From the NCBI GenBank assembly GCA_010093605.1, contig MU004199.1:868001-932000 (forward strand): a DNA stretch of 64,000 bases. The letters are read 5' to 3'. Positions 1 to 64,000 of this stretch are shown piece by piece. The notes beneath the pieces are model-generated. The model was not told the DNA's origin, made no database searches, and was given only the letters and a program-made list of their open reading frames with translations. This stretch comes from Lophium mytilinum. Taxonomy: Eukaryota. The position numbers and the translations under genes were made by a program. The first letter of the stretch is position 1. The number at the start of each line of letters is the position of its first letter.

Positions 1-2458
1 CACCGTCAAGAAGATACTGGCATATGCAAGGCATCGCAGATGGTTTTGTATCTCCGTAAGCACCTTCACTCGTGTCTACTCAAGGCGGCCAATTTACTAA
101 ACTCTTTCCAGCATACCTGCACTGGGAATCGTTCAAGCATCTCAACAGACGCGAGGTGGTGATCAAAGAACGCATGAAGGCCAATCGCAAATTACTGAGA
201 ACAGCCACCTGTATGCGAAATGATCCCGAGCCTTTTGAAAGGCCTCCCAGCATCATAGATTTACCCTCTATGCCAGACGAAAAGTACTCTTTCGGCCAGA
301 CTGAAGCGATACCGAGCGCGGAGCAGAAATCCGTAGAGGACGATCTCATCGACGACGTTAGCACGTTCAAGAAGATGAAAGGATACATCGAAAATTCTCC
401 GGAGCTTCGCTTTCTGTGGCACTACATCATCCCAGGTGATTTACTGCATTCTCGCCGTTCTCTCGACCAATACATGTACTCTACTCTCCCGGATACCTCC
501 GCAAGAGACAAGGATCAGATACTGCACAAATGCACACGGCAAGGCATCGGCAGTCTTTCGAACGAGACCCCGGATTATGAAGACGTAGACAGCGTCCATG
601 ATCAGGGCAACGATGTTGATGAAACAGGAAATGTATTGGTGGTGGATCAACTGTGGATGTGGGTAATGGATGATGGTAAGCACTACATTTCACCTCAGAG
701 CAGCATTACCGGTGGCAACGTCGGCCCAATATCAGGACGTACCCAAGCGCAGAGAGCCATACCGCGGCCTTCAATTTAGTCCCATGACCAAGTCGAAGTG
801 TTCTGAGATCCACTGCTAGCTCTTTGAATCTTGCATATCCCCGGTCGACCTAAACCTATCTAGGTGGAAGACTTCCCTCCCCTTAACAAAACGTACCTTC
901 CAGTCAAGCTCCTTCATTGTGTTGCTCGAATATCGCTGACATATACCAGCGTCCGTAGTGACATTTTTCCCTCCCAAAGAAGTCGATATGCCGAACAACA
1001 AAGACAAACCTGTACCGGCACATTCGTCTGCAATTGACCTGGATCCCTCAAACTCCGTCTCAGCAAGGCTGATCGCCGAAGGAGATCTTCGAACATGTAT
1101 TCAACGAGAAATAGAGGGCAATGAGGACCCATTCAAGAACCAATGGGACCTTGCCGCCTTCATAGTGAAGCACGTCGTCACTGCTCTCTTCGATAGATTC
1201 GAGAACAGCGGTCCGCAAGCATTGCGAAATTTTGCCGAGTACATTGACAGACTAGTAAGCTACGAAACCTTTTCCTCATTCGCCATCACTAACATCACTA
1301 GATCGAAAAACAAGCTACATCTTGGGCATCTCTGAATCTGCGTCGTGGATTGAGTCTCGCAGACTCGAGCAAGGAGATTAAGCAGGTCTTCCAGGATCTC
1401 CGAGATCTGCGTGAGCTTCGCGATGTTGAGGACGAGCTGAGAATCATCACCAAAATACTGAGCAAGCAGAATGTGCATATTTCGAAGATGCAACGAATGT
1501 ACGACAAGCATCTCGGCGCTGGAAAATCGAGAGGCGCAGCATATCTGCAAGAAGCGCTTGGAATCATCGGGCGCAAGCAAGAACAAGTGCGACGAATGAC
1601 TATGAACATGGAGATGGCAAAGAAAGGGTTTGAGGAGCTTATTAACTTGCAGCAGAATCAGATATCAATCAACCAGGCGGTGGCGGCGGGTAAACAGTCG
1701 CGCGCTGTGACAATCTTCACTGGTAAGTCACTCGTCAAAGGATATGGCTGAAAATGGTGCGTTCGACTAATGCCTGCTACAGTGTTCACCGTCTTCTTCG
1801 TAAGTGTCTCGTGCCAGCCTTCGCAAGAATTCAATTAACCACAAGCGCTAGCTCCCGCTTTCCTTTTTCACTTCCTTGTATGGTATGAATGTGTCTGAAT
1901 GGGGTGGCAATGCGGGGACAGTCTCAATGAAGGTCATTCTGTCGACAATGCGTAAGCTCTCCGACCTACTAACGTGCCAACCTTCCGCTTACCCAAATCT
2001 ACGAAGTCCCTCTCTCATTCGTGGTCATTGTACTCGCCTTCCTCTTCGCAATGAATAGCAGCTTCCGCGAAGCCGTGACTTCCTCCTTCGAAATACTCGT
2101 CGAATGCCTCATCATACTGATCGAATTTGTCTCCAAATGGTCTGGCTTCGTGAAGCTTTCGACATGGCTTCACAAGGCTAAGAAAAGCGTTGGCACTGGG
2201 AGGATCTACGCTTTCAAGAAAGTTGTGAAGAGGCATAAATTAAAGCGGAGGAAGGCAAGTGCAGAAGCAAGGACTCAAGAGAAGCGAGAGAAGAAAATGC
2301 TACAGCGGCCATCGAGTGCGGCTTCTGGATCTAATGTACCTGGATTCCAGGGAGCTGGGAGTGGGGGAAGGAGGAGGTGGATGCATTTGCCGAAACCTGG
2401 GATCCAAGATGAGGGACCGGAATCGGATTCGGACGACGGAGCAGATTCGATCGTCTAG
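1..2458 (+). CDS. 3' part of a multi-exon fungal CorA-like (Mg2+ transporter-like C-terminal TM domain) protein; begins upstream of the window
   Basis: ORFs 72-779, 958-1335, 1350-1751, 1876-2058 and 2021-2458 join through GT-AG introns (about 56-111, 676-949, 1254-1302, 1723-1781, 1800-1851, 1952-2006). Spliced motifs are LPYLHWE, VVDQLWMWVMD, a coiled coil, then TIFTVFTVFF-LPLSFFTSLYGMN (CorA GMN signature) and a second TM helix. Confidence 0.8.
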
Positions 2459-3700
2459 CTTTCCGGGGCGCTCGCGAATCGCCTCATTTATGGAACCGAA
2501 TTCTATATTGCACAGCAATGGTGCAAGCATGGCATCGGATCTGATAGACATCAGAATCCTTATCCCGCAGGAGATTTAAGATTCCGTCGTTTGCCACCCG
2601 AATTCATTTATCCTATTCAAAGTAAGACAAAAAGGCTGATAACACATGCCCGACTTAATAAGTTATTATTGGTTTCTAACATGATCCACAATATGGGGCC
2701 GAGGTGTATCATTCTCTAAGCATCTCACCTTTTTCTATAATTTGATAAGCTCCACCATCTAAAGACGCTCCATAATTGCACAGCTTTGTTGAAGACGCCT
2801 GTCAACGAATGTTGAAGGTTCCGTTGGGAAAGAGAGTGTGTGCATCGTATTACTAACGTTACATTGGTTAGCCACCTAGTCGTTGACGGATATATCTGAC
2901 ATCCAACTTGACCAATAGTTTGGAAGCGCTGCAAGGGGCCCGAGCGCATCGGGAAGGTCCGTGGAACAGGCCGCGGGGGGGCTGCATATCAGGGCGGTTC
3001 AACGAAGCATGATTGATTGTCGGGTCCCACCGCCTTGGAATTCCCAGGCGCAATGCGACTCTTGCGGATCCCTATGGCGCTTGCGCTAGACTGGTGGCTA
3101 GGAACTGCCCTGATCTTCCCGCCACTGGTCCCAGCATCAACAAAGGTGCTCTCTGAAGGATTCAAAGGTGAGTTTGGGGCCGGCGGGAATCGTGGTTGTG
3201 GGGACGGGGACGACGTTTACGGTGGGAGTTGTGACAGGGACGGGAATAGGGACGGGGGCGGGGATAGGGGCTACGGGGACTGCGGTGCAGTTTACGGGCG
3301 TTGCGGCGGCGAAGGGAGAGATCTGGGGATGGGTGTTGAGTTTGATAGGGTGCTAGCTGCTCTTGATGTGGGCGTGAGGCATGAGATATGGAAAGTGGTG
3401 TGTGACTAGGAGTGGCAATGATTAATACGAGTCTTGAAGATAAAATTTGTGAATCTGAAGTGTGAATATCCGGTCGATATACAGGACAAGACATAAGCCT
3501 GGGTATGCGAGAGTACTACTGCTTGGGGTGCCTCTAGAAATCTGTGGACTTAACACGGAGTGTAAGTGATGATAGAGTAGATATTGGACTACCTACAATC
3601 AATCAAAACTGAAATCTAACGTTCCAATTCCTAACCGCTCAAATGCTAAGAATATCTCACCTTGCCATCTAAAATTTTACACAAACACGCTAAAGCAAAT

Positions 3701-4807
3701 TCAACTCTGCTTCCCGACACTCTGCTCCAGCTTCAACAAGCTGCGCACGGTATCCGTAATTGACTGCCTCAACGGGATGAAAGTCATGCCCAATTCCGTC
3801 GTCGCCTTCGCATTGCTAACGTTGTACGTTTCCGGGTCCTTTGCCCCAGGCGCGCTCTGCGGCACCTTCGCCGCCACCTCCAGCACCTCCTCGCGGATGA
3901 TGTCGCAGATTTCCCGGTAGGTCATATTGCCACTGGTGATGAAGTACCGCTGCTGAGCCGCGCCGGCGGTCTCGTAGGCCCGCGCATGCGCTTCGCCCAC
4001 ATCACGCACGTCAACCCACGCCGGGAAGCCAGTCTCGGGGATCTCCTTAGTCGATCCGTTGATGAAGCGATAGATGTCCGCCGCTGAGGTGTTGAGGTGC
4101 GCGAGGTCAGTGACGCCGTGCTCGATAGGCCCGTAGATCATCGGCGGGTTGATAGTTGCAACGGTGAAGTTCGGCTTCTCCTTCTCTACGAAGTCCCATG
4201 CCGCTTTCTCGGCGAAGGTTTTGGAGGCGCTGTAGGCGACGCCGCCGGGGCCTGTCTTCGCAGCCTCCCAGGTCACGGGGTTCCAGTCGGCTTCGGTATA
4301 GGTGTGGCCAGGGCGGTTGCCTTTGGAGATGTCGACGATGGCGGCGAAGGAGGAGGTGATGACGACGCGCTTGACGGCGGGGTTGTTTTTCTTGATTGCT
4401 TTGAGGATTTCGGTCGTACCCTTGACGGCTGGGTCTAGTAGGTCACGCTCGTTGTTCTCGACTTCCATCACGAAGGGAGAGGCGGTGTGGATGACACCGT
4501 CGACATCTTTTACGGCTTCGTCAAAGGCTCCCGGGGCGGCTACGTCCTTGACGATGGCAAAACTTAGTTGCTTGAGGTACTTGGAGTGTGACTTCATGAC
4601 CTTCTCGGCGGTGGCGTCTGACCGGACGGTGCCACGGACATTGTATCCGCGTTGAAGGAAAGCGTTAAGAACGTGTGCGGCAACGAAACCGGAGGCACCA
4701 GAAATGAGAATAGTCTGGTTTTGTGGTAGCTTGCTGCCGTTTACGAGGTTCGTGATTGAAGAGGTTGCGTTGGCCGCGAGGTCTTTGGCTGTCTGGACTG
4801 CGGACAT
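3701..4807 (-). CDS. NAD(P)-dependent epimerase/aldehyde reductase (Gre2/Ari1-like extended SDR)
   Basis: Intronless ORF with ISGASGFVA Rossmann motif, VIHTASP, VVITSS, YSASK (YxxxK), NPPMIYGP and WVDVRDV. Start taken at the first ATG (MSAVQ). Confidence 0.92.
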   Translation of the reverse strand: MSAVQTAKDLAANATSSITNLVNGSKLPQNQTILISGASGFVAAHVLNAFLQRGYNVRGTVRSDATAEKVMKSHSKYLKQLSFAIVKDVAAPGAFDEAVKDVDGVIHTASPFVMEVENNERDLLDPAVKGTTEILKAIKKNNPAVKRVVITSSFAAIVDISKGNRPGHTYTEADWNPVTWEAAKTGPGGVAYSASKTFAEKAAWDFVEKEKPNFTVATINPPMIYGPIEHGVTDLAHLNTSAADIYRFINGSTKEIPETGFPAWVDVRDVGEAHARAYETAGAAQQRYFITSGNMTYREICDIIREEVLEVAAKVPQSAPGAKDPETYNVSNAKATTELGMTFIPLRQSITDTVRSLLKLEQSVGKQS

Positions 4808-5914
4808 GATGGAGGATATCGGCGATTGCAAGAAAAGAAGATGGGGTATATAACAGGCTCTGGGAGTTGGATATGCTCTTAGGGTAGGAATGATGATTTG
4901 ATATCGAACTTACGGTGCCTACTGGCTCATATACTTTTTTTTCCACCGCCGCAATCCTGACATCACAGCCGGTGGTAAGTTCCAGAATTCCTATAACTCC
5001 GGGACTACAAGCTATCGATACTTGGCAGTTGCCCCCTCACTAACACAATCACCTCGGCATCTATCCGTTCTCTATGTTCTACGTTTCAAGCATCATCGAT
5101 GCGGAGCCGAAACGACTGCGGAAACCCCCACGTTGAGCTTGTTAAGCTAGTAGTTCCAGAGCGCCGGAAAGCTATTGTCCCAGTAGTGGAAGCAGAAATC
5201 ATCCATGCTGAAGATTGAACCACTTATTGACCACCATGATCTAATTGAGCCTTCGCAGAGCCTCCTTAGGAAGTCACTCCGAAGTAGTTGATTTCAGATT
5301 TTTCAGACGAGAACCGGTAGGACCCTGATTTTAATTTCTAATCATCCGGTCTCATCCTAAGGGGGTGCAAAACTCTTCGGAAAATACCTGGAGACAATGA
5401 CGTGACTGTGGCTGCGTGCTCGGCCGGGGGGAAGATCTCCAGGGTTCTACCGGCCCGTTAGATTGACACCTAGATAGGCGATGTGGCGACTCTTAGAAAT
5501 CATGACGCCGGAGTGGTGCCGAGAAGTATCTAACATGTTAATTGAGTATTAGGGCGTATACGTACGCCCGCATTGGCACGCTATGTTGACCCTACGTATT
5601 TAAGCATTTTAGGACCCCTATCGGCCCAATATGTAAGCCCGTTGGCGCTTAGCAAATCCAATGCGGATCCACTATTACGGTTTAGGGGATCTGCTAGCGT
5701 GCCAAGGTGAAGGTATGTATACGCCCTGATACTCAATCAAGACGGTGTGACGGTACCTCGTTCCGCGGAGGGGCCGAGTAGGGATCAGTGTAGATAGAAG
5801 CGGGTTTCGTGCTTCTTGTCGGGTCGCTCCTCTGCATTCCTTTCCGAATTCGGGCTCGGCGATCAGGTACGAAGGGTTTTAGTAGCGTACATAGGTATAT
5901 TCAGCGGGATCCAG

Positions 5915-6058
5915 TCTTGCTCGCTCGACACCGCTGTGAGAAGTCGTCCAGCTAGCTGGTATACCGTCAGTCAAAGGGTAGTCCATTATCCACTGCATTG
6001 ACCTTGACATCGTATTTGATCTCGATAAGCCTACAGGTGGTCGCCAAACTGTGGCAAG
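5915..6058 (+). repeat. Dispersed partial copy of the ~240-bp repeat unit tandemly arrayed at 54.2-55.2 kb
   Basis: TTGCTCGCTCGACACCGCTGTGAGAAGTCGTCCAGCTAGCTG...CTTGACATCG...AAACTGTGGCAAG aligns colinearly with TTGCTCACTTGACACCACTGTGAGGAGTAGCCCAGCCAGCTG...CTTGACATCG...AAACAGTGGCGAAG at about 54261-54404. Confidence 0.75.
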
Positions 6059-6339
6059 AAAAACGATTCATCTCGTACTGTGTCGTCCACCACATTCTAT
6101 CCCTCTATTCATCCAACTTGTCCCAGTAACAGACCATGGCTCTGTGACCAGTCGCTTGCCGCTGCTTGGGGTAGCCCCGCGGGTTTGAGGAATTCGTTTC
6201 GATTCGAACTTTCAGGCAGTGTGATCTGAACTGCCTCTAGACCAGCCAGCTTCGCGTCAACGGGGCCGCTCGTGACGGTGGTATTTGGTTTCCAAAGCGG
6301 CGCGCAAGGAGTGGCGTTTCGGGCGCCGTTTGCCCCGGC

Positions 6340-8112
6340 CTATGGTCTATTACTGAAGGTTTGTTTATCCTCCAACCTTTTCCGTCGAGCTTCACGCCAG
6401 CCTGGACCCCATTTCATCAGCACAAGAAGAATAGGCGACGTGCAGAAAACGACAGCCGCGATGAAGGTAAAACACCACCCTCTTCCCATACTATCGATCA
6501 TTATCTGAATGATAGCCGTTCCCGCCGCTCCTAGTAGACATCTGGCAAGGTTATTGGCAGCAGTAGCAGTTGCCGGGCTAAGAGGATAAAAGTCGACCAG
6601 CAGAACGCTCATGCAATTGAAAGCACCCGAGAGCCCGATACCCATAATGAAGTGGAGCACCAGCGGCACGGCGAGGGAGGTTTCGACTTGCACGACCCAG
6701 CCATAGCAGAGCAATGCAGCATTTCCGAGATACACTAACGGGATTGCGACTTGGATACGAGCCCTTTCGATTGGGATCTTTTTGAGGTCGTCTCCACGTT
6801 TTCGGTCGATAGTGATGCCGGCTTTCTTGGCTAGTCGGCGGTAGTTCCAATCCATCAAGCGCCCGCAAGTCAGAGGCGCGCACAAGGCACCGACTCCAAA
6901 TGGAATAAAACAAAGCCCAATTTGTAGATCGTTGAAGCCGTAGATTTGTTCGAAAAGATAAGGCGCAGAGGCAATGACATCGTAGAAGGCGGTGTACACC
7001 AGGCTGTTGAAGAGAAGTAGCAGGCCGACATCTTTTTCGAGCATTACATGAAGCGTACCCAGCGGATTCGGAAATCGAAGTTTTCGTTTGCTGGCTAGTT
7101 CTGCTTGTGCTGCGCGGCTTTCATCGCGAGATACTGTCTGAGTAAGTTGACCTGCAGCTTTTTTGGCTTTCCGTGCCTCCATCCAGTTCAGTAGTGACAT
7201 ATTCCATCCTTGGGGTGGGATACTGCCGTTTCCGACAACATTCCTCGCGGTCTCGGGGAAACAGATGAAGAAGGGGATCATATAGACCGCCGACATTATC
7301 ACCAGAAACCAAAATATCGATCTCCAGCCCAGGAATTGGGCCAGCACTCCGCCAATTACAGGACCAACAGCGGGAGCAATCATGGGACCCTGAGAAGTGG
7401 TCAGCAAGTGGATAGGTAGCACATTAAAGTCACTTACGCTCGTAGCATATCCCATCCATGTCCCTCGCTCAGAACTAGTGGCAATATCTGCCACAACGCC
7501 ATTCCCAAGAGCGATCGTAGAACTGCTACCACTGCTTTGCAGGCACCGGAGAATGAAGAGTGCGGCAAAGGAATTTTGCAGTGCGAGTCCTATGCAAGCT
7601 CCGACATAAAGAATGAGGCCAATAGCGTATGCAGGTCTACGTCCCGCCATATCGGCAAGGTCGCCAAATATGGTGGGAGCTAATCCTTGGAAGATCATGT
7701 AAGATGTGAGGGTCAGGTTTATCAAACTGTTCGATACGTCCATCTCCCGCGCAAGCGTGTTCAGAGCCGGAAAATAGATATTGGCGGATAGCGGGGAGAA
7801 GAAGCCACCCCACGCAACGAGAAAGACGATGAATCGCTTTTTCCTTTTGCTGAATACGGAATAGGGAGGACCTAATGACTGAATGGTTGACAATGCCTCG
7901 AGATCTTGGGTTTGATCCCGTTCGGGTTGGTCCTCATTCAAAGATGGCGCTCGTGATATTGCTGTAGATTCTTGGCTCAAGCGACCCGTCTCTTTCTCAA
8001 TCGCGAACTCCTTAGAAGTCTCCAGCCGAGCATCTGCCTCAATTCCAAGAGCGGAGATTGTAGAGGGTATCTCTGTCTTCTCGACATCATGTAGATGGTG
8101 GGTTTTCTCCAT
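6340..8112 (-). CDS. MFS DHA1-family (QDR-like) drug:H+ antiporter
   Basis: About 12 hydrophobic segments. Motifs FFSPLSANIYFPAL, GDLADMAGRRP (motif A), ERGTWMG and GWRSIFWFL. One in-frame 48-nt intron at about 7390-7437. Confidence 0.93.
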   Translation of the reverse strand: MEKTHHLHDVEKTEIPSTISALGIEADARLETSKEFAIEKETGRLSQESTAISRAPSLNEDQPERDQTQDLEALSTIQSLGPPYSVFSKRKKRFIVFLVAWGGFFSPLSANIYFPALNTLAREMDVSNSLINLTLTSYMIFQGLAPTIFGDLADMAGRRPAYAIGLILYVGACIGLALQNSFAALFILRCLQSSGSSSTIALGNGVVADIATSSERGTWMGYATSVSDFNVLPIHLLTTSQGPMIAPAVGPVIGGVLAQFLGWRSIFWFLVIMSAVYMIPFFICFPETARNVVGNGSIPPQGWNMSLLNWMEARKAKKAAGQLTQTVSRDESRAAQAELASKRKLRFPNPLGTLHVMLEKDVGLLLLFNSLVYTAFYDVIASAPYLFEQIYGFNDLQIGLCFIPFGVGALCAPLTCGRLMDWNYRRLAKKAGITIDRKRGDDLKKIPIERARIQVAIPLVYLGNAALLCYGWVVQVETSLAVPLVLHFIMGIGLSGAFNCMSVLLVDFYPLSPATATAANNLARCLLGAAGTAIIQIMIDSMGRGWCFTFIAAVVFCTSPILLVLMKWGPGWREARRKRLEDKQTFSNRP

Positions 8113-8999
8113 GATAGTGGCACAGGCAATACTGTCGAGTTTAGGGTGCAACTCCGCAGAAGGGTTCGCGAAAGTTTAGCCAGCTGTCGAAGTAGAACTC
8201 CAGCTTGCCCGGCCGGTGGAGACAGTAGTGCATTTCCGATTCAGCGACCTCAACGGCGACATCGGCATCCATACGGTTAGCTATGTCCGCAGCTATCGAA
8301 TGCCATCGTTATTGGCCACCAGCGCGGTGCTTTACTGAAAGGAGCTGGTGGTTGCTGCCCGTTGCCGGATTGCCGCTACAACGATAGCGAATTTCCTAGG
8401 TTGCCTGCCGGCATGATGGCGGCGTCGACGATCCGGCAGGCAGCTCAAAGCCGCCCTATTCCCGTCCCGCGTTTTCTTTGCTAAAAGACGCATCGTTTTG
8501 CGTGTGTGTTCCATGTTTCAAGGCGGAAGGGTCTTGATATATTGATGAAATGAAAGGTGGAAGTTGGAGAAGTTGGGATGGATAAGCAGCTGTCAGCGCG
8601 AGTTATTGGTGGCGGCAAGGAGGTTTAGGGGACTGGGGCACGCTAGAGTGGATTAGCTTTTTGGGAAGTGCGTGGAGCTTTCTGGACACCCCAATATGCT
8701 TTCATCACTAACATGAACGCGGTAGCGCTTTTGATATTCAGCATCTAAGCATCAAGGTTCTCTAACTTTCTGCTTCTATACTGTCTGAAGTATAGAACTA
8801 ATTGGGCCGACCAGAGTCACCGAACATCAACTGTCGCTTCAATGCACCCTTAAATCTAGAGAACAGTGACAAATACACTTCAAGAAGCAGTTTATTTATG
8901 TATTAGAACAGCAAGTACATAAGATACAGCAAACAACGCATACAACATCAATCATACACCCCAAACCCCGTCTCATGTCGCACCACCCCTCAAACAGCC

Positions 9000-9344
9000 T
9001 TACAAAGTCCTCTTTTCATCCCCTACCATGATCCCACGACCACCATACCCGCTATCCATCTTGTTCTCATAAGTGGTTGTATAATCCCAAGCTGGCACAT
9101 TGTCGTAGTCCGGCGGGTTCTCCTCCTGCGCCTCAATCTCCTTCGAGTGTCTAGACATCTGCGCATCCTGAATCGCAGAGCGACGAGCTTCCTCATAATT
9201 CAGCTCCCCCTCGATAGCTCTAGTAGCCTTCTCTTCCTCGCGCGCTTTGCGCTTCTCCTGAACCTTCTTGGTGCCCAAGGCCACGCCGGCGAGGACGAGG
9301 GTGGCGATGGGGCCGCGGCGGCGGTTGTTGCGTCGGGGGCACAT
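9000..9344 (-). CDS. Small hypothetical protein (basic N-terminus, short hydrophobic segment, coiled coil, PPDY motif)
   Basis: 114-aa ATG-initiated ORF with protein-like composition and gene-like codon usage. Confidence 0.6.
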   Translation of the reverse strand: MCPRRNNRRRGPIATLVLAGVALGTKKVQEKRKAREEEKATRAIEGELNYEEARRSAIQDAQMSRHSKEIEAQEENPPDYDNVPAWDYTTTYENKMDSGYGGRGIMVGDEKRTL

Positions 9345-9927
9345 GTTGCTTGGACTTTGGTTTGGGGTTGGAATTGGCTTTGCAGAGGATATTTGAAGAG
9401 CTTGATTATGAATCTCGATTGAGGTATGATTGAACGTTTGATGATGGTTGGTGATGGATGGAGAAATATCTGCCTACCTATACGACACATTATATATTTG
9501 AGATCAGACTCTTCAAGACGCATTTACGGGCGTAAGCTGCGATATACGGGCTTGAAGCTAGATACATTGTTGTTCCGCTTCGAAGGTGTACGAAGGAAGA
9601 CTATTTGGGAGACATTCGGCGCGAGGCGCTAGGGTTGCGTCATGGAACGGATTGACCAATCAGATCTCGTTTGGTGCTACCGCACAGCCACATGCTTACG
9701 GCCGAGAGTGAATTGCGGGGAGGAGATCAAAAGCTTGTTTACTAAACTAGACAGTTTCCAGTGACGTTGTACAGGCAGCACTAAGCTTCCAGGAGTCGTA
9801 AACGCGTGTATAGATCTTCAACATTCAATCTATATTATAGACTAACTAAATACTTCACTTCATCTAAGATAACTCTCAAGAGTGGCCAGCAGCATCCAAT
9901 CAAGGCTATAAGCCTTGATTAGCACAC

Positions 9928-10776
9928 CTACCACGTAACATCCTTGTGGTCGTAACAAGCAAAGCGCCCCTCTTCAGTCCGGGTAGCTCCATCAATCTGG
10001 ATCAAATGGGTTAGTAAGAGATCAATGCAAAAAAGACAGCAGAATAGCTTACCTCCTGAACAACCCCTTTAATACTCTCCTCCAACGTCACAGGCGCCAA
10101 CCCTCCCTCCGCCGCCCGAAAGACCTTCGCACCCTCATTCCCCATGTCCGTTTGCGTCCATCCCGGGCAAACCGGCAAAGCAACCAGGCCCTCGTGTTCA
10201 TAGTGCAGCCTTCTGGTCAGGTAGTTGATGCTCGCTTTACTTGCCCCGTAGGCGCCGCACGGCAATCCCCACTCAGGCCCTACCTTCACACTCCCCAAGC
10301 TCGACGAAATCACGATGAACTTCGGCGACACAGACTTCTGCAACAGGGGCCAGGTGGCTTGGAAAAGCACCAAGGGCCCTACGACGTTGATGCTCTGGTG
10401 GTAGAGGTACTCATCGACTGTGATGTCGAGGACGGGGTTGAAGACGGTAACGCCCGCGTTTGCAATGACTAGGTCGATGCGGGAGATCGAGGATGGGAGG
10501 GTGGAAACGGCAGTTTTGGCGTCGGTGGGGGCGAGTGAGTCGATCTTAATGGTGATGAGGGTGCTTCCGGTGCCTTTCGGGAGAGTTACAAGGGCCTTGG
10601 AGTTAGATTTGGAGGGATCGCGGACGGCGGCAATAACGGTAGTGTGAGGGCGGGACAGGTACTCGGTGGTAAGGGCGTGGCCGATGCCTAGGCATATGAG
10701 AGAAATTCTTAGGGGCTTAGGGAGTTGCTATACCTCTATTAGCACCAGTGATAAGAACAACGTTGTTCGTCGACAT
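9928..10776 (-). CDS. Short-chain dehydrogenase/reductase, NOR-1 (aflatoxin ketoreductase)-like
   Basis: Spliced: MSTNNVVLITGANRG-IGHALTTEYLSRPHTTVIAAVRD...IDLVIANAG...ISSSLGS...YGASK...CPGWTQTDMG...IDGATRTEEGRFACYDHKDVTW*. Introns at about 10689-10733 and 9998-10052. Confidence 0.88.
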
Positions 10777-11599
10777 TTTGAAGTAACTTGGTTGGTGGTT
10801 CGAAAGAGATTCGAAATTTAGCTGAAGTGATAAGATATTGGTCGAGATGGTGTAGTGAGGCGTTGTCTGGTGTTCTGTGATGCAATATATCGAGCCATGA
10901 TCGTGGTACTTTATATCAAGGGCAGAATCGTAGCACTGTCCTTCTGATTTCAAAGACTGAGATGCTGCAATGCGCTCTCTGGTATCGACAGTGTAGAGGA
11001 AGTCAAAGTCGCGCGGTAAGGGAACAGCTTCAACGCCGCGGGCGGAAACAATGAGAACGCCGTGTGGTTCCTGAATAATATTAGCCATACTTAATTTGCT
11101 ATATCAGGCTATTGATCGCCTTAGTTGCAGTAGCGAAAAGCGGACTGGCTGAACCACCCCCCCTGCTCGGAGGCGTACGAGTCTCCGCACCGAGCAAAGC
11201 GCTTCCACGTCCGCTTACAAACACATCTTCTAGTTCTCTGAATTAGGAGCAGATACGCTTGAGTTGATGGTTCGTCACGAAGCTCCACAACCTTGTATCA
11301 TTGCGAAGTCCACCAAACAGTATCTCGAATGCTTGATCGAACCATACAAAAGGCCCTCAAAATGTTCATGCAAACCTGGTGCCGGTCCGTGCAGATGTAC
11401 TCTCTCCCCTTACTTGAACACTCCATCCTCCGACTACAATGGCTTAATTGACGATTCCGACGTACTCTGAGCAGATACAATGAGTTTGCATACTACGAAG
11501 GCAGTTCTAGACTTGGAGACAAGATAGTTGCCGTCGCTAGGGAAGTCAACGGGGCATCTAAAGCCATTGTACTGATAGACCATACGTCTGGGCAGCTGG

Positions 11600-11745
11600 T
11601 TCGCCACTGCTTGAGGTGCCCCCACTAGGTTACAAAGTCCAGGGCCGATGTCGAGTGTCAAGCAGCTCAAATTAGACTTCCTCTTGACTGCCTGGCTATT
11701 GAGGAGCCAGACTACTCCTCACAGTAGTGCCGAGTGAGCAGACTC
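11600..11745 (-). repeat. Inverted dispersed copy of the ~240-bp repeat unit
   Basis: Reverse complement TCTGCTCACTCGGCACTACTGTGAGGAGTAGTCTGGCTCCTCAATAGCCAGGCAGTCAAGAGGAAGTCTAATTTG...GTAACCTAGTGGGGGCACCTCAAGCAGTGGCGAA aligns with the unit at about 54500-54645. Confidence 0.8.
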
Positions 11746-12813
11746 CACACTAAAGAGCGTTGAATCCATGTGCCTAAGCTCATGATCTAGTACTGTATTC
11801 TCACTGATCAGAGGGAAGATGTTGGGACTGCGGAGTAGCGTTCGAACGCAGCGAGAGACGAACCACATCGAAAATAATTTCTGGGACCGTTGGAGTAACC
11901 GGTCGGCGCCAAGCTTCCGTTTTCAATGCGGTAATAGCCAGATATGGGATATTCAAAATTTCTTGAATGCTTGATGTCAGTACCAGCCACCCCAAGAGTT
12001 AGGAAAAGAAGAAGTTTATCCATGGCCACTCCATCGCCACGACAAATTAGGAGCATGATTAGAGTGAAGATTTTACCGTTATCGACTGGAAAAGTGAGTG
12101 CTATTCTATTCCTAGTTGTTACATCTTCCAAAACTGCTTACCGTGGTGTCCTCGAAATATGCTAGGTAAATTCCACGAACATTATGTGGAGAAAGATGTG
12201 GGGCCAGCATCTTGACAGTACCGACGCTCAGTAGTTTCACACGTTAACAGAGACCTTAGTAGTGCGCCAGGTATGTACAATGCCACATGCCAGAGGAGAT
12301 GATATCGGGTACAAAGGTTGACGGTGTAGAATATCGATAAAGAAACGCGAATCGCGTCAAGGCATCTAATCTACTGTACCTTCGGCGATAGATGACCAAC
12401 ACAGTGCCATTGGAAGTCGTCCAGCTCGAGCGAAATGTCACGCCTTATGTGATTGATACTAAGTTAGAGTAGAGGCACAGGAAGTGGTTATTTCGATGAA
12501 GTGCAGATGTCCCTGATGTTAAGGTAGATCCGTCTCTTGGAGCGGGGGCATTACAAATCAGAATCCGTCGCCAATCACAGTGCCTGCACTTAGTATAAGG
12601 AAATTTAGCGCAACGCTAAACGCCTTTAAGACATAATCAAGAGGTAGTTGCTGAATCGACATTAATAATCCAGATTTCAACCATGTCTACCTGGAGTGTC
12701 AGAGGCATTCAAGTAATTCCAATGCGTCAGTTCAACACTGGGGATATCAACCTCGCTATTTGTTCCAAGTAAACGGTTTAGCATCTCGAATCAATTCTAT
12801 TTTTTACTTAAAA

Positions 12814-15091
12814 ATGAGTACCGAAGCACCCGCCGTTCCCAGAGAACATATGGTCGATGATGGCTACCTCAGTCCAGACTCTGTAGTCCGAGACAAAAAA
12901 GCTGTGGTTATTGTAAGCAAGTAGGAGCGAAGTTACTGGGCCTATTGATACTAACAAGTAAATAGGCGTGCGACCTTTGCAGGAAAAGAAAGATCAAATG
13001 CGATCGCAACTCGCCGCAATGCTCGACCTGTGCAAGCTACCAAGCCGAATGTGTGTTCACGCATAAGAAGAAACCGCGGAAGCTGCCTCGCAGAAGGTAG
13101 TTTTCATATTTCCCTAATTGGAATTCACTTAGCTGACAAGAATAGTGGAGAGCGCATCGACAAGCTCGAAACACGCCTTCGAAACGTAGAAGCGATGCTA
13201 AAGAAAGATATCTCTTCTCAGAATCAAGTGAAGAAGTCTACCAGTGGCGACATGATGACCTCAGAGGCCCAGCGCATGTCACCACTGCTGAAACAGAACC
13301 CGATCACGAATCTAGACCTCGTTGGCAACGGCCCTCAGTCGGAAGCATCATCAATGACCACTTCAACATCATCACAGGATGAAGCTCACCCTCCGTACAC
13401 TAACGGCTCCTTGCGTAGTAGACCTAGTGTAGGTGACGTATTAAGGCTTCCGCGCCACGAACATCTTCGTCTTCCCCCCAAGGACGAAGCAGTCAAAATA
13501 GTCACCTCCTACTTCAACGGCCCAAACAACGCTCTCCCCCTCTTTCACCCTGGGAGCTTCATGCAAAGATTCCATAGACAGTACGGTCGGGAGTACATAA
13601 ACGACCCGGCGTGGTGGGCGGCTTCAAATGTTGTAATGGCACTGGCACTCCGATTGCACTCCGTGCCAGGGCTTGCTCACGAAGAGCAAGATAAGAGAGC
13701 TCAACAATACCTCCAGAACGCATTGACCGTCGTCTCCGATCTTACCCTTTATGAAAGTAGTCTTCTGGCCATCCAGGCCCTGCTCGGCATTGTATTACTA
13801 CTACAAGGCATACCGGATCCCCGTCCAGGATCCGTGTTTTTAGCAGCAGCAATTCGCCTATCGAACCATCTTGGGATGCATCGAAAAGGTTCCCCTCATG
13901 ATCTCGATATCTTTGCAGCAACTCAGCGTAAACGAGTATTTTGGATTGCAGCTCTCCTAGACAAAGACTTCAGCATCAGAACGGAACAGCCACAGATGAT
14001 CGACAACGACGACGTAGACATCGACCTACCAGAAATATCTCCCCAAGACGGCCTGGGCTATGTTTATGCGCTTGACTCCTTCACGAAGATCAACTACTTC
14101 CGCCTCCGCGTCGAGCTTTCTATCATCCAGGGCAAAGCATACAGGAACCTCTATTCCGCGCGCGCCTCGAAAAATGATGTAGACACGCAACTTTTAACCG
14201 TTTACGAGCTTCACCAGTCCCTCGTTGATTGGAAAGTGGGTATCGATCCTCGCTTTTGGGCGGAAAACATTGCGACATCCGTTCCGAAAGCATTGATGAT
14301 GCAAATGATCTTCTTGCACTTGGCATACTTCCATTGCCTAGCCACCGTACATCGAGTAACTTTCCAGAACCGCCTATGGCAACTGGCCGTAATGGTTCCT
14401 CCGGGGCCGGATGGGAAGCTTGTACCAGATGACGGCGAGTGGTGTCAATCAGCCGAAACATGCGAAGGAGCAGCGAGGTCTTCGGTGCAGCTAATGGCAA
14501 TCCTACCCATGGAGGAGCATCCTTGTATCTGGTAAGTTTTGATTCCCATTAACCTTGTGCTTCAATCACTGACATAGCGTGCTTCCCAGGATAATGATGT
14601 CGTACTGCGTCTCCGCAATGGTGATCTTGATGGCCCGGATTATTCACAAACCAACGCACGTCGAAGCCCACTCAGACTTGGCACTCATCAAGCCTCAACT
14701 ACAACTTCTGTATTCATTAGCAGAAAGAGCTGATGATGAAGGTTTTGAACGAATGCGAGGCATTTGCGTGGAGCTAGAGCGAAAATGTGAAGCTGCTTTG
14801 GAAACTACGGTCAAAATACCGAACAGCATCGCAAGTCTGGAAGACCGTCAGTCCGCGAACATTGTCCTTGGGACAGACACGCTCGGGATCCATGCGAATG
14901 AGTTTCAAGGCTACAACTTTCCTCCTTGGGATTCTCCCATGACAAATCTAGATTTGCTCAATAAAGAGAACCCTCTCAGCTCTGTGCAATTGGACGACTG
15001 GAGTGGAGTTTTTGCTGATAATGTCCAACACGCATTGGAAATGCCTGGTCTCGAAACACCATTCTTAGATATGGGAGAGTCTTTTCTCTAG
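12814..15091 (+). CDS. Zn(II)2Cys6 transcription factor with fungal-specific TF (Fungal_trans) domain
   Basis: Exon 2 encodes ACDLCRKRKIKCDRNSPQCSTCASYQAEC. A later exon has LGMHR and RKRVFWIAALLDKDFSIRTEQP. Introns at about 12913-12965, 13097-13145 and 14532-14589. Confidence 0.93.
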
Positions 15092-15748
15092 GTTAGGAAG
15101 GGCTACCGTGAGGGATTCAGGATTGACTTCTTTAGTAGGAGCGAAAGCAAGTATCTTTTGAGCTGGTTTTCAAACACGTAGCTTTTATCAACAAGCTAGA
15201 GTTTCTGAGACTGAGAAATCTTTAACGTTTATGCTATACTCTTACAAATATGGTTCGAGTTCGTCATGCCTTGAGATGAGGGTCATGGGTCAAGGTCACG
15301 TGAGATCCACGTGACATTACTCTCCTGTTATTCGAGTCAGCCGCCCCAAGACCACAGATAACCGCAACATAGCGCAGCATCAGGGAGCAGTCTGCAGAGC
15401 CTTGAGTGCTATTGGAAGATTCCAACTTTCCCGCGGGGCTGCAGGAAGGCTGACATCCATACCCAATCCGCGTCCACCACGACTCACCATGTCCAGAGCA
15501 CACGGCGGCCACGCCCGGCGTCGAATGAAGTCGGGAATGGAGGCATGCCCGGTGAAAACTGCAACCTTCATTGGCAGCTCTTCTGGATGCCTTTTAGCCC
15601 TACGTGGCGATGAGGCTGACTGCACGGAATAAGTCTTGATGCCCGACATGTCGAGCCTCGTCGTAGCCTTATCATACCTTCAGCACTGCGAGCTGATGAG
15701 CTTCCGGAATCGAGTTTAGCCAATACAAGAAGACAAGTATCGGAGAAG

Positions 15749-17688
15749 ATGTCCACCAGTACCATCACAGAGCTTGAGACGCTTCTCGCAGAGCTGGGGC
15801 TGAAAACGCCCATTCCGCAATTTCCAGCCGCTGATGTGCTGAGAAAGCCTCTCGATATCGCCCGTTGCTACCTCGCTGATGTCTTCTCTGAGATTTCTGA
15901 ATCCGATGTCGAGAATGCATATCATTCAATTAATGGACCGAACAACATTCCTATGGGCGACTTAGCGGTTGTTCTGCCAAAGCTCGTCCACGGAGCCGAC
16001 GCCAACGTCTTAGCGTTTGAGCTGATGCAGAAGGTCTGTGGTTTCTCTCTTGCTCAAGTTCCCGAATATGGATAAAAGCTCACGTACCGTTGTAGTTCCC
16101 TGCAGAGTCTCCGCTCTTCCTTCTTCCATTCCCGGAAGGAGTGCATCTTTTGATCATGTTCAGGCCGCAGACGCTTCCGCGTCTCTTTCTTCCGTACATC
16201 AATGACCGCAAGGAATCGTATGGTCGAGATGCGGTACTTGGCCTCCTTGATCCTTCGTCTCCGGATTCTGGCCGTAAGAAACTGGTTATAGAGTTCTCAT
16301 CTCCCAATATAGCCAGTGAGTTTCAGGGCAAACATCTCCGGAGCACGATCCTCGGTGCATTTATATGCAATCTCTACGAGAGCATGGGTTGGGACGTTAC
16401 CAAACTCAACTACCTCGGTGACTGGGGGAAGCCGATCGGTCTGCTTGGAGTGGGGTGGGAGAAGTTTGGCTCGGAAGAGCTCTTTCAGGCCGACCCCGCC
16501 GGTCACCTGCTTGAGATCAACCACAAGATTAACGATTTATTCGTTCCCGAGCAAGTAGCCAGCAAGAAGGCTCGAGATGACAAGAAAGATTCGGCGGAGA
16601 TTGAGTCGCAAGGTCTGTTCGCGGAACGAAACGCGTTCTTCAAGAGAATGGAAGAGGGTGACGAGGCTGCACTTGCGTTCTGGAAGCGCGTTCGAGATAA
16701 TGGTATTCAGAACTATACTCGCTTCTACAATCGGCTGAATGTCAGCTTCGATGAATACTCTGGAGAGTCCCAAGTCAGTCCGGAGACGATGACCGAGGTC
16801 GAGCAGATCCTGAAGAGCAAAGACATCTGCGAGGAAAGTGGTGGAGCTTGGATCGTCGATCTGAAGAAGCATGGGGGAAGAGCTGGAGTGGCGATCATTC
16901 GGGATCGTGCTGGAAGCACTACTTACCTGCTGAGGGACCTCGCAGCTGTCTTGGAACGCCACAAGAAGTATGCGTTCGACAGCATGATCTACGTCGTCGC
17001 CAGTGATCATAATACCCACTTTTCGCGCCTTTTCAAGATACTGGAGCTCATGGATATGTCCGATCTGGCCAACAAGCTGCAGCATGTCTCTTTCAACGCG
17101 GCATCGCAGCTCTCAGAGAAAGTAGGCCATGGGGAATACACGCTGGATGGTATTCTAGACAAATGCCAGAGCGCAGTAGAGGAGTCCTTACAGGGGAATC
17201 CAGAAAGGGCTACTTTGCTTGAGGTCGCGAAAGGGACATCCGATCTCGGCGTCGCAGCACTCCTAGCTCAGGAGCTATCCGCGAGGAGGGCGAGCGACCA
17301 TGGATTTGACGTCTCCCGGATGACTTCTTTCGAGCCTGGCACTGGTCTGGACCTCCAGTATTGGTACGCAAGGGTGTGTGACAGCATCAAGATCCTGTCA
17401 AATGGGGCTAGTTCTTCCGATAATGACGTGGCTGCCCTAGAGGATGAGGATGAAGCAAATCTCCTTCGTTCCCTAGTGCAGTATCCGGAGGTCACTCACT
17501 TAGCGTACAAGACTTTGGAACCAGCTGGAGTAATGGTGTACCTTTTCAACATCACTGCGCAACTGTGCTCTTACTTTGAGGCTGGTCGAGACATCCCTAA
17601 ATCGGCGGACCTGCCTTTGTACGAAGCTACACGGGTTGTATTGGAGAGTGGACTAAAGCTGCTTGGGATCAAGCCGCTAGCCGGATGA
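15749..17688 (+). CDS. Arginyl-tRNA synthetase-like protein (class I aaRS paralog) with degenerate HIGH motif
   Basis: Two exons (intron about 16034-16095). ArgRS hallmarks EFSSPNIA, HLRSTILG, NYLGDWG, FDEYSGESQV, TYLLRDLAA, MIYVV, LQY and DALR-like helices. HIGH reads QGKH. Confidence 0.88.
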
Positions 17689-19876
17689 GCTCGCACCAGA
17701 TCTATAAGATCGGAACGCGCCGGTCTGGTGTAAAAGCCTGCTTGGTGGTAGTATTCATGCATGGAATACATGCTATAAGTTCCAGCTCGCTGCCCTGATG
17801 CTCGCTACTGGAAACTCGTCTGGAGGGTCATCTTATCCCCTTGGTTGGAAGCGTTCATCTTTGACGCGATTTTTCGTCTCATATTTACTCTGTTCTTGTT
17901 TTGCACCAACATTTCGTCCTATTGTGGCTCGCAAGGCCGTGCAACAGGGTTCACGCTGTGGGACAACCGATCAAGTTGACTATGATCTGAATGGTATGGT
18001 GTTCCGCCGCTCTTCATTCGTCACTGCGTGTACTTCATTCCTCTTTTTAGTCCATGAGTACGTCAGATATGCGCGTCTCACCTGATTGGTCGATCTTTCT
18101 CAGCCTAATGGCGCTATTCCAGCATAAAGTTCTCATTCCGGTGATAACGACATTAGTCTTTTTGCTCGTGCGAGACTTATTCATGGCCTAGAATATGAAC
18201 TCTATTGTTTCTATGCCAATGGCAGGATGTAGGGACTTTATCTGATTTTATGATGACTTCCTAGCGAAATTGGCAGCTCAATGCCGCTTCCCGAATGCAT
18301 CGACGTGTAATTCATACTCTACCAACTTCGAAATTCTGAAAGTGGGACAATGAGGTAACGTATATATGTCGGCGTGGTCTTAGACCAAGAAGGATCCCAG
18401 ATGCAGGTGGTAGGGGCTGAAACCTCCCGCCAATTGCAATCTCACCGCTCTGGCAGCCCTTTCAGGGGTAACATGCGAGGGCCCGCTTCCCCGTACGAAT
18501 GAATTGCCCTGCTTTCCATTTCGGTTGGGAGAGCAGCACTGAGCGGGCTGCTTCAATTTTTTACATTCGAATTTGTGCGATACGTGGTCCGGTAAGTCTC
18601 TGCCTATTTCATATTATAGCATTGCATTATCGTTACATCGTTGAGGATCAGAGCGCTTAGAACGCTTTTTTCAACGCTTAGAGTCCCTTACCACGTCCGG
18701 CACAACCTGAGTAGCGGCGCGTAATGGCATAGTTTGTGCGATAATGCGGGTCGCTGGACTAGGCAAATTCTCATACCTACCATTTGACTGGCCTAGAAAT
18801 CCCCTTGAAATGATAGCGGTGTGGCGCCACTTCCTCGCTATTGAATTATTCGGCCAAAAACCGTATATCTATCCTTCCGTTGTAGCTAGCTCCCTCCCTC
18901 ATTCCTCAACAAATACAATACGATCATTCCTCCAAACCGCTACCCAACCTTGCTCCCACAGCTAGCGACCGATCAAAGGCAGCAGTCATAACAGAGCTCA
19001 CAACAACGATAGACCAGAGCAATCTTGGATGGGACCCGTTTCGCTGTCCAAGACACCGGATTTCCTGCTCTTTAGGAAGGTGATGCGGTTGCAATCTGGG
19101 CTAACGACTATGGGCCAAGCATTCACCATCAGGGACATCGAATAACCAATGGCATCCAATCATCAGAGACGCATTGAATCAACATACTAGTCGGACTGTA
19201 ACCTCCTGTACGGTGTATACATCTCATCTCTAAAGCACCTCCCACTTAAAGACGTCCGACAAGGGCACACCCATCGTCAACGCACCACTCTCACAGCAAT
19301 GTAGAGAAAGCAAACGGTGACCATATTCAAGTTGTGTTCATTATAGGGTACACATCCACCCGTAGACAACGCCTTGGTGGATACCCCATTCACAATACCA
19401 CTTTAACTCTTCAGGCGAAGGGCATATTCGTGTTATAGAGTCTGGAAAGATACACATTCACATCTATACTCTATTGCCCTAGCAACTCATCTACCTTGGT
19501 CACTTTCACTGGTTGCAAGCTGATACTCTTAGTCTTAAATTAAGGATGATCAGTGGCGCTCTTTCCTCGCTATCGGCTTACTCAGCAAAAAGAACCAGTA
19601 TATTTCCTCTTCCTTTGCAGTTAGCTTCCTGCCTGACTATTCCTCCGAACCGTTGCTTTGCTCATCGGTGTAACGTTGTCACTGCATACAAAGTGGATTG
19701 ATATCTATAGCGGAAGCCAATTGTGGAACATCTTCGTCCTTACATTACGCCTGTTCTGCAGCCAGTCGTAAATCTTCACCTTGATCGGCACAGTGGCTGA
19801 GACTCACCTACACCCAGCTGAAGCAATATACTCAACCCATTTTCCCAACGGCAATTATGTTGGTGCAAAAGGTATC

Positions 19877-20341
19877 ATGTGCCCAAAAATGCAGTCTAGA
19901 TTATCTGATGTTGTGGGAGACCGCTACTCGGAGATTGCGGATATCCCGCGGACAAGGTCATTGGATCTTAAGCGATCTCAGCCCTGGTCAAATGGATCCT
20001 TCAGCTGCGTCGCCCACTCCTCGCCCGTCAACGCCCAACACAATTCAGTCGCCTTCTTTCCGCCAGGTTGGGAGCTGGTCAGTCCGCCTCACAGTCAACC
20101 CCATCAATCAATGGAGAATGCATGCTGACCGCCGGCTATTCTAGGCTAAGAAAAAGTACTCGTACATCTGGCAGTGCGTGAGTGGACGCAGCAAAAGCGA
20201 AGCGGCATCAATGAAGGCTAACGGGACACAATCCAGTGCGCTTGTGGGTGGACAGGCATCAACATAACCGCAGCAACGTGTCCCTCGTGTGGCACTGCTA
20301 GATGCGCATACTGCCAGACGACCAAAGTACAGGCACGATAG
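19877..20341 (+). CDS. Small Cys-rich putative double zinc-ribbon protein, copy A (3 exons; start uncertain)
   Basis: Exons ?19877-20077, 20145-20177 and 20237-20341, with GTCAGT/GTGAGT donors, GCTGAC/CTAAC branches and YAG acceptors. Product ends FFPPGWEL-AKKKYSYIWQC-CACGWTGINITAATCPSCGTARCAYCQTTKVQAR*. A paralog lies at 24451-24809. Confidence 0.8.
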
Positions 20342-20785
20342 GCGGAAGGAAAAAGGGATTGGTTGCAGGCGAGCACTGCGCCTGGTCTCTCGGTCGCCTC
20401 TCAAGATTCCTAGACTCTATCACGACGGCCAGCGCATCTGCAATACCAGTTGCCTTTTTTCCACACGCAATTGGGAGGCCTACGGAGACGATATACTGGT
20501 CAACGGGGGGAGGTCTGGAAATACAAAAGTATGGAGTCGCAGCGCACACCTGGGCTGTTGGAGTCTGGTTACGACGTTCTTCGTTTCTAGATGCAATTCA
20601 CGATTCATGACTCTTTTTTGACCTCAGAGCTCGCGATCTTCAGTGTTACTATCAAGTCATTTATTTCCACCTCAGGCCAGTGCCCCCATTCGCAAGTCCC
20701 AGTAGGCATGAATTGGTGCCGTGCTTGCCGCCTTTCCCGGATCTCCAGCGCGTTGAATTACTCCTATCTCCAGATCTGACGAATC

Positions 20786-23072
20786 ATGAGCGCTGCAAAG
20801 ATAAATTCTCCTGGGGACTTCTATGCCAAAGAATGGGACCGGAGGTTTTCCAAAGACCGGATTCCGAGAGAGAAAAGTTCATTCGTTGACGCCAAGAGAC
20901 GTGCGAATGCCGTTGGCGATGGTGTTGCAATCTTCTTACGCGACTCTGAGGGTGCAGTACCATCGTGCAAGTGGCGAGACGTGGAAAAATTCTGCCAAGA
21001 CTCCTGTCTAGATGATATCGAACGAGGACTAGGTATCGCGGGGATGCGACGGGCTGCTTGGATTGACGACCGGAGTCTGATTCCCCAAGCAAATATAATT
21101 CACAATAACAATACCGAAAACGTTGATAGAACGGCCGTGGATGACGTGACCGAGCCGAACGGCGGAACTATCAGAAAATGCCAGAACCCGTTAACGGCGA
21201 CTGCTGTTCTCCGACACTTGAAAGAACCGGTACAGAAACATCTACTACTTCTCATGATCCTAGCAATAAAATCCTAATCAAAAACCATTTAGCGATTCGA
21301 TCATACCGATCTACCTGACGCAGACAGACGACTGATGCAAGTCCCACATCTCGAAATCTAATCATACTTAACTGACTCAATGTACGGAAATAGTTATATA
21401 CCAAATTTAGATCCCCATTACACGCTTGCACTGGCAGAAACCGCACCTTTCCATCAAGTCAGAGCTCTGAGAGATGCTATCTGGAATCACCTAGCACTTG
21501 AAACCTCACTCCGAGTGAAGATGGCTGTAAGTGATTGAGGGAACATGGCCCTACATGGCACTATGATACTATAAGTTTCAGTAAATAGCTAACTAGAGTG
21601 TTCTTCGACCATGATATAGGGCTTCAAGGGCTACCCTGTTTTCCAAATGGAAATGCACATCCCCTTCTTTGCATTTCGAGAGTACCCGCCTTCCACAACA
21701 GATAAGTCAGAGGGAGAAGGGTGCAACAGGAATCTAAAAAGACAGTGGACCGACCTATCTTTCTTGAGCGTGCCAGCATCAAAATCAAAGCCTAAACCTG
21801 AGCCAAATTACGGCATATACAAATCACGATTCTCGCTTGTCATCTGTGGCTCTGAAAACCGGCGCTGGATTGGGTACGCTTTCGTGGACCAGCATATCGA
21901 TGACGAAGACCTAGAAGAAGAAGACTGTTCTTATGAGGAATTTCAAGAAGATCCAATTCTGTCTGATGGTTCGGATGCCAATCTCCCGATTTGGGACCCG
22001 AGAGAATACTTTCTCATGACACTCGAAATTCACGTGCGTAAGATTCTCGGCGAATGGGAGAATGCAGTGTATACTGTCAAAGGCAAAATCAACGAATATG
22101 TGAGCGTTCTTTCCAAAATCGCTGTTTCACCTTCTGTATGTTTAAGCTTTGCTGACGCTGGCAACAGCAATCTCGTCACGGCTCTATATGGTCGCACGAC
22201 CCTGCAGCTATGGAGCAAAATTCGACTGAAAACGTCAAAGAGATCTTTGAGTGGACTTTGAGAACAATGAGACTACTCAGCCGTGTTCTGGACGTCCTTT
22301 CCGCTACAGTGCAGGCCTGGGAAAGATTCAAGTGTCACAATGGAGACATTGGGTATTTCCGTGACTCCTCCACCGAGACCTCTCCATTCCCAAGGCAAAC
22401 AATACAACGATCCCTATGTGCTATCGATGGCAAATTTGAGGAGTTGACCTTTCTACAAGAGAAGTTAGTCGCATTGAAGGAAACCTGCAACAACTCAGCA
22501 GAAGCTGTAAGTTTGAACACATGTTTTGGTCTTCTCTTCTCCTATATCGCGATCCAAGTATTTTACTTACACAGCAACCTAGCTCAAACTACGTCTCACT
22601 GTGGAAAGCAGCGAAACGATGCAGCACACTGGGATTACTACCGACTTCACTGTTTTAGTAGGTCCAGCTGATTTGTTCATGCTACTATGAGAATATTGAC
22701 TCTTTGCAGGTGCTTTACCCTTTTGCGCTTGCAACAGCCTTTTTCGCAATGCCACAAGCTGCTATCCCCTTTACTCTCACTTTCAGATCCTTCGTTATAT
22801 CCGTCTTCGTTATTATGGCTATGATGCTTGCATTCAAGCTACTGTTCGTCGCTCTCAGTCGTATCCTGAGGTCCTGGTGGCGGAATGCAAACATCACCCC
22901 GGTCAAGAACCTCAGGCAGTGGCTCTTCTGGAAGAGGCGTGAGACCTCACCAGCTACTCCAAATAGTTTCACTAATCAACGTACTGGGGAATTTGGAGGA
23001 GACATTCTTGAAGGGGTGATCGAAACGACTACCTACGCAGGGGGCATTGAAATGCATCCAATTGTAGTCTGA
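20786..23072 (+). CDS. Multi-exon fungal CorA-like protein with two C-terminal TM helices, GMN motif absent
   Basis: ORFs 20786-21277, 21647-22261, 22210-22671 and 22704-23072 plus short exons (DLPDADRRLIYIPNLDP...ALAETA...LRDAIWNHL) join into one frame. Contains FQMEMHIPFFA, PIWDPREYFL, helical/coiled-coil segments and YPFALATAFFAMPQAAIPF followed by a second TM helix. Confidence 0.72.
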
Positions 23073-23149
23073 AGGACTCTTCTTATGGTCATGACTTCAA
23101 TTTTCATATTCTTATTTCTCTATCTGCATATAAAGCCTTGTAATTCCTA

Positions 23150-23848
23150 ATCCTCCCTTCATGTTGTTCTTGGGTACTAGTAACAGCACACCCCCCCTCT
23201 TATCTAATCTTCTAATTAGCTAGAACGGCTCGGATCTTCATCCAGAGCTCTATTCTCACGTGCATGATGCATCTGTGCCGTAGGCTTGACTGTACGGAAG
23301 GCCGTACGTAAGGCAAGGCTGTATAGCTTCTGCATTTCATCTAATTCCTGTAGTTGCTTATAGGCTATTGCATTGGTGCCTACATGCCTACATGCCTAGA
23401 ACAATGCCAGCACTGTTGAAACCTTATCTTATCACCGCTCCTCCGCATTGAGCCTGGGCTCTTCCATCGCCGCTGCCTGATTGATATACTCCATGTCCTC
23501 ATCATACGATGTAAACTAACAAACAAGCCCATCACGGCCAAGCTTCCCTTCCTGAGGAGGAGCGCAATCTTGCCACTGTACTTCCTTCTTCCGCGGTGCC
23601 TTATGATTTAAGCTAGACGGCCTGCCAGGCTTCTTACCCGTAGGTGCGCCTCTATGAGCTTGTATAGGTGAGGGCGTAGATGCGGGCGTAGATGCGGGCG
23701 TAGGCACGGGCGTAGATGGAGAAGTAGGTAGAGGATAAGGATGAGGATGTGATTGTTTGCGCCCACGCCGCATTTGGAGAGAGCATATAGAATTAGTGAG
23801 TGACTTGGACGAATGTATTGGAGGCTTCAGGGCACCTCTCCAAACCAA
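23150..23848 (-). pseudogene. Degraded ORF (possible RIP-mutated gene or transposon remnant)
   Basis: ORF 23516-23848 continues in the same frame past several TAG/TGA/TAA codons with protein-like text (FTSYDEDMEYINQAAAMEEPRLNAEER**DKVSTVLALF*ACRHVGTNAIAYKQLQELDEMQKLYSLALRTAFRTVK...). Contains a short GGGCGTAGATGC minisatellite at about 23672-23719. Confidence 0.45.
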
Positions 23849-24450
23849 GTGATGAAGTGACTGGGTAAGGGGGTGGGTTACGCGTAGAACGAAAAGGGAG
23901 TGTGTCTTTTGGAGCGCTCGACAAGTTTGTTTTGTCGAAAAACTCTAGTAATACGTAGATGATGCTCAATACTACTCGTACAATACTATATCGTTTCCAG
24001 CGGCATGCCCAATAGGTGCTTGGCTTTTGGCATGCCGTAAGTCTTGCATTTTGAAGCAGTATAGAAACTCTTCGACAGTCCTCAAAAGTCGTCAGTTGAC
24101 CAAGCGCAGCACGCTCCTCACTCGAATCCTCTTAGTAAGTAACAAAACGTAGCGAGTTCGGGAAATGGGATCAAATATTGATTCGGTCTGTTGTAGAAAG
24201 GTAATAGGCTTAGATAGTGACAGGAGAGGAGACATATACACAGCCGCTCCAAGCATTTGAAACGTAAGCTAAGATCATAACCAGCCCGCACTAGCTCGTT
24301 ATCCTTTCAAATGACCTCCCAGATGATGTGTACAATATAGGCAACTTTTTTAGTAGGAATGCGTTGGATGTCGTAATAGAACGTTGAGCATTCTTGGAAG
24401 CCGATGAGCAGGCGCAGCACGCTTTAACATTGGATCCCGCTTCCATCCAC

Positions 24451-24809
24451 CTATTGGACCTGGACTTTTGTTGTTTGGCAGTAGGCGCATCGAGCAGCGC
24501 CACAGGATGGACACGTTGCAGAGGATATGTTAATGCTGGCGCAACCGCAGGCACACTACAAGGCAACATGTTAGCCTCTTATTACATGCCTTCACAATGG
24601 CCAATCTGCTCACGCATTGCCAGATATACGAGTACTTCTTCTTAGCCTAGAAAGAAGGGCGGTGAGTACGCTATGTGATTGGATTTAGTATGAGGCGGAC
24701 TGACCAGCTCCCAAGGCGAAAAGAAAGAATCCAGGAGGGTCGGGAAGTTGGACGCCCGCGCGTCAGCGTCGTCGTTGCAGGGTTCTGGCTGGTAATTATT
24801 GGTCTTCAT
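24451..24809 (-). CDS. Small Cys-rich putative double zinc-ribbon protein, copy B (3 exons; start 24809 or 24878)
   Basis: Exons 24809-24705, 24646-24614 and 24555-24451. Product ends FFSPWEL-AKKKYSYIWQC-CACGCASINISSATCPSCGAARCAYCQTTKVQVQ*. Intron positions and phases match copy A. Confidence 0.8.
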
Positions 24810-27184
24810 AATGGCCTTAGGGCAAAAGAGTGTAAATTGATAATAGAAGACGCCTGTGAGAGTCCAATTCTCCTTCATGGCTTTCCAAACGCTTGACCTC
24901 AATTGCCAGACGGCAACGGCACAATCAGGCTATATATAACGAGTAAGAGACCTGCGGAGCAGACAAGCGATTGCGTACCATGGTACTTGGGGTATGTACG
25001 GAAAGCCATGTCTCGGTCCATTAGGGTGTTCGCGAGTTTGCTCTGGGCTGACTCGATGTCGAATTCTACGAATGAGCTCGTTTTCAGAATGCATAGACTA
25101 GGAAACGGAAGTACCTTTGTAACGCCGAGATGCTTCCAACTTCCGCGCACTGCATGCACACTCTGAAAGATAAAAATGTCTAGCTACGCTGATAGAGAGA
25201 TACGTTGAAGCATAGAACGCTTTCCGAATTCATTTGGCCCTGTAGTTGGTCCTGGAGGTTGGTGAGATGGAAACGTAGTTTTGGTTATGCATCACTAAAA
25301 ACCGCTCTCCCCGGGCTGAGGCAAGGAAGCCGCCACTTGTTGATATCAGGAGTGGCTCTTGCACCCGCCGCGAGAGAGCGTAGTCGGCCCAGTCATCCTG
25401 AAAAAGAGCGAGATTTAGCGGAAGGTTTGAATATCATGCCACGAGTCAACCGCGCCATTCCCCACGCCATGGATATTCAGAAACCGTACGAATTGCGGAG
25501 CTGAGTCCGTCGTCCTGGGCCACAAAGGTTACAAGCCGGGGCAGGGTTTGGGGTACCAACAACGGGACTGGCGTTAAATGGCGCGGGATGGTCCCAGGGC
25601 TCAGCCGAGAAAGATCCGCCATGCATAAGCTGGATGCAGGGCGCTACTGGGTGTCTATCGTTTGCACGACTTTTTGCTTTTCTCCGTTCAAGCTCCTCAA
25701 GCCTCCAGTCTCCCGCCCGCTTCTTGCCTGCATCTGCCTATCGGCTTACCGTCAACACGGCTCTAAATCCCAATTCCTTTCCAAAAGCGACGCGTGTACG
25801 CCTAGGCGATTGTACGAAATGCATGCCACGTGCATATATCCCAAACCACTTCTCAGGCATCGGCCTGCTCGCCTGCCTATACTGGATTAAGACGACCGAT
25901 CTGCTTTTACCGCATGCTAGCGTGCCTTTATCGTCTGTCCATATCATACACGACAAGGGTTTTAACGGAGCCAATCACCGCTGTCGCGCACAGAGCTTTA
26001 CGCCCCGAGCAGGGAACTGTACTTCGACATTTAATGACGGGACTCAGGTCTCACAATCGGCCGCAAGTACAGGACCTTCTCACGTCCGGTGACCTAGTGT
26101 GGAAACTGAGTCGACCCCTGTGAACCTCCTTTTCTAGGCTAATAATGAGCCTACTTGAAGATTTATTGGCCAGGCGGCTATTATTCCCCCCTGAAGGCGT
26201 CTGGGATTGTAACCCCATACGGTACTCTGTGGCTTGATTTTGACGCTAGATCACCGGACGTGGGAAGATGCTGTACTGTACTGTAGCCGTCTTACCATGG
26301 GCGTGGTTAGCGTGTAGGCAGCTGTAACGGCAGGACGGTAAATTCCGGCCTTGCAAGCTGATGAGAGAGATAACATGGACCAGGATAGCCTTCAGAAGGT
26401 CGGAAAGCCTTTTGTTACGCCTCATATATGAAATTCGCTAACCACAACATGCGGCCATAAGCTGTCTGTAGTCTGCCCGACACGAGAAAACGCCATTTGG
26501 TACTTGCACAACTACACCGCCACGTGAAAACATCATTTGGTATTTCCACAACGTGTACAGCGCAGGGCAATCCTCGTGGAGGGTCTGATACAGCGTCTTG
26601 ACACGTCCGGTGAACTAGCGTCGATTTGAAGCCACAGGTGGAATAGCTGGGATTAGAACGGAGGATGCCCATTTTCGGACTAAAAATTACCAAGGCTGAG
26701 CCAAATCTGCTAAAAGCACAGTACCCCGAGGCGTTACTTTCAAGACTATCCTGCTTTTGTGGTAGACTTTCGCAGCTTGGTTTCCGCGCTGGACCACCGG
26801 ACGTGTCTACGTACATGCTGTACATATCCTCCAAATCCTTGCATCGCGTCACATCACAACGTCGCATTACTTTCTCAACTTCCATAAGTACATACGTTTT
26901 GAGATTCGACCACAAGCAGCCCTAGCGCTAAACTTCCGGAGGAGCGTTGAAGAAACCTTATGACAGAGACGCGTCAGAATGTGTAGATACTTACTTCTTG
27001 GTCGCTAATTCTGCATCACCCCTTGTCGCTCTTCTACGTAACCCCCCCGTCTTGGTAACTCGGCGACTTTGTCACTTTACCTCTTTTTCAAGCTGGACAG
27101 GTCGCATGATGTCCCATTCCTCAGAATACATCAAGACACTCCAGGCCGTAGCCATCGAATACCATATATCACAACTTCTACTAT

Positions 27185-28480
27185 CTAGAAATCCGGAAAC
27201 GGTTCTAACCCCGCCCTAGCCTCCCTGTCCAACTGCACCCGCCGCGCTTCCAACATCCACCTCAAATGCCCACTATCATTCTCCTGCCCCGAGAACTCGC
27301 CCCCGTTATAAAACACCTTAACCTCTGGCACGCGATCATGCAGCTCCCACTGACAAACCGAGCACGCCAGTATCATCTTCCGCCTCAACATCGCCGAGTA
27401 CAACTTCCGTGTCGTCCCCACCAACCCCCCAATAGCTTCGTCGCACTCCTTTTCGCCGCTGCCGCACCTGAACCAGATGATCTCCGCCTGGTCAGTGGGC
27501 TCAGAGTAGGGTATTACGCAATCCCCGATTGATTGAACGTCGGCCAAGTCTGGTACGATATGCAGCCCGTCGACAGGTATGCCGGGACCAATATCGCCAT
27601 GTCGTGAAATAACTAATCGTTGCATCCGCTCGACTAGCTCACGGTGCTCTTGGCGAATTACAGAAGTCGCAGCTCCTCGCAAATTGGAAAAATCACGACC
27701 ATGCGTTTCTAGCGAGCGAAGAAAAGGCGTATTCCTCGGCGCGCCGGGGCCTTCATCGATCTCCGGTCCCCCCGTGACTTGGAAATACTGCAATCTCTCG
27801 CGGCTATCATAGTACAGCCCACGGGCTCTGGCGACGTTCAGCGAATGTCTGACCACCGTTCTACTACGCGGACGCCCTAGCTCGGGCCAGCTCTCGTTCT
27901 CGTTAAACCGTGGCCTTGGTTCCCGTTCGGGGGAGTATATGGTGGTCGTGGCCCAGTCGTGGTTCTCGTCGAGTGAGGTGAGAAAGTTCGGTGAGCGAGA
28001 CCATGCTTGCCAGCGGTATCCACCGTTCTCATGGTCGGATACGTACTCGCCCTCCTCGTCTTCTTGAGCCCTTTCGACGATCCGGCGGAGGTCGGTGTAG
28101 AGAGGGCTTCTGGGGAGTTGATCGATGGACCAACGCCTCCTCAGGTCAGGACGCAACGGTACTGGTGCATAGCGAGAGCGAGTACGGCGTGGACTGTCTA
28201 GACTAGGTCGCGGTCTGGTTGGAATGGGTCGTTGTATATTCTGGTTGATTTGTCGTAGAGCTGATGCATTCGAGTAGAATGGGGGAGCAGGCTGTAGTCT
28301 AGGCGGACTGGGCCGTGCTGGGAGTCCAGAAAGGTCTGTGTAGCGAGGCCGTATATCATTGATCAAAGGCCACCTCTGGCGGTTTGGAGTAGTTGGAGCG
28401 GGCGGATCGATTGGACTTCCCCCTGTGTGCATAGTTGATGATTCGAATTGTTCCCGTAAAGATGTAGGAATGGTGAACAT
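27185..28480 (-). CDS. Hypothetical protein, Pro/Arg-rich disordered N-terminus and Cys-containing globular C-terminus
   Basis: 431-aa intronless ATG-initiated ORF. C-terminal ~110 aa include C..., CGSGEKEC and CSVC. Confidence 0.7.
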   Translation of the reverse strand: MFTIPTSLREQFESSTMHTGGSPIDPPAPTTPNRQRWPLINDIRPRYTDLSGLPARPSPPRLQPAPPFYSNASALRQINQNIQRPIPTRPRPSLDSPRRTRSRYAPVPLRPDLRRRWSIDQLPRSPLYTDLRRIVERAQEDEEGEYVSDHENGGYRWQAWSRSPNFLTSLDENHDWATTTIYSPEREPRPRFNENESWPELGRPRSRTVVRHSLNVARARGLYYDSRERLQYFQVTGGPEIDEGPGAPRNTPFLRSLETHGRDFSNLRGAATSVIRQEHRELVERMQRLVISRHGDIGPGIPVDGLHIVPDLADVQSIGDCVIPYSEPTDQAEIIWFRCGSGEKECDEAIGGLVGTTRKLYSAMLRRKMILACSVCQWELHDRVPEVKVFYNGGEFSGQENDSGHLRWMLEARRVQLDREARAGLEPFPDF

Positions 28481-28973
28481 TCGCGAGGGGTAACAATAGA
28501 CGATAGCTGTGCTTTCGTGAACTTATACTGTGCTCTGAACGACTGGATGGTATCCGAATAAGTGCACGAAGGTATCCAAACAATGAGAGGATATCGAAGC
28601 GATTGGTAATATCAGAGCGATTGGAAGGTATCAATGCGTTGATATGCGCTGTGATGCTGGTTGATGAGAGGACTTGAAAACCCCACGGCCTTTCAGTACA
28701 GCTGCAAAGCCTAGGAAAGGTCAGAGCTGCCATCTCTAACTCCTGCTCTTGCAGGTGCCATACTGTCGGCGGAGACTACCTTAATGTCGAGTCAACTCTC
28801 AACCCTCACCTGCCTCTCACCGCTCATCACTACTTCCACTTCCCACGGCACCTCTCCAAACATCAGACCACTTTTCCCTCCATCTTCAACTCCTTCGCAA
28901 GTACTTCATCCTTTCAGTTTTTCTCTTTCGAACAATCACACTCCGCAGCACTACTTGGTCCACGAAACTCATC

Positions 28974-29992
28974 ATGATCGAGACGTTCAAAGACCTGAAG
29001 CATGGACGTTCCTCTGAAAAAACCTACAACAACCTTAGCCATGAACACTCCACAAAGGAGATCCTACATCACCTAGAAGCGAAGGAAAGCGAGGAAGTGC
29101 TTGACTCACTGCGGTCCCGTGTACTCTGTAAGCATTGTCCACCTCTCCGCATCTGATCTTCAATACGTCCACGCCCGCATCCCTCCTCCGTTAACACTAC
29201 CCTTTCACACCCACCCTCATATTTCTATGACCATCTTCCACTAAGCCCCCAGCTAACACATCCCCAGCCAACGCCCACACAATCTACGGCCCCACCCGTA
29301 CCCTCGACGTCGTAACCTATAGCCTGACCTCCTCCCGCAGAACCGTCGCCAGCATCGTCGAGCACAGCGCAACCGGCCGCTCCTACATCCACTGCAGCTC
29401 CGCGCGCGAATCCTCCCGCACCGAGGCTATCGAGCACCTCCTCGTCATCACCGAAGACCTTCTCGCCCGCATGGTCGACGCCCAGGGCATCGAGAGCTCC
29501 GGGTGGCTGCCGCTCAGCGCCCCCGGAGCGGCAGCAGCGAACAGCATCGCGGCGGCGAACAGCGCGGCCGGGGGCTCGACGGTCGCGAGCTCGATCGCGG
29601 GAAGCCTGCCGGGGAGCAGGAGGGGGAGCGTACAGCCACAACAGATGATGACGCCGCAGCAGATGATGACGCCGGTGCCGGGGATGGGGAGCATGGGAGG
29701 AATGGGGCTGATGAGCTCGTCGATGACGCTGACGCCGCGGGGTGGGGAGGCCTCGCCGGAGGGGTATAGCATCCCGCCGGGTATGGCGCTGGTGAGGCGG
29801 AGCAGCGATCAGACTTTGCGGCGGGCCGGTGATCAGAGTACGCAGCAGTGGAAAAGGAGTAGTGGGGATTTGGCGCAGCAGCAGCAGCAGGTGGGCGCGG
29901 TGATGCCGAGGACGAATAGTGATCTCATTCTGCAGCCGAAGCCGATGACGGGTGGGCGGGCAGTGAGGTGGGATATGGGGTCTGAGAGCTGA
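28974..29992 (+). CDS. Hypothetical protein with low-complexity C-terminus
   Basis: Exon 28974-29127, intron GTAAGC...GCTAAC...CCCAG (about 29128-29267), then an exon in frame with ORF 29471-29992. Strong GC3 codon bias. Confidence 0.65.
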
Positions 29993-30200
29993 GGGAGTGG
30001 GTGTTGGTTATGGTATGACTTGCAGGGATGAGTGTAAAGGATGGAGGTATGAGGGAAATTGATGGTATGAGTACGAAACCACGATTTTGAGTAAAGCGGT
30101 TGAAATGGAAGTATGAGAGGTAGCAGACCCTAAAACGATATCCATACACGCTTGCAAACTAAGGAAGAAAGGGATTGCAGGAAATGCACCATGCTCTTTC

Positions 30201-31168
30201 TCATTTGTTCGTTTCGTATCTGCTCTCTTGCTCCAACCAAGTGCCAAAATCCAACAGACCCGGATGCATTTCCTTTAGCTCCGTGATATTAGCGCCAAAG
30301 CCCTCGTCTCTGAAGAACCTGAACATATACCCGAAGTCCTTGAATAACGACCTTAGCATATACGAGATGAAAGGAAAAGTAAGCGGCATGTCTTTCCCAA
30401 TTTTATCCTTGAAGATTGCATTCGCTTGCTGGAACGTGAGTTCACAGCCAGCGAGTGGCAGAGACTTCGATTTGTATTCTGCTGGATTAAGGAACGCAAT
30501 GGCTGTAAATTCACCAATGTCGGCCATGGAGACTAGTTGCAACGGCTTCTCTTTTAGGTACAACTTCCAGGTCGTCGCGAAGAGCTTCGCGATGAAACCA
30601 TTGCTCCAGTTGTCCATGAAGGCAACTGGTTGGAGGATAGTCCAAATCATGTCTGTATCTTGTGCAGAAGCCACGAGATGGTGCTCGATCTTGTGCTTGC
30701 TCAGGTAATGCGGAATGTCGGTCGGGTTCTCGAAGCTCCTGGGCCCTCCGCGGTCTACAGAAGAGTACACGAAGTGGGATATTGAGTGTTTCAGGGCCGT
30801 ATCAATGAGGGCGTTGCCTTGAGTTACTTCTCTACCGCGTGAGACCTAAAACGCACGGTTTGTATTTCGCTCTCTCGGCGAGGGCCCATCTGAAAGGACG
30901 TATGATGGCTTACCTGAACGCTGAACACGCCCCAAATGGGCGTATCAACGAGTGACTCGGCAGCCTCGAACAGGGCCTCGGTATCATTTAGATTGCCTTG
31001 AACAAGTTTGATGTAGGGAGACTTGGCGGCAAGCTTTTGTGCTGAGGCGGAGGACGCATCACGTGTCACTGCCAGAATGTCGAACTGGGCATTGCGCGCT
31101 AGGAGGGCGTTGATGACTGCACTGCCTCGTGTTCCCGTCGCGCCTATGACAAGAATGGATTTGGTCAT
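30201..31168 (-). CDS. NmrA-like NAD(P)-binding protein
   Basis: ILVIGATGTRGSAV, VTRD, WGVFSVQ, intron, then HFVYSSVDRGG, HYLSKHKIE, WTILQPVAFMDN and DIG. Confidence 0.9.
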
Positions 31169-31729
31169 GGTTGAAAGAAAGAAATGAACTTTTTAGAGTG
31201 ACATGAAGCGAGGCTGGGATAGCGTAACAGAGATGAGTAGAGATAAGGAAGATGGGACTGTGGCACAAGCATTTACCAATAACAGCTGTGTTTATGATTG
31301 TTATTAAAACGTCGTATGGCTAGTAAATATATACATGCCAAGAAGCAAAGGGGTGCCTATTCAAGGGTATCCGCCCACGGACTAATTCGCACGCCCAGAC
31401 GCCCTAGATTAGGCGGGGTCAGATCCTTCGTGGAGAAACGCGGTCAAATGAACGCTCGTTAGTTCAAGCGAAGCGCAACATTCGTGTGAGTTTCGTGATG
31501 GATGGAATTGCCCAGAACTGGTGTTTTGGGGAGGAAGAGATGGTGGCGGTGGCTGATAAATTCGCCTCTGTCACGTGACTGTCGAATCAGAGCGGGCCAC
31601 TCTGAATTTCCATTGCCCCACGGCGCCGCCACCTAATAAACTTCCCTCTTTACTCTCCAGCAACCATCCATATACAGCACAACGAAACGCAGAAAACATC
31701 CTGCCCATTGAATATACTACTCGCTGAAA

Positions 31730-32738
31730 ATGTCACGAGCAGTAGGGCGAGTACCGCACCTTTTGAAATCTCACCGCAGTCGCTGATCATACAAAGACGC
31801 ACCACCGACTGGGCTGAGGAAGAAGACGAAGATTCGCCCCAGGCCCAGCTCCCACCGCCCCAGACCATCAAGAACAAGGACGGAACCGAGACCACCATCA
31901 CATACACGATCCGCGAGGATGGCAAGAAGATCAAGACGACCCGTCGCATCAAGAAGACGATCGTGAAGCGCGTTGTCAACCCCCGCGAAGCCGAGCGAAA
32001 AGAATGGGCCAAGTTCGGACAGGAGAAGGGCAAGGCGATCGGGCCGCAGAGCGATACCACCAGCGTTGGAGAAAATATTGTGTTCAGGCCGATGGCGAAC
32101 TGGAAGGCGTCGGCAGAGGACAAGAGTGAGAGCGAGAAGAAGAAGAACAACCTGAAGGATGCCAAGATCAAGTGCCGTATCTGTAGCGGAGACCATTGGA
32201 CTACCAAATGCCCCTTCAAGGACACCATGGCTCCAGAGGGGGATGTCGGCGCTGCTGAGGTACCTGGCGATGGACCCGATGAGCAGGGTGGATTGGGACA
32301 GGGCGGATCGAGCTACGTGCCGCCTCATCTTCGTGGCCGTGGTGGCGCTGGTGAGAAGATGGGAGGGAAGTACGAGCGGGATGACTTGGCTACTCTTCGC
32401 GTCACGAATGTATGTGTCCACGAGACCGTTAGTGAAGCCTACCTGCTAAACTTTTGCCTAGGTCAGCGAAATCGCCGAAGAACAGGACCTCCGAGACATG
32501 TTCTCACGATTCGGCCATGTCACCAGAGTCTTCTTGGCAAAGGATCGGGAAACAGGACGAGCAAAGGGCTTTGCATTCGTCAGCTACGCGGACCGGACAG
32601 ATGCTGCCAAGGCGTGCGAAAAGATGGATGGCTGTAAGAACCCGCTCTTTGTTCTTCAAACGGAATACTTGCTAATCCATACCAGTTGGTTTCGGACATT
32701 TGATCCTTAGAGTCGAGTTCGCGAAGAAGGCAACTTAG
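31730..32738 (+). CDS. TIF35: Translation initiation factor eIF3 subunit G
   Basis: DWAEEED, zinc knuckle [23 protein letters not shown] and RRM (TLRVTNVSE...KGFAFV...[10 protein letters not shown]). Introns at about 31747-31796 (GC donor), 32410-32461 and 32634-32685. Confidence 0.96.
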
Positions 32739-33280
32739 ACGTGCGTGGATAATGGAGAGAGAAGATCCATGGATTGGCATTAGTCAGGCGTTCAATATGG
32801 CGTACCCGGGTAGATTCACAACGGGAGAATGGTCAAAATGTAGCGTGTATTGGAGCACTTCTCCAAAAGCCTCAAAGCCATAAGATGATATGAATTAAAC
32901 CCTTGTTCATAAGCACATATTTGTACCCTAACTCTTCGAGATGATAAAAACCTTCAACCACAACATATGACCTAGCAGTAATGCCTCTTTTAATATTTCC
33001 ATGAACCATCATAATCTGCTATTTTATAGAGCGCACTGAACCTCAGTATCGTGGTTGCTTTTGCTTGGCGGCACTTTCCGGACGGGAGCACGCGCGGATA
33101 GCAAGCACAGCCACACCTTGACTTCGCTGACAACCTTGCAGTGATGCCAGACTCCAGCTCCATTCTCAATTCTTCGAACTCCCCCTTTTTCTCTCACAAG
33201 GCTCACTCATAATGATTCACGACCTATGACCTAATCCCGACTCCGCAAACGACGACTCGAGCAGGACACCTATCGCTGCT

Positions 33281-35686
33281 ATGTCCTCTTCCCCGACCTC
33301 CGCTTCTGCACGCGCCGAGCAGACCTCAAACGGCAAGCCGGTTGGAGGGGACCAACATGTCGAACTCGAGATACTGACGTCGGGAAAGCCCAGTATGCCT
33401 ATCGAAGAAGACATAATGCAACTGGCCCGGTTGGGGGAGATTGCGGCGATACAGAAATTATTCGATAGCGGGAAGTTCGATGCTAATTATGCTGACGAGC
33501 AAGGTATTACGCCGCTACACGTACGTACAGGATTTGCATCTTCTTGGAAACTTCAAGGAATATTCGCTGACATCTACTACGTTCAGTGGGCTGCAATCAA
33601 TAACCACTACGCTCTATGCCACTTCCTCATACAAAACGGCGCAAACGTGAATGCGAAAGGCGGCGATGCTATGGCTACGGCAGTGCTATGGGCTGCGAAG
33701 AGATGCCATTACTACGTGGTTCACCTTCTACTGCAGCATGGCGCCGACCCTCTCCTCACCGATGACCAAGGCTTTAATTTACTACACTCTGCGACTCTCG
33801 ATGGCAACGTCTTCCAACTCGTCCTACTTCTTCATCAAGATATTCCCGTGGATATTCCCGATGCGCAAGCGCATACCTCGTTGATGTGGGCGGCGTACAA
33901 GGGATTTCCTTCCTGTGTTGACTTGTTCCTCCGCTGGGGCGCGAACGTATATGCAAAGGACGACCAAGGATTCACTGCGTTACACTGGGCACTGGTGAAG
34001 GGATCGCAAGGGTCGATGCAGAAGTTGATCGAATACGGATCAGACAGATTTGCAAAGAACAATGACGGGAAGACACCGGCTACGACAGCCTCAGAAATGA
34101 ACACACAGCGACAGTGGTATCGGGCGCTCTCAGAATGCGGCTACAATAAGGACGGAACGACTAAGGACTTCCCGCTCTCTTTCATGGTTAAGGACGTCAA
34201 GACCTTCCTTAATCGGGCTACGTTCTTATTACCGTTTCCCATGATTTTCGCTAGCATGTATGCCCTGAGCCACATGGTTATATACTTTGCCATACCCACT
34301 GCTCTAGCCATAGTCTTCGGGTTGCAATGGATAGGGCAGTACTCTCTTCGGTGGGCTCCGTCGAACATGAAGAACATCGGACATACCGTATGTTTCACGT
34401 CTTTCAATTGAAGGAGGAACTGAGCTAATTTTTGAAAGCCATTCATGGCGGGCATTTTTACTGCTTCAATGTTCTGGGTTGGTGTTCGTTGGTTGACCAC
34501 ACTCCTACCCTGTAAGCATACAGAAATCGACTATTGCTACGATGCTAACTCCTCCAGGGACTTTCATGACTAATCCGTTTATCAACTTCTTCTTCGTCGC
34601 CTTTTACGCACTTTCAGGATACTTTTACTTCATGAGCATGAATGAAGATCCTGGCTTCGTGCCAAAATCGGGGAGTCGAAGTGGTCAAAAAGCTGTCATT
34701 GACGAGCTCTTGGAATTGCGTCAGTTTGACGAGCATCATTTCTGCGTTAACTGCATGGTTCGCAAGCCTCTCAGGAGTCGGCATTGCAAGAGATGCAATC
34801 GCTGTGTCGCAAAATCCGACCAGTACGTCCATGATCCATCCCTTCGATATGGTCAGTCTGCTAATGATAGTAGTCATTGCCCATGGGTGAACAACTGCGT
34901 TGCGAATAACAACCATCGTCATTTCTTTCTTTACGTTCTCACCCTAGAAATTGGCCTCATCTTTCTGATGCAGGTGGTCTTGGCCTGTACGTAGCAGCTT
35001 CGTGCCCTTTTTAGCCTTCACTAACACCGCCAGACCTCTCCATAATTCCGACACCAAAAGACGTTACCTGCAACGTCCTTTCCGATGACCTATGTAAAAT
35101 CCTACACAAAGACCCCTATACGATCGACCTCTCTATCTGGTGCGCAGCCCAGTCAATATGGGTAACCATGCTTGTTGTTGTCCAACTCCTCCAAATCGCC
35201 CGCGCCTTGACAACTTTCGAGAGCATGCGCGGCCATCTTAACAGCCAAACCCCCGGCGAAGCTCTCACCTCCTTCGTCACCACTGGCACCACATCCCAAG
35301 AGGTCACCGGCGCCTCCAACGGCTTCGGCTCTGGCCAGGACATTGGCGACCTGCCTCCTCGGCCTCACCAGCACCATTCCGTCTGGGACCAGTGGAAACG
35401 TCTCTTAGGCCTTGACACTTTCTTCGCCACCGCCTTCCGCGGCTCGCAGGGAAACCAGGCCCGCGATCGCGGGAACCCCTTTTCCCGGGGCATTATCACG
35501 AACTGCAAAGACTTCTTTTGTGATGGGTCGCCAGTCTTCGGATTTAAGGAGAATGGGTCAGCGAGGCTGGGAGGCGAGAGGGTCGATTACACGAGACTGT
35601 ATGAACCACCGCCGCGAATGACGATGCGCAGGACAGAAGGCAATAGAGCAGCTTATGCGGCTGTGGGTACGGACGATACAGTTTAA
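33281..35686 (+). CDS. AKR1: Ankyrin-repeat DHHC palmitoyltransferase
   Basis: About six ankyrin repeats ([31 protein letters not shown]), TM helices, the Cys-rich domain CVNC...[26 protein letters not shown] (DHHC across an intron), TTFE and NPFSRG. Confidence 0.95.
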
Positions 35687-36382
35687 GCCTCATGATGCAT
35701 GTATATTCTTAGCGTTCTTGTTTGGGCTCTGGATAAGGGTTTAGCGGGCGGGATGGTAGTTTGTATGCTTAGGTGCGTCAAATGATCTGGGGGTCAGTCG
35801 ACGATTACCACAGTGAAAGAAACATAACTTTTATCCTTCGAGTTGGCTTCTTTCTCGCTCTGGAGAAGGAATGATGACCTTCCTAGTGCATGGACTACTT
35901 CTCGATACCATTCTCAAACATGTCACTCATAAGATGTGCTTTTATGCTCCTCTGTCTATTGATAGGCGGAATGATGCATATTACGGTATGGGGTCTCTAT
36001 AAATCTCTAGGTAGAGCGGCAGGAAGAGCCGAGGCTCGCTATTGATCATCCCCACTTCAACCATTTCCACAATTTAGCACGTCTTACAACTCTACCATCT
36101 ACAAGCTCCCGCAAATAAACTTGGGCTTACTAGAAGAAACACCAACTCTCACACAAGCCTGAATCTTCCGTTGAGTTCGAAGAAAACGCTAGGCAACGAC
36201 TCCATTTTCAGCACCCGTCGCATATCCCACCTTACAATTTACCTAAATTCAAACTCCAGGCAAAGAGTCCTCAGCATCAACGTCTCAAACCTTCTTCCAC
36301 ACATCTGAAAGAAAACATCCATTTCAGCTACTTCAGAAACCCCACACCCATATACCCATACACCTCTTTCCCTCTCGTCAAA

Positions 36383-37084
36383 ATGCCCACAACCACCACC
36401 ACCACGGACTCATCATCACCGACCCTCTACTTCGGCTACGGCAGCAACCTCTGGCAGCACCAAATGCGCCTCCGCTGCCCAACCTCCCGCTACCTCGGCG
36501 TCGCGCGCCTGCCGAACTGGCGCTGGATCATTAACACGCGCGGCTACGCCAACGTCGTCGAAGTCTCCCCATCCAAATCAACACCCGCATCCCAGAATCT
36601 CACCTCTACTCCCCCAGCCACAGCGCAAAAGCACGCCGACGAAGTATACGGCCTCGTCTACGCCCTCCTCCCCGCCGACGAAGCGCGGCTGGACGTCAAC
36701 GAGGGCGTGCCGGAGGCGTATGGGAAGGAGGTGCGGGAGGTGGAGTTTTGGGGGCGTGGGGGCGATGCTGACAGTCCGGGCTGGACGGACGTGAGGAAGA
36801 AGGCGGTGAAGAAGGGCATGCTGGTGTATGTGGATCGGAAGAGGCTAGGGGAGGCGAAACCGAAGAAGGAGTATGTGCATAGGATGAATAGGGGGATTGC
36901 GGATGCGTTGGCGATGGGGGTGCCGGGGGGGTATGTGGAGGGGGTTTTGAGGGGGTTTATTCCGGAGGAGAAGGAGGAGGGGGGAGGTGAGGAGGAGGCG
37001 AAGGCGTTGAGGCAGGCGGTTAAATCTTGTGGACGAGGGTACGTTGGGGGTGTAAGTGGGGGATGTCGATGCTTTATAGCATGA
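36383..37084 (+). CDS. Gamma-glutamylcyclotransferase (AIG2-like/GliK-like) family protein
   Basis: LYFGYGSNL motif, QMRLRCP, GYANVV, VYGLVY and LDVNEG. The exact C-terminus is uncertain. Confidence 0.85.
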   Translation: MPTTTTTTDSSSPTLYFGYGSNLWQHQMRLRCPTSRYLGVARLPNWRWIINTRGYANVVEVSPSKSTPASQNLTSTPPATAQKHADEVYGLVYALLPADEARLDVNEGVPEAYGKEVREVEFWGRGGDADSPGWTDVRKKAVKKGMLVYVDRKRLGEAKPKKEYVHRMNRGIADALAMGVPGGYVEGVLRGFIPEEKEEGGGEEEAKALRQAVKSCGRGYVGGVSGGCRCFIA

Positions 37085-40000
37085 TTGGGGAAGAAGAGTG
37101 ATAGAAAGGTGTGAAGGGGGTGGTGATATTGTGGAGCTTCGTTTCGATGCATTTAGCGTGGATATCGCGGTTTATTGATAGAAACATCTAAGTCAGACCT
37201 GTCCCATCTACATTGACACATCCTCATACAGTTCTCTCATCTCATCGAACCCGCTCCTCTGGTTCCATGTTTTGATTCCCTATTCCTTTGGCCCCGACCT
37301 ACCCGCCCCCTTTCTCCTAGACCCTGGATGACGACCTCTTCGCGCTCGGTGAGCAACACCAAACCTGCCCAAGCCGTCCCACATACGATTCCGTCTCAAC
37401 CGGCTTCGTATCCACTTGTGAACCCGTCTGTGAAGGTGTGTATGAGAAAAGATATAACACAGCTCGCGGGAAATGCTGTAGCTACTACGGGTTATGCCAC
37501 AGCAACGGGATCGTATGCCGCTTTGATATTGGACGGCTGGGAATACTAGGAAGATTTAAGAAAGTACTGTCGGAAACGCGGGCTGCAAATCTATTTTCTC
37601 ATTCCTTTACTCCGTACTGACGAGGCTGATTTTTCGTGACTAGTAAACGTGTGTACCGAGTATTTAGACTACGGTGGGATTTTCTAGTCAAACTGTCGAG
37701 GGCATTTGCGAGCTGCCGGGAAGGCTCTTTGGCCGGGTCTTGCTAAGTCAAGCGGATACGGACGCTTAGCTGTCTGCTGTATTGCATCTGGTTTCGGAGG
37801 AGAGGGACAAGAAGTACAATGAAAAGGCATATAATAACGAATAACCAGTGGTAGCTCGTTGTAATCTTAGATGAATCGTGGATAACATGAGCCATGTGGA
37901 CTTTGGAATGCATGACTGGCAAATTGACATGGAAGGAGAGTACAAAGGTATATTTACGTGATCTGTCACTGCTTCTGCATCGGACCAACATACGAATGAG
38001 AATAAAACGCCATTTACCTTGAAGATAATGTGCTAGTATGAGATATATGTACAGGATAGTAGCACGTTTCTACTAAGGAACTAGTGCCAAAGTAACAGTG
38101 AGAGGCCTGAACAGTAGTTCGCCCGCGTGGCCTGGCCGCTCGGAGATATTCGCAGACTGGGATGCGCAAGCGGGAAGGATCAATTGGATTGACGCCAGCG
38201 GAGGAAGAGTCATGTGGTTAGGTTGTTTCAGCAGTGGGTAGTCAAGGTGTTTTGTGTTCGCATGATGCTGATGGCGTCAGAGGCGGGGTAAATAGAGACA
38301 CCTTGTGCAGCCTGGATGCGCTGGCAACGAGAGTAGAGCGACCTAGTGGAGAGTTGGCACGCTTCGATAGAGGGCGTTTAAGAGTGCAGAGGTATCTTTG
38401 CGAGGTACGTGAACTAATGGTTCCGGCTCTGGAGGCATGAGACGGAGTCATATGGATAGATAATGGTAAATAAGAAGTATCAGCCCACATTCTTGACGGC
38501 GGCAGAGTGCAAGGGACGTTTGGGCCGAGGTGACTTTAAGCCTGCTACTGTGGTGAGCCTTGCTAGGTTGGATCAAGGATCCGCCCTGATAGGGAGCACG
38601 AGCCGGTGAATGACTCTGACTAAGCTGTAACAAATTTTAGAATACCAGCATGACAAGACCACGCACCTGTGACCAACTGATCTCATGAACTTCGGCATCG
38701 AATCTCGAAGCTGGAACTCCCTACGCTATATACAGGTAGGGTTTCTCGAGATACTTAAGCTGATAGTAATGCACAGTTCTGGTCGCTCACCCGGTGCCTG
38801 CTGCTCGGGGTCGCTAGACGTCAGCGTCCTGCAGCGACTCCACTCACTCCATATCTTACACGAAGAAGCGCCTGCTATCGAACGAGGAGATAGGGCATCA
38901 CGCTGCGGATGTTGCAAGGCCAAAGACACGGTTTGGGTCCTCCAGAGCATACCGTCTTCCATGTCTTCCAGACGCCACGAGGCAACGTTCACAGCTCGAA
39001 CCAAAGTTTGAAAACAGGCGACTGTTCGGGCCCCTTATTTTACCGTGGTCTTCTCGGCGAGAGGACAGAATTGCAGCATTCGTCACCGTCAGCTTTCGTC
39101 CGCTCCTCGCAGCAGCCCTTACTACTCCACCCCTGAGCTTGAAGCCCACATCTCAAGTCGCCGGCGTCTTTACCATAGTATGCAACAACATCAGCACCAA
39201 CACCACACCCGCAGAAGATGCTCGCTGTCGGCAAGGAGGCCAGAGCCGCTGCCGGGTGCCGGGCCCGTTGCTGCGCCCCGTTCGTGACCGGCCTGCAGCG
39301 TATCAACGATCACCATGGGCCCGGGCTGCTGCTGAGCGTGGTAGCGTGCATGCGGCACAATCTCCAGCACTCACCATTCGACGGCGCGCGCCAGCCCCTC
39401 GATTATGACCTCAAAATCCAGCTCGCAGCGTTGCATCCTCTTAATCACCATCAGTGCCATGCTTCCCGCACTCTCCAGCACCTCGCGACGCGGCCATGAC
39501 GGCACCCTGCTGCACCTCGCACCCCGTCTGCGTGCTCGATGCCGACTCGGGGCGTCGCTTGCTTGGGGCGCGCAGCCTCGGACGATGCAGATGCTGGAGC
39601 ACCCGGCTGTTCGTCTCTCTCTCAGCTAACAGCGGCCTAGCGCACGTGACTAACTGGCCTTGGCAGCTCATCTGAATGCATTCTAGCGTCCTCGCTGCCG
39701 TCTCCTCCCTCAGTTCTCACCTGGGCTCTCTCGCAGTCCTGCACCCACTCTCTCCCTACAGACCCTCCCAATCCCACCGTCGCAGTCGCGCAGCTACAGA
39801 CAGCAGCGCTGTGCTCGTTGCCCCTTCTTCTCTTGCCGCCTTTCGCCCCCCTTGTCTGTTTGCAGTCGCTGAAAGGTCTCGTTGAGAAGCCACCGCCGCC
39901 GAACCTCCTCGCCCTCCTGCCCACGACCTCAACACCACCGGCAGCAGCACTGCGACACGCTTCCAACGACTTCTAATGATAGCTGCTCTAACAAATCCAC

Positions 40001-40286
40001 ACTTTGAACCGTTCCGGCCCTTATCGACCGCCTCAACACCTGCTGCCGATCGCCTCTCCTCTGGCGCCCGCCACCCTCCCTTGGACGACGCCATTGCACA
40101 AAGCTCGCAGCCGCTCAATCCATCGCTCGACACCCGCGACTAGGCCATCGGACTCGACTGCGGTCGAGATCCGTCACTGTGTCCTTGCTGTGCGCGCGAC
40201 GGCCGTCATGCGATCCAAACCAAGAAAACTCTGAGCTGCGACACCATACCAACCCACCTCATTCTCTTACAACCGTCTGGCGTATT

Positions 40287-43200
40287 ATGACAGACATCCC
40301 GTCGCTCAAGACGCATGCTGAGTCTCAGCTCGCCTCCATCCCGCCGTTTGGGGGCGCGCCGACCGTCCCGTACGCCAACGGCTCACCTGCCCTGGACGGC
40401 CCCGTTGACGATGAAGAGTCCTCCACCATCAAGTGCATCTGCCGCTTTCCAGACGACGACGGCTCTACCGTCCTGTGCGAAAAGTGCGACACGTGGCAGC
40501 ACATAGTCTGCTACTACGAGAGCCGCGACGTGCCCGACGTCCATGAGTGCGCCGACTGTTCACCCCGACAGCTCGACTCGAAACGGGCGGCAGATGTACA
40601 GCGACAGCTTCGGGAGGTTCACAATGCCGGCGAACGCAAGGGCAGACCCAAAACTGCAACAAAGAGCCACAAGAAGAAGATTAAGGATGCACCAGGCGCA
40701 GTCCAGACAAACGGATGGGGCATCCACACCAACACCGACATACACTATGTCGCGACTCGGAAGAGCGAAAGCCCTCGGGACCTCCCTCCACCGGCGAAAC
40801 GACCCAAGACGGGCCACAGAGCCTCTGGGTCTGTCAACGTTCTCAGCCAAACACCCAATTTCGCACCCACTGTTCGGAAACGGGCTAGCTCGACCATGTA
40901 CAACGGCCATCAGAGCCCCGTCAAGTCACCAACCTCTCCCCAAACTAACGGCTACGCGATAGAAGAGTTTTCGCCCGAATTCCTTCGCCTTTATCGACAG
41001 CCCGAGCCTCAACCTATCCCTTCGAATTCATACGCAGACATCAGGATCACCGACGAAATCTTCACATGGCTCAAGGATCGCGAAAAGCTTGCAGAGGCCA
41101 CAAACGGTATGGAACCTGGCCAAGTCTTCCAAAGAGTCGAGAAGTCGATCGAGGAACTAGACGAACTGGCGCCGGTGATCACCAAACGGACGGAAGAAGA
41201 CCCCAACATTGTCGCACATGGCCTTCATCCGAAGTGGGAGTTCCTGACTGTCGAGTCGCCTGTAGCCACGGGCAGCTACATTGGGGAGCTGAAGGGCCAG
41301 ATTGGAAAGAAGGTTGAATATAAGGATGACCCTTCTAATCGTTGGGAGTTACTGCAACATCCGGAGCCTTTCGTGTTCTTCCCCCCTCATTTACCCATCT
41401 ACATCGACGCTCGACGCGAAGGCACCATCCTACGATATACAAGACGAAGCTGCAATCCAAACATGACGATCAAGATCTTCACACAAAGCCCAGAACTCGG
41501 CTGCCACTTCTGCTTCATTGCGATAGACGACATCCAACCTGGAGAGGAACTGACCATCGGTTGGGACTTAAGTCCTGAGATCCGACAACTGCTCTCGAAC
41601 TCTGTGACGAACGGAGATCTACGAAAGGAGGGTTTCAAAAAGGTTGAGCAGTTCGCAAATTGGGTTGCTTGCGTGCTCGCAAACTTTGGCGGATGCGCTT
41701 GCGATCCGCAGGCTCCGCACAAGGGCAGGGAGTGCCTTCTAGAACGCGCCCGTCCTACTACAACCCAGTCAGAATCTGTCCTCAACCTGCACAAACCCAC
41801 TAAAGGAAGACGATCGAAAAAGAACCAAATATCGCCGTTGAGCACCGGCCACGCTGTCAATAGCCGCGCCAACAGCGAAGCGTTCCACCGTGATGCGCAC
41901 GATGATGACCACGCCGACTTGCGCTCGACGTCTGGTTCCACTCGAAGTAAACAGGGCAGCCGCGACAATACACCTGGCACACATTTCTCGCTCGATGGTG
42001 TTGACATCAAGAATTCCGACCGTGAAAAGCGAAAAATCCAGCAGCAGGAACGACTTTTTGAACAACTGGAGTACGACGAACAACACGGGGGCAAGCGGCG
42101 GAAACGGCATAGCGGTGGGTCGACCCTGAATACACCCACCGTTGGCAGTGTAGTAAGTTCTCGCTTCCCGACGATCTCGAACTCTTACGTGTTCGGCGCT
42201 AATCCTGAGACACAGAAGCATCTTGGCCATCCCGATCCCTTCCCTCCCACAACCTCCAACCACAAACAACGCACCCCAAACGGCTGCAACACTCGCAAAT
42301 CCGTCGGCATCAATGGAAGTCGTGGTTCTTCGAGCAAGACGACCGGTGGTTCGATGCAGTCACCCAAGCCGCGACCGGTGTACGCTGATGCCTCGACGCA
42401 AACCGAGCGCACGAATCATTCGAGTCCACCGATGTCGCCGGCATTGATTCAACCCCCGTCGCAACCCCCAATATCATTTAAAAGGAAGCTTCTTCTGCAA
42501 GCGAAAGAGGAGAGGTTGCAGCGCGAGAAACGTCGGTCGGTTAAGAGAGAGGTCGAATCGCCGGCTCTGCGAGATGTCATCGAGAGCAAACCTATAGAGG
42601 CCCCTGCTGCATCGCCTTCGCATCTTGGACCAGACCCGGATGGTGCCGACTGGAATGGCCTCGACACGTCTCAAGATGGCCCACAATTTAAGGACACAGC
42701 TACAACTGCGGCATTTGGACAGTCGGCAGAACCGGTACCAGCACCAGGCTCTGTGGAACAGGAGGATGTGGAAATGAAGGACTCCATACCGTTGCCTGCC
42801 AACGACGAGGGTGCTTCGACGCCGTCAAAAGTAAATGAGCCCGAAGGTCCCATACCACCTCCCCCGCCGTGGCCATCTGCATCATCTCACACACATACAA
42901 CCCCTGCGCAACTTCAACGGCCTGCTGATCTTGCTATTCAACTTCCTCCTACTCCTGATTTCTCATCAAACACCCCTACTCTCGCTACTCCGTCGGTTGT
43001 CACCCCGGGCTCTGTCAACAGCGTAATAACGGGCGGCTTGCTTGCGCAGTCTCCATCCGCACTGGCACCTCCCGCACCTTTCGCCTCTCCTTCGATATCT
43101 AGCGCTGTTGCGGGGCCAACGCGTAAGAAGTTCAGCTTGAGCGATTACATGAGTAGGAAGAAGAAACTTGACCAGGGCACTCAATCGTCCGGCCAGTCTT

Positions 43201-43415
43201 CTGGAAGCCCTCCTAACCCCATGGATATCTCATCGACTGAGCCGGAGCCTTCGCAGATTCACATGGCGCCGTCTGAGGTGGCCATGAAAGTTGAAGCTGA
43301 GGCCGAGTCAGAGAAGCTTGCTTCGCACCCTCACACGGCACCGTCGGAGGCGGGCCCGCAAGTTGAGACTGACCTGGATAAGCTAGCTACGACTGATGCC
43401 ATGGACGAAAGCTGA
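40287..43415 (+). CDS. SET3: PHD finger and SET domain chromatin protein (Set3/Set4-like)
   Basis: PHD CICRFPDDDGSTVLCEKCDTWQHIVCY...HECADC. Divergent SET with IGELKG, YIDARREG, RRSCNPN and IQPGEELTIGWD. Long disordered C-terminus ending KKFSLSDY. Probable in-frame intron at about 42153-42215. Confidence 0.88.
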   Translation: MTDIPSLKTHAESQLASIPPFGGAPTVPYANGSPALDGPVDDEESSTIKCICRFPDDDGSTVLCEKCDTWQHIVCYYESRDVPDVHECADCSPRQLDSKRAADVQRQLREVHNAGERKGRPKTATKSHKKKIKDAPGAVQTNGWGIHTNTDIHYVATRKSESPRDLPPPAKRPKTGHRASGSVNVLSQTPNFAPTVRKRASSTMYNGHQSPVKSPTSPQTNGYAIEEFSPEFLRLYRQPEPQPIPSNSYADIRITDEIFTWLKDREKLAEATNGMEPGQVFQRVEKSIEELDELAPVITKRTEEDPNIVAHGLHPKWEFLTVESPVATGSYIGELKGQIGKKVEYKDDPSNRWELLQHPEPFVFFPPHLPIYIDARREGTILRYTRRSCNPNMTIKIFTQSPELGCHFCFIAIDDIQPGEELTIGWDLSPEIRQLLSNSVTNGDLRKEGFKKVEQFANWVACVLANFGGCACDPQAPHKGRECLLERARPTTTQSESVLNLHKPTKGRRSKKNQISPLSTGHAVNSRANSEAFHRDAHDDDHADLRSTSGSTRSKQGSRDNTPGTHFSLDGVDIKNSDREKRKIQQQERLFEQLEYDEQHGGKRRKRHSGGSTLNTPTVGSVVSSRFPTISNSYVFGANPETQKHLGHPDPFPPTTSNHKQRTPNGCNTRKSVGINGSRGSSSKTTGGSMQSPKPRPVYADASTQTERTNHSSPPMSPALIQPPSQPPISFKRKLLLQAKEERLQREKRRSVKREVESPALRDVIESKPIEAPAASPSHLGPDPDGADWNGLDTSQDGPQFKDTATTAAFGQSAEPVPAPGSVEQEDVEMKDSIPLPANDEGASTPSKVNEPEGPIPPPPPWPSASSHTHTTPAQLQRPADLAIQLPPTPDFSSNTPTLATPSVVTPGSVNSVITGGLLAQSPSALAPPAPFASPSISSAVAGPTRKKFSLSDYMSRKKKLDQGTQSSGQSSGSPPNPMDISSTEPEPSQIHMAPSEVAMKVEAEAESEKLASHPHTAPSEAGPQVETDLDKLATTDAMDES

Positions 43416-44436
43416 CGATGACTTCTCCCCTCCTCTCACCCACGGGGAAGCGCTGCGCACGACCCCATGCACGCTCACGCCTTCATGTACTATAATTACG
43501 AGCGGTTTTGTTTTGGCCCACGAATTGGGGACCTTCCCTCCTTTTTCTTCTCTTCCTTTTGTCCACTTTAATGCTGAGTTGCGGTTGCACTCACTATGGC
43601 GAACGACCCGGATACATCATCTTAGGGTCTACGGGGGGTATTTTGGGAGGAAATCAAGGCGTACTCGAGGCGTTTTCCTAACCTATGGCGGAAAACTTGG
43701 ACCCGTGGAGGGTTAGATATCAAGCCGGGTTTCTGGACTAGGTAGTCGATGAAGTATGTTGTGTTGTTGTGCGATTAATGTGCCGTTGATATGAGTGACG
43801 TGGATGTGCAAGGAGTCTCCGTGCCTTACTTGTTAGAAGTGAAGGCCAGATCGCTCGACAGAGGAAGTCTTGAAGAAAATGTCAAAGAAAATGTGAAATT
43901 TGACGAACTGTACAGTTGTTAATAAGACTTCCAAGCGATTTGATTCACCAAGATATGCACAAGTGACTAGGTTTCGTACCAAAGCAAACGATAGGATACT
44001 TGCTAAACTCATCATACGGATTTTATAAGTACGCTAGCTTTCATACGATTTATATGAGACTTACGTATATGTTTGAGCCTATCACCCATATATGTCTATC
44101 TTGTGATTGGAGTTGCGGAGTCAAAGGAGTCAACCCCGAAGGCCGTGCCTACCCTCAATACCCTTGTATGCTACAAGGATACTTGTCCTATGTACTAAAA
44201 GGCCCTAGCGGGGTAGCGGCGGTGAGATTCCAACGTCGATGATATTTCTCCCTTCCTCTCTATGCTTACTACTGCAGGCAACGTTCCCACGACTTATCAC
44301 ACGTTTGTCTCAATGCACATCCAGCCCAACTCAATCCCTCCGCGTTTGCTGCTTTGTTCATGGTGGAAGGGAGGTCCGTTTGTTATATGTTGAATTGCGT
44401 CGTCACCCTCCCTCGCCTCAATTCAATCCGATCCCA

Positions 44437-47400
44437 ATGGCGGACTACCAAGTACCGCTGGCATATAATGCCACACCGCATACTTACGTAGCGGAGGCCT
44501 CATCGCGATGTTCGATATGGGTAAGCTGAGTATGAAATATGTGTATGCGTCTGTAATTTCTAATTCGGAATCAATGAAGGATCCTCAAAGAGCACGCTTC
44601 AATATCTGCTTCCTTCCCGTCGTCTCCGCGATACCGGCAGTGGTAGCACTGCTGATCGTTTTTGCGTATTGCATTTCTCAATTCCGCGTGTCTCGGCCAA
44701 AATGGACGAAGGCATTTATTGCGGAAGTCAAGGAAGACGCCGATGAGCTGGAGGTGCCCAGCAGACGCCTAAGCTTTTGGACTTGGTGCCTTATGGTACT
44801 ATCATGCGTAGGGTTCGCGATGTCAATCACGACGGTGTTCTATCCCTATCGTCGCGTGACGGCGACCTATTCAGTTCTCGCATGGGTACGTAGGTCCCCG
44901 ACATGCTCGTCTATGGCTGACAGATTAGACAGGCCATTTCTTTGGCAATGGTTGTATTGAAGCGCCCGAACACTGCTCCTATACCATTACTCGTTCTCTG
45001 GCTTGCTCTATTTGTTGCCGATTGCATCACGCTAACCCGCACTCACACCACTCTAGCTGGCGAAGACGCCCCCACCATCGTCGGGGCTGTGGCCGCGCTT
45101 GCGGGGATGATTGTAATTCTTTGTATGCCACTGCGCGACTCTGAACTGCCCAACGAGGAGATCAGCACTGTGTTTACGCCACCAATTTCAACTCTACGCA
45201 CCCCAGAAGATAACCTGACGCCCTGGCAGTGGATGTCGGTATCCTGGATGGCTCCTCTCGTCTCATTGGGCTCAAAACGACAGATTCACGATGAAGACGT
45301 TTGGGATCTGGGGTACGAGTTCAAGCATAGACGACTCCATGATGTGTTCCGGGAGCTGCGAGGGTCGGTGATCAGGCGATTACTGAAAGCGAACGGACTG
45401 GACCTTGCCATTACCACTCTTCTAAGCATTGTTGAGCTTTTCGCAAACCTTGCGGCGCCGGTGTTGTTGCAGCAACTTCTCCGGTCGATGGAAGACCGTG
45501 ATGCGCCCAGGAGCGCGGCGATCACGTTTGCTGCTTTATCGCTCATCGTTCGTTTAGTGGCAAGCCAGTCGTCGGTGTTTAATCTGTGGTTCTGTAGGCG
45601 CGCGTATGAGCGATCGAGGGGAGAGATGATTACGATGCTCTATGAGAAGACGCTGAATCGGAAGATTGTATCTGCTCGGCCTACGGACGTGTGGGAGGAG
45701 AGCTCTAATGGGAATGGCCTTACACACAGCCAGTCAAATGGCGAAACGAACGGGAGCTCTAATCACAAGAGTACCAAGACTAGATATTCAAGGATGTTAT
45801 GGAATAAGATGTCTCATTTTGTCTCATTACCATTTCGATGGGTCAACGTCGGGAAGGCTCCTGAAGTGGTTAAGGAACCGGCCTCGATGGGCAAGATCTT
45901 GAATCTGATGAGGTTAGTTTCTTGTCTACTAATTGCCGAACTCGAAACTCACTAGTAATCTAGGAACGATGTATATGAGGTGGCACAGAGGTAATTCACA
46001 ATCATTATTTCTTGAGCTATGCTGATAAACCTTAGGTTCTGGGAGTTCCCTAATCTTATCACAAAGCCACTCGGCATGGTTTTATCGATTGTTCTCGTCT
46101 GGAGAATTCTTGGATGGCCATGTCTCCTCGGAATGCTGACAGTCATACTCGCCCAGGTCATCAATGCCTTCATTGCCCGCGCTATCATACGCTGGGAGCG
46201 GAAGCGCAGAATTGCAACCGATGGAAAACTCCAAAAGATATCTCAATTCGTTGAAGCAATCCGCCATCTCCGCTGGTATGGATGGCAGGACACATGGCTT
46301 ACCGAAATTATGGAAGCAAGACAGCATGAGTTGAATCTCCGAATCGTAACGGGAGTCCTTCGTCTCTTTATTTACTATTTCAATTCTCTCGCAAGCGGTC
46401 TCTTCCCCGTGGTCGCGTTTGCCGCTTTCACGACGTTAGCGGGTCAACCGTTGCGAGTAGATATCGCATTTCCAGCTCTCAATCTTTTCACCATGCTGGA
46501 AGAAAACCTGCGCGAGATTCCAAATTTGATAACGGTCTTATTGAACGCGGCCGTTGCAGTCGATCGAATCGAGGCCTTCATGAGCGAGCCGGACAAGGAG
46601 CATTTTGAGACGCCGCCGACCACCACTACACAGCTGGAATTGAAGAATGCTTCTTTTGCATGGCCTGGTGCCGATGAAGATACATTGCACGATGTGTCGC
46701 TCTCCTTTCCACCGGGATTGACAATAGTCTATGGAGAAGTCGCGTCAGGAAAGACAGCATTGTTACAAGCCCTCCTTGGCGAACTGGATAAAACAGGAGG
46801 CGATATTACCCGGCCAGACGAGATGATTGGATATTGCGCGCAGACTCCTTGGCTACAAAGCATGAGTATTCGCGAAAACATTCTCTTCTCCTCGCCCTAC
46901 GAAGTGGCTCGATATAAAGAGGTTCTGGATGCTTGCGCTCTGCTAGCCGATATGGCGAATTTTAAGGATGGAGATCTTTCAAACGTTGGAGAGAACGGTG
47001 TAGGCCTATCAGGAGGACAGAAAGCGCGCGTGGCGTTGGCAAGAGCGGTGTATAGTAGGTCTCGGATTTTGTTTCTCGACGACCCGATCTCTGCTCTTGA
47101 CCATCAAACCGCCGAAAAAATCGTTCAAAAGTGTCTTTCTGGCCCGTTAATGAAAGACCGGACTATAGTCCTAGTGACTCACCGCACGGAACTATGCCAT
47201 GGTCTTGCGAAACAATGGGTGGAAATGTCGGAAGGGAAAGCAACTTTGTCGGATCACTTTACAGAGTCAGCGAATACCCTGCATAAGGTCAAATCCCCGG
47301 AAGCTCTAGACGAGGCTGAAGTCAAGAGACGAGAAGAGGAACAGCTTGCTGCAATCCCTGACAAGTTTATCGAGGAAGAGCATCGAGCGCATGGCGGAGT

Positions 47401-49257
47401 CCAAGCGCACGTCTACTGGCAGTATATCAAGGGCGGGAAACTGAAATGGTGGTTCATTTTGGTTGTCACCATGTCATCATATCGCGTTCTCGATCTCGCA
47501 AATACCTGGTTCATCAAAGCTTGGGGTGAGCGATACGACCAAGTCAAACAACAAGGCCTATCCGGTATTTACGATGGCCTCCCGCAGCCGGAGGATAACA
47601 TCATTCCATGGCTCGTTGTGTTCACGTTGATCCAGTTCACCATTTCTTTCTTCTTGGTCCTCACTCAAGGAATCATGCAGATCATCACCTACTTTACGGG
47701 GAAGCGGCTGTTCAGGGACGTCATGGACCGCGTAGCGCACGCATCCTTCCGTTTCTACGATATCACTCCTGTCGGCCGCCTTATGAATAGGCTCACGTCT
47801 GATATCAACACGATTGATGGGAACATTAGTGTTGGGTTTGCATCCGCGGCTTGGTCTACTATCTCTTGGATTACCTCGCTTTGCATCATTGCGTCGGTTA
47901 CTCCGGTGTTTCTCGTGTTTTCTTTGGCTCTTGCGGCGGCTTTTGTGCTCATTTTTAGACGCTTCCTTCCTACATCGCAAAGCTTGCGGCGCCTCGAGGT
48001 ATGTATGCCCGATCTCTGCTAAAGTTTGACACGCTGACAGAGTCCCAGATGGTATCTCTAAGCCCGCTCATGTCCAATTTCGGTGCTCTATTAGATGGTT
48101 TGACGACAGTCAGAGGTAAGACAATACATTTTAGCTACTCCATTGACGATTCTAACAAGACTTCTAGCGTTCTCTGCTCAGCATAGATTTCAAGAGCGTG
48201 TCATTGAAGTTACGGATAAGTTTCAGAAAATGGATCATTTCTATTGGAGTCTCCAAGCCTGGTTGACATATCGATTCGACACCCTCTCTGCATTCGCCAC
48301 CCTCATTCTTACCTTACTAGCCATCTACACCAACGTAACCCCCGGCCTAACCGCCTTCGTCCTCATCGCCGCCTCAAAATGTGCGTAACCCCAACCTCCC
48401 CCATCCCCCCATCCTAACACCCCCCAGTCGTCCTCTCAACCCACATCCTCTGCAAACAATACGGCGCCCTCCAAATGGACTTCGTCTCCGTCGAGCGCGT
48501 CGTCGAGCTCCTCTCCCTCGAAACCGAACCCCCCGGCACCGTCCACCCCCCGGCCTGGTGGCCCTCCCTCACCGGCGACATCGTCTTCGAAAACGTCACC
48601 GCCCGCTACGCGCCCCACCTCGACCCCTGCCTCACCGACATTTCCCTCCGCATCCCCGCCGGCTCCAACACCGCCATCATTGGCCGCACCGGCTCGGGGA
48701 AATCAACCCTCGCCCTCTCCCTCCTCGCGACCATCACGCCGGAAAGCGGCCGCATCTTGATTGATGACGTGGATTTAGCGACGGTTGATAAACATAAGCT
48801 GCGCCAACGCGTCACCTTCCTCGCGCAGGACCCCGTGCTCTTCCCCGGGAGCATGCGGGCGAACCTCGACCCGCTGTCCGAATACTCGGACACGGCGTGC
48901 GCGGGCGTGCTGGCGAAGATCGCGGGGCGCCACGGGTGGACGCTCGATATGACGATTGATGCTGGCGGGCGCGGGCTGAGTCAGGGACAGCGGCAGCTGG
49001 TGGGGCTGGCGCGGGCGATGTTGAGAAGGAGTAGCGTGGTGATTCTGGATGAGGCGACGGCGAGTATTGATGTGGAGACGGCGCAGCGGATTCAGCAGGT
49101 TTTGAGGGAGGAGATGAGGGGGAGTACGGTGATTACGATTGCGCATCGGTTGGAGGCGGTTAGGGGGGCGGATTTTTGTGTGGTGTTGGGGAGGGGGAGG
49201 GTGGTGAAAGCGGGAGCGGCGCGGGAAATGGGGGAGGTTGGGGGGCTGTTGGGGTAG
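44437..49257 (+). CDS. Full-length ABCC/MRP-type ABC transporter
   Basis: NBD1: [31 protein letters not shown]2: [30 protein letters not shown]. TMDs include [13 protein letters not shown]. About eight introns. Confidence 0.95.
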
Positions 49258-49319
49258 AGAGGCGGGTAGACGGGGAGGGTGTTGGGGTTTGTATGTAGGG
49301 AGATTGCTACGTGATTGGG

Positions 49320-50000
49320 ATGTGGGTTGTAGATAAGGGAGATCTCTGAAATAAGTAGGTTGTAGGTATGAAAATTTCCATGGTTCTCTTCGTAAGCTCC
49401 TTGAAGTCACGACGAGGTTTGGCACATGACTATCGCACTATGTGGGCACGTGCCTTGCTGGCCGTGTTGGACTGCGTGGGGGGAAATATCGAATTTGTAC
49501 GTAGGGAAACCCCCGACATGGTTTGTAAGTTGAGAATCTCTATTTTTCTTGTCATCTGCCCTTTCGGAGTTGCGACGAGGTTTGGGTATGAATGTCACGC
49601 TGCTTGGGCAAGCACTTTGCTAGCCGTAACAACCTTTTGGGGGGGAGATATTGGGCGTATTCATGGCGGTCACGACGCGATATGAAGGTGGTTTGTGAGT
49701 AGAGAAATCTCCGAGATGGTTTGCAAGCTACCAGTTTCTATGGTTTCGTATTATTTGCTCCCTCGGAGTTGCGTCTAGGCTGAAGCATATGAATATCACA
49801 CCGTCTGGGCACGCGGGCGGAGGTTTGAGGTTTGTACGTCTGAGGAATAGCACGCAATTGAAATGCAATTGTAGGTAGGGCAATCTCCGACATAGTTTCT
49901 AAGTATAAGAAGCTCCATAATGTTCTTACCGTCAGTATTTCAAAAGCCGCGTTAAGATTTTGGCACATGAATATCAGCACCTGCTAGCCATGCTGATTGG
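49320..50000. repeat. Degenerate tandem array, about 4 units of ~165-200 bp
   Basis: Recurring blocks (TTGTA..TAGGG.AA.CYCCGA.ATRGTTT..AAG, GGAGTTGCG, GGTTTGGCACATGAATATC, TGGGCA, GCTRGCCRT) in the same order starting near 49327, 49495, 49692 and 49868. Confidence 0.65.
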
Positions 50001-50391
50001 GAAGTTCTTTTCTTGATTCAGAGATGAAAAGCGCTTAGGGAGAGGGTCTGTCGGTGGGGATGGAACCCTAATCTCCACTATATTGAAGGTTTCAATATGG
50101 GTCAAGAGTCTTATATACCGTTTGGTACACCCCAGCGACGACAAATCTACATACACAGGCTGGCTACGTCTTCGCGAGGTATTGTAGAAAGCCATATTAA
50201 TAAGGCATCTTATTTCATTCACTGTATAGTCTCACACCTAAAACGCATATGTGCGGCCCGCTGTTGTCTGCACTGGCCCGGCCTCCAATATTTAAGGGCC
50301 TTCCCTACTTGCCGTTTGTTCCTTTCACAGCTCTTCATCCACACGACCAATTTATTAACACCCATAGCGAGTTAAGTATTATTGTAGCAAC

Positions 50392-51586
50392 ATGAACAGC
50401 ATCACTATCGATGAGGCTGCTAGCTTACGCAGTGAGCTTGCTGCACTAGAAGAGATACATTCGCAGCTACAGAATGATCGAGAACAAGTGGGAGGCCAGA
50501 AAAAAGAGCTGTGCGATCAACGAACAGAACTTTCTAGGCAGCAAGCGGAGCTTGTGAAGCAACAAGCAGAACTCGCGAAGCAGCAAGCACAATTCGCAAA
50601 GCAGGATCAGGCCCTGGGCGTACGGGAAGTTCAGATTGGCGATAAAGTCGAAGATAACCAAGCAGAGATATTGGTGAGCGATCGTCTCGATCCTTACCTC
50701 CATCTTCTTTGCCTCAAGTAAGCTGTCTAACGTTTGTGTCTGCACGTAATAGGTAATCCGGAAAAAGCTCAGGCAATATCGAGACATCCAACAGATTGAG
50801 CCGAACCCTCCACACCACGGCCCTTCCGAGACCCAGTCAATTCCGACTGTCTCCATTCAGAGAGCCGTTGCTCATATACCAGTGCAGCATTCTCCAATCG
50901 CGTCCGCATCCGACACGATTACCGTTCGGTCCACACCAGTGGCGGGATTCACCCAAAACAATCCCAAAAGACGACCTATCGATCAGTCGAAAGTTGGTAT
51001 CATTGTGATGCAAGGAGGAGGCATCTATCTCCAGCAATACGAGCATGTGGTTCAGATGGATGATGGAAGATGGGTATCACTGAAATGTCACCTCTGCGGT
51101 ATCAACGTGAACATTTCGACTGGTGGATATATGAAGGGACTACGAGGATTCAGATTACATCTCGAAAAAGCCCACGATATATCCCAGGACAGCCTTGCCC
51201 AGGCGCTAGTTCAGTGCTGTGATAGGGAACTCACTCAAACTCAGGTCGACGCTCTCCGATTGAGACTGCCTGGAGCTCCCAGAATGACCAAGTTCGGAAA
51301 AAAGAAAGATGAGGAAGGGAGAAACCTTATCGCCATAGTAAGCAGTCTGCGACTCACTTCTCAAACTGGTGAGATCGACGAACCGGCTATTGAGCAGACC
51401 GAGATCCATACTTCCAGTCCCGGACTCGTCAGCGTCGAGCGCGTAAAACGAAAGAGAGATTCAAATGAGTCGTCTGGTTGCACTACGAACATTGCAACAG
51501 ACGAAATCGTCGGTGAGGATGGTCGGAGCACCGTTCTCCAAGGTGGACACACGGACAAGAGAGCTCGCAATAACGAACTTACGTAA
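50392..51586 (+). CDS. Coiled-coil plus atypical C2H2-like zinc finger protein (further 3' exons to about 52090 likely)
   Basis: Exon 50392-50673 (heptad-rich), intron 50674-50752, exon 2 in frame with ORF 50882-51586: WVSLKCHLCGINVNISTGGYMKGLRGFRLHLEKAH and basic KRKR. A GTAAGT donor at 51583 suggests more exons. Confidence 0.75.
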
Positions 51587-52521
51587 GTCAAAACATATAC
51601 GATTGCAACTCGCTCTCCGATATCGCAAGTTTTCTACAAAATAGTCAGACGCTGATTAGCAATACAATAGACGCAGCTCACTTGGACTACGTCCGAATCC
51701 ACCCGCTACGCAAAAGGCCCTCGCTGAGTCCCACCATGACGATAACATGGGTGATACTCTGACCCAACTGGAAGAGGTGTGCCCATGCAACCTCTCAAAT
51801 CATCGTTGTTCCATGCTAAGAGGCTGTCGTATGATTAAGATCTGTACCGTAAGTACTTTGTCCTTCAAAGAAGACGATATCGGATTATCGAGCTGACATG
51901 TTGTCTCCTCATAGGAAAAGAAAGGTGATCATGACGAAACTTGCCAGCAGGACGCTCACAACATAAAGCCATCTTGCAGTACCATCAAAAGCCATAGGAA
52001 GTGTCAAGTAAAAGACTGTCAATATGGTCATGATAGGCGTCGCGCTCGGGAGAGACTCTACCATTACCCGAACGAGTGTTCTAACCATTAGGCCAGATCC
52101 GTGGAGGTTCCATATGCACTGGGAGCTATCATGGGAATTGGGGAGAGAGGCTAGGGAACACTTCAGAGGCTTTCCTGCCATGTGCGTACAAATTCGCCCA
52201 AAATTGTGGTTATGACCGGCTACCACGTGATAGATAGTGTATGTTACAATAACTACTACGTTTTAGTCGCATAACCTTTGGCAATGGAATGATTGATTCC
52301 CACTTCACTCCTTTCATCTCACCCATTGTTAAGCGAGGAACATCCACTTCACCCCCCTCAGTTCACCCTAACTTCAAGCGAGGAACAAGCACGTGCGTCC
52401 GCCCCACCTTCTTGCTTACTAACCACTCTCTTATATTCTGCAGCTTCCTGAACCTAGCTGTTGCCCACCTCCCTCACTCACTGTGCATCGTCTCATTGCG
52501 CTCAACATAGAGGCCGACGCT

Positions 52522-53393
52522 ATGGAAGAGGCGAAACATCTTCAAGGCCAGCTCGACGCCTTGGAAGTCAAACACTCACAGCTCTTGAAAGATGAGCAAG
52601 ACCTCGAAGTCCGCCAGAAGGAAAACGCGTACGAACGCGCGCGTGTGGAGCTGAAGCAATCCGTGAGTTACTCCTCACCTCTGACCTTGGGACACTGATC
52701 TTAATGACTTCGTGTCTTTAGAAACTACGGAAACAGTTGCGCGAGCTCCAGCATAGGCAGACTACGAACAGTTCCTCGAAGCCAACGCCGCTGGAGATGC
52801 CAGCCTCTGAGGAACCCCAGACCACGGACCGAGCACCGATGGAACCCGTACAACCGATCCACCAGCCAGCCGCTACCGCGTACGAATGGCCATCGGGTCC
52901 GATGAACGAGCCGCAACAAACGTTCCTCCTTGAGCGCGTCAACATGACAAAGAAGAAGAAGGACTCTTACGCCTTTTGGGATCCTGTAGATCCTGTGCTT
53001 CTTGGCATCCCCACTTATCCGATCATAGTGAGGACTCCGATGTGCCTCAACGAAATGATGGAAAAGCTGGCCCGTGGAGAATACCGCTCCGTCATTGATT
53101 TCATGAAGGATCTGGATCTCGTCGTCGACAACAGCATACTCTTCAATAGCTTGACTCACCCTATCGCGCAGCAAGGTCTAAACATGAGAGCCTTCTTCTT
53201 GAAGGGCATGTTGGCAATGCCGGGGGTACGGTCAAAGACAGCCCGCAAGCCACGCGAGATGCCTGGAGGCCCACAGAATCCCATCAACCTTGAGGAATAC
53301 TCTCCGAAGAACACTCCGGTTGACCACTCGGCAAATTATGAGTCGGATAGCTCTTACGAGGACGATGAAGTCTTGAAGGGTACCTGGTCATGA
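52522..53393 (+). CDS. Small coiled-coil plus single bromodomain protein
   Basis: Exon 52522-52662, intron 52663-52721, exon 52722-53393. Bromodomain AFWDPVDPVLLGIPTYPIIVRTPMCLNEMMEKLARGEYRSVIDFMKDLDLVVDNSILFN. Confidence 0.85.
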
Positions 53394-54199
53394 CGGCTAT
53401 CTAGCGGTAATCGGAAAACCTATCTAACAAGCCAATAGTTGAGACTCCTGATAGTTCTAGCACGAAGCGCAAGCAACTGCCAGTCACTCCTTCTCGTCTT
53501 TCCCAAACAAACCAGCGCTCCGCAACGAAGCGACGGTCAAACGCAACCACAGTGCCTATACTGGTCACATATTGCCCATGTACCGTGTCTGGACATAAGT
53601 GCGGCATGTATGGACTGTGCGACAGGATAAATCTCTGTGTCGTTAGTATCCAGCAGAACTACCCACTAATCCTGTTTTTTGAGCTAATTCGTCTCGTGGG
53701 AATAGCAAAACACCCACGACAAATACTGCCAGAACAGCACGAGCCATGAATTCCTCCCAAGCTGCCTGACGAACATTTATGCAGCTAATGGCTGCAAGAT
53801 TGAGGGGGACAGTGGCTGTGGGCTGGGTCACGACAACGCTGCTGAGCGCAAACAGATCCACGACGAGCACCTATGCGGTTCTCATTAGCTGGTAAGGGCG
53901 GATATGGGCGATAATAGTCGGACGATGAGGGGCGGTGGGGCATTTTGTAGGCTCATTGGCACGCTATGCGTGCAGTCTTTGCGTGAAATGAAAGTCACTC
54001 TTTGTTCATTACTTGACTATGCGTGCTATCAAGTGTTGCAACTTGTGCAACTTCAAGTAATCAAAGTTGAGGCACCACTATTAATGTAGTATCGAGACTC
54101 TCGCTTTTTATGTTACATTATTGACCTACGCTTCTGTGACTAAGAGTACTTCTTCAACAGAATTTAGTGGCCCTACCCTGAGGCTATTGTTCTCGCATT

Positions 54200-55215
54200 A
54201 CTGGCTACAGTACCAGGCCATAAGTCGGGGAACGCGGATTGATTACCGTTCAGCTCCCATTTGCTCACTTGACACCACTGTGAGGAGTAGCCCAGCCAGC
54301 TGATAGGCTGTGAGTTAAATAGCACTCTGATTTGTACTGCCTGGAACTTGACATCGCAGCTGGAGGTTTATAACCTTATGGGGAAACCCTAAACAGTGGC
54401 GAAGCAGTGTACCGAGCCCTCTGGCCTGTAACTGTGATCCGGCGCTACAGTACTATGCCATAAGTCTAGGCACACAAAATTAAAGATCGTTCAGCTCCAC
54501 TTTGATCCCTCGATACCACTGTAAGGGGTAGCCTGGCTGTTCGATAGCTAGGCAGTCAAGAGGCAGTGTGATTTATACTGCCTAGAACATTACATTACGG
54601 CCAGAGGTTTATAACCTTATTGGGGTACCCCAAACAGTAGCAAAGCAGTGTACCCCGACTTCTTACCCGTAACTGTGATCCGGCGTTACAGTACTATACT
54701 ATAAGTCTAGGCACACGAACTGAATACCGATCAACTCCAATATGCTTACTTGAAACCACCCACAGGAGTGGCCCAGCCAGCCCATAGGCGGTAAGTTACG
54801 TAGTAGTCTGATTTGCACTGCTTAAACTTTGACATTAATAGAACTAGGCTATAAGTCCGGGCATATGATAATATCTATGCTTTGCTCTAACTTTTCTCTC
54901 TCGGCACCACGGCTAGGGTTACCCTGGTTGCTAAACAGCCATTTAGTTAAGAGATAGTCTAATATGTACTGCCTGGAATTCGATATAGCCCATAGGACAT
55001 TGAAATCCTGTGGGGGTACCCCAAGCAGCGTCAACAAGCGGTAAATTTAAGGTCATTATTTCTGCGGTACAAGACTACAAGCCTACGCACACAAATTCAT
55101 CACTGCTTGCCTCGAATTTTGCTCATTCACTACCACTGCAGGGGATGGCCCAGCTGCTGAATGGCCAGTCAGTCAAGAGGTAGTCTGATTCGCACTGCCC
55201 GGAACTCGACATGGC
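54200..55215. repeat. Degenerate tandem array, about 5 units with ~240-bp period (unit 3 truncated)
   Basis: YTACAGTAC...ATAAGTCT/CRGGCACAC recurs at about 54205, 54445, 54686, 54845 and 55070. CACCACTGT, CCCAGC, AGTCTGATTT..ACTGCC.GGAAC and TTTATAACCTTAT.GGG recur in order. Confidence 0.85.
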
Positions 55216-55455
55216 GGCTTGCTGCGTTGTCTTACAGCCTCCGATGCCGCCTATCAGTGCGCGTGGCATGCGCTGGTCCTTCCCCTTCCCCTTCCATCCT
55301 TCACTTCACCGCTAAAAACGCCCGCATCGTTACCCATAAATTCAGTTCTGAATACTCCTCTTGAAACCACAAATTTTACCCTCAAAGAAAGGGTGACCGA
55401 GTACAACCAACTTCCAACAACCTAAACAATCTCACGAGCTTTCTGGTCCCCAAAA

Positions 55456-55608
55456 TGCCGGTTCCGGGCGAAAATCAATACGAGCCGCCGGCGGTTTTCC
55501 ACTACAGGTGCTGCGAGTGCGCTACCTGGTTGATTGGGAAGATAGGTGTGCGAGCTCCATGCCGGTGTGGACATGTACGGTGCAGGTACTGTCATGCTGG
55601 GCCTTGAG
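55456..55608 (+). CDS. 50-aa Cys-rich putative zinc-ribbon microprotein
   Basis: AAAATG start. Product MPVPGENQYEPPAVFHYRCCECATWLIGKIGVRAPCRCGHVRCRYCHAGP*. Cys spacing resembles the genes at 19.9 and 24.5 kb. Too short for the ORF track. Confidence 0.6.
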
Positions 55609-55644
55609 ATTTGGGGATAGGGGCGGGGAGGTTGGAATCTATAT

Positions 55645-56085
55645 CGTAGTGGTCAAACTGAAGCATCTCTTGGTTTGATTCGAACCTCGGAAAACTTGAC
55701 ATCACAAAGCTGGAATTATAGAAGGTTGAGTAGTGCTTCAGCCCTCTTTTCGTAGTGGTCAAATGGAAGAGTCTCTTAGCTTCATCTGAGGCCCAGGAAA
55801 CTTGAAATCATAGAATTCCAATGAGATATGTTTAGGTAGTGCTTCGAACTCTTGTCGTAGTCGCTAAGCGAAAGAGTCTCTTGGCGCGATCTGAAGTCTG
55901 GGAAACTTGACGTCATAAAAGTATATTGAGAGAAGGTCAGGTAGTGCTTCGAGCTCTTTTTTGTAATCGTCAAATTGAAGAACCGCTTAGTCTAATCTGA
56001 AGCGTGGAAAACTTGACATCACAGGATTGCAAATACAGAAGGTCAGGTAGTGCCTCGAACTTTTGTCGTATTGGTCAAACCGACA
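55645..56085. repeat. Degenerate tandem array, about 4.2 units of 105-106 bp
   Basis: CGTAGTGGTCAAA...CTCTTRG...ATCTGA...GGAAACTTGACATCA...AGAAGGTYAGGTAGTGCTTCGA recurs at about 55645, 55751, 55856, 55962 and 56067. Confidence 0.9.
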
Positions 56086-56162
56086 AATCCATACTCTTGA
56101 TTCCGAGCGCAATTCTCCAGACAACTTAAAACCCCCAATCTACACCGCCGACGCGAACATCT

Positions 56163-56896
56163 CTACTCCCGCCTCTCAACCCAGGCCCCCTCCGCATTTC
56201 GAATTCTCTTAGTAACGCGCCTCGGACGGCCCCCAGCCAGTCCCACCGGCTCCTCCACGCCTCGTTTGCGCTTTGCCGGCTGTACAACGAACGGAACTAC
56301 TCAAAATCAGCACCCGAATTCCAAGAGCCTTCAAATCACCTACCTCCATGCTTCTTGCTGCCCCGCCTCACAATCGCCCTCATCTCCCCCGGCGTAATCT
56401 TCCTATGCTCACACGCCTCCAAAGTCTCCGCCAAACTATACGCGATCCTGTGAGCGCCGCGGCGGTGCTGCGCAAACCCGCCCACCCCCTTGAGGAACTG
56501 CGTCGTGCCCTTCAGATTGGCGTAGGCGTTGGCGCCGCAGGCATCGCACCTCAGCTCCACGAAGTCATCCCCGACCCGCACGATGGTGGGCAGCCAGGCC
56601 GGGACGGAGGGCAGATTCGCGGGCTCGGGATTTGGGGTCTCGGTGACGGTGTCTGGCAGCTGGTCGGCGGCAGCGGGCTCGGATTCGGGCGGTGGGGGCG
56701 CTGCGATTGGGACGTTGTCGAGCTTGGCGAGGGCCTCCGAGAGGGTCTGACGGTCCTTCACGAGGCGCGCGATTTGGGCGTCGAGGTTGGCGATGTGGGC
56801 GCGGATCTCGGTCTTGGCGGCGTCGAGTTCGGCCTGGGTGGGGAGGGTGCTGGTGGCGGTCTCAGCGAGCGAGGGGATGGTCTGGTTGGCGGACAT
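56163..56896 (-). CDS. Coiled-coil plus atypical C2H2-like zinc finger protein, paralog of the 50392 gene
   Basis: MSANQ..., coiled coil AELDAAKTEIRAHIANLDAQIARLVKDRQTLSEALAKL, then FVELRCDACGANAYANLKGTTQFLKGVGGFAQHRRGAH. A probable intron at about 56344-56297 gives a last exon with PAKRKR and a stop at 56163; unspliced, it stops at 56336. Confidence 0.75.
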
Positions 56897-57567
56897 AGTG
56901 GCCCAGATTGTGTGAGAAGAGAGAAGATTTGAAGGTTGTGGCGATGGCGATGATGAAATTTGTGGAAAAAGCTGCGAAGCTGTGCGGTGGTGATGTCGAT
57001 AATGAGAAAGCTGAAGTGCTGGAGAGGAGGGAATTGAGATGTTTATATACGCTGGCGATTCGAATTTGGGTGCTGTATAGAACAATACACTTATTGAGAC
57101 AATAGTGGGAGAGGTGAAGCTGCAACAAGGGACTGAATAGCTATTGTTCGGGGAGCGGTGAAAATCGTGGGAACTATGGAACAGTGAAAGATCACATGTC
57201 AATGCACGCGCAGTTATCCTTCAATTGGCGTAAAAACATTCGTGATTTTGGCAACCATTATAGGAGTTGAGGGCGCCATTTAGCCTTGCGAAGATTAAAG
57301 CTGCAGATGTAGAGGAACTCAAGCGCGATATGGGACCTTTGGAACCTACGTTTTGACTGCTACTTGACAATGCTTATGGGTTCAAATTGCGCGCATGCAG
57401 TGATCAACTTGACAAGCGCAACAGAGCCTCGAAGGGCCACCGGGCCTTACGGGAAATGACATAGAAGATGTAAAGCTTGCCAGTCTCAATATTGGACGTC
57501 GGAATATCACTGCATGACTTTGATGGGAAAAGTACGAGGCAACTCCAACAATGCTAAATAAAACATA

Positions 57568-58909
57568 CTACATCTTGAACCAAGGGTGCTCTAGAACGGT
57601 TGCTGTGGAAATCCTTTCCCTGGGATCATATTTCAGCATCTGCCCGAGAAGGTCTGCTAGTACTCTACCCTCATCTCGGGGAATCGTATGGCTTTTTGTG
57701 ATGACACCGTTAAGATCATGAGTGACTCCTTCCTCCACATATTCTTCAATCGTTCTTGCACCCGACACAGACATATGCCCTGACTCGGTCATGTACGGGT
57801 CTCCATTGTCATCGAAGTAATTCTTACGCGTCTCCCAAGAAGACCACCACGGCTCAGGGAACTTTCCCAGCAATACAACCATTTGCCATTTAGGGTCCTC
57901 TCCGTCCCCTTCCCAGTCACGGAAAAGCCGTCTTGTGGTCCGGATCTCGGAAAGGGTACAAGCGAGAGCCCAAAGATCACTCGCTTGGCTGACTATGCTG
58001 CCAATCAAGAGCTCAGGCGCGCAATAGGCAGTCGGGGTCCCAAGCTCCTTCGGAGGATTAGATGTTTCGAACGATTCACCGAAGTCGACTACCGCTATCT
58101 GGTCTTTGAAGTATTTGCGATCCACGTTGCGGTCCCAGGCTATTGGTGCCACGACGTATTTTGGAGCGGCTGGTTCGGGCTCTTCACCCGATTTGGTATA
58201 CACTTCAAAGGACTCGGGCTTTCCCAGTGCGTGGATTAGCTCTTCCTCGTTAAGATGGTCCAGAGAGGAAATTTGGAGCAAGATGTTTGCAGGCCGAAAA
58301 TCTGGAATCCAAGTCAGTCAAATTTACTAGATATTAAAAAGAAGATACTGGGCACGAACCACCGTGGCCTAGACCATTGCTATGTAAGGCATGGAGTCCT
58401 TTAGTGGCGTGTAGTGCGATGTTCCTCAGGGACCTTTCGGGACTTTCAAACAGGTCCCAAGCCTGGTCAACCCGGGGGCCAAAGACAGGAAGAACCAGAC
58501 AAAGATGCCGTCCATTCGGCCCATCAACCCAAAATTGATGCTGCGGCAACCCGAGCCCGTCGCATCCTTCTAATTTGGTCATTTTCAAATCGGCGCAGTC
58601 TTCGCGAGATTGATCGGCCGCGATGATCTTTACAGCCACGTACTTTTCCATTTCACGATCTCGACAAAGCCATACGGTCGCCAATCCCCCGGCTCCAAGT
58701 TTGTGAACAACTCGGTACCGGCCTTCAAGCTCGTCCCCAAGAAATACTGGGTGGAAACCACCTTCGCAGTAGTCTTCTAGGTCTTCGATCCCATCGATAA
58801 AACATGACTGATATCGTCTTCCTTCCAAGGGACCATCGACGGAATTGTCGGCGCCTTCTAGAGACTCCAAGTCGTCGGGACTAGGCGATATCGAGGAATG
58901 GGTTCCCAT
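57568..58909 (-). CDS. SRPK-like (CMGC) protein kinase of the expanded fungal type
   Basis: EDYCEGGFHPVFLGD, VHKLGAGGLATVWL, VAVKI, HG|DFRPANIL across one intron, DFGES, YCAPE, SDLWALAC and LKYDPRERI...HPWF. Confidence 0.92.
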
Positions 58910-59661
58910 CTCGTCCGCTAGAAAACTTTACGATGCGAATTGAAGAAAGAGCCGCGTAGAATCCTACTAACGTCGTCTGACAGGCTTTTTCGCCCAAGAT
59001 ACTCATGTGCAATCTGAAGAAAAGGCTTATACGTCCTACGCAGAATGTGAAGAGATATCTGTTGGCGATGGACAGAAACAGTGCTGCTATGTCAGGAAAA
59101 GTAGACCTCATGAAGTTGAGAACAGCCGAGGCAACGCAACTATGCGCCTCATGAGAGAGCTTCCGTATATGACAGACGGAAAAGAGGCCTGGCATAAATG
59201 CTTTGCGCATATGTTGCAACTTGGCAGCAAAGACTGGAGCCGCTGAGGTTGATTTAGCCTACAACAATAGCACCGCGCTAACACGATCAGTTCTAGCGCC
59301 ATCTCAATCTCGACCCCTACGAACCGCCTCTTATTTTAGGGACAGCACAAAGGGATTGGAGAACTATTTTGATGACCTTGATAAGAGTGGGAGGTGATGT
59401 TGGGCCTTCAAGGAAATCGGATTGGAGTTATAAGAGGTGGTAAGCACGAAATTCCACTCGAAGGGGTTTGCACTCCAAATATTAGAGCCTTTCGTATCAA
59501 TTATACTACAATAATTGAGTAGGCTACAGAGACTTGGACGTCTTCGTGTAATCGAACCATGTCCGTAGACACCTTGAACAGTTCACCTACTAATGAATTA
59601 CGCGGCGCGGCGTGTCTCCCTTGGAGACTTCACCACGTAGTCTCGTAGTATCACTACTTAA

Positions 59662-59740
59662 GCACGGGATTTAGTATTACTCGCTCGACACCGGTTCGAG
59701 GAGCGTTCCAGGTATTGATCATCCGATTGAGCTAACGGGA
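59662..59740 (+). repeat. Short divergent copy of the dispersed ~240-bp family
   Basis: CGGGATTTAGTATTACTCGCTCGACACCGGTTCGAGGAGCGTTCCAG versus CGGGATCCAGTCTTGCTCGCTCGACACCGCTGTGAGAAGTCGTCCAG at about 5905-5951. Confidence 0.55.
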
Positions 59741-60758
59741 TATCTGATCTCAATTGCGATAGCCATCGTCTCCTTAATTCTCAGAGCCCACAGAGTTGCC
59801 TCCAGCAGCGATAGAGAAATATAGCCCACCTAGCTCGCTGTCGTATAAGATGATTTAGCCTAAACAGCACATTGGTATTACTTTTAGAGGAGTATAATAT
59901 CCAATCAGGTGCCTCATGGGCACTTGACGAATTTTTATTTATAATCTAGCTGAGTTGGGCCACTGTGTACACTGGTCTATCAACTGTCCGAGGTACCCCA
60001 ATGAACTCTCCTTATCTCAAGTCCGACAAAAGCCTTTTATTCTGAACACTGGATCAGCCTACCAAGCTACCTCAGACGGCGCTGTCTTACAGAGAAGAGC
60101 TATGATCAGACTAGTGCTCATTGCAGAAATGTTCTGACGAGATCAACCGTCTATCAGCGATGCTATCATGTCCCTGTCCACAGATACCACCAAGCTCTTG
60201 AGCGTAACACTCATTCTGTTCGAGGAAGCTAACGCAAGACGGGAGGAAGTCGTGCTTTTCCGAAGCGGGGCACTCTACGTCGTGAATGGATCGCTGCCAG
60301 GAAACACAGATGAGCGAAGGCACTCATTCAATTATATGCATTTTGGAACACTTACCAGGCAAAGCTTTGGCTGGCTGCATCCTCCGTACATGCCACACAA
60401 GTGGCCTGTCATATTGCAAGGGCAGAAATCGCCGAGTTTCAACAGCGGCGTCGAGGGACTGGATGCATTGTCGATCGGAGTGTTCGGCGGGAGCTTTGTA
60501 GGCTTAGGGGACCTAAAAGACCAAAGTTGTTAGTATGTATTCGTTGAAGTACGTAACATAGTACTAGGCTAAAATCTAGCCGCACTATCTGCTATAGCTT
60601 TAATGCTTTCGAAAGATGAGCACCACTACAAGGAGTATTTCGTTACAAATAAATCTGCCAGTCCGGAGGCAGCTCTGGTTACCCTGCCAAAACCTTGATA
60701 TCGTGCCTAGATCTGGTGAAAGCTAATGGGGATGCCTCAAGCAGTGAATAACGAGTGA

Positions 60759-61130
60759 TCACAGACTTATAGTCCGTCTGTAGCTGATATTTAGCTGTTG
60801 TGGCTTTACATACTCTTCATGGAGGCCGACTCTTTCAGCTAGGCGTGGTTTCAACATAATACATTGAATGGCGCAAGGCATTGAGCTTACACTTTTCTGG
60901 CGATCGAGCTCGTCCGTCTCGTCGATTAGCTTCTTCTCCTTAGCAACAAACTCGGTCTGCAATATCTGGATCTGCTGCAGGGGGACGAAGTCTAGGCCGA
61001 ACTCGTCCAGTAGGTCCTTTTGCGCCTTAACAAACGCCTCTTGTAGATTCTTTTGAGCTGTAGCCTTTTCCTGCATCGCCCGATCTAGGCGATCAAGCTC
61101 GCCGCGGAGGACATCTGCGTTTTGCGACAT
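60759..61130 (-). CDS. Small coiled-coil hypothetical protein (3' structure uncertain, possibly truncated)
   Basis: MSQNADVLRGELDRLDRAMQEK... heptad pattern. GTAAGC donor after RQKS at about 60890. Downstream exons not resolved. Confidence 0.5.
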   Translation of the reverse strand: MSQNADVLRGELDRLDRAMQEKATAQKNLQEAFVKAQKDLLDEFGLDFVPLQQIQILQTEFVAKEKKLIDETDELDRQKSVSSMPCAIQCIMLKPRLAERVGLHEEYVKPQQLNISYRRTISL

Positions 61131-61837
61131 GGTTCAAGACTATGAACGGCAAGAAGTGCCGGAGGCAAAGATGGAGTGACTGGGTAGTAAGCAACGCGCG
61201 AATAAGAATCGCGGCTTGCGGGGCGCTAAGATATTCTAAGCGAGGCACGTGCCAGATATGTATGCTATGGAAATGGTATGACCGGAGTTCTCCAGGGAAA
61301 TACGCAAGACAGGTTCGCACTAGGGCACAAGATAAAACTCTAGAGCGTTGAACTAAAGCTAGGATTGTCTAGCACATTTGAAAGTCTAAAAACTTAGCGC
61401 GGATTGGTAGCCACCGAGCGTAGCACCTCCTTGGTAGTATAAGAGTTCACACGGGAAGACAATTCTGTTCTGGACTGAACTTTACCGGCTCGAGCTTAAT
61501 CTACTATGAGCACAGTACTACAAGGCGTTATTTGCACAAAAACAGCCTTGTTCAGCGACTACTTTGTAGCTTGCATTGCGCCACAAGTCACCGGACGCGC
61601 GAATATCCGTAACCGACCAAGATCTGCCAGCCTTCTCTACTATTCGACGTATCGCGAGCCTCGTATGCAGCCGACAGCTCGGAAGGGACCTTGGCATTAT
61701 TGTCTTGCTATCTTTAAATCCCCACGTTTCCCAAGCCCCCAAGTCCTCTCTTTTTCAGCCTTGTCGCCATTTGCAAAACGTCCTTTTCCCTGAGGAGCGC
61801 CCCATGCGGTAGAGACGTTTATCAGCTCTCTAATGCC

Positions 61838-62722
61838 ATGGCTGCTTCCTTTTTCTTAGTAATATGCATTGCTCTCGCTAGTTTTACCCACAGCCTCCAA
61901 GTCGACACGACCTCAGCCTACGTTAATCTCGAATAGCGCCTACGAAAACCTCGTCCTATACGTATCGACCACATCCGGGGAAGCAGACGTAGTCCTCTCC
62001 GACATCGCCTCCGCAGGCGACGGGAAATACTGGTACTTCGATATTTCAGGCTCCACCTACGCTATTACGCCGAAATCGTTCCCAGCCTACCGCCTGGACG
62101 GCCATTACTACAACAAGGTCCCATACCTCAGCGTAGCAAGCACTCTGCTGGGCGGGCAGGTATGCACATTGACACGTGGTCGGATGGGTCGTACAAGCTT
62201 TGGCAGGACTGCTGTGGTGATGGCTTCACGCTTGCGGCGATGAGCAATAGGAGGACAACGAATGTAACTGAGGGGAATGACGATTCGCACCGGTGGTCGC
62301 TGGCGGCGAGTTCGACTACTTCGAGCGTATCGAGCACATTAAGCGCATCGTCCACATCAACTATAACTTCAGCCTCATTAACGTCGTCAAGTGCTCCGAT
62401 AATCCCGACTTCAGCATCGCAGACGGCGTTGCCGACCGTAATTCCATCTCCAAGCCAGTCGAGTTCCACGAAAAACGGCGGGCTGTCCGCGGGCGCGAAG
62501 GGCGGTATTGGTGCCGGCGTCGGTGTGGGAGCCATCCTATTCATAGTACTAGGCTTTATAGTCTGGAAAAAACGAAAGAGGACAGGCGATGGAAGCCTCG
62601 AACTTCCCGAAGCGCATCCACAACCAAGTCATAGTGACCAGTACGAGCATGGGATAGCTGGTGGGCGCGCGAAATTGGAGGCCCCTAAACCAGCTTGGAT
62701 GTCTTCATACGGAGGAGGCTGA
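61838..62722 (+). pseudogene. Frameshifted type I membrane protein: signal peptide, beta-rich (ricin-B-like) ectodomain, Ser/Thr stalk, TM helix
   Basis: Signal peptide MAASFFLVICIALASFTHS stops at about 61936. The sequence continues in ORF 61869-62243 (ISNSAYENLVL...GGQ) and then in ORF 62162-62722 (HIDTWSDGSYKLWQ...GLSAGAKGGIGAGVGVGAILFIVLGFIVWKKRKR). Two 1-nt shifts at about 61924 and 62163. Confidence 0.65.
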
Positions 62723-63454
62723 GGACTGGGATTGCATACTTCGGGAGATGCTGTTTCGGTGGAGCGCTGAATCCTTGGACGCTTTCAGAGTGCCGTACCC
62801 GCAATGCGGGTCGTTTATGGTATCTTTCTGACCTTTAGTTGTGCGGTGCTACGACAATGCGGAGAGAGGAGTCGCGTAGATATTCTAATTGACAGGTGTG
62901 CGTAAAACGATTTAGGAGTCTACCCGTAGTTCCGCATGATGAGAATCCAGAACAAATACCGATTTTGCGGCGCTAGACAGGAATTAAACGGACGATCTAG
63001 CTGGGCGTATTAATGCTGTAGTATGTTTGTAAAGACACCTGGTTTCACGAACGTGGGCTTACCCATGCCACAGGTGCCGTCAAGTCTTATCGAAAACGCG
63101 TCCAGCGTTATAAGTCTTGTAAGGGCAACAATGGGCTCCTTACTCGCGAACCTGGGTCTTATAGAAAAAGACAGTACGTGCTAGCGGCATACAACTGAAA
63201 AGGTTGTGGTACTTAAGATCACGTGATACAACCCGCCAAGACATGTGGAGACGAATTGATGGCATGTGACAATTCGAACTTTTTCAGACTTTCACATGTT
63301 GCTCGTAACCACGCGTTCGCTAGGATTGGCATTCGAAGAACATGTCGAGATTCGGAGAGAAATCTGCCCAGTAAATGAGAATCAGATTATATTATTTGTA
63401 CAACAATTGGGAAAGTACAGAACACCAATGCTAATTCGACATGCTTTCAACCGC

Positions 63455-64000
63455 TCACAACTTTGGCTTCGATATGATGAACGAGTTTCCCTTCTGCAGC
63501 CACGAGACGGCATCTCCAACCAGCTCGTCTACGATGGCCTTGGCGCTCTTCTTCTCATTAACAACGGCAGCAGCCTTGCCCATGAGGAACGGACGGGCGT
63601 TGTCCATAGTCTCGTCATCAATATCGTCGCCCATCTTTTCTAGGTCGTGCTCAGCGGGGATGATACCCTTGCCTGTTAGCTCCTTGATTTCCTGCTGCCT
63701 GTTCTCTTCCCAATTCGCGATGTATGGGTTGGTGCGCACTCGGAGCGGCCGGCCGGTGAAAATAATTGTGCGAACGTTGTCATCAAAGCCAGAAGTGCGG
63801 ACGGCTTCTTGGTGGGCTTTCGGGGCGCCAGCCTCCTCTGACAGAATGAAGCGTGTGCCGATCCAAACAGCGGAGGCGCCGAGCATTAGCGCAGCAGCGA
63901 GAGATTGGCCGTTGTAGAGACCGCCAGCAGCGATGATCTGTACCTGGGCACCAGTCATAGGTGACTTATGACCCTTAACGAGCTCGACAACGGCCGGGAT
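63455..64000 (-). CDS. Nitronate monooxygenase / 2-nitropropane dioxygenase family FMN enzyme, 3' part
   Basis: IIAAGGLYNGQSLAAALMLGASAVWIGTRFI, RTIIFTGRPLRV and PFLMGKAAAVV. Runs off the window end. Confidence 0.92.
   Translation of the reverse strand: MPAVVELVKGHKSPMTGAQVQIIAAGGLYNGQSLAAALMLGASAVWIGTRFILSEEAGAPKAHQEAVRTSGFDDNVRTIIFTGRPLRVRTNPYIANWEENRQQEIKELTGKGIIPAEHDLEKMGDDIDDETMDNARPFLMGKAAAVVNEKKSAKAIVDELVGDAVSWLQKGNSFIISKPKL

What the first reader, a model, noticed from the sequence alone, without database searches (positions are those of the whole stretch)
15749..17688. Arginyl-tRNA synthetase paralog with broken catalytic signatures
Seen: PNIASEFQGKHLRST where eukaryotic ArgRS has PNIAKxFHxGHLRST, so HIGH becomes QGKH. 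The segment expected to carry the KMSKS-equivalent (GMSTRKG in yeast-type ArgRS) reads NAASQLSEKVGHG. The usual C-terminal ...RM end is replaced by KPLAG. The frame is nonetheless full length and open, with one clean intron. Inference: a retained pseudoenzyme or repurposed ligase or tRNA-binding protein, not the housekeeping ArgRS.
Basis: partly seen in the sequence, partly recalled or inferred. Interest (0 to 1): 0.72.

Follow-up and report, generated by a model that had tools for sequence, protein, structure and literature searches.

The report
ArgRS pseudo-synthetase in CorA-like gene cassette
This fungal gene is a well-preserved offshoot of arginyl-tRNA synthetase that still has the arginine pocket but has lost the usual ATP-handling residues, and it travels through fungal genomes together with a CorA-like membrane protein and a tiny zinc-ribbon protein, which points to an undescribed job outside protein synthesis.

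Summary
The gene at 15749-17688 (+; one 62-nt intron) encodes a 625-aa ArgRS homologue, identical to a Lophium mytilinum protein. It reads PNIASEFQGKHLRST where canonical enzymes read PNIAK.FH.GHLRST. The MSTRKG loop reads LSEKVG, and the C-terminal Met is gone.

It is not a decaying copy. All 120 closest homologues carry the same altered signature, and dN/dS in five unsaturated pairs is 0.15-0.34. The degenerate-motif paralogues form one clade (support 1.0) nested in a Pezizomycotina ArgRS lineage.

Across 62 representatives the arginine-pocket residues are almost invariant. The ATP-signature residues are replaced.

New here: the paralogue is genomically linked to two other genes.
- A 625-aa membrane protein with no Pfam family and a CorA fold (VIA Z 14.8; Foldseek E 2e-7) but no GMN motif.
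- A zinc-ribbon-like mini-gene, about 55 aa by a weak Atlas lead.

The membrane partner lay beside the paralogue in 6 of 6 informative metagenome loci and in 0 of 4 canonical-motif loci.

Best reading: a non-translational arginine- or tRNA-Arg-binding subunit of this cassette. The mechanism is inferred, not shown. The genome's own canonical ArgRS could not be checked because no genome is held. My searches found no description in print.

The parts
15749..16033 (+). ArgRS-like gene, exon 1 (95 aa; N-terminal Add1-like region)
   Evidence: ATG at 15749 and open frame. No Pfam hit on its own. Homologous exon found in 20 related loci by tblastn.
16034..16095 (+). Single sense intron (GTCTGT..TTGTAG, 62 nt, phase 0)
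   Evidence: The spliced product equals P0001. The same position has GT..AG introns in 13 of 13 related loci. It was not seen as a joint in the one sequencing run laid.
16096..17688 (+). ArgRS-like gene, exon 2 (530 aa plus stop): catalytic Rossmann-fold domain and DALR anticodon-binding domain
   Evidence: PF00750 E 1.9e-63 and PF05746 E 1e-14. Yeast ArgRS 1BS2 E 8.7e-104. TIGR00456 280.3 bits against a cut-off of 261.65.
16303..16347 (+). Remodelled HIGH region, PNIASEFQGKHLRST (K156->S, H159->Q, G161->K, H162 kept; yeast numbering)
   Evidence: Family counts; comparison across clades.
17095..17133 (+). KMSKS-equivalent loop, NAASQLSEKVGHG (canonical GMVQGMSTRKGTV in yeast)
   Evidence: Family consensus S-[QK]-M-S-[EK]-K-L-G. 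Canonical R411 is R in 60 of 61 canonical sequences, but 0 of 28 (own subclade) and 7 of 34 (other paralogues) among the top-5 residues listed.
17671..17688 (+). C-terminus KPLAG plus stop (canonical terminal ..RM lost)
   Evidence: None of the 120 close homologues ends in RM; 45 of 61 canonical or outgroup representatives end in Met.
20145..20341 (+). Zinc-ribbon-like mini-gene, copy 1. Conserved exons 20145-20177 (AKKKYSYIWQC) and 20237-20341 (CACG..CPSCG..RCAYC..stop); intron 20178-20236 (GTGAGT..CCAG). The 5' exon is undefined.
   Evidence: tblastx, regex and alignment. The same gene lies beside the partner in L004 and in L011/L012. Zn_ribbon_3 matches are below threshold only.
20786..23072 (+). 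Partner gene: CorA-fold membrane protein without a GMN motif. It has 7 exons (20786-21229, 21293-21336, 21394-21526, 21620-22099, 22168-22506, 22583-22657, 22710-23072) and encodes 625 aa. Two C-terminal TM helices lie at about aa 501-520 and 530-556.
   Evidence: tblastn with the partner parts of merged models, E 7e-48. My own hand-curated gene model has no in-frame stop, with 5 GT-AG introns and 1 GC-AG intron, and gives blastp E 3e-116 to P0329. The HMM of the N-domain hits all of its larger exons. The fold was determined on homologue P0353.
24451..24646 (-). Zinc-ribbon-like mini-gene, copy 2 (inverted). Exons 24646-24614 and 24555-24451; intron GTGAGC..TTGTAG, 58 nt.

Best explanation
SHOWN. 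The gene encodes a full-length, selectively maintained protein derived from arginyl-tRNA synthetase. It belongs to a radiation of ArgRS paralogues; every named member seen is from Pezizomycotina. These paralogues keep the ArgRS architecture and the arginine-binding pocket. They have replaced the HIGH-loop lysine, the first His and the Gly of HIGH, and the MSTR loop, and they have lost the C-terminal Met. The gene is linked to a GMN-less CorA-fold membrane protein and a small zinc-ribbon-like protein.

INFERRED. It is not the translational ArgRS, and it no longer activates arginine with ATP in the canonical way. Most likely it is the arginine-binding (or arginyl-tRNA / tRNA-Arg-binding) sensor or regulatory subunit of this three-gene cassette. 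It would couple arginine or tRNA-Arg status to the CorA-like channel, much as HisZ, a HisRS paralogue, lends amino-acid sensing to its partner enzyme.

My odds: about 0.9 that it is a maintained, non-housekeeping, cassette-linked paralogue, and about 0.35-0.4 for the sensor/regulator mechanism itself.
For: 1. Arginine pocket kept, ATP signature lost. Across 62 paralogue representatives, E148, S151, N153, E294, Y347, R350 and D351 (yeast numbering) are almost invariant. K156, H159, G161 and MSTR are replaced, differently in each subclade. R383 is R in 119 of 120 close homologues.
2. The kept His fits arginine binding. The E. coli ArgRS-arginine structure paper (PMC3956977, passages read) names D118, Y313 and D317 as guanidinium contacts; the D118A and D317A mutants lost binding. 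It names A121, N123, H132 and Q341 as main-chain contacts. H132 is the second His of HIGH, which explains why H175 is kept here (118 of 120).
3. Overall retention. Of 85 positions at least 90% conserved in 142 canonical sequences, 63 are kept in at least 80% of this subfamily. The 14 lost positions include the HIGH loop, the MSTR loop and Q375.
4. Purifying selection. dN/dS is 0.149, 0.304, 0.258, 0.343 and 0.145 in five pairs with dS 0.08-0.92. An intact-motif pair gives 0.053.
5. Phylogeny. The degenerate clade is monophyletic: 62 representatives with support 1.0, and 24 taxa with support 1.0 nested in the 'Type I' ArgRS lineage. Its branches are about 2.6 times longer than Type I branches.
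6. Linkage to the partner.
   - It lies within about 2.2 kb in 6 of 6 degenerate-motif loci with informative flanks (L001, L002, L004, L006, L010, L011).
   - It is absent from 0 of 4 canonical-motif loci with large flanks (L014, L015, L018, L021). Both results hold by tblastn and by HMM.
   - Four merged gene models from four other subclades join partner and paralogue (P0124, P0131, P0285, P0152).
   - In this window the partner lies 3.1 kb downstream on the same strand.
7. Partner fold. Foldseek puts T. maritima CorA on top (E 2e-7, prob 1.0). VIA-align gives CorA, ZntB, CmaX and Mrs2 as 9 of the top 11 rows, with Z 14.8-10.7. The N-domain modelled alone again gives CorA on top, E 7.5e-3.
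8. Mini-gene. It sits beside the partner in L004, in L011/L012, and twice in the window.
Against: - No binding or activity was measured, and no physical link between the proteins is shown.
- In this subfamily the position before the kept His is strictly basic (K in 112 and R in 8 of 120), and the loop keeps an xMSxK-like form. This could mean a remodelled but still working nucleotide or phosphate site, which would favour an enzyme over a pure sensor.
- Q375, which contacts the arginine carboxylate, is His in this subfamily. The ligand may therefore not be free L-arginine.
- The DALR domain keeps only 9 of 14 canonical invariant positions, and the Add1 pocket motif differs (H-x-R). tRNA binding is not assured.
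- The one run laid shows mainly an antisense, spliced transcript over the gene, and no sense splice joint. Expression of the sense mRNA is not shown.
- The linkage sample is small, about 10 lineages, and comes mostly from unnamed metagenome contigs.
Confidence: 0.45

Rival explanations
1. It is still an enzyme, but with new chemistry. It would be an arginyl-tRNA-dependent (or otherwise non-canonical) arginyl transferase or ligase. The arginyl moiety would sit in the kept pocket, and arginine would be passed to another acceptor, such as the Cys-rich mini-protein, a lipid or a small molecule. The CorA-like protein would serve as membrane anchor or exporter. Cyclodipeptide synthases follow the same logic: they are aaRS-like folds without ATP motifs that use aminoacyl-tRNA (recalled knowledge).
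For: - The arginine pocket is kept while the ATP signature is lost.
- A strictly basic residue followed by His is conserved at the former phosphate site.
- Each subclade has its own conserved replacement motif, such as FQGKH, FDGNH or LNGKH. This suggests constraint on the site rather than simple loss.
- tRNA-dependent arginine chemistry does exist in fungi: the RCDPS enzymes (PMC11610942, whole text read).
- A fungal aaRS duplicate fused to a lipid-modifying domain is known: ErdS (PMC9437257, passages).
Against: - The cassette holds no recognisable acceptor-binding or transferase domain.
- The partner's N-domain matches only the CorA cytoplasmic domain.
- No biosynthetic core or tailoring genes are conserved around the cassette in other loci.
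- No nucleophile motif such as the one in cyclodipeptide synthases was identified.
Confidence: 0.25
2. The cassette is a conflict or defence-type sensor-effector module. The ArgRS-derived protein would detect damage to, or depletion of, tRNA-Arg or arginine, or would make an arginine-nucleotide signal. It would then open the CorA-like protein as a membrane-damaging effector. The bacterial analogue is type III CRISPR, where SAM-AMP activates a CorA-family effector. The mini-protein would act as a regulator.
For: - A CorA-family membrane effector switched on by a small signal is known in bacteria (PMC10600005 and PMC12255297; search listing and abstract starts only).
- The paralogue family evolves fast, with branches about 2.6 times longer and higher dN/dS than the intact lineage.
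- It has radiated into many subclades below 50% identity.
- It is multi-copy in some genomes: Bisporella P0004 and P0070; Hyaloscypha variabilis P0047 and P0074; three partner copies in Stipitochalara.
- The partner lacks the GMN ion-selectivity motif.
Against: - There is no direct evidence of toxicity, of immunity, or of presence/absence polymorphism.
- PADLOC was not searched.
- No NLR, HET or other known fungal incompatibility domain is in the cassette.
- The adenylation motifs needed to make an aminoacyl-adenylate-like signal are the very ones lost.
Confidence: 0.12
3. It is still a true arginyl-tRNA synthetase: a second, specialised charging enzyme. The catalytic lysine would have moved from the HIGH loop into the HIGH motif (G161->K), and the xMSxK loop would still work.
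For: - It is full length with all ArgRS domains.
- It passes the TIGR00456 equivalog cut-off, 280.3 against 261.65 bits.
- K or R at position 174 is strictly conserved, and the family loop reads [QK]MS[EK]K.
- Many ArgRSs lack the canonical KMSK motif (PMC3956977, passage).
Against: - The Gly of HIGH is G in 56 of 61 canonical sequences and in none of the 62 paralogue representatives, among the top-5 residues listed.
- K156 and H159 are lost together with R411.
- The terminal Met is lost.
- Other subclades carry D-G-N-H or T-A-A-H at the site. That is hard to square with one shared ATP chemistry.
- The gene is linked to a membrane protein rather than behaving as a solitary housekeeping gene.
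Confidence: 0.08
4. It is a decaying duplicate (a pseudogene in the making), or else the only ArgRS of this fungus.
For: - Decay: the classic signature residues are gone, and in the one run laid the dominant transcript is antisense.
- Only copy: the genome could not be searched.
Against: Against decay:
- The 625-codon frame is intact, and the intron position is conserved in 13 of 13 loci.
- dN/dS is 0.15-0.34.
- The same altered motif is seen in all 120 closest homologues, whose named members span four fungal classes by recalled taxonomy.

Against only copy:
- Zopfia rhizophila carries both a canonical-type gene (P0202) and this paralogue (P0007).
- Talaromyces proteolyticus carries P0430 and P0045.
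Confidence: 0.04

Closest known systems
Canonical yeast-type arginyl-tRNA synthetase (S. cerevisiae ArgRS, PDB 1BS2/1F7U; TIGR00456; PF00750 + PF05746)
   Same: - Same overall architecture: N-terminal region, Rossmann-fold catalytic domain and DALR domain.
- Alignment E 8.7e-104 over 514 residues.
- Arginine-pocket residues E148, S151, N153, H162, E294, Y347, D351 and R358 are kept.
   Different: - K156->S, H159->Q, G161->K, Q375->H and MSTRKG->LSEKVG.
- No terminal Met.
- No Pfam Arg_tRNA_synt_N hit; Type II P0518 has one.
- The TIGR00456 score is only 280, against 427-538 for intact fungal ArgRS.
- It sits in a cassette with a membrane protein.
HisZ, and the HisRS-like domain of GCN2: aaRS paralogues that lost catalysis and act as amino-acid- or tRNA-sensing regulatory modules (recalled knowledge, not tested here)
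   Same: - A synthetase-derived protein with lost catalytic signature and a kept ligand-binding scaffold.
- A conserved association with a partner protein.
   Different: - It derives from a class I ArgRS, not from class II HisRS.
- The partner is a CorA-fold membrane protein, not a metabolic enzyme or a kinase.
- Physical association is not shown.
Cyclodipeptide synthases, which are class Ic aaRS-like and tRNA-dependent (recalled), and fungal RCDPS (PMC11610942, whole text read)
   Same: - An aaRS-like fold without the ATP motifs that keeps an aminoacyl pocket.
- Arginine- and tRNA-linked chemistry outside translation does exist in fungi.
   Different: - RCDPS are described as hypothetical proteins without conserved domains. 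This protein has clear ArgRS domains.
- It keeps a full-size tRNA-binding architecture.
- No tailoring enzymes are conserved around it.
CorA / ZntB / CmaX / Mrs2 superfamily, for the partner protein, including the CorA-family effector of type III CRISPR that is activated by SAM-AMP (PMC10600005; listing and abstract start only)
   Same: - Cytoplasmic alpha/beta domain, long stalk helices and two C-terminal TM helices.
- VIA Z 14.8 to T. maritima and M. jannaschii CorA; Z 13.4-13.5 to the E. coli CorA and ZntB cytosolic domains.
- Foldseek E 2e-7.
   Different: - No GMN motif: the window reads AFFAMPQAAIPF, and homologues read AIFS[VM]...
- No Pfam or NCBIfam membership: PF01544 reaches only E 0.22, in one homologue.
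- About 8-12% sequence identity to the solved CorA-family chains among the top rows.
- The ion or ligand is unknown.
ErdS (a fungal AspRS-DUF2156 fusion that makes ergosteryl-aspartate) and bacterial LysX/MprF (PMC9437257, passages read)
   Same: A duplicated synthetase tied to a membrane-related function, in fungi.
   Different: - In ErdS, by the passage read, the AspRS part attaches Asp to tRNA-Asp and is fused to a transferase domain.
- Here the catalytic signature is lost.
- The partner is a separate gene with a channel fold, not a transferase.

Membership tests
Arginine--tRNA ligase (EC 6.1.1.19) | ArgRS domain architecture (class I Rossmann catalytic domain plus DALR anticodon-binding domain) | tested here: met
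   PF00750 E 1.9e-63 and PF05746 E 1e-14. TIGR00456 280.3 bits against a cut-off of 261.65. 1BS2 E 8.7e-104.
Arginine--tRNA ligase (EC 6.1.1.19) | HIGH signature (H-x-G-H) | tested here: not met
   It reads Q-G-K-H. The canonical set has H in 52 of 61 and G in 56 of 61. The paralogues have G at that position in 0 of 62 among the top-5 residues listed.
Arginine--tRNA ligase (EC 6.1.1.19) | HIGH-loop lysine (yeast K156). Its catalytic role in ArgRS lacking KMSK is recalled knowledge. | tested here: not met
   It is Ser here. K is found in 60 of 61 canonical sequences, in 1 of 28 of the own subclade, and in 3 of the 120 closest homologues.
Arginine--tRNA ligase (EC 6.1.1.19) | KMSKS-equivalent loop (MSTR in the yeast type) | tested here: not met
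   LSEK here. R411 is R in 60 of 61 canonical sequences, but 0 of 28 and 7 of 34 in the paralogue groups, among the top-5 residues listed.
Arginine--tRNA ligase (EC 6.1.1.19) | Arginine-binding pocket residues | tested here: met
   E161, S164, N166, H175, E319, Y372, D376 and R383 are present. The exception is Q375->H400. Their roles are taken from PMC3956977 passages.
Arginine--tRNA ligase (EC 6.1.1.19) | C-terminal Met (..RM) | tested here: not met
   It ends KPLAG. None of the 120 close homologues ends in RM.
Arginine--tRNA ligase (EC 6.1.1.19) | tRNA-dependent arginine activation and tRNA-Arg charging | not testable with these tools
   This needs ATP-PPi exchange and aminoacylation assays.
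CorA / MIT superfamily (partner protein) | CorA fold: cytoplasmic alpha/beta domain, stalk helix, two C-terminal TM helices | tested here: met
   The model of homologue P0353 has pLDDT 71.9. Foldseek gives CorA at E 2e-7 and VIA gives Z 14.8 with 321 residues aligned. The hydropathy of the window protein shows two TM segments.
CorA / MIT superfamily (partner protein) | GMN motif at the end of TM1 | tested here: not met
   The window reads FFAMPQ, and homologues read IFS[VM][KQ].
CorA / MIT superfamily (partner protein) | Sequence-profile membership (PF01544) | tested here: not met
   No hit at E<=0.001. The best is E 0.22, in one homologue. The ESM Atlas nearest cluster carries PF01544 in 14% of its members, which is a lead only.
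aaRS-derived regulatory pseudo-synthetases (HisZ-like logic) | Catalytic signature lost, ligand pocket kept, under purifying selection | tested here: met
aaRS-derived regulatory pseudo-synthetases (HisZ-like logic) | Forms a complex with, and regulates, a defined partner | not testable with these tools
   Only genomic linkage is shown. Physical binding needs co-purification or a structure.

The most novel reading that the evidence does not exclude
Filamentous ascomycetes carry a previously unrecognised, widely radiated three-gene system. In it, a pseudo-synthetase derived from ArgRS reads arginine or tRNA-Arg status, or makes or binds an arginine-linked signal, and gates a GMN-less CorA-fold membrane protein. 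A zinc-ribbon mini-protein would be the third component. This would be a eukaryotic counterpart of ligand-activated CorA effectors such as the SAM-AMP/CorA arm of type III CRISPR. It could act in cell-death or defence, or in arginine and cation homeostasis.
Probability: 0.2. Interest if true: 0.85.

Novelty: new variant of a known kind. Interest (0 to 1): 0.72.

Why it matters
Non-translational offshoots of tRNA synthetases are a known theme, but few are understood. This one is unusual in three ways.

- Scale. It is a whole radiation: 62 of the 123 full-length sequences I placed in a tree, drawn from the best 150 cluster representatives at 50% identity plus 13 close homologues. All of them are currently named 'arginyl-tRNA synthetase' or 'hypothetical protein' in databases. 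The equivalog model still passes them (280 bits against a cut-off of 262), so genome annotations over-count ArgRS genes in these fungi.
- A clean selective pattern. The amino-acid pocket is kept while the ATP signature is replaced. This gives a clear, testable hypothesis of ligand binding without activation.
- A conserved partnership. The paralogue travels with a CorA-fold membrane protein of no known family and with a tiny Cys-rich protein. This suggests a new signalling or effector module in fungi.

If the link to a channel is real, there would be a direct route to ask how arginine or tRNA status is coupled to membrane events in filamentous fungi.

Tried and rejected
- Whole-genome search for the canonical ArgRS of this organism. 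No genome is held, so the point stays open.
- Earlier findings of this scan. Nothing relevant turned up.
- RNA evidence. No RNA holder is listed. The single holder, X1, is only guessed to be RNA. Laying it gave contigs only. It shows no sense splice joint, which is no evidence on expression.
- Complex prediction on the paralogue (L004 exon 2) with the partner N-domain. It returned 'no answer', score 0.00. This is not evidence either way.
- The idea that this is a fungal arginine-containing cyclodipeptide synthase (RCDPS). Rejected: RCDPS are described as hypothetical proteins without conserved domains (PMC11610942, whole text). The primary paper is not held.
- The idea that the long homologues (926-1318 aa) are true domain fusions. 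Pfam finds nothing extra in them. For the Exophiala case (P0285, 1287 aa), the same 90% cluster holds 701-aa stand-alone forms that start with their own Met. I therefore read these as merged neighbouring genes. A real fusion in some species is not excluded.
- Pfam and NCBIfam on the partner and on other window ORFs between 17.7 and 29 kb. No family was found.
- Other shared neighbours between the window and the related loci. Only the three cassette genes recur. The upstream transcription factor, SDR, MFS and epimerase genes are not conserved neighbours.
- The 5' exon of the mini-gene. It could not be defined.
- ESM Atlas for the mini-gene. It gave only leads at 0.85, to 54-58-aa Ascomycota hypothetical proteins.
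- Literature. Searches found no paper on fungal ArgRS-like paralogues or on a pairing of ArgRS with CorA. The yeast ArgRS-tRNA structure paper is not held.
- Script bugs. Searches failed and were fixed. One search failed on a stop codon and was re-sent.
Full report
WHAT IS THERE

The window comes from a filamentous ascomycete. The spliced product of the gene is letter-for-letter the 625-aa protein P0001, named 'arginyl-tRNA synthetase [Lophium mytilinum]'.

The gene model is:
- exon 1, 15749-16033;
- a 62-nt GT..AG intron, 16034-16095;
- exon 2, 16096-17688.

Exon 2 carries the class I ArgRS catalytic domain (PF00750, E 1.9e-63) and the DALR anticodon-binding domain (PF05746, E 1e-14). Exon 1 alone hits no Pfam family. 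The best solved relative is yeast ArgRS 1BS2, at E 8.7e-104.

- PNIAKPFHAGHLRST in yeast is PNIASEFQGKHLRST here (K156->S, H159->Q, G161->K, H162 kept);
- GMSTRKG is QLSEKVG;
- the terminal ..ERM is replaced by ..AG.

The intron site is conserved. In 13 of 13 related metagenome loci, a GT..AG intron of 54-74 nt sits at the same phase-0 position.

NOT AN ACCIDENT OF ONE GENE

All 120 best homologues listed carry the same kind of motif. They were drawn from 3806 hits at E<=1e-10 among 8000 scored candidates, and every named one is a Pezizomycotina fungus. Counts among the 120:

| Position | Residues |
|---|---|
| 169 | S 101, K 3 |
| 172 | Q 76, H 19, E 16 |
| 174 | K 112, R 8 |
| 175 | H 118 |

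The loop that replaces MSTRKG has its own consensus, S-[QK]-M-S-[EK]-K-L-G. None of the 120 ends in RM, whereas 45 of 61 canonical or outgroup representatives end in Met.

I computed codon-level dN/dS (Nei-Gojobori) on related loci. The five unsaturated pairs give 0.149, 0.304, 0.258, 0.343 and 0.145, with dS from 0.08 to 0.92. A pair of intact-motif genes gives 0.053. The family is therefore under purifying selection, though more relaxed than the intact enzyme. That removes the 'decaying duplicate' reading.

WHERE IT SITS IN ArgRS EVOLUTION

An all-against-library search returned 150 cluster representatives. Many are further ArgRS-like proteins with other degenerate motifs, such as FDGNH, FRTDH, FTAAH and LNGKH. 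All those I looked up by name are Pezizomycotina.

In a FastTree analysis of 123 sequences, all 62 degenerate-motif sequences form one clade (SH-like support 1.0). Next to it sits an intact-motif lineage represented by P0121 and P0188.

A second tree used named sequences. It resolves two intact-motif lineages in Pezizomycotina:
- 'Type II' is yeast-like, with ..GMSTRKG.. Members include Morchella, Geoglossum, Elsinoe, Fusarium, Xylariales and Zopfia P0202.
- 'Type I' reads PNIAKEFHAGH and GMSSRLG.

The degenerate clade (24 taxa, support 1.0) is nested inside Type I, and Type I plus the degenerate clade also has support 1.0. Degenerate branches are about 2.6 times longer than Type I branches. 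These are approximate-likelihood trees, and long-branch effects on the exact attachment point cannot be excluded.

Two species are seen with both kinds of gene:
- Zopfia rhizophila has P0202 (Type II clade) and P0007 (this subfamily). In my alignment the HIGH region of P0202 has a gap, possibly a gene-model error.
- Talaromyces proteolyticus has P0430 (Type I) and P0045.

No genome is held for the window, so I could not show the canonical copy in Lophium itself. This is the main open point for the claim 'not housekeeping'.

WHAT IS KEPT AND WHAT IS LOST

I mapped yeast residues onto the alignment of 28 own-subclade, 34 other-paralogue and 61 canonical or outgroup sequences.

Kept (arginine pocket), own subclade plus other paralogues:
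- E148: 23 E and 4 D, plus 32 E and 2 D.
- S151: 26 plus 34.
- N153: 25 plus 34.
- E294: 28 plus 34.
- Y347: 28 plus 34.
- R350: 28 plus 34.
- D351: 19 D and 9 E, plus 32 D.
- R383 (yeast R358): R in 119 of 120 close homologues, 46 of 47 other paralogues and 142 of 142 canonical sequences.

Lost (ATP signature), counted among the top-5 residues listed:
- K156: K in 60 of 61 canonical sequences, but in 1 of 28 and 13 of 34 paralogues.
- H159: H in 52 of 61 canonical, but in 3 of 28 and 3 of 34.
- G161: G in 56 of 61 canonical, but in 0 of 62.
- R411: R in 60 of 61 canonical, but in 0 of 28 and 7 of 34.

The one HIGH residue that is kept is H162 (26 of 28 and 30 of 34). The E. coli ArgRS-arginine structure paper explains this (PMC3956977, passages read).
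- The second His of HIGH (H132), with A121 and N123, hydrogen-bonds the main chain of the bound arginine; Q341 also recognises main-chain atoms.
- D118, Y313 and D317 hold the guanidinium group, and R324 props up D118.
- The D118A and D317A mutants lost binding.
All of these map to residues kept here, except Q341/Q375. That position is His in this subfamily (H 15, Q 7, N 5 of 28) and stays Gln in the other paralogues (33 of 34).

In a wider count, 142 canonical sequences have 85 positions that are at least 90% conserved. This subfamily keeps 63 of them in at least 80% of members. The 14 lost positions include the HIGH loop, the MSTR loop and Q375.

The tRNA-binding parts are less clear:
- the DALR domain keeps 9 of 14 canonical invariant positions;
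- the Add1 pocket motif, Phe/Tyr-x-Asn/Gln according to PMC3956977, is H-x-R in the paralogues and H-x-L in Lophium.

The Gly of HIGH is almost universal in class I synthetases (established knowledge, recalled). Replacing it together with K156, H159 and R411 makes canonical ATP-dependent activation unlikely. The paper only states that many ArgRSs lack KMSK. The compensating role of the HIGH-loop lysine is recalled and was not read here.

THE GENE'S COMPANY

Four long 'ArgRS' database entries from four other subclades have N-terminal extensions of about 560-760 aa with no Pfam domain. These are P0124, P0131, P0285 from Exophiala xenobiotica, and P0152. The extensions are homologous to each other and to window 20.8-23.0 kb, at tblastn E 7e-48.

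For P0285 the same 90% cluster holds 701-aa stand-alone forms. I therefore read these entries as merged neighbouring genes.

I fetched 22 metagenome loci with the paralogue as query and typed each by its HIGH motif.
- The partner gene lies within about 2.2 kb in 6 of 6 degenerate-motif loci with informative flanks. In L001, L002, L004, L006 and L010 it is directly upstream on the same strand. In L011 it is downstream and convergent.
- It is absent from all 4 Type I loci with large flanks (L014, L015, L018, L021).
- Both results hold by tblastn and by a profile HMM over six-frame translations.
- L005 duplicates L006 and L012 duplicates L011. L006 and L010 are close relatives. The sample is therefore about five independent lineages, plus the window, plus the four merged models.
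- The remaining degenerate-motif loci (L003, L005, L007-L009, L012, L013, L016, L017, L022) have flanks too short to tell.

These are a hint only.

In the window I built the partner gene by hand:
- 7 exons spanning 20786-23072, encoding 625 aa with no in-frame stop;
- five GT-AG introns and one GC-AG intron;
- blastp E 3e-116 to the full-length homologue P0329;
- two hydrophobic segments near the C-terminus.

WHAT THE PARTNER IS

No Pfam or NCBIfam family fits.

An AlphaFold2 model of the full-length homologue P0353 (20-sequence alignment, pLDDT 71.9, pTM 0.69) gave these matches:
- Foldseek: Thermotoga CorA (E 2e-7, prob 1.0, TM 0.46-0.50 normalised by target).
- VIA-align, which does not depend on Foldseek: CorA from T. 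maritima and M. jannaschii (Z 14.8), CmaX (14.2), the ZntB and E. coli CorA cytosolic domains (13.5 and 13.4, rmsd 4.4-4.8 over 241-244 residues), and Mrs2 (11.4-10.7). That is 9 of the top 11 rows.

The N-domain alone, modelled from a 50-sequence alignment (pLDDT 80.4), again has CorA on top, but weakly (E 7.5e-3). No enzyme fold appeared.

The GMN motif that defines Mg-transporting CorA is absent. The window reads AFFAMPQAAIPF after TM1.

A THIRD MEMBER

tblastx between the window and the loci found only one further shared element. It is a tiny two-exon, Cys-rich coding unit..AKKKYSYIWQC | CACG-x10-CPSCG-x2-RC-x2-C..TTKVQxx-stop.

Its splice donor (GTGAGT), branch site (CTAAC) and stop codon are conserved. 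It occurs:
- about 450 nt upstream of the partner in the window (20145-20341, +);
- again inverted, 1.4 kb downstream of the partner (24646-24451, -);
- upstream of the partner in L004;
- between the paralogue and the partner in L011/L012.

The other partner-bearing loci lack the flank needed to test this. Pfam gives only sub-threshold zinc-ribbon hits (E 0.028-0.37). The ESM Atlas points to 54-58-aa Ascomycota hypothetical proteins at 0.85, a lead only. I could not define its first exon.

HOW IT MOST LIKELY WORKS

Shown:
- an ArgRS-derived protein under selection;
- arginine pocket kept, ATP signature lost;
- conserved linkage to a GMN-less CorA-fold membrane protein and a zinc-ribbon-like mini-protein.

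Inferred: it is a ligand-binding, non-adenylating subunit that couples arginine or tRNA-Arg status to the CorA-like protein. I put this at about 0.35-0.4.

Rivals:
- An arginyl-tRNA-dependent transferase, following cyclodipeptide-synthase logic (0.25). This is favoured by the strictly basic residue before the kept His and by subclade-specific conserved replacement motifs.
- A defence-type sensor-effector pair, by analogy with SAM-AMP-activated CorA in type III CRISPR (0.12; PMC10600005, listing and abstract start only).
- A still-active specialised ArgRS (0.08).
- Decay, or being the only copy (0.04).

EXPRESSION CAVEAT

The only sequencing run that holds the stretch is labelled 'RNA?' by guess. 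Its contigs show three joints, all with CT..AC ends on the + strand. That means GT..AG introns on the minus strand: 16087->15951 with GTACGT..ATAG, and 16926->16760 or 16725 with GTAAGT..AG. The contig that bridges the first joint has depth 24, against about 1 for the skipped part.

So a spliced antisense RNA covers the gene in that sample. The sense splice joint was not seen. Contigs cannot prove absence.

COMPARISON WITH WHAT IS KNOWN, AND NOVELTY

As a family member, the protein fails four defining sequence features of ArgRS and passes the architecture and pocket tests. It still clears the TIGR00456 cut-off (280.3 against 261.65 bits; Type I scores 427 and Type II 538). That explains its database name.

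It works most like the known class of synthetase-derived sensors and regulators, such as HisZ and the GCN2 HisRS-like domain (recalled). The partner is a structural member of the CorA superfamily without the motif or the profile membership.

My literature searches found no description of fungal ArgRS-like paralogues or of a pairing of ArgRS with CorA. The library lacks most subscription journals, so this is not proof of absence.

I file it as a new variant of a known kind. There is a 0.2 chance that the cassette is a new kind of ligand-gated CorA-type system in fungi.

Noticed in passing
window 15951-16087 and 16725/16760-16926, minus strand: Contigs of the one run that holds the stretch are spliced with canonical GT..AG introns on the strand opposite to the ArgRS-like gene (donors GTACGT and GTAAGT). 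A spliced natural antisense transcript therefore covers the gene. The first antisense intron overlaps most of the sense intron.
   Followed up: partly
proteins P0121, P0408-P0526; trees: Pezizomycotina seem to carry two intact-motif ArgRS lineages. One is yeast-like ('Type II', GMSTRKG). The other ('Type I') reads PNIAKEFHAGH and GMSSRLG, and the degenerate radiation arose from it. Whether single species keep both intact types, and which one serves cytosol or mitochondria, was not resolved.
   Followed up: partly
window 21337-21393: The second intron of the CorA-like partner gene has a GC-AG boundary (GCAAGT..AATAG). Only this choice restores the conserved RRLIYIxxLDP motif.
   Followed up: yes
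window 20145-20341 (+) and 24451-24646 (-): The zinc-ribbon-like mini-gene is present twice, in inverted orientation on either side of the partner gene. The two copies share identical exon-2 peptides and differ at 8 of 34 residues in the last exon.
   Followed up: partly
window 3704-15088: Upstream of the ArgRS-like gene lie four genes: an NAD-dependent epimerase/reductase (3704-4909, -), an MFS transporter (6343-8175, -), a short-chain dehydrogenase (10014-10727, -) and a fungal-specific transcription factor (12955-15088, +). The set looks like a small metabolic cluster, but it is not conserved next to the paralogue in the other loci.
   Followed up: partly
window 30204-37081: Ordinary genes lie further downstream: an NmrA-like protein (30204-30845, -), eIF3 subunit G (31606-32634, +), an ankyrin-repeat DHHC palmitoyltransferase (33230-34991, +), and an ORF with a weak GGACT hit (36134-37081, +).
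   Followed up: no
NCBIfam scan: The TIGR00456 argS equivalog model still passes the degenerate paralogue (280.3 against 261.65 bits). Automatic annotation will therefore keep naming the members that score like this one as true arginine--tRNA ligases.
   Followed up: yes

Follow-up and report, generated by a model that had tools for sequence, protein, structure and literature searches.

CorA/Mrs2/Alr1 Mg2+ channels, such as T. maritima CorA (PDB 4I0U, 8TMC), consist of an alpha/beta domain, a long stalk helix and two C-terminal helices. In prokaryotes, a divergent CorA with dedicated neighboring genes acts in type III-B CRISPR together with NrN as an immune effector: it needs Cas10, binds SAM-AMP, and a neighboring gene lowers its toxicity (Chi et al. 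2023, PMC10600005, in the accessible part of that paper). Synthetase domains can likewise be repurposed as sensors, as in Gcn2, where a HisRS-like domain retains the synthetase fold, has lost catalytic elements, is under selection, and is regulatory (PMC11363354, in the accessible part of the text). Among small proteins, the Pfam family PF26652 (Zn_ribbon_double) is assumed, from its His-type relatives, to hold eight ligands for two Zn sites. RanBP2/NZF fingers follow the spacing W-x-C-x2-C-x3-N-x6-C-x2-C.

The window, meaning the whole stretch of 64,000 nucleotides analyzed here from the wood fungus Lophium mytilinum, contains genes of a conserved module that occurs in multiple copies: a Zn microprotein, then a CorA-fold membrane protein without the GMN motif, then often a degenerate ArgRS paralog; in the window itself, the ArgRS paralog precedes the microprotein gene A. 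The conserved linkage suggests an undescribed three-gene working unit, and the three genes very probably belong together in function. No description of this combination was found among open-licence papers and preprints. What is new is the composition of the module only; taken alone, the two microprotein genes A and B of the window are ordinary, being annotated members of an uncharacterized fungal Zn-ribbon family. The earlier note had described this pair correctly for the most part; it missed that the small gene is conserved upstream of a CorA-fold gene, and it missed the ArgRS-like gene as third member.

Genes A and B and their microprotein family

Gene A (19889..20341, plus strand) encodes a 7-Cys Zn-ribbon microprotein of 108 residues as annotated, with an alternative ATG at 19877. 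Its exons 19889-20077, 20145-20177 (33 nt) and 20237-20341 are separated by introns 20078-20144 and 20178-20236. Gene B (24451..24809, minus strand; 80 residues as annotated, alternative ATG at 24878) has exons 24809-24705, 24646-24614 and 24555-24451 and introns 24704-24647 and 24613-24556. All four introns are GT..AG and in phase 0. The spliced product of gene A is identical to the deposited protein KAF2489384.1 (P0008; from ATG 19889) and that of gene B to KAF2489386.1 (P0010; from ATG 24809); both are hypothetical proteins labeled Lophium mytilinum, and they lie on either side of KAF2489385.1. Hence, the three-exon coding genes proposed earlier are real, whereas the description of them as hidden from annotation does not hold. 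Both gene B introns are also seen as joints (24705/24646 and 24614/24555) in contigs of run X1, which is not on record as RNA and was taken as such by guess, its contigs skipping canonical introns. For gene A, an X1 contig starts at 20237, exactly the first base of exon 3, which is a weak hint; the missing cover over 19411-20212 (exons 1 and 2) was not counted as evidence, and contig depths were not used for ranking genes. A further 49-nt GT..AG intron (25066..25114, minus strand; X1 joint 25065/25115) probably lies in the 5' leader of gene B, with which it shares a putative transcript. Searches of this genome for a further copy of the small gene, besides A and B, found none.

The two genes form an inverted duplication, as had been claimed, with arms at 20215-20351/24441-24577, 20120-20182/24609-24671 and 20068-20106/24676-24714. 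A single local alignment of 431 nt joins 20068-20493 (plus strand) to 24714-24300 at 67.5% identity (E 6e-46); it starts in the last part of exon 1 and takes in some 150 nt beyond the 3' end of the gene. Identity is 91% in exon 2, 77% in exon 3, 64% in intron 1, 59% in intron 2 and 61% in the 3' flank, against about 45% for shuffled sequence; the exons are thus conserved, as the earlier note stated, and the introns have diverged without being randomized. Exon 2 differs at three sites, all synonymous. Over 49 codons, 16 synonymous and 8 nonsynonymous differences were counted (NG86 dN 0.075, dS 1.24), which supports the proposed purifying selection on the domain. In the tree, B is sister to A (UFBoot 98); on sequence grounds, B is a later local inverted duplicate of A. 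The pair does bracket the CorA-fold gene, and a bracket also occurs at one locus of another fungus (L034), where the two small-gene copies are not sisters; an ancestral bracket was rejected on this ground. The bracket is incidental and arose separately in the other fungus; the conserved feature is the small gene upstream of the CorA-fold gene.

Both A and B are genuine members of an uncharacterized Pezizomycotina microprotein family. The 7-Cys pattern is present in 46 of 48 family sequences, and intron 2 keeps its position in 45 of 46 lineages. The family alignment A1 excludes four matches: P0009, P0012 and P0016, which are spurious repeats, and the long fusion P0026. N-termini upstream of the domain vary, as had been noted. 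Of 49 lineages, 35 have a candidate intron 1. Close relatives differ by frameshifts in exon 1, and the non-AUG start considered on this account was set aside, as an in-frame ATG lies upstream in 24 of these 35.

The domain of A and B contains seven Cys and no His, whereas closing two Zn sites would take one more ligand. All Cys of the pattern given earlier are kept; the spacer after C-x-C, however, measures 11 residues and not 10. The fold is probably Zn-ribbon-like, as proposed, but a two-Zn ribbon is unproven because the ligands number only seven: related proteins of this genome complete the site with a His, which just 3 of 48 family sequences have. Those relatives are fungal small proteins of the type W-x-C-C-x-C...C-P-x-C-x-H-x-x-C-x-x-C, probably Pfam PF26652, to which the Atlas match of the small protein (score 0.78) is a lead only. 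The His-type pattern has 11 matches in this genome, eight such ORFs among them. It shares the Cys frame with the A/B family, which differs in the loss of the His (45 of 48), and thereby falls short of the eight ligands, and in a fixed R-C-A-Y-C, a T-T-K-V tail, conserved introns and linkage to CorA; at none of the 11 His-type loci was a CorA-fold or ArgRS match found within 1.5 kb.

RanBP2/NZF fingers (Npl4, Vps36, Nup153) provide the best structural rows for model residues 38-70, and the UniRef name for B is 'RanBP2-type'. The best row reaches Z 3.9 (rmsd 2.2, 31 aligned residues), Z values being at background level. The A/B domain differs from these fingers in having no Pfam match, an 11-residue spacer and three more Cys; the family does not show the RanBP2/NZF spacing, and the Asn occurs in 27 of 48 sequences. 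Pfam returned nothing above cut-off for the small proteins, Foldseek returned no match to the small-protein model at E<=0.001, and a link through PDB sequence profiles was rejected, as it gave weak Cys-spacing matches only (best GATOR2 MIOS, E 0.004). The idea that the small protein is a detached piece of the CorA-fold protein was likewise dropped (hhalign probability 0.6). In a search for viral relatives, 0 of 91 pattern stretches were confirmed.

CorA-fold and ArgRS-like partners

The CorA-fold membrane protein KAF2489385.1 (P0003; 20786..23072, plus strand) comprises 625 residues in 7 exons, and all six introns are present as X1 joints. It resembles the CorA/Mrs2/Alr1 channels in its alpha/beta domain, long stalk helix and two C-terminal helices. 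Its best Foldseek match is T. maritima CorA (E 1.2e-7); there are 58 matches at E<=0.001, all CorA among the matches listed, with TM by query only 0.22-0.30. The family differs from the channels in about 10% identity, large N-terminal additions and the lack of GMN, which F-A-M-P replaces in KAF2489385.1. Of the partners aligned to the CorA motif, 17 extend to the position of GMN after TM1, and none of them has it. None of 18 family members scores above the curated cut-off for PF01544 (best E 0.086, in one of the 18), and this genome has 19 PF01544 matches outside the family. Several deposited CorA-fold relatives stop before the membrane helices. Other family copies in this genome are two large ones on C12 and two fragments; in this one genome they have no small gene nearby, and the ORFs scanned around them contained no ArgRS domain.

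Just upstream of gene A lies the ArgRS-like gene (15749..17688, plus strand; predicted intron 16034-16095), the third ArgRS copy in the genome. It is free-standing, consists of two exons, and matches PF00750 (catalytic, E 1.9e-63) and PF05746 (DALR, E 1e-14), with no fusion to an eIF2-alpha kinase. X1 joints over this gene are of antisense type (CT..AC), and the sense intron appears in no contig, missing cover not being evidence. The other two copies, both on C13, carry canonical motifs (HAGH and HEGH). In all six linked long ArgRS-like copies, by comparison, the HIGH motif reads QGKH, HGKH or QVKY, and both the HIGH glycine (yeast G161) and the upstream Lys (yeast K156) are changed; the KMSKS-equivalent loop (GMSTR) is replaced by unrelated, variable residues. 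Yeast Y347 and the acidic residue at 351 are kept. These four positions we take to serve the ATP and amino-acid sites of the yeast enzyme. Among themselves, the linked copies share 50-70% identity, and their dS is saturated; in the tree, UFBoot 100 separates them from the copies with canonical motifs. Judged by sequence, the degenerate ATP motifs need not mean that the protein is inactive.

Linkage of the three genes across fungi

The CorA-fold family lies beside the small gene at 39 of 65 loci. Clustering left 50 lineages, with the two genes on the same strand in 29, convergent in 2, no CorA-fold gene in 7, and too little sequence in 12. In 29 of the 38 informative lineages, then, the small gene is directly upstream of the CorA-fold gene on the same strand, with a median gap of 642 nt and a gap of <=1 kb in 24 of the 29. 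Where at least 3 kb of downstream DNA is available, the CorA-fold gene is present at 20 of 21 loci, against a chance linkage of about 3.5e-4 per locus, calculated from the copy number in this genome. The pair carries adjacent accessions in Lepidopterella (Dothideomycetes; OCK76055.1/OCK76056.1) as well as in Leptodontidium (Leotiomycetes; KAH9203699.1/KAH9203700.1). Sixteen lineages are informative on the ArgRS-like gene: in 9 it comes 0.9-1.1 kb behind the CorA-fold gene, and in 7 it is absent. The conserved feature is the partnership of small gene and CorA-fold gene and not the bracket. CorA-fold partners are 33% identical at the median; their distances co-vary with those of the small genes (Mantel rho 0.56, p 0.0005, 28 pairs), as simple co-inheritance would also lead one to expect. 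Seven lineages have the small gene without a CorA-fold gene in at least 1.5 kb. Among loci without a partner is L047, whose close relative L038 has one, and a more sensitive search of 16 partner-less loci recovered L027 only. The remaining flanking genes vary between loci. Scans of the window with Rfam and ARAGORN were without a match.

When non-biosynthetic genes stay tightly clustered and in order from one fungal class to another, they usually work together. The rival view that the genes are mere neighbors by descent, copied together, is improbable. The small gene is unlinked in 7 of 38 lineages, unlinked CorA-fold copies exist, and some metagenome lineages are closely related; against this, order and strand are kept in two classes even where partner identity has fallen to 16-33% and despite changing outer flanks, and the spacing of the ArgRS-like gene is nearly constant.

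Possible mechanism and competing readings

Gene structure, selection, linkage, the CorA fold and the loss of motifs are shown by the data above; the mechanism is inferred. Our tentative working model, to which we give somewhat less than even confidence, is a sensor-effector module in which a pseudo-synthetase acts together with a membrane protein of CorA fold put to a new use and with a Zn-ribbon protein as regulator. The ArgRS-like protein would have lost normal aminoacylation and retained binding of tRNA-Arg or arginine, or could alternatively be a decoy for something that attacks ArgRS, and would signal to the CorA-fold protein. The latter, no longer a Mg2+ importer, may be a gated pore or membrane effector, and the basic microprotein may be its dedicated regulatory subunit, keeping it off or coupling it to the sensor; a partner might complete the second Zn site. 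As with the type III-B CRISPR effector (PMC10600005, accessible part), a divergent CorA has dedicated neighbor genes, and in the model it would likewise be a ligand-bound effector with a toxicity-reducing partner. That system, however, is prokaryotic and needs Cas10 and SAM-AMP, whereas the fungal module pairs its CorA with a pseudo-synthetase and a Zn microprotein; no Cas10/Cmr, NrN or lyase partners were found among 110 neighboring ORFs. Compared with Gcn2, a single-copy fusion of a class II HisRS to a kinase (PMC11363354, accessible part), the module has a paralog of class I ArgRS that is free-standing and belongs to a cluster present in several copies. A more specific version, which we regard as doubtful, is a multi-copy surveillance system of filamentous ascomycetes, in which the degenerate ArgRS would watch tRNA-Arg or arginine, or serve as bait for whatever attacks translation, and trigger a CorA-derived pore restrained by the 7-Cys microprotein. 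Such a system would be the eukaryotic equivalent of the CorA immune effectors of prokaryotes, its sensor being a synthetase decoy. Through the module, a pseudo-synthetase with a microprotein and a channel lacking its selectivity motif, the abundant unexplained fungal CorA-like proteins would gain a function open to testing, and the module might reveal a fungal translation-surveillance or non-self-defense pathway; its three genes are small enough for joint expression in yeast or Neurospora.

The strongest competitor of the sensor-effector model is an unlikely second-messenger scheme. Here the ArgRS-like protein would still adenylate, its ATP site having been rewired, and would make a nucleotide signal such as Arg-AMP or Ap4A; this would gate the CorA-fold protein in the way of SAM-AMP in type III CRISPR, with the microprotein tuning the response. 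The scheme draws on the same linkage data, on the kept amino-acid pocket residues, and on a new Lys that all 6 of the long copies have in the HIGH motif and to which the lost upstream Lys could have relocated; CorA is described as binding an adenylate signal (PMC10600005, accessible part). The KMSKS equivalent, however, is lost too, no degrading enzyme accompanies the module, and PADLOC defense models matched 0 of 7 proteins. The HIGH glycine, moreover, now has a side chain, which at this position normally blocks adenine.

Less probable still is a selfish or non-self-recognition cassette with the CorA-fold protein as toxin, the microprotein as antidote and the ArgRS-like gene as an optional accessory. 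Such a cassette would fit the multi-copy module in varied neighborhoods, its tandem (L085) and bracketed (window, L034) forms, its broken copies (a fragment at C19:861k, the ArgRS-like copy of L033), the fast divergence of the CorA-fold partners, and extra B-type copies as antidote dosage. CorA-fold copies without a small gene in the same genome speak against it, as does the X1 transcript, which is spliced and intact across the CorA-fold gene.

Least likely, by a little, is that gene A acts as the first cistron or an upstream ORF of a read-through transcript controlling the CorA-fold gene, its protein mattering little: the short gaps, an X1 contig unbroken from 20237 in gene A exon 3 across the CorA-fold gene to 23411 (which does not prove a single transcript) and the polycistronic RNAs described in fungi, whose ORFs lie 364 nt apart on average (PMC4503453, accessible part), favor it, but the small protein is strongly selected (58 pairs in the family give a median dN/dS of 0.20), B keeps selection and splicing without a downstream partner, spacers hold 2-50 ATGs and share no element beyond close relatives, and the accessible part of the same paper reports no polycistronic units in Neurospora. 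Between the ArgRS-like gene and gene A lies a degenerate dispersed repeat (18817..19640, no strand assigned) with 9 further matches in the genome.

The duplicated gene pair

The window is fungal, and its products are identical to proteins deposited under Lophium mytilinum (Dothideomycetes). Two three-exon microprotein genes, A (19889..20341, plus strand) and B (24451..24809, minus strand), flank the gene of a CorA-fold protein (20786..23072, plus strand; KAF2489385.1, P0003). The inverted duplication described in the earlier note is present, with the block 20068-20493 matching 24714-24300, and so are, at the sequence level, the exon boundaries, the middle exon with solely synonymous differences and the cysteines conserved in both copies. 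Purifying selection, likewise proposed there, is borne out by a dN of 0.075 and a dS of 1.24 (A versus B, 49 codons). The observation is confirmed and its interpretation partly supported: the genes had been called hidden, which is wrong, as both are already annotated with the same splice models (P0008, KAF2489384.1, and P0010, KAF2489386.1).

The proposed junctions were compared with contigs of one sequencing run (X1), the only one used and taken as RNA by guess. Both B introns are skipped at the predicted places, together with one further intron upstream of B and six in the middle gene, whereas no A junctions were seen in X1. One X1 contig begins exactly at the first base of A exon 3, which weakly hints that this acceptor is used. 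The middle gene contains a GC..AG intron (21337-21393), seen as an X1 joint. In exon 1 of A (19992-20082), an out-of-frame ATG starts a Ser/Pro-rich reading frame alignable with the B N terminus; an alternative N terminus could arise via an A/B frameshift or a weak donor at 20082.

No third small-gene copy was found in this genome. In a 126-nt tree of 48 sequences with unresolved deep nodes, A and B group as sisters (UFBoot 98). Locus L034 shows the same bracket, yet its two small genes fall in different subclades of this tree; the bracket thus has at least two origins and is a by-product of copying. A convergent small-gene copy also occurs on the short contig of L050. A occupies the canonical position upstream, and B is an additional copy that is still spliced and selected. 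Four degenerate 12-nt tandem units lie between the CorA-fold gene and B (23665-23724). Further on, a MITE-like element of ~210 bp with terminal inverted repeats is found twice (26066-26277 and 26589-26810) and has about 40 matches genome-wide; a CT..AC joint of X1 (26117/26226) lies inside one copy.

The small protein family

The exon 3 search gave 26 matches, 22 of which were aligned, and a metagenome scan gave 65 loci, corresponding to 50 lineages after clustering at 90% nucleotide identity and removal of one duplicate match. Of 48 sequences, 46 have the complete pattern W-x-C-C-x-C-x11-C-P-x-C-x3-R-C-A-x-C, and dN/dS has a median of 0.20 across the 58 pairs whose dS is unsaturated. In 45 of 46 lineages, an intron separates W-x-C from C-x-C; in L043/L044, the one exception, it has been lost exactly, with in-frame read-through, which independently confirms the junction. 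Exon 1 generally stays open; of the 35 lineages with a candidate intron 1, 24 have an in-frame ATG. It is unconserved and shifts frame between close relatives, so that the N terminus is a variable tail, as the earlier note had it. In L059, L063, L066, and L076, an extra micro-exon upstream of exon 2 ends in I-W-x-x and resembles exon 2, a hint that the exon was duplicated or that alternative exons are used.

In the AlphaFold model, residues 40 to 80 have a pLDDT >90, with terminal strands at 39 to 45 and 73 to 79. Fold searches returned nothing beyond weak rows of the NZF/RanBP2-like zinc-ribbon type (Z at most 3.9), and a Pfam search with the small proteins gave no family matches. A related His-containing group in this genome (8 of 11 pattern matches; control 0) has eight ligands. 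This His is kept in just 3 of 48 sequences of the A/B subfamily, so that a second Zn site, should one form, would lack one ligand. The eight small ORFs with W/Y-x-C-C-x-C...C-P-x-C-x-H-x-x-C-x-x-C (L113, L114, L116, L117, L118, L120, L121, and L122) form, judged by sequence, a putative uncharacterised microprotein superfamily. The small domain is also predicted at the C terminus of an ankyrin-containing Bisporella protein (P0026, 725 aa), which may be a fused gene model.

Linkage to the CorA-fold and ArgRS-like genes

The partner has a CorA fold, does not reach PF01544, and lacks GMN in all 17 partners inspected. A member of its family adjoins the small gene in 39 of 65 loci. By lineage, it lies downstream on the same strand in 29 and convergently in two; in seven, at least 1.5 kb of sequence contains no such gene, and the other 12 are too short to judge. 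The gap is 367 to 2615 nt (median 642), 24 of the 29 same-strand lineages being within 1 kb. Where at least 3 kb of downstream DNA is available, the partner is present in 20 of 21 loci, against a chance estimate of 3.5e-4 per locus from this genome. Adjacent accession numbers link the pair in Lepidopterella palustris and Leptodontidium sp. 2 PMI_412, representing two different classes. Among the matches listed, the Zopfia, Bisporella, and Phaeosphaeriaceae pairs lie on different contigs, which speaks neither for nor against linkage because the match lists are incomplete. Partner identity (16 to 85%, median 33%) correlates with that of the small gene (rho 0.56, p 0.0005, 28 pairs), as expected of a unit inherited whole. 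Evidence in the reverse direction is thin and partly negative: no small gene lies near the other four CorA-fold family loci of this genome (G000:C12:967588-969190, C12:78374-80453, C19:861294-861821, and C8:988991-989434), which comprise one kinase fusion, one fusion to a long C2H2-labelled region at the C terminus, and two fragments.

Among 110 neighbouring ORFs from 38 selected longer loci, the neighbours varied with one exception, an arginyl-tRNA synthetase (ArgRS) ORF. Over all 65 loci, the ArgRS-like gene follows the CorA-fold gene on the same strand by 0.9 to 1.1 kb in nine lineages; seven lineages whose sequence extends at least 1.3 kb further, including L034, lack it, and the remainder are too short. 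In the window, it lies upstream of A (15749-17688), with a degenerate repeat in between, and is the third copy in the genome besides two canonical-motif copies on contig C13. Linked copies group separately (50-70% identity, dS saturated); that of L033 is frameshifted. In the alignment with yeast ArgRS, the linked copies read QGKH or HGKH in place of HAGH, another residue stands at K156, neither the GMSTR loop nor the C-terminal Met is retained, and His mostly occupies the Q375 position; we take these positions to serve ATP and anticodon binding. N153, H162, Y347, and the acid at 351, presumably the arginine pocket, are mostly kept. In the Atlas, 81 look-alikes of the CorA-fold protein form a cluster auto-named 'Arginyl-trna synthetase', a label that may stem from the same adjacency in other genomes. 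X1 joints over the ArgRS-like gene are of antisense type (15185-18317; minus-strand-type joints 15949/16087 and 16724 or 16759/16927), suggesting alternatively spliced antisense RNA.

A three-gene module

The three genes are under selection and kept in order across fungal classes, and each has lost a hallmark, namely a Zn ligand, GMN, or the ATP motifs. Singly ordinary, they mark a conserved module that is apparently undescribed; a literature search of open-licence papers and preprints turned up no account of the combination. Tested for the signatures of Mg2+ channels, canonical ArgRS, and RanBP2 fingers, the module carries none of them. Our leading, still tentative reading is a unit in which the ArgRS-like pseudo-synthetase would be the sensor, the CorA-derived protein a gated effector, and the microprotein a regulator. 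A second messenger produced by a still active adenylating enzyme is about half as probable, and a toxin-antidote or non-self cassette is less probable again. Mere co-inheritance of the genes is slightly more doubtful still, and cis-regulation by read-through is the least likely; for fungal polycistronic RNA, PMC4503453 is the reference. In its mode of action, a sensor-effector-regulator unit may resemble the CorA effector of type III-B CRISPR (PMC10600005) and the Gcn2 HisRS domain (PMC11363354), without being a member of either system. Tandem pairs of small-gene/CorA-fold modules occur in L085 (2246-8338) and in L084, where the second module is followed by an ArgRS-like gene.

Follow-up and report, generated by a model that had tools for sequence, protein, structure and literature searches.

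Four neighbouring genes lie within 11 kb of one another in the window (the whole 64 000-nucleotide stretch analysed here): A, starting at 50392, B at 52522, C at 56896 and D at 61130. The cluster is a real family and previously undescribed, yet a modest evolutionary curiosity. Taken as a whole, it is probably best explained as a Dothideomycete-only family of probable nuclear zinc-binding proteins, generated by tandem duplication and by replacement of the middle of the protein. The module defining the family would be a Cys/His-rich tail at the C-terminus, preceded by an NLS-like basic linker and by a variable middle: a finger domain in A (also found in C), a BET-like bromodomain in B and nothing recognizable in D. 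The start peptides of the four genes were found where the preliminary description of the locus had placed them, and the modular family of paralogues proposed there is real, with a different domain between shared ends. A literature search found no mention of the locus tags or accessions of the family members, and a search on bromodomain, CCCH and coiled-coil proteins in Dothideomycetes found no relevant title among the matches listed (titles only). The features of the four genes are given below, with the basis of each in parentheses.

Gene A (488 aa)
50392-50673, forward strand: exon 1, N-terminal coiled-coil-like segment of 94 aa (similarity to B exon 1, heptad periodicity)
50674-50752, forward strand: intron 1, phase 0, GT..AG (gene model)
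50753-51582, forward strand: exon 2, linker and finger domain; donor GTAAGT, phase 2 (gene model)
51047-51265, forward strand: finger domain with the spacing C-x2-C-x20-H-x4-H, extended by a helical part containing a conserved Cys and Arg (tblastn against C, BLASTP against P0004)
51671-51848, forward strand: exon 3, linker then first half of the tail (51759-51848), followed by a phase-0 intron (gene model, tblastn)
51915-52091, forward strand: exon 4, second half of the tail, with C-x8-C-x4-C-x3-H inside it, and stop codon (gene model, tail alignment)

Gene B (394 aa)
52522-52662, forward strand: exon 1, N-terminal coiled-coil-like segment of 47 aa (gene model, similarity to A exon 1)
52663-52721, forward strand: intron 1, phase 0, GT..AG (skipped by an RNA contig)
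52722-53379, forward strand: exon 2, linker and bromodomain, ending at a phase-1 donor (gene model, Pfam)
52944-53174, forward strand: BET-like bromodomain (Pfam PF00439, E 4.9e-16)
53380-53438, forward strand: intron 2 (skipped by an RNA contig)
53439-53641, forward strand: exon 3, coding for a basic linker and then for half the tail (first half, 53555-53641), with a phase-0 intron after it (gene model, tblastn)
53706-53888, forward strand: exon 4, second half of the tail and stop codon (gene model, tail alignment)

Gene C (228 aa)
56344-56896, reverse strand: exon 1, helical N-terminus, Pro-rich linker and finger (56372-56584) (gene model, tblastn; identical to P0001)
56163-56296, reverse strand: exon 2, basic NLS-like C-terminal tail, no Cys/His tail (gene model, P0001)

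Gene D
60814-61130, reverse strand: putative exon 1 with a provisional 3' end, helical N-terminus (open reading frame; alternative donor GTAAGC at 60890)
60356-60512, reverse strand: exon carrying the tail's first half (60356-60445) (tblastn, alignment)
60294-60355, reverse strand: phase-0 intron splitting the tail (splice also in the stored model P0002)
60111-60293, reverse strand: last exon, second half of the tail and stop codon (tblastn, P0002)

Genes A, B and D end in the same tail of about 85 residues, encoded by two exons and absent from the preliminary description. Judged from the sequences, it is a far stronger shared module than the first exon. Fifteen Cys/His residues are invariant in A, B, D, P0004 and P0005; gene C is without the tail. 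The first half follows the pattern C-x-C-x4-H-x-C-x4-5-C-x5-C and the second H-D-x2-C ... H ... P-S-C ... C ... C-x2-G-H-D ... C-x2-H, the latter at the extreme C-terminus. Across five exon-4 sequences the invariant columns are H, D, C, H, P, S, C, C, C, G, H, D, R, C and H, and the exon-3 half contributes six further invariant Cys/His. A tail with this set of ligands could hold three to four zinc ions. The intron that splits it is of phase 0 and its position, one residue past the sixth ligand, does not vary between A, B and D.

Pairwise Smith-Waterman scores between the tails of A, B, D and the Microthyrium protein described below (six pairs) range from 123 to 218, against about 31 +/- 6 for shuffled sequences, and none of 1000 shuffles reaches any of them. 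Within the window, tblastn connects the exon-3 halves at E-values of 3e-8 to 2e-6. For the exon-4 halves the values are 7e-10 to 2e-10 between B and D and 2e-3 to 3e-3 between A and B, with no A-D match at E < 1. The tree of the five tails is saturated and unresolved, and the AlphaFold model of the tail (pLDDT 38) is worthless.

A profile of the last exon of the tail, run against 1,835,955,588 proteins at E <= 1e-3, gave four matches, three of them true; annotated relatives are thus very scarce. The true matches include P0004 (KAF2672604.1, BT63DRAFT_131833), a hypothetical protein of 416 aa from Microthyrium microscopicum according to its source. This protein has the architecture of gene A, with the same Cys/His tail at the C-terminus and basic runs between finger and tail, and it carries the finger twice (BLASTP E-values with C as query partner 3e-10 and 2e-5, with A 5e-12 and 7e-4). 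It differs in having no bromodomain and in coming from a different order of Dothideomycetes; moreover, its annotated model begins inside a finger and would lack the true N-terminus, which may or may not be a coiled coil. Relatives of the tail have thus far been found only in Dothideomycetes, and the restriction to one lineage suggested earlier appears to hold. A word-indexed search of longer proteins with the exon-4 alignment returned none. Among 59 pattern matches in metagenomes, a single one (L001) passed tblastn with the exon-4 query of B and D; it was rejected as a chance match because its contig is GC-rich and the matching frame runs opposite a long open reading frame.

The second half of the tail resembles CCCH zinc fingers. 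Its spacing in exon 4 is x8, x5, x3 in P0004 and P0005 and x8, x4, x3 in A, within the canonical C-x7-8-C-x4-5-C-x3-H; it is relaxed in B (x10, x7, x3) and D (x9, x8, x3). The C-x8-C-x5-C-x3-H spacing is shared with CCCH proteins, among them those of PF25543 and PF25542, two tandem-CCCH families of ascomycetes. Every language-model neighbour of the tail is likewise a CCCH family (scores 0.75-0.82), which serves as no more than a lead. The tail differs from these proteins by about ten more conserved Cys/His around the CCCH core. The CCCH families of Pfam (PF00642 and kin) gave no match at E <= 1 to the exon translations, P0002, P0004 or P0005. Against PDB sequences, the tail profile had 0 matches at E <= 10 and a P0004 profile nothing below E 0.6.

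The finger reported in A and said to recur in C was recovered by tblastn within the window at E-values of 2e-7 and 3e-6. It is a Cys2-His2 domain of about 90 aa belonging to no described family. Its spacing is unusual, C-x2-C followed by x20 (A) or x23 (C) and then H-x4-H, as against the classical C-x2-4-C-x12-H-x3-5-H. The C2H2 models of Pfam (PF00096 and kin) have no match at E <= 10 in the fingers of A and C or at E <= 1 in P0004 and P0001, and no Pfam zinc-finger model of any kind matches finger or tail. The model of gene C agrees in every residue with the stored protein P0001, named by its source a Lophium mytilinum hypothetical protein, and a word-indexed search of proteins of 101-483 aa with the A and C alignment returned only gene C's own protein.

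Structural comparisons of the finger gave distant neighbours. Its predicted model (pLDDT 69, pTM 0.60) has 0 Foldseek matches in the PDB at E <= 0.001; in a wide VIA search 24 chains had Z >= 2 but no chain had Z >= 5, the best being a Kaiso zinc finger (Z 2.9). The profile of the finger alignment found only TAL-effector repeat noise among PDB sequences, with no stretch passing. The Atlas model of the C finger can be superposed, at TM 0.52-0.53, on clusters with the Ahc1-type finger (PF25909, ADA histone acetyltransferase complex component 1), a score under the family-naming bar of the tool; PF25909 has no HMM match at E <= 10 in the fingers or at E <= 1 in P0004. An unnamed cluster, made up of 193 ascomycete proteins, is structurally closer (TM 0.80). 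The family thus holds two predicted zinc-binding domains, finger and tail, without a match among Pfam models or the sequences of solved structures.

The C-x2-C-x20-23-H-x4-H spacing resembles that of BED fingers, and tandem repeats lie between B and C; both would suit a gene set from a mobile element, domesticated or active, with a BED-like transposase finger, or a selfish element. However, zf-BED (PF02892) does not match the fingers at E <= 10 or in the other Pfam scans at E <= 1, no transposase family of Pfam matches, no inverted repeats occur in 49300-62000 and tblastn finds no further copies in the 64-kb window. Nothing points to a selfish element, and we consider a mobile origin very improbable.

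The bromodomain previously assigned to B is confirmed: PF00439 matches with 58.9 bits against a gathering cut-off of 21.7, over profile positions 7-81 of 84, and the exons of B have no other Pfam match above cut-off. The best solved relative is chain 8r6i_A of C. glabrata (6.3e-16), followed by chains named Bdf1 and BRD4. The acetyl-lysine pocket residues of bromodomains are the Tyr of the ZA loop (P-x-Y) and the Asn of the BC loop. IPTY and LFN of B align with IPLY and KFN of 8r6i_A, and the P-x-Y and F-N motifs are kept. The domain is BET-like, the BET family including yeast Bdf1 and human BRD2/3/4. B differs from this family in having a single bromodomain instead of two in tandem, in giving no hit to the ET domain and in the coiled coil and Cys/His tail that flank its bromodomain; BET proteins are not known to have these flanking parts.

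Gene B is transcribed. Spliced contigs of run X1, the kind of which is a guess, skip introns 1 and 2 exactly as modelled, and one of them spans exon 2 into the tail-bearing exon 3, up to 53556. The same run has spliced contigs on the kinase gene, no cover on A and D and almost none on C, which has no bearing on the expression of these three.

As described before, exon 1 ends in a phase-0 intron in both A and B, and exon 2 of A starts with V-IRKKLRQY and that of B with K-LRKQLREL. The heptad periodicity of A exon 1 is reached by 13 of 1000 shuffles. The N-termini of A and B score 91 by Smith-Waterman, against 38 +/- 6.6 for plain shuffles (reached by 0/2000) and 52 +/- 7.7 for shuffles preserving the heptads (0/5000); the first exons alone are equalled by three of 5000 heptad-preserving shuffles. 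The shared N-terminal exon stands for A and B and is not detected in C or D. Observed scores are reached by 67 (A-C) and 80 (B-C) of 2000 shuffles, not significant or marginal, and by 426 (A-D), 987 (B-D) and 378 (C-D) of 2000. Genes C and D had been taken as looser members on the same theme: C belongs by its finger and D by its tail, neither by an N-terminus significantly like those of A and B. Had the resemblance been that of any coiled coil, the genes could be otherwise unrelated neighbours. This is true of the N-termini of C and D compared with A and B; it is refuted for the A-B pair by the heptad-preserving shuffles and by the tail scores, and the homologies of tail and finger are independent of the coil, so that as an account of the cluster it is hardly credible.

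The similarity between A and B crosses intron 1 into the start of exon 2 (5/16 identities in register) and after that resumes only late in exon 3. Classical exon shuffling, in which a shared first exon recombined through the phase-0 intron with exons for different domains, had been proposed; the variable domains do lie wholly inside exon 2, flanked by introns in A and B, and intron 1 is of phase 0 in both. Homology running past intron 1 and the phases flanking exon 2 (0/2 in A, 0/1 in B) speak against its strict form. With these phases exon 2 is not a symmetric cassette, and the breakpoints fall inside exons 2 and 3. Since A and B share both ends and not the first exon alone, duplication with internal replacement fits better, and exon shuffling appears improbable.

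Under duplication with replacement, finger plus tail would be the older architecture, as the Microthyrium protein has it too. A tandem duplication would have produced A and B; on the branch leading to B, a stretch beginning early in exon 2 and ending early in exon 3 would then have given way to one coding for the bromodomain. This direction of replacement is the most likely one, judging from one outgroup protein.

A cluster subject to birth and death might retain only B and C as working genes, with A and D unexpressed or decaying and no functional system of four members. No protein containing A exon 2 was found in a collection of 5.8 billion clusters (101-2000 aa), so that the unannotated A could be a silent or decaying copy. 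D occurs among public proteins only as P0002, a 79-aa model that begins inside the tail and is without its first two Cys. The link from D exon 1 to the tail is ambiguous, splice enumeration giving 626 stop-free paths with one or two introns, and the best-looking path needs an intron of 301 nt, compared with 47-88 nt elsewhere. On the other hand, all exons of A are open, its GT..AG sites are canonical, intron 2 uses the sole in-frame acceptor, and neither A nor D has lost any of the 15 invariant Cys/His of the tail; we therefore regard decay of these two genes as unlikely. The public annotation of this genome omits A and truncates D. Exons this short at the 3' end are easy to miss, so fungi may have more members of the family than have been counted.

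The preferred reading, a family of duplicated genes with an exchanged middle, suggests the following function. KRKR-type basic runs in the translations make a nuclear location probable, and the ligand patterns suggest binding of zinc and of nucleic acid. The proteins would enter the nucleus and dimerize through the N-terminal helix, tail and finger would contact nucleic acid or chromatin, and B would read acetyl-lysine. It is a good deal less likely that the coiled coil, together with the four-zinc tail, makes up a scaffold peculiar to this lineage, on which B and its finger-bearing paralogues (A, perhaps C and D) co-assemble into a hetero-oligomeric reader; we hold this doubtful. Such co-assembly would link the reading of acetyl-lysine to the binding of nucleic acid through two zinc domains without a described family, in a chromatin or RNA reader private to some Dothideomycetes. 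If the members do not co-assemble, the cluster reflects ordinary duplication with domain replacement. It offers a clean natural case in which a single scaffold is fitted with a zinc finger in some members and with an acetyl-lysine reader in another.

Genes A, B, C and D, which start at positions 50392, 52522, 56896 and 61130 of the window, form a cluster of four genes in DNA of fungal nuclear type with short GT..AG introns, as established by reading both strands and joining exons by coordinates. A lineage-restricted paralogous family with different domains, as proposed in the preliminary description, is real, partly unannotated and marked by a domain swap.

Genes of the cluster and its surroundings (window coordinates).
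48418-49257, + strand: ABC transporter, C-terminal ATPase domain (1.4e-28), upstream flank
50392-50673, 50753-51582, 51671-51848, 51915-52091, + strand: gene A, 488 aa
52522-52662, 52722-53379, 53439-53641, 53706-53888, + strand: gene B, 394 aa
56896-56344, 56296-56163, - strand: gene C, 228 aa
57568-58927, - strand: protein kinase gene between C and D (Pkinase, 3.5e-14 and 4.2e-6 on two exon ORFs)
61130 (start) to 60111 (end), - strand: gene D; clear last two exons 60512-60356 and 60293-60111
63455-64000, - strand: nitronate monooxygenase (1.1e-21), downstream flank

The flanking genes are ordinary, and a gene for a Ser/Thr-rich membrane protein also lies downstream of the cluster. The kinase gene is not related to the family; its intron 58302-58359 is confirmed by a 1584-nt contig of X1, a public sequencing run with spliced contigs, presumably of RNA. 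Gene B begins 430 bp downstream of the stop codon of A. Contigs of X1 jump 52663-52721 and 53379/80-53438 with GT..AG ends, and one of them spans B from exon 2 to exon 3, reaching 53556; B is therefore transcribed, with two of its three introns as modelled. The model of C is matched letter for letter by a stored public protein, P0001 (hypothetical protein BU16DRAFT_598445 of the dothideomycete Lophium mytilinum). Word-indexed protein searches returned only C itself, and exon 2 of A was absent from the public proteins, so that gene A is unannotated. In D, 626 stop-free paths were found for the join between the putative exon 1 and the C-terminal exons, which requires weak acceptors unless the intron is 301 nt long; a candidate intron of that length has a GTATGT donor at 60813, a TACTAAC branch site and a TTTTAG acceptor at 60513. 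The middle segment of D contains nothing recognisable.

The family is defined at its C-terminus by a Cys/His-rich region encoded by two exons (the tail), common to A, B and D and missed by the preliminary description. Its first half, C-x-C-x4-H-x-C-x4-5-C-x5-C, ends the penultimate exon, and a phase-0 intron splits the tail one residue past the last Cys of this half in all three genes alike. The last exon has the pattern H-D-x2-C, H, P-S-C, C, C-x2-G-H-D, R and a terminal C-x2-H. Within the window, the first halves match one another at 3e-8 to 2e-6 (tblastn); among the second halves, B-D matches at about 1e-10 and A-B at 2e-3 to 3e-3, with no A-D match at E<1.

A profile built from the three last-exon peptides and run on 1,835,955,588 representatives (E <= 1e-3) gave four matches, P0002 to P0005. 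P0002 is a 79-aa Lophium model of the D tail, spliced as predicted for D. It covers 60111-60400 (- strand), starts at a Met internal to the tail and lacks the first two invariant tail Cys, and is therefore probably 5'-truncated. P0004 is a 416-aa hypothetical protein from Microthyrium microscopicum, reached through the tail profile alone, and P0005 is an unnamed 73-aa ORF resembling the last exon. P0003 was rejected as a repeat artefact. Whole tails, the Microthyrium protein included, align with scores of 123-218 against about 31 +/- 6 for shuffled sequences, a level reached by 0/1000 shuffles in six of six pairs. In the P-S-C...C...C-x3-H core, two relatives show canonical CCCH spacing and A a near-canonical one, and the spacers are longer in B and D; CCCH families are also neighbours of the tail in the ESM Atlas (0.75-0.82), as a lead only. 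The tail structure prediction is too poor to use (pLDDT 38).

The middle domains differ. Exon 2 of B encodes the bromodomain previously noted (PF00439, 58.9 bits against a cut-off of 21.7), the sole Pfam match above the curated cut-off among 12 exon and ORF translations. Among solved structures it lies nearest to a C. glabrata chain (8r6i_A, 6.3e-16), and chains named BRD4 and Bdf1 come next; its P-x-Y and F-N motifs are intact in the alignment with the C. glabrata chain. A and C carry the same unusual Cys2-His2 domain (the finger), as had been described, with tblastn values of 2e-7 and 3e-6 over about 75-90 residues. The spacing is C-x2-C-x20-H-x4-H in A, with x23 in place of x20 in C, and the similarity takes in a downstream helix with invariant Cys and Arg. 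Neither finger nor tail matches any Pfam model or PDB sequence. The predicted finger fold, a beta-hairpin followed by helices, is of moderate confidence (pLDDT 69, pTM 0.60). Comparison with solved structures gave weak zinc-finger neighbours only (Kaiso, Z 2.9; AFV1p06, Z 2.5), and Foldseek found no match among them. For the finger, the ESM Atlas offers leads only: 193 ascomycete proteins that form an unnamed cluster (TM 0.80), and Ahc1-type C2H2 clusters (TM 0.52-0.53).

Two copies of the finger are present in P0004, with BLASTP values of 3e-10 and 2e-5 against C and of 5e-12 and 7e-4 against A; the finger-plus-tail architecture is thus conserved between two orders. The P0004 model starts within a finger (residues 1-61), its first residues aligning to the second Cys of C-x2-C, and probably lacks the true 5' exon or exons.

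At the N-terminus, the four start peptides reported earlier are all present, as are the phase-0 first introns of A and B and the motifs that follow, V-IRKKLRQY and K-LRKQLREL. The A and B N-termini align with a Smith-Waterman score of 91, against 38 +/- 6.6 for plain shuffles (0/2000 reach 91) and 52 +/- 7.7 when residues are shuffled only within their heptad position (0/5000). For the first exons alone, 3/5000 heptad-preserving shuffles reach the observed score; the likeness thus goes beyond coiled-coil composition. The N-termini of C and D are helical with weak heptad periodicity, and their scores against A and B are not significant (reached by 67, 80, 426 and 987 of 2000 shuffles). The proposed four-gene N-terminal theme holds for A and B and is not supported for C and D, which at this shuffle level are not members by their first exon.

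Strict exon shuffling, the origin proposed for A and B, does not fit, since the A-B similarity runs past intron 1 into the beginning of exon 2, the phases of exon 2 are unequal (0/2 in A, 0/1 in B) and similarity returns only in the last ~30 codons of exon 3. In the simplest history, a gene was duplicated in tandem and the stretch between early exon 2 and early exon 3 was then replaced. From the conservation of finger and tail across two orders, we infer that A has kept the older form and that B, with its bromodomain, is derived; the branching order was not resolved by a tree of the tails. The suggestion of a selfish or mobile element finds no support: there were no transposase matches, no inverted repeats in 49300-62000 and no further copies of any module elsewhere within the 64-kb window. 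The preliminary interpretation is half right; its observation on A and B is correct but incomplete.

Basic stretches of KRKR type lie between middle and tail and suggest import into the nucleus. The N-terminal helix would serve for dimerisation; the finger and the tail, the latter with three to four putative zinc sites, would bind either nucleic acid or a partner protein; and B would also read acetyl-lysine.

The spacer between B and C has features of its own. A 241-nt direct repeat is present in two copies (54238-54719, 77% identity). High-depth X1 contigs with back-joints and loose ends running into unlike sequence cover about 54137-55070, which has the appearance of a dispersed repeat family that is transcribed. 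A small ORF (55365-55607, + strand) with a dense Cys/His run, C-C-x-C ... C-x-C-x-H-x-x-C-x-x-C-H, has no Pfam match at E <= 10; X1 contig depth is 11.4 in the bin 55071-55537. Four tandem units of 105/106 nt, with 66-74% identity to the reference copy, occupy 55638-56059.
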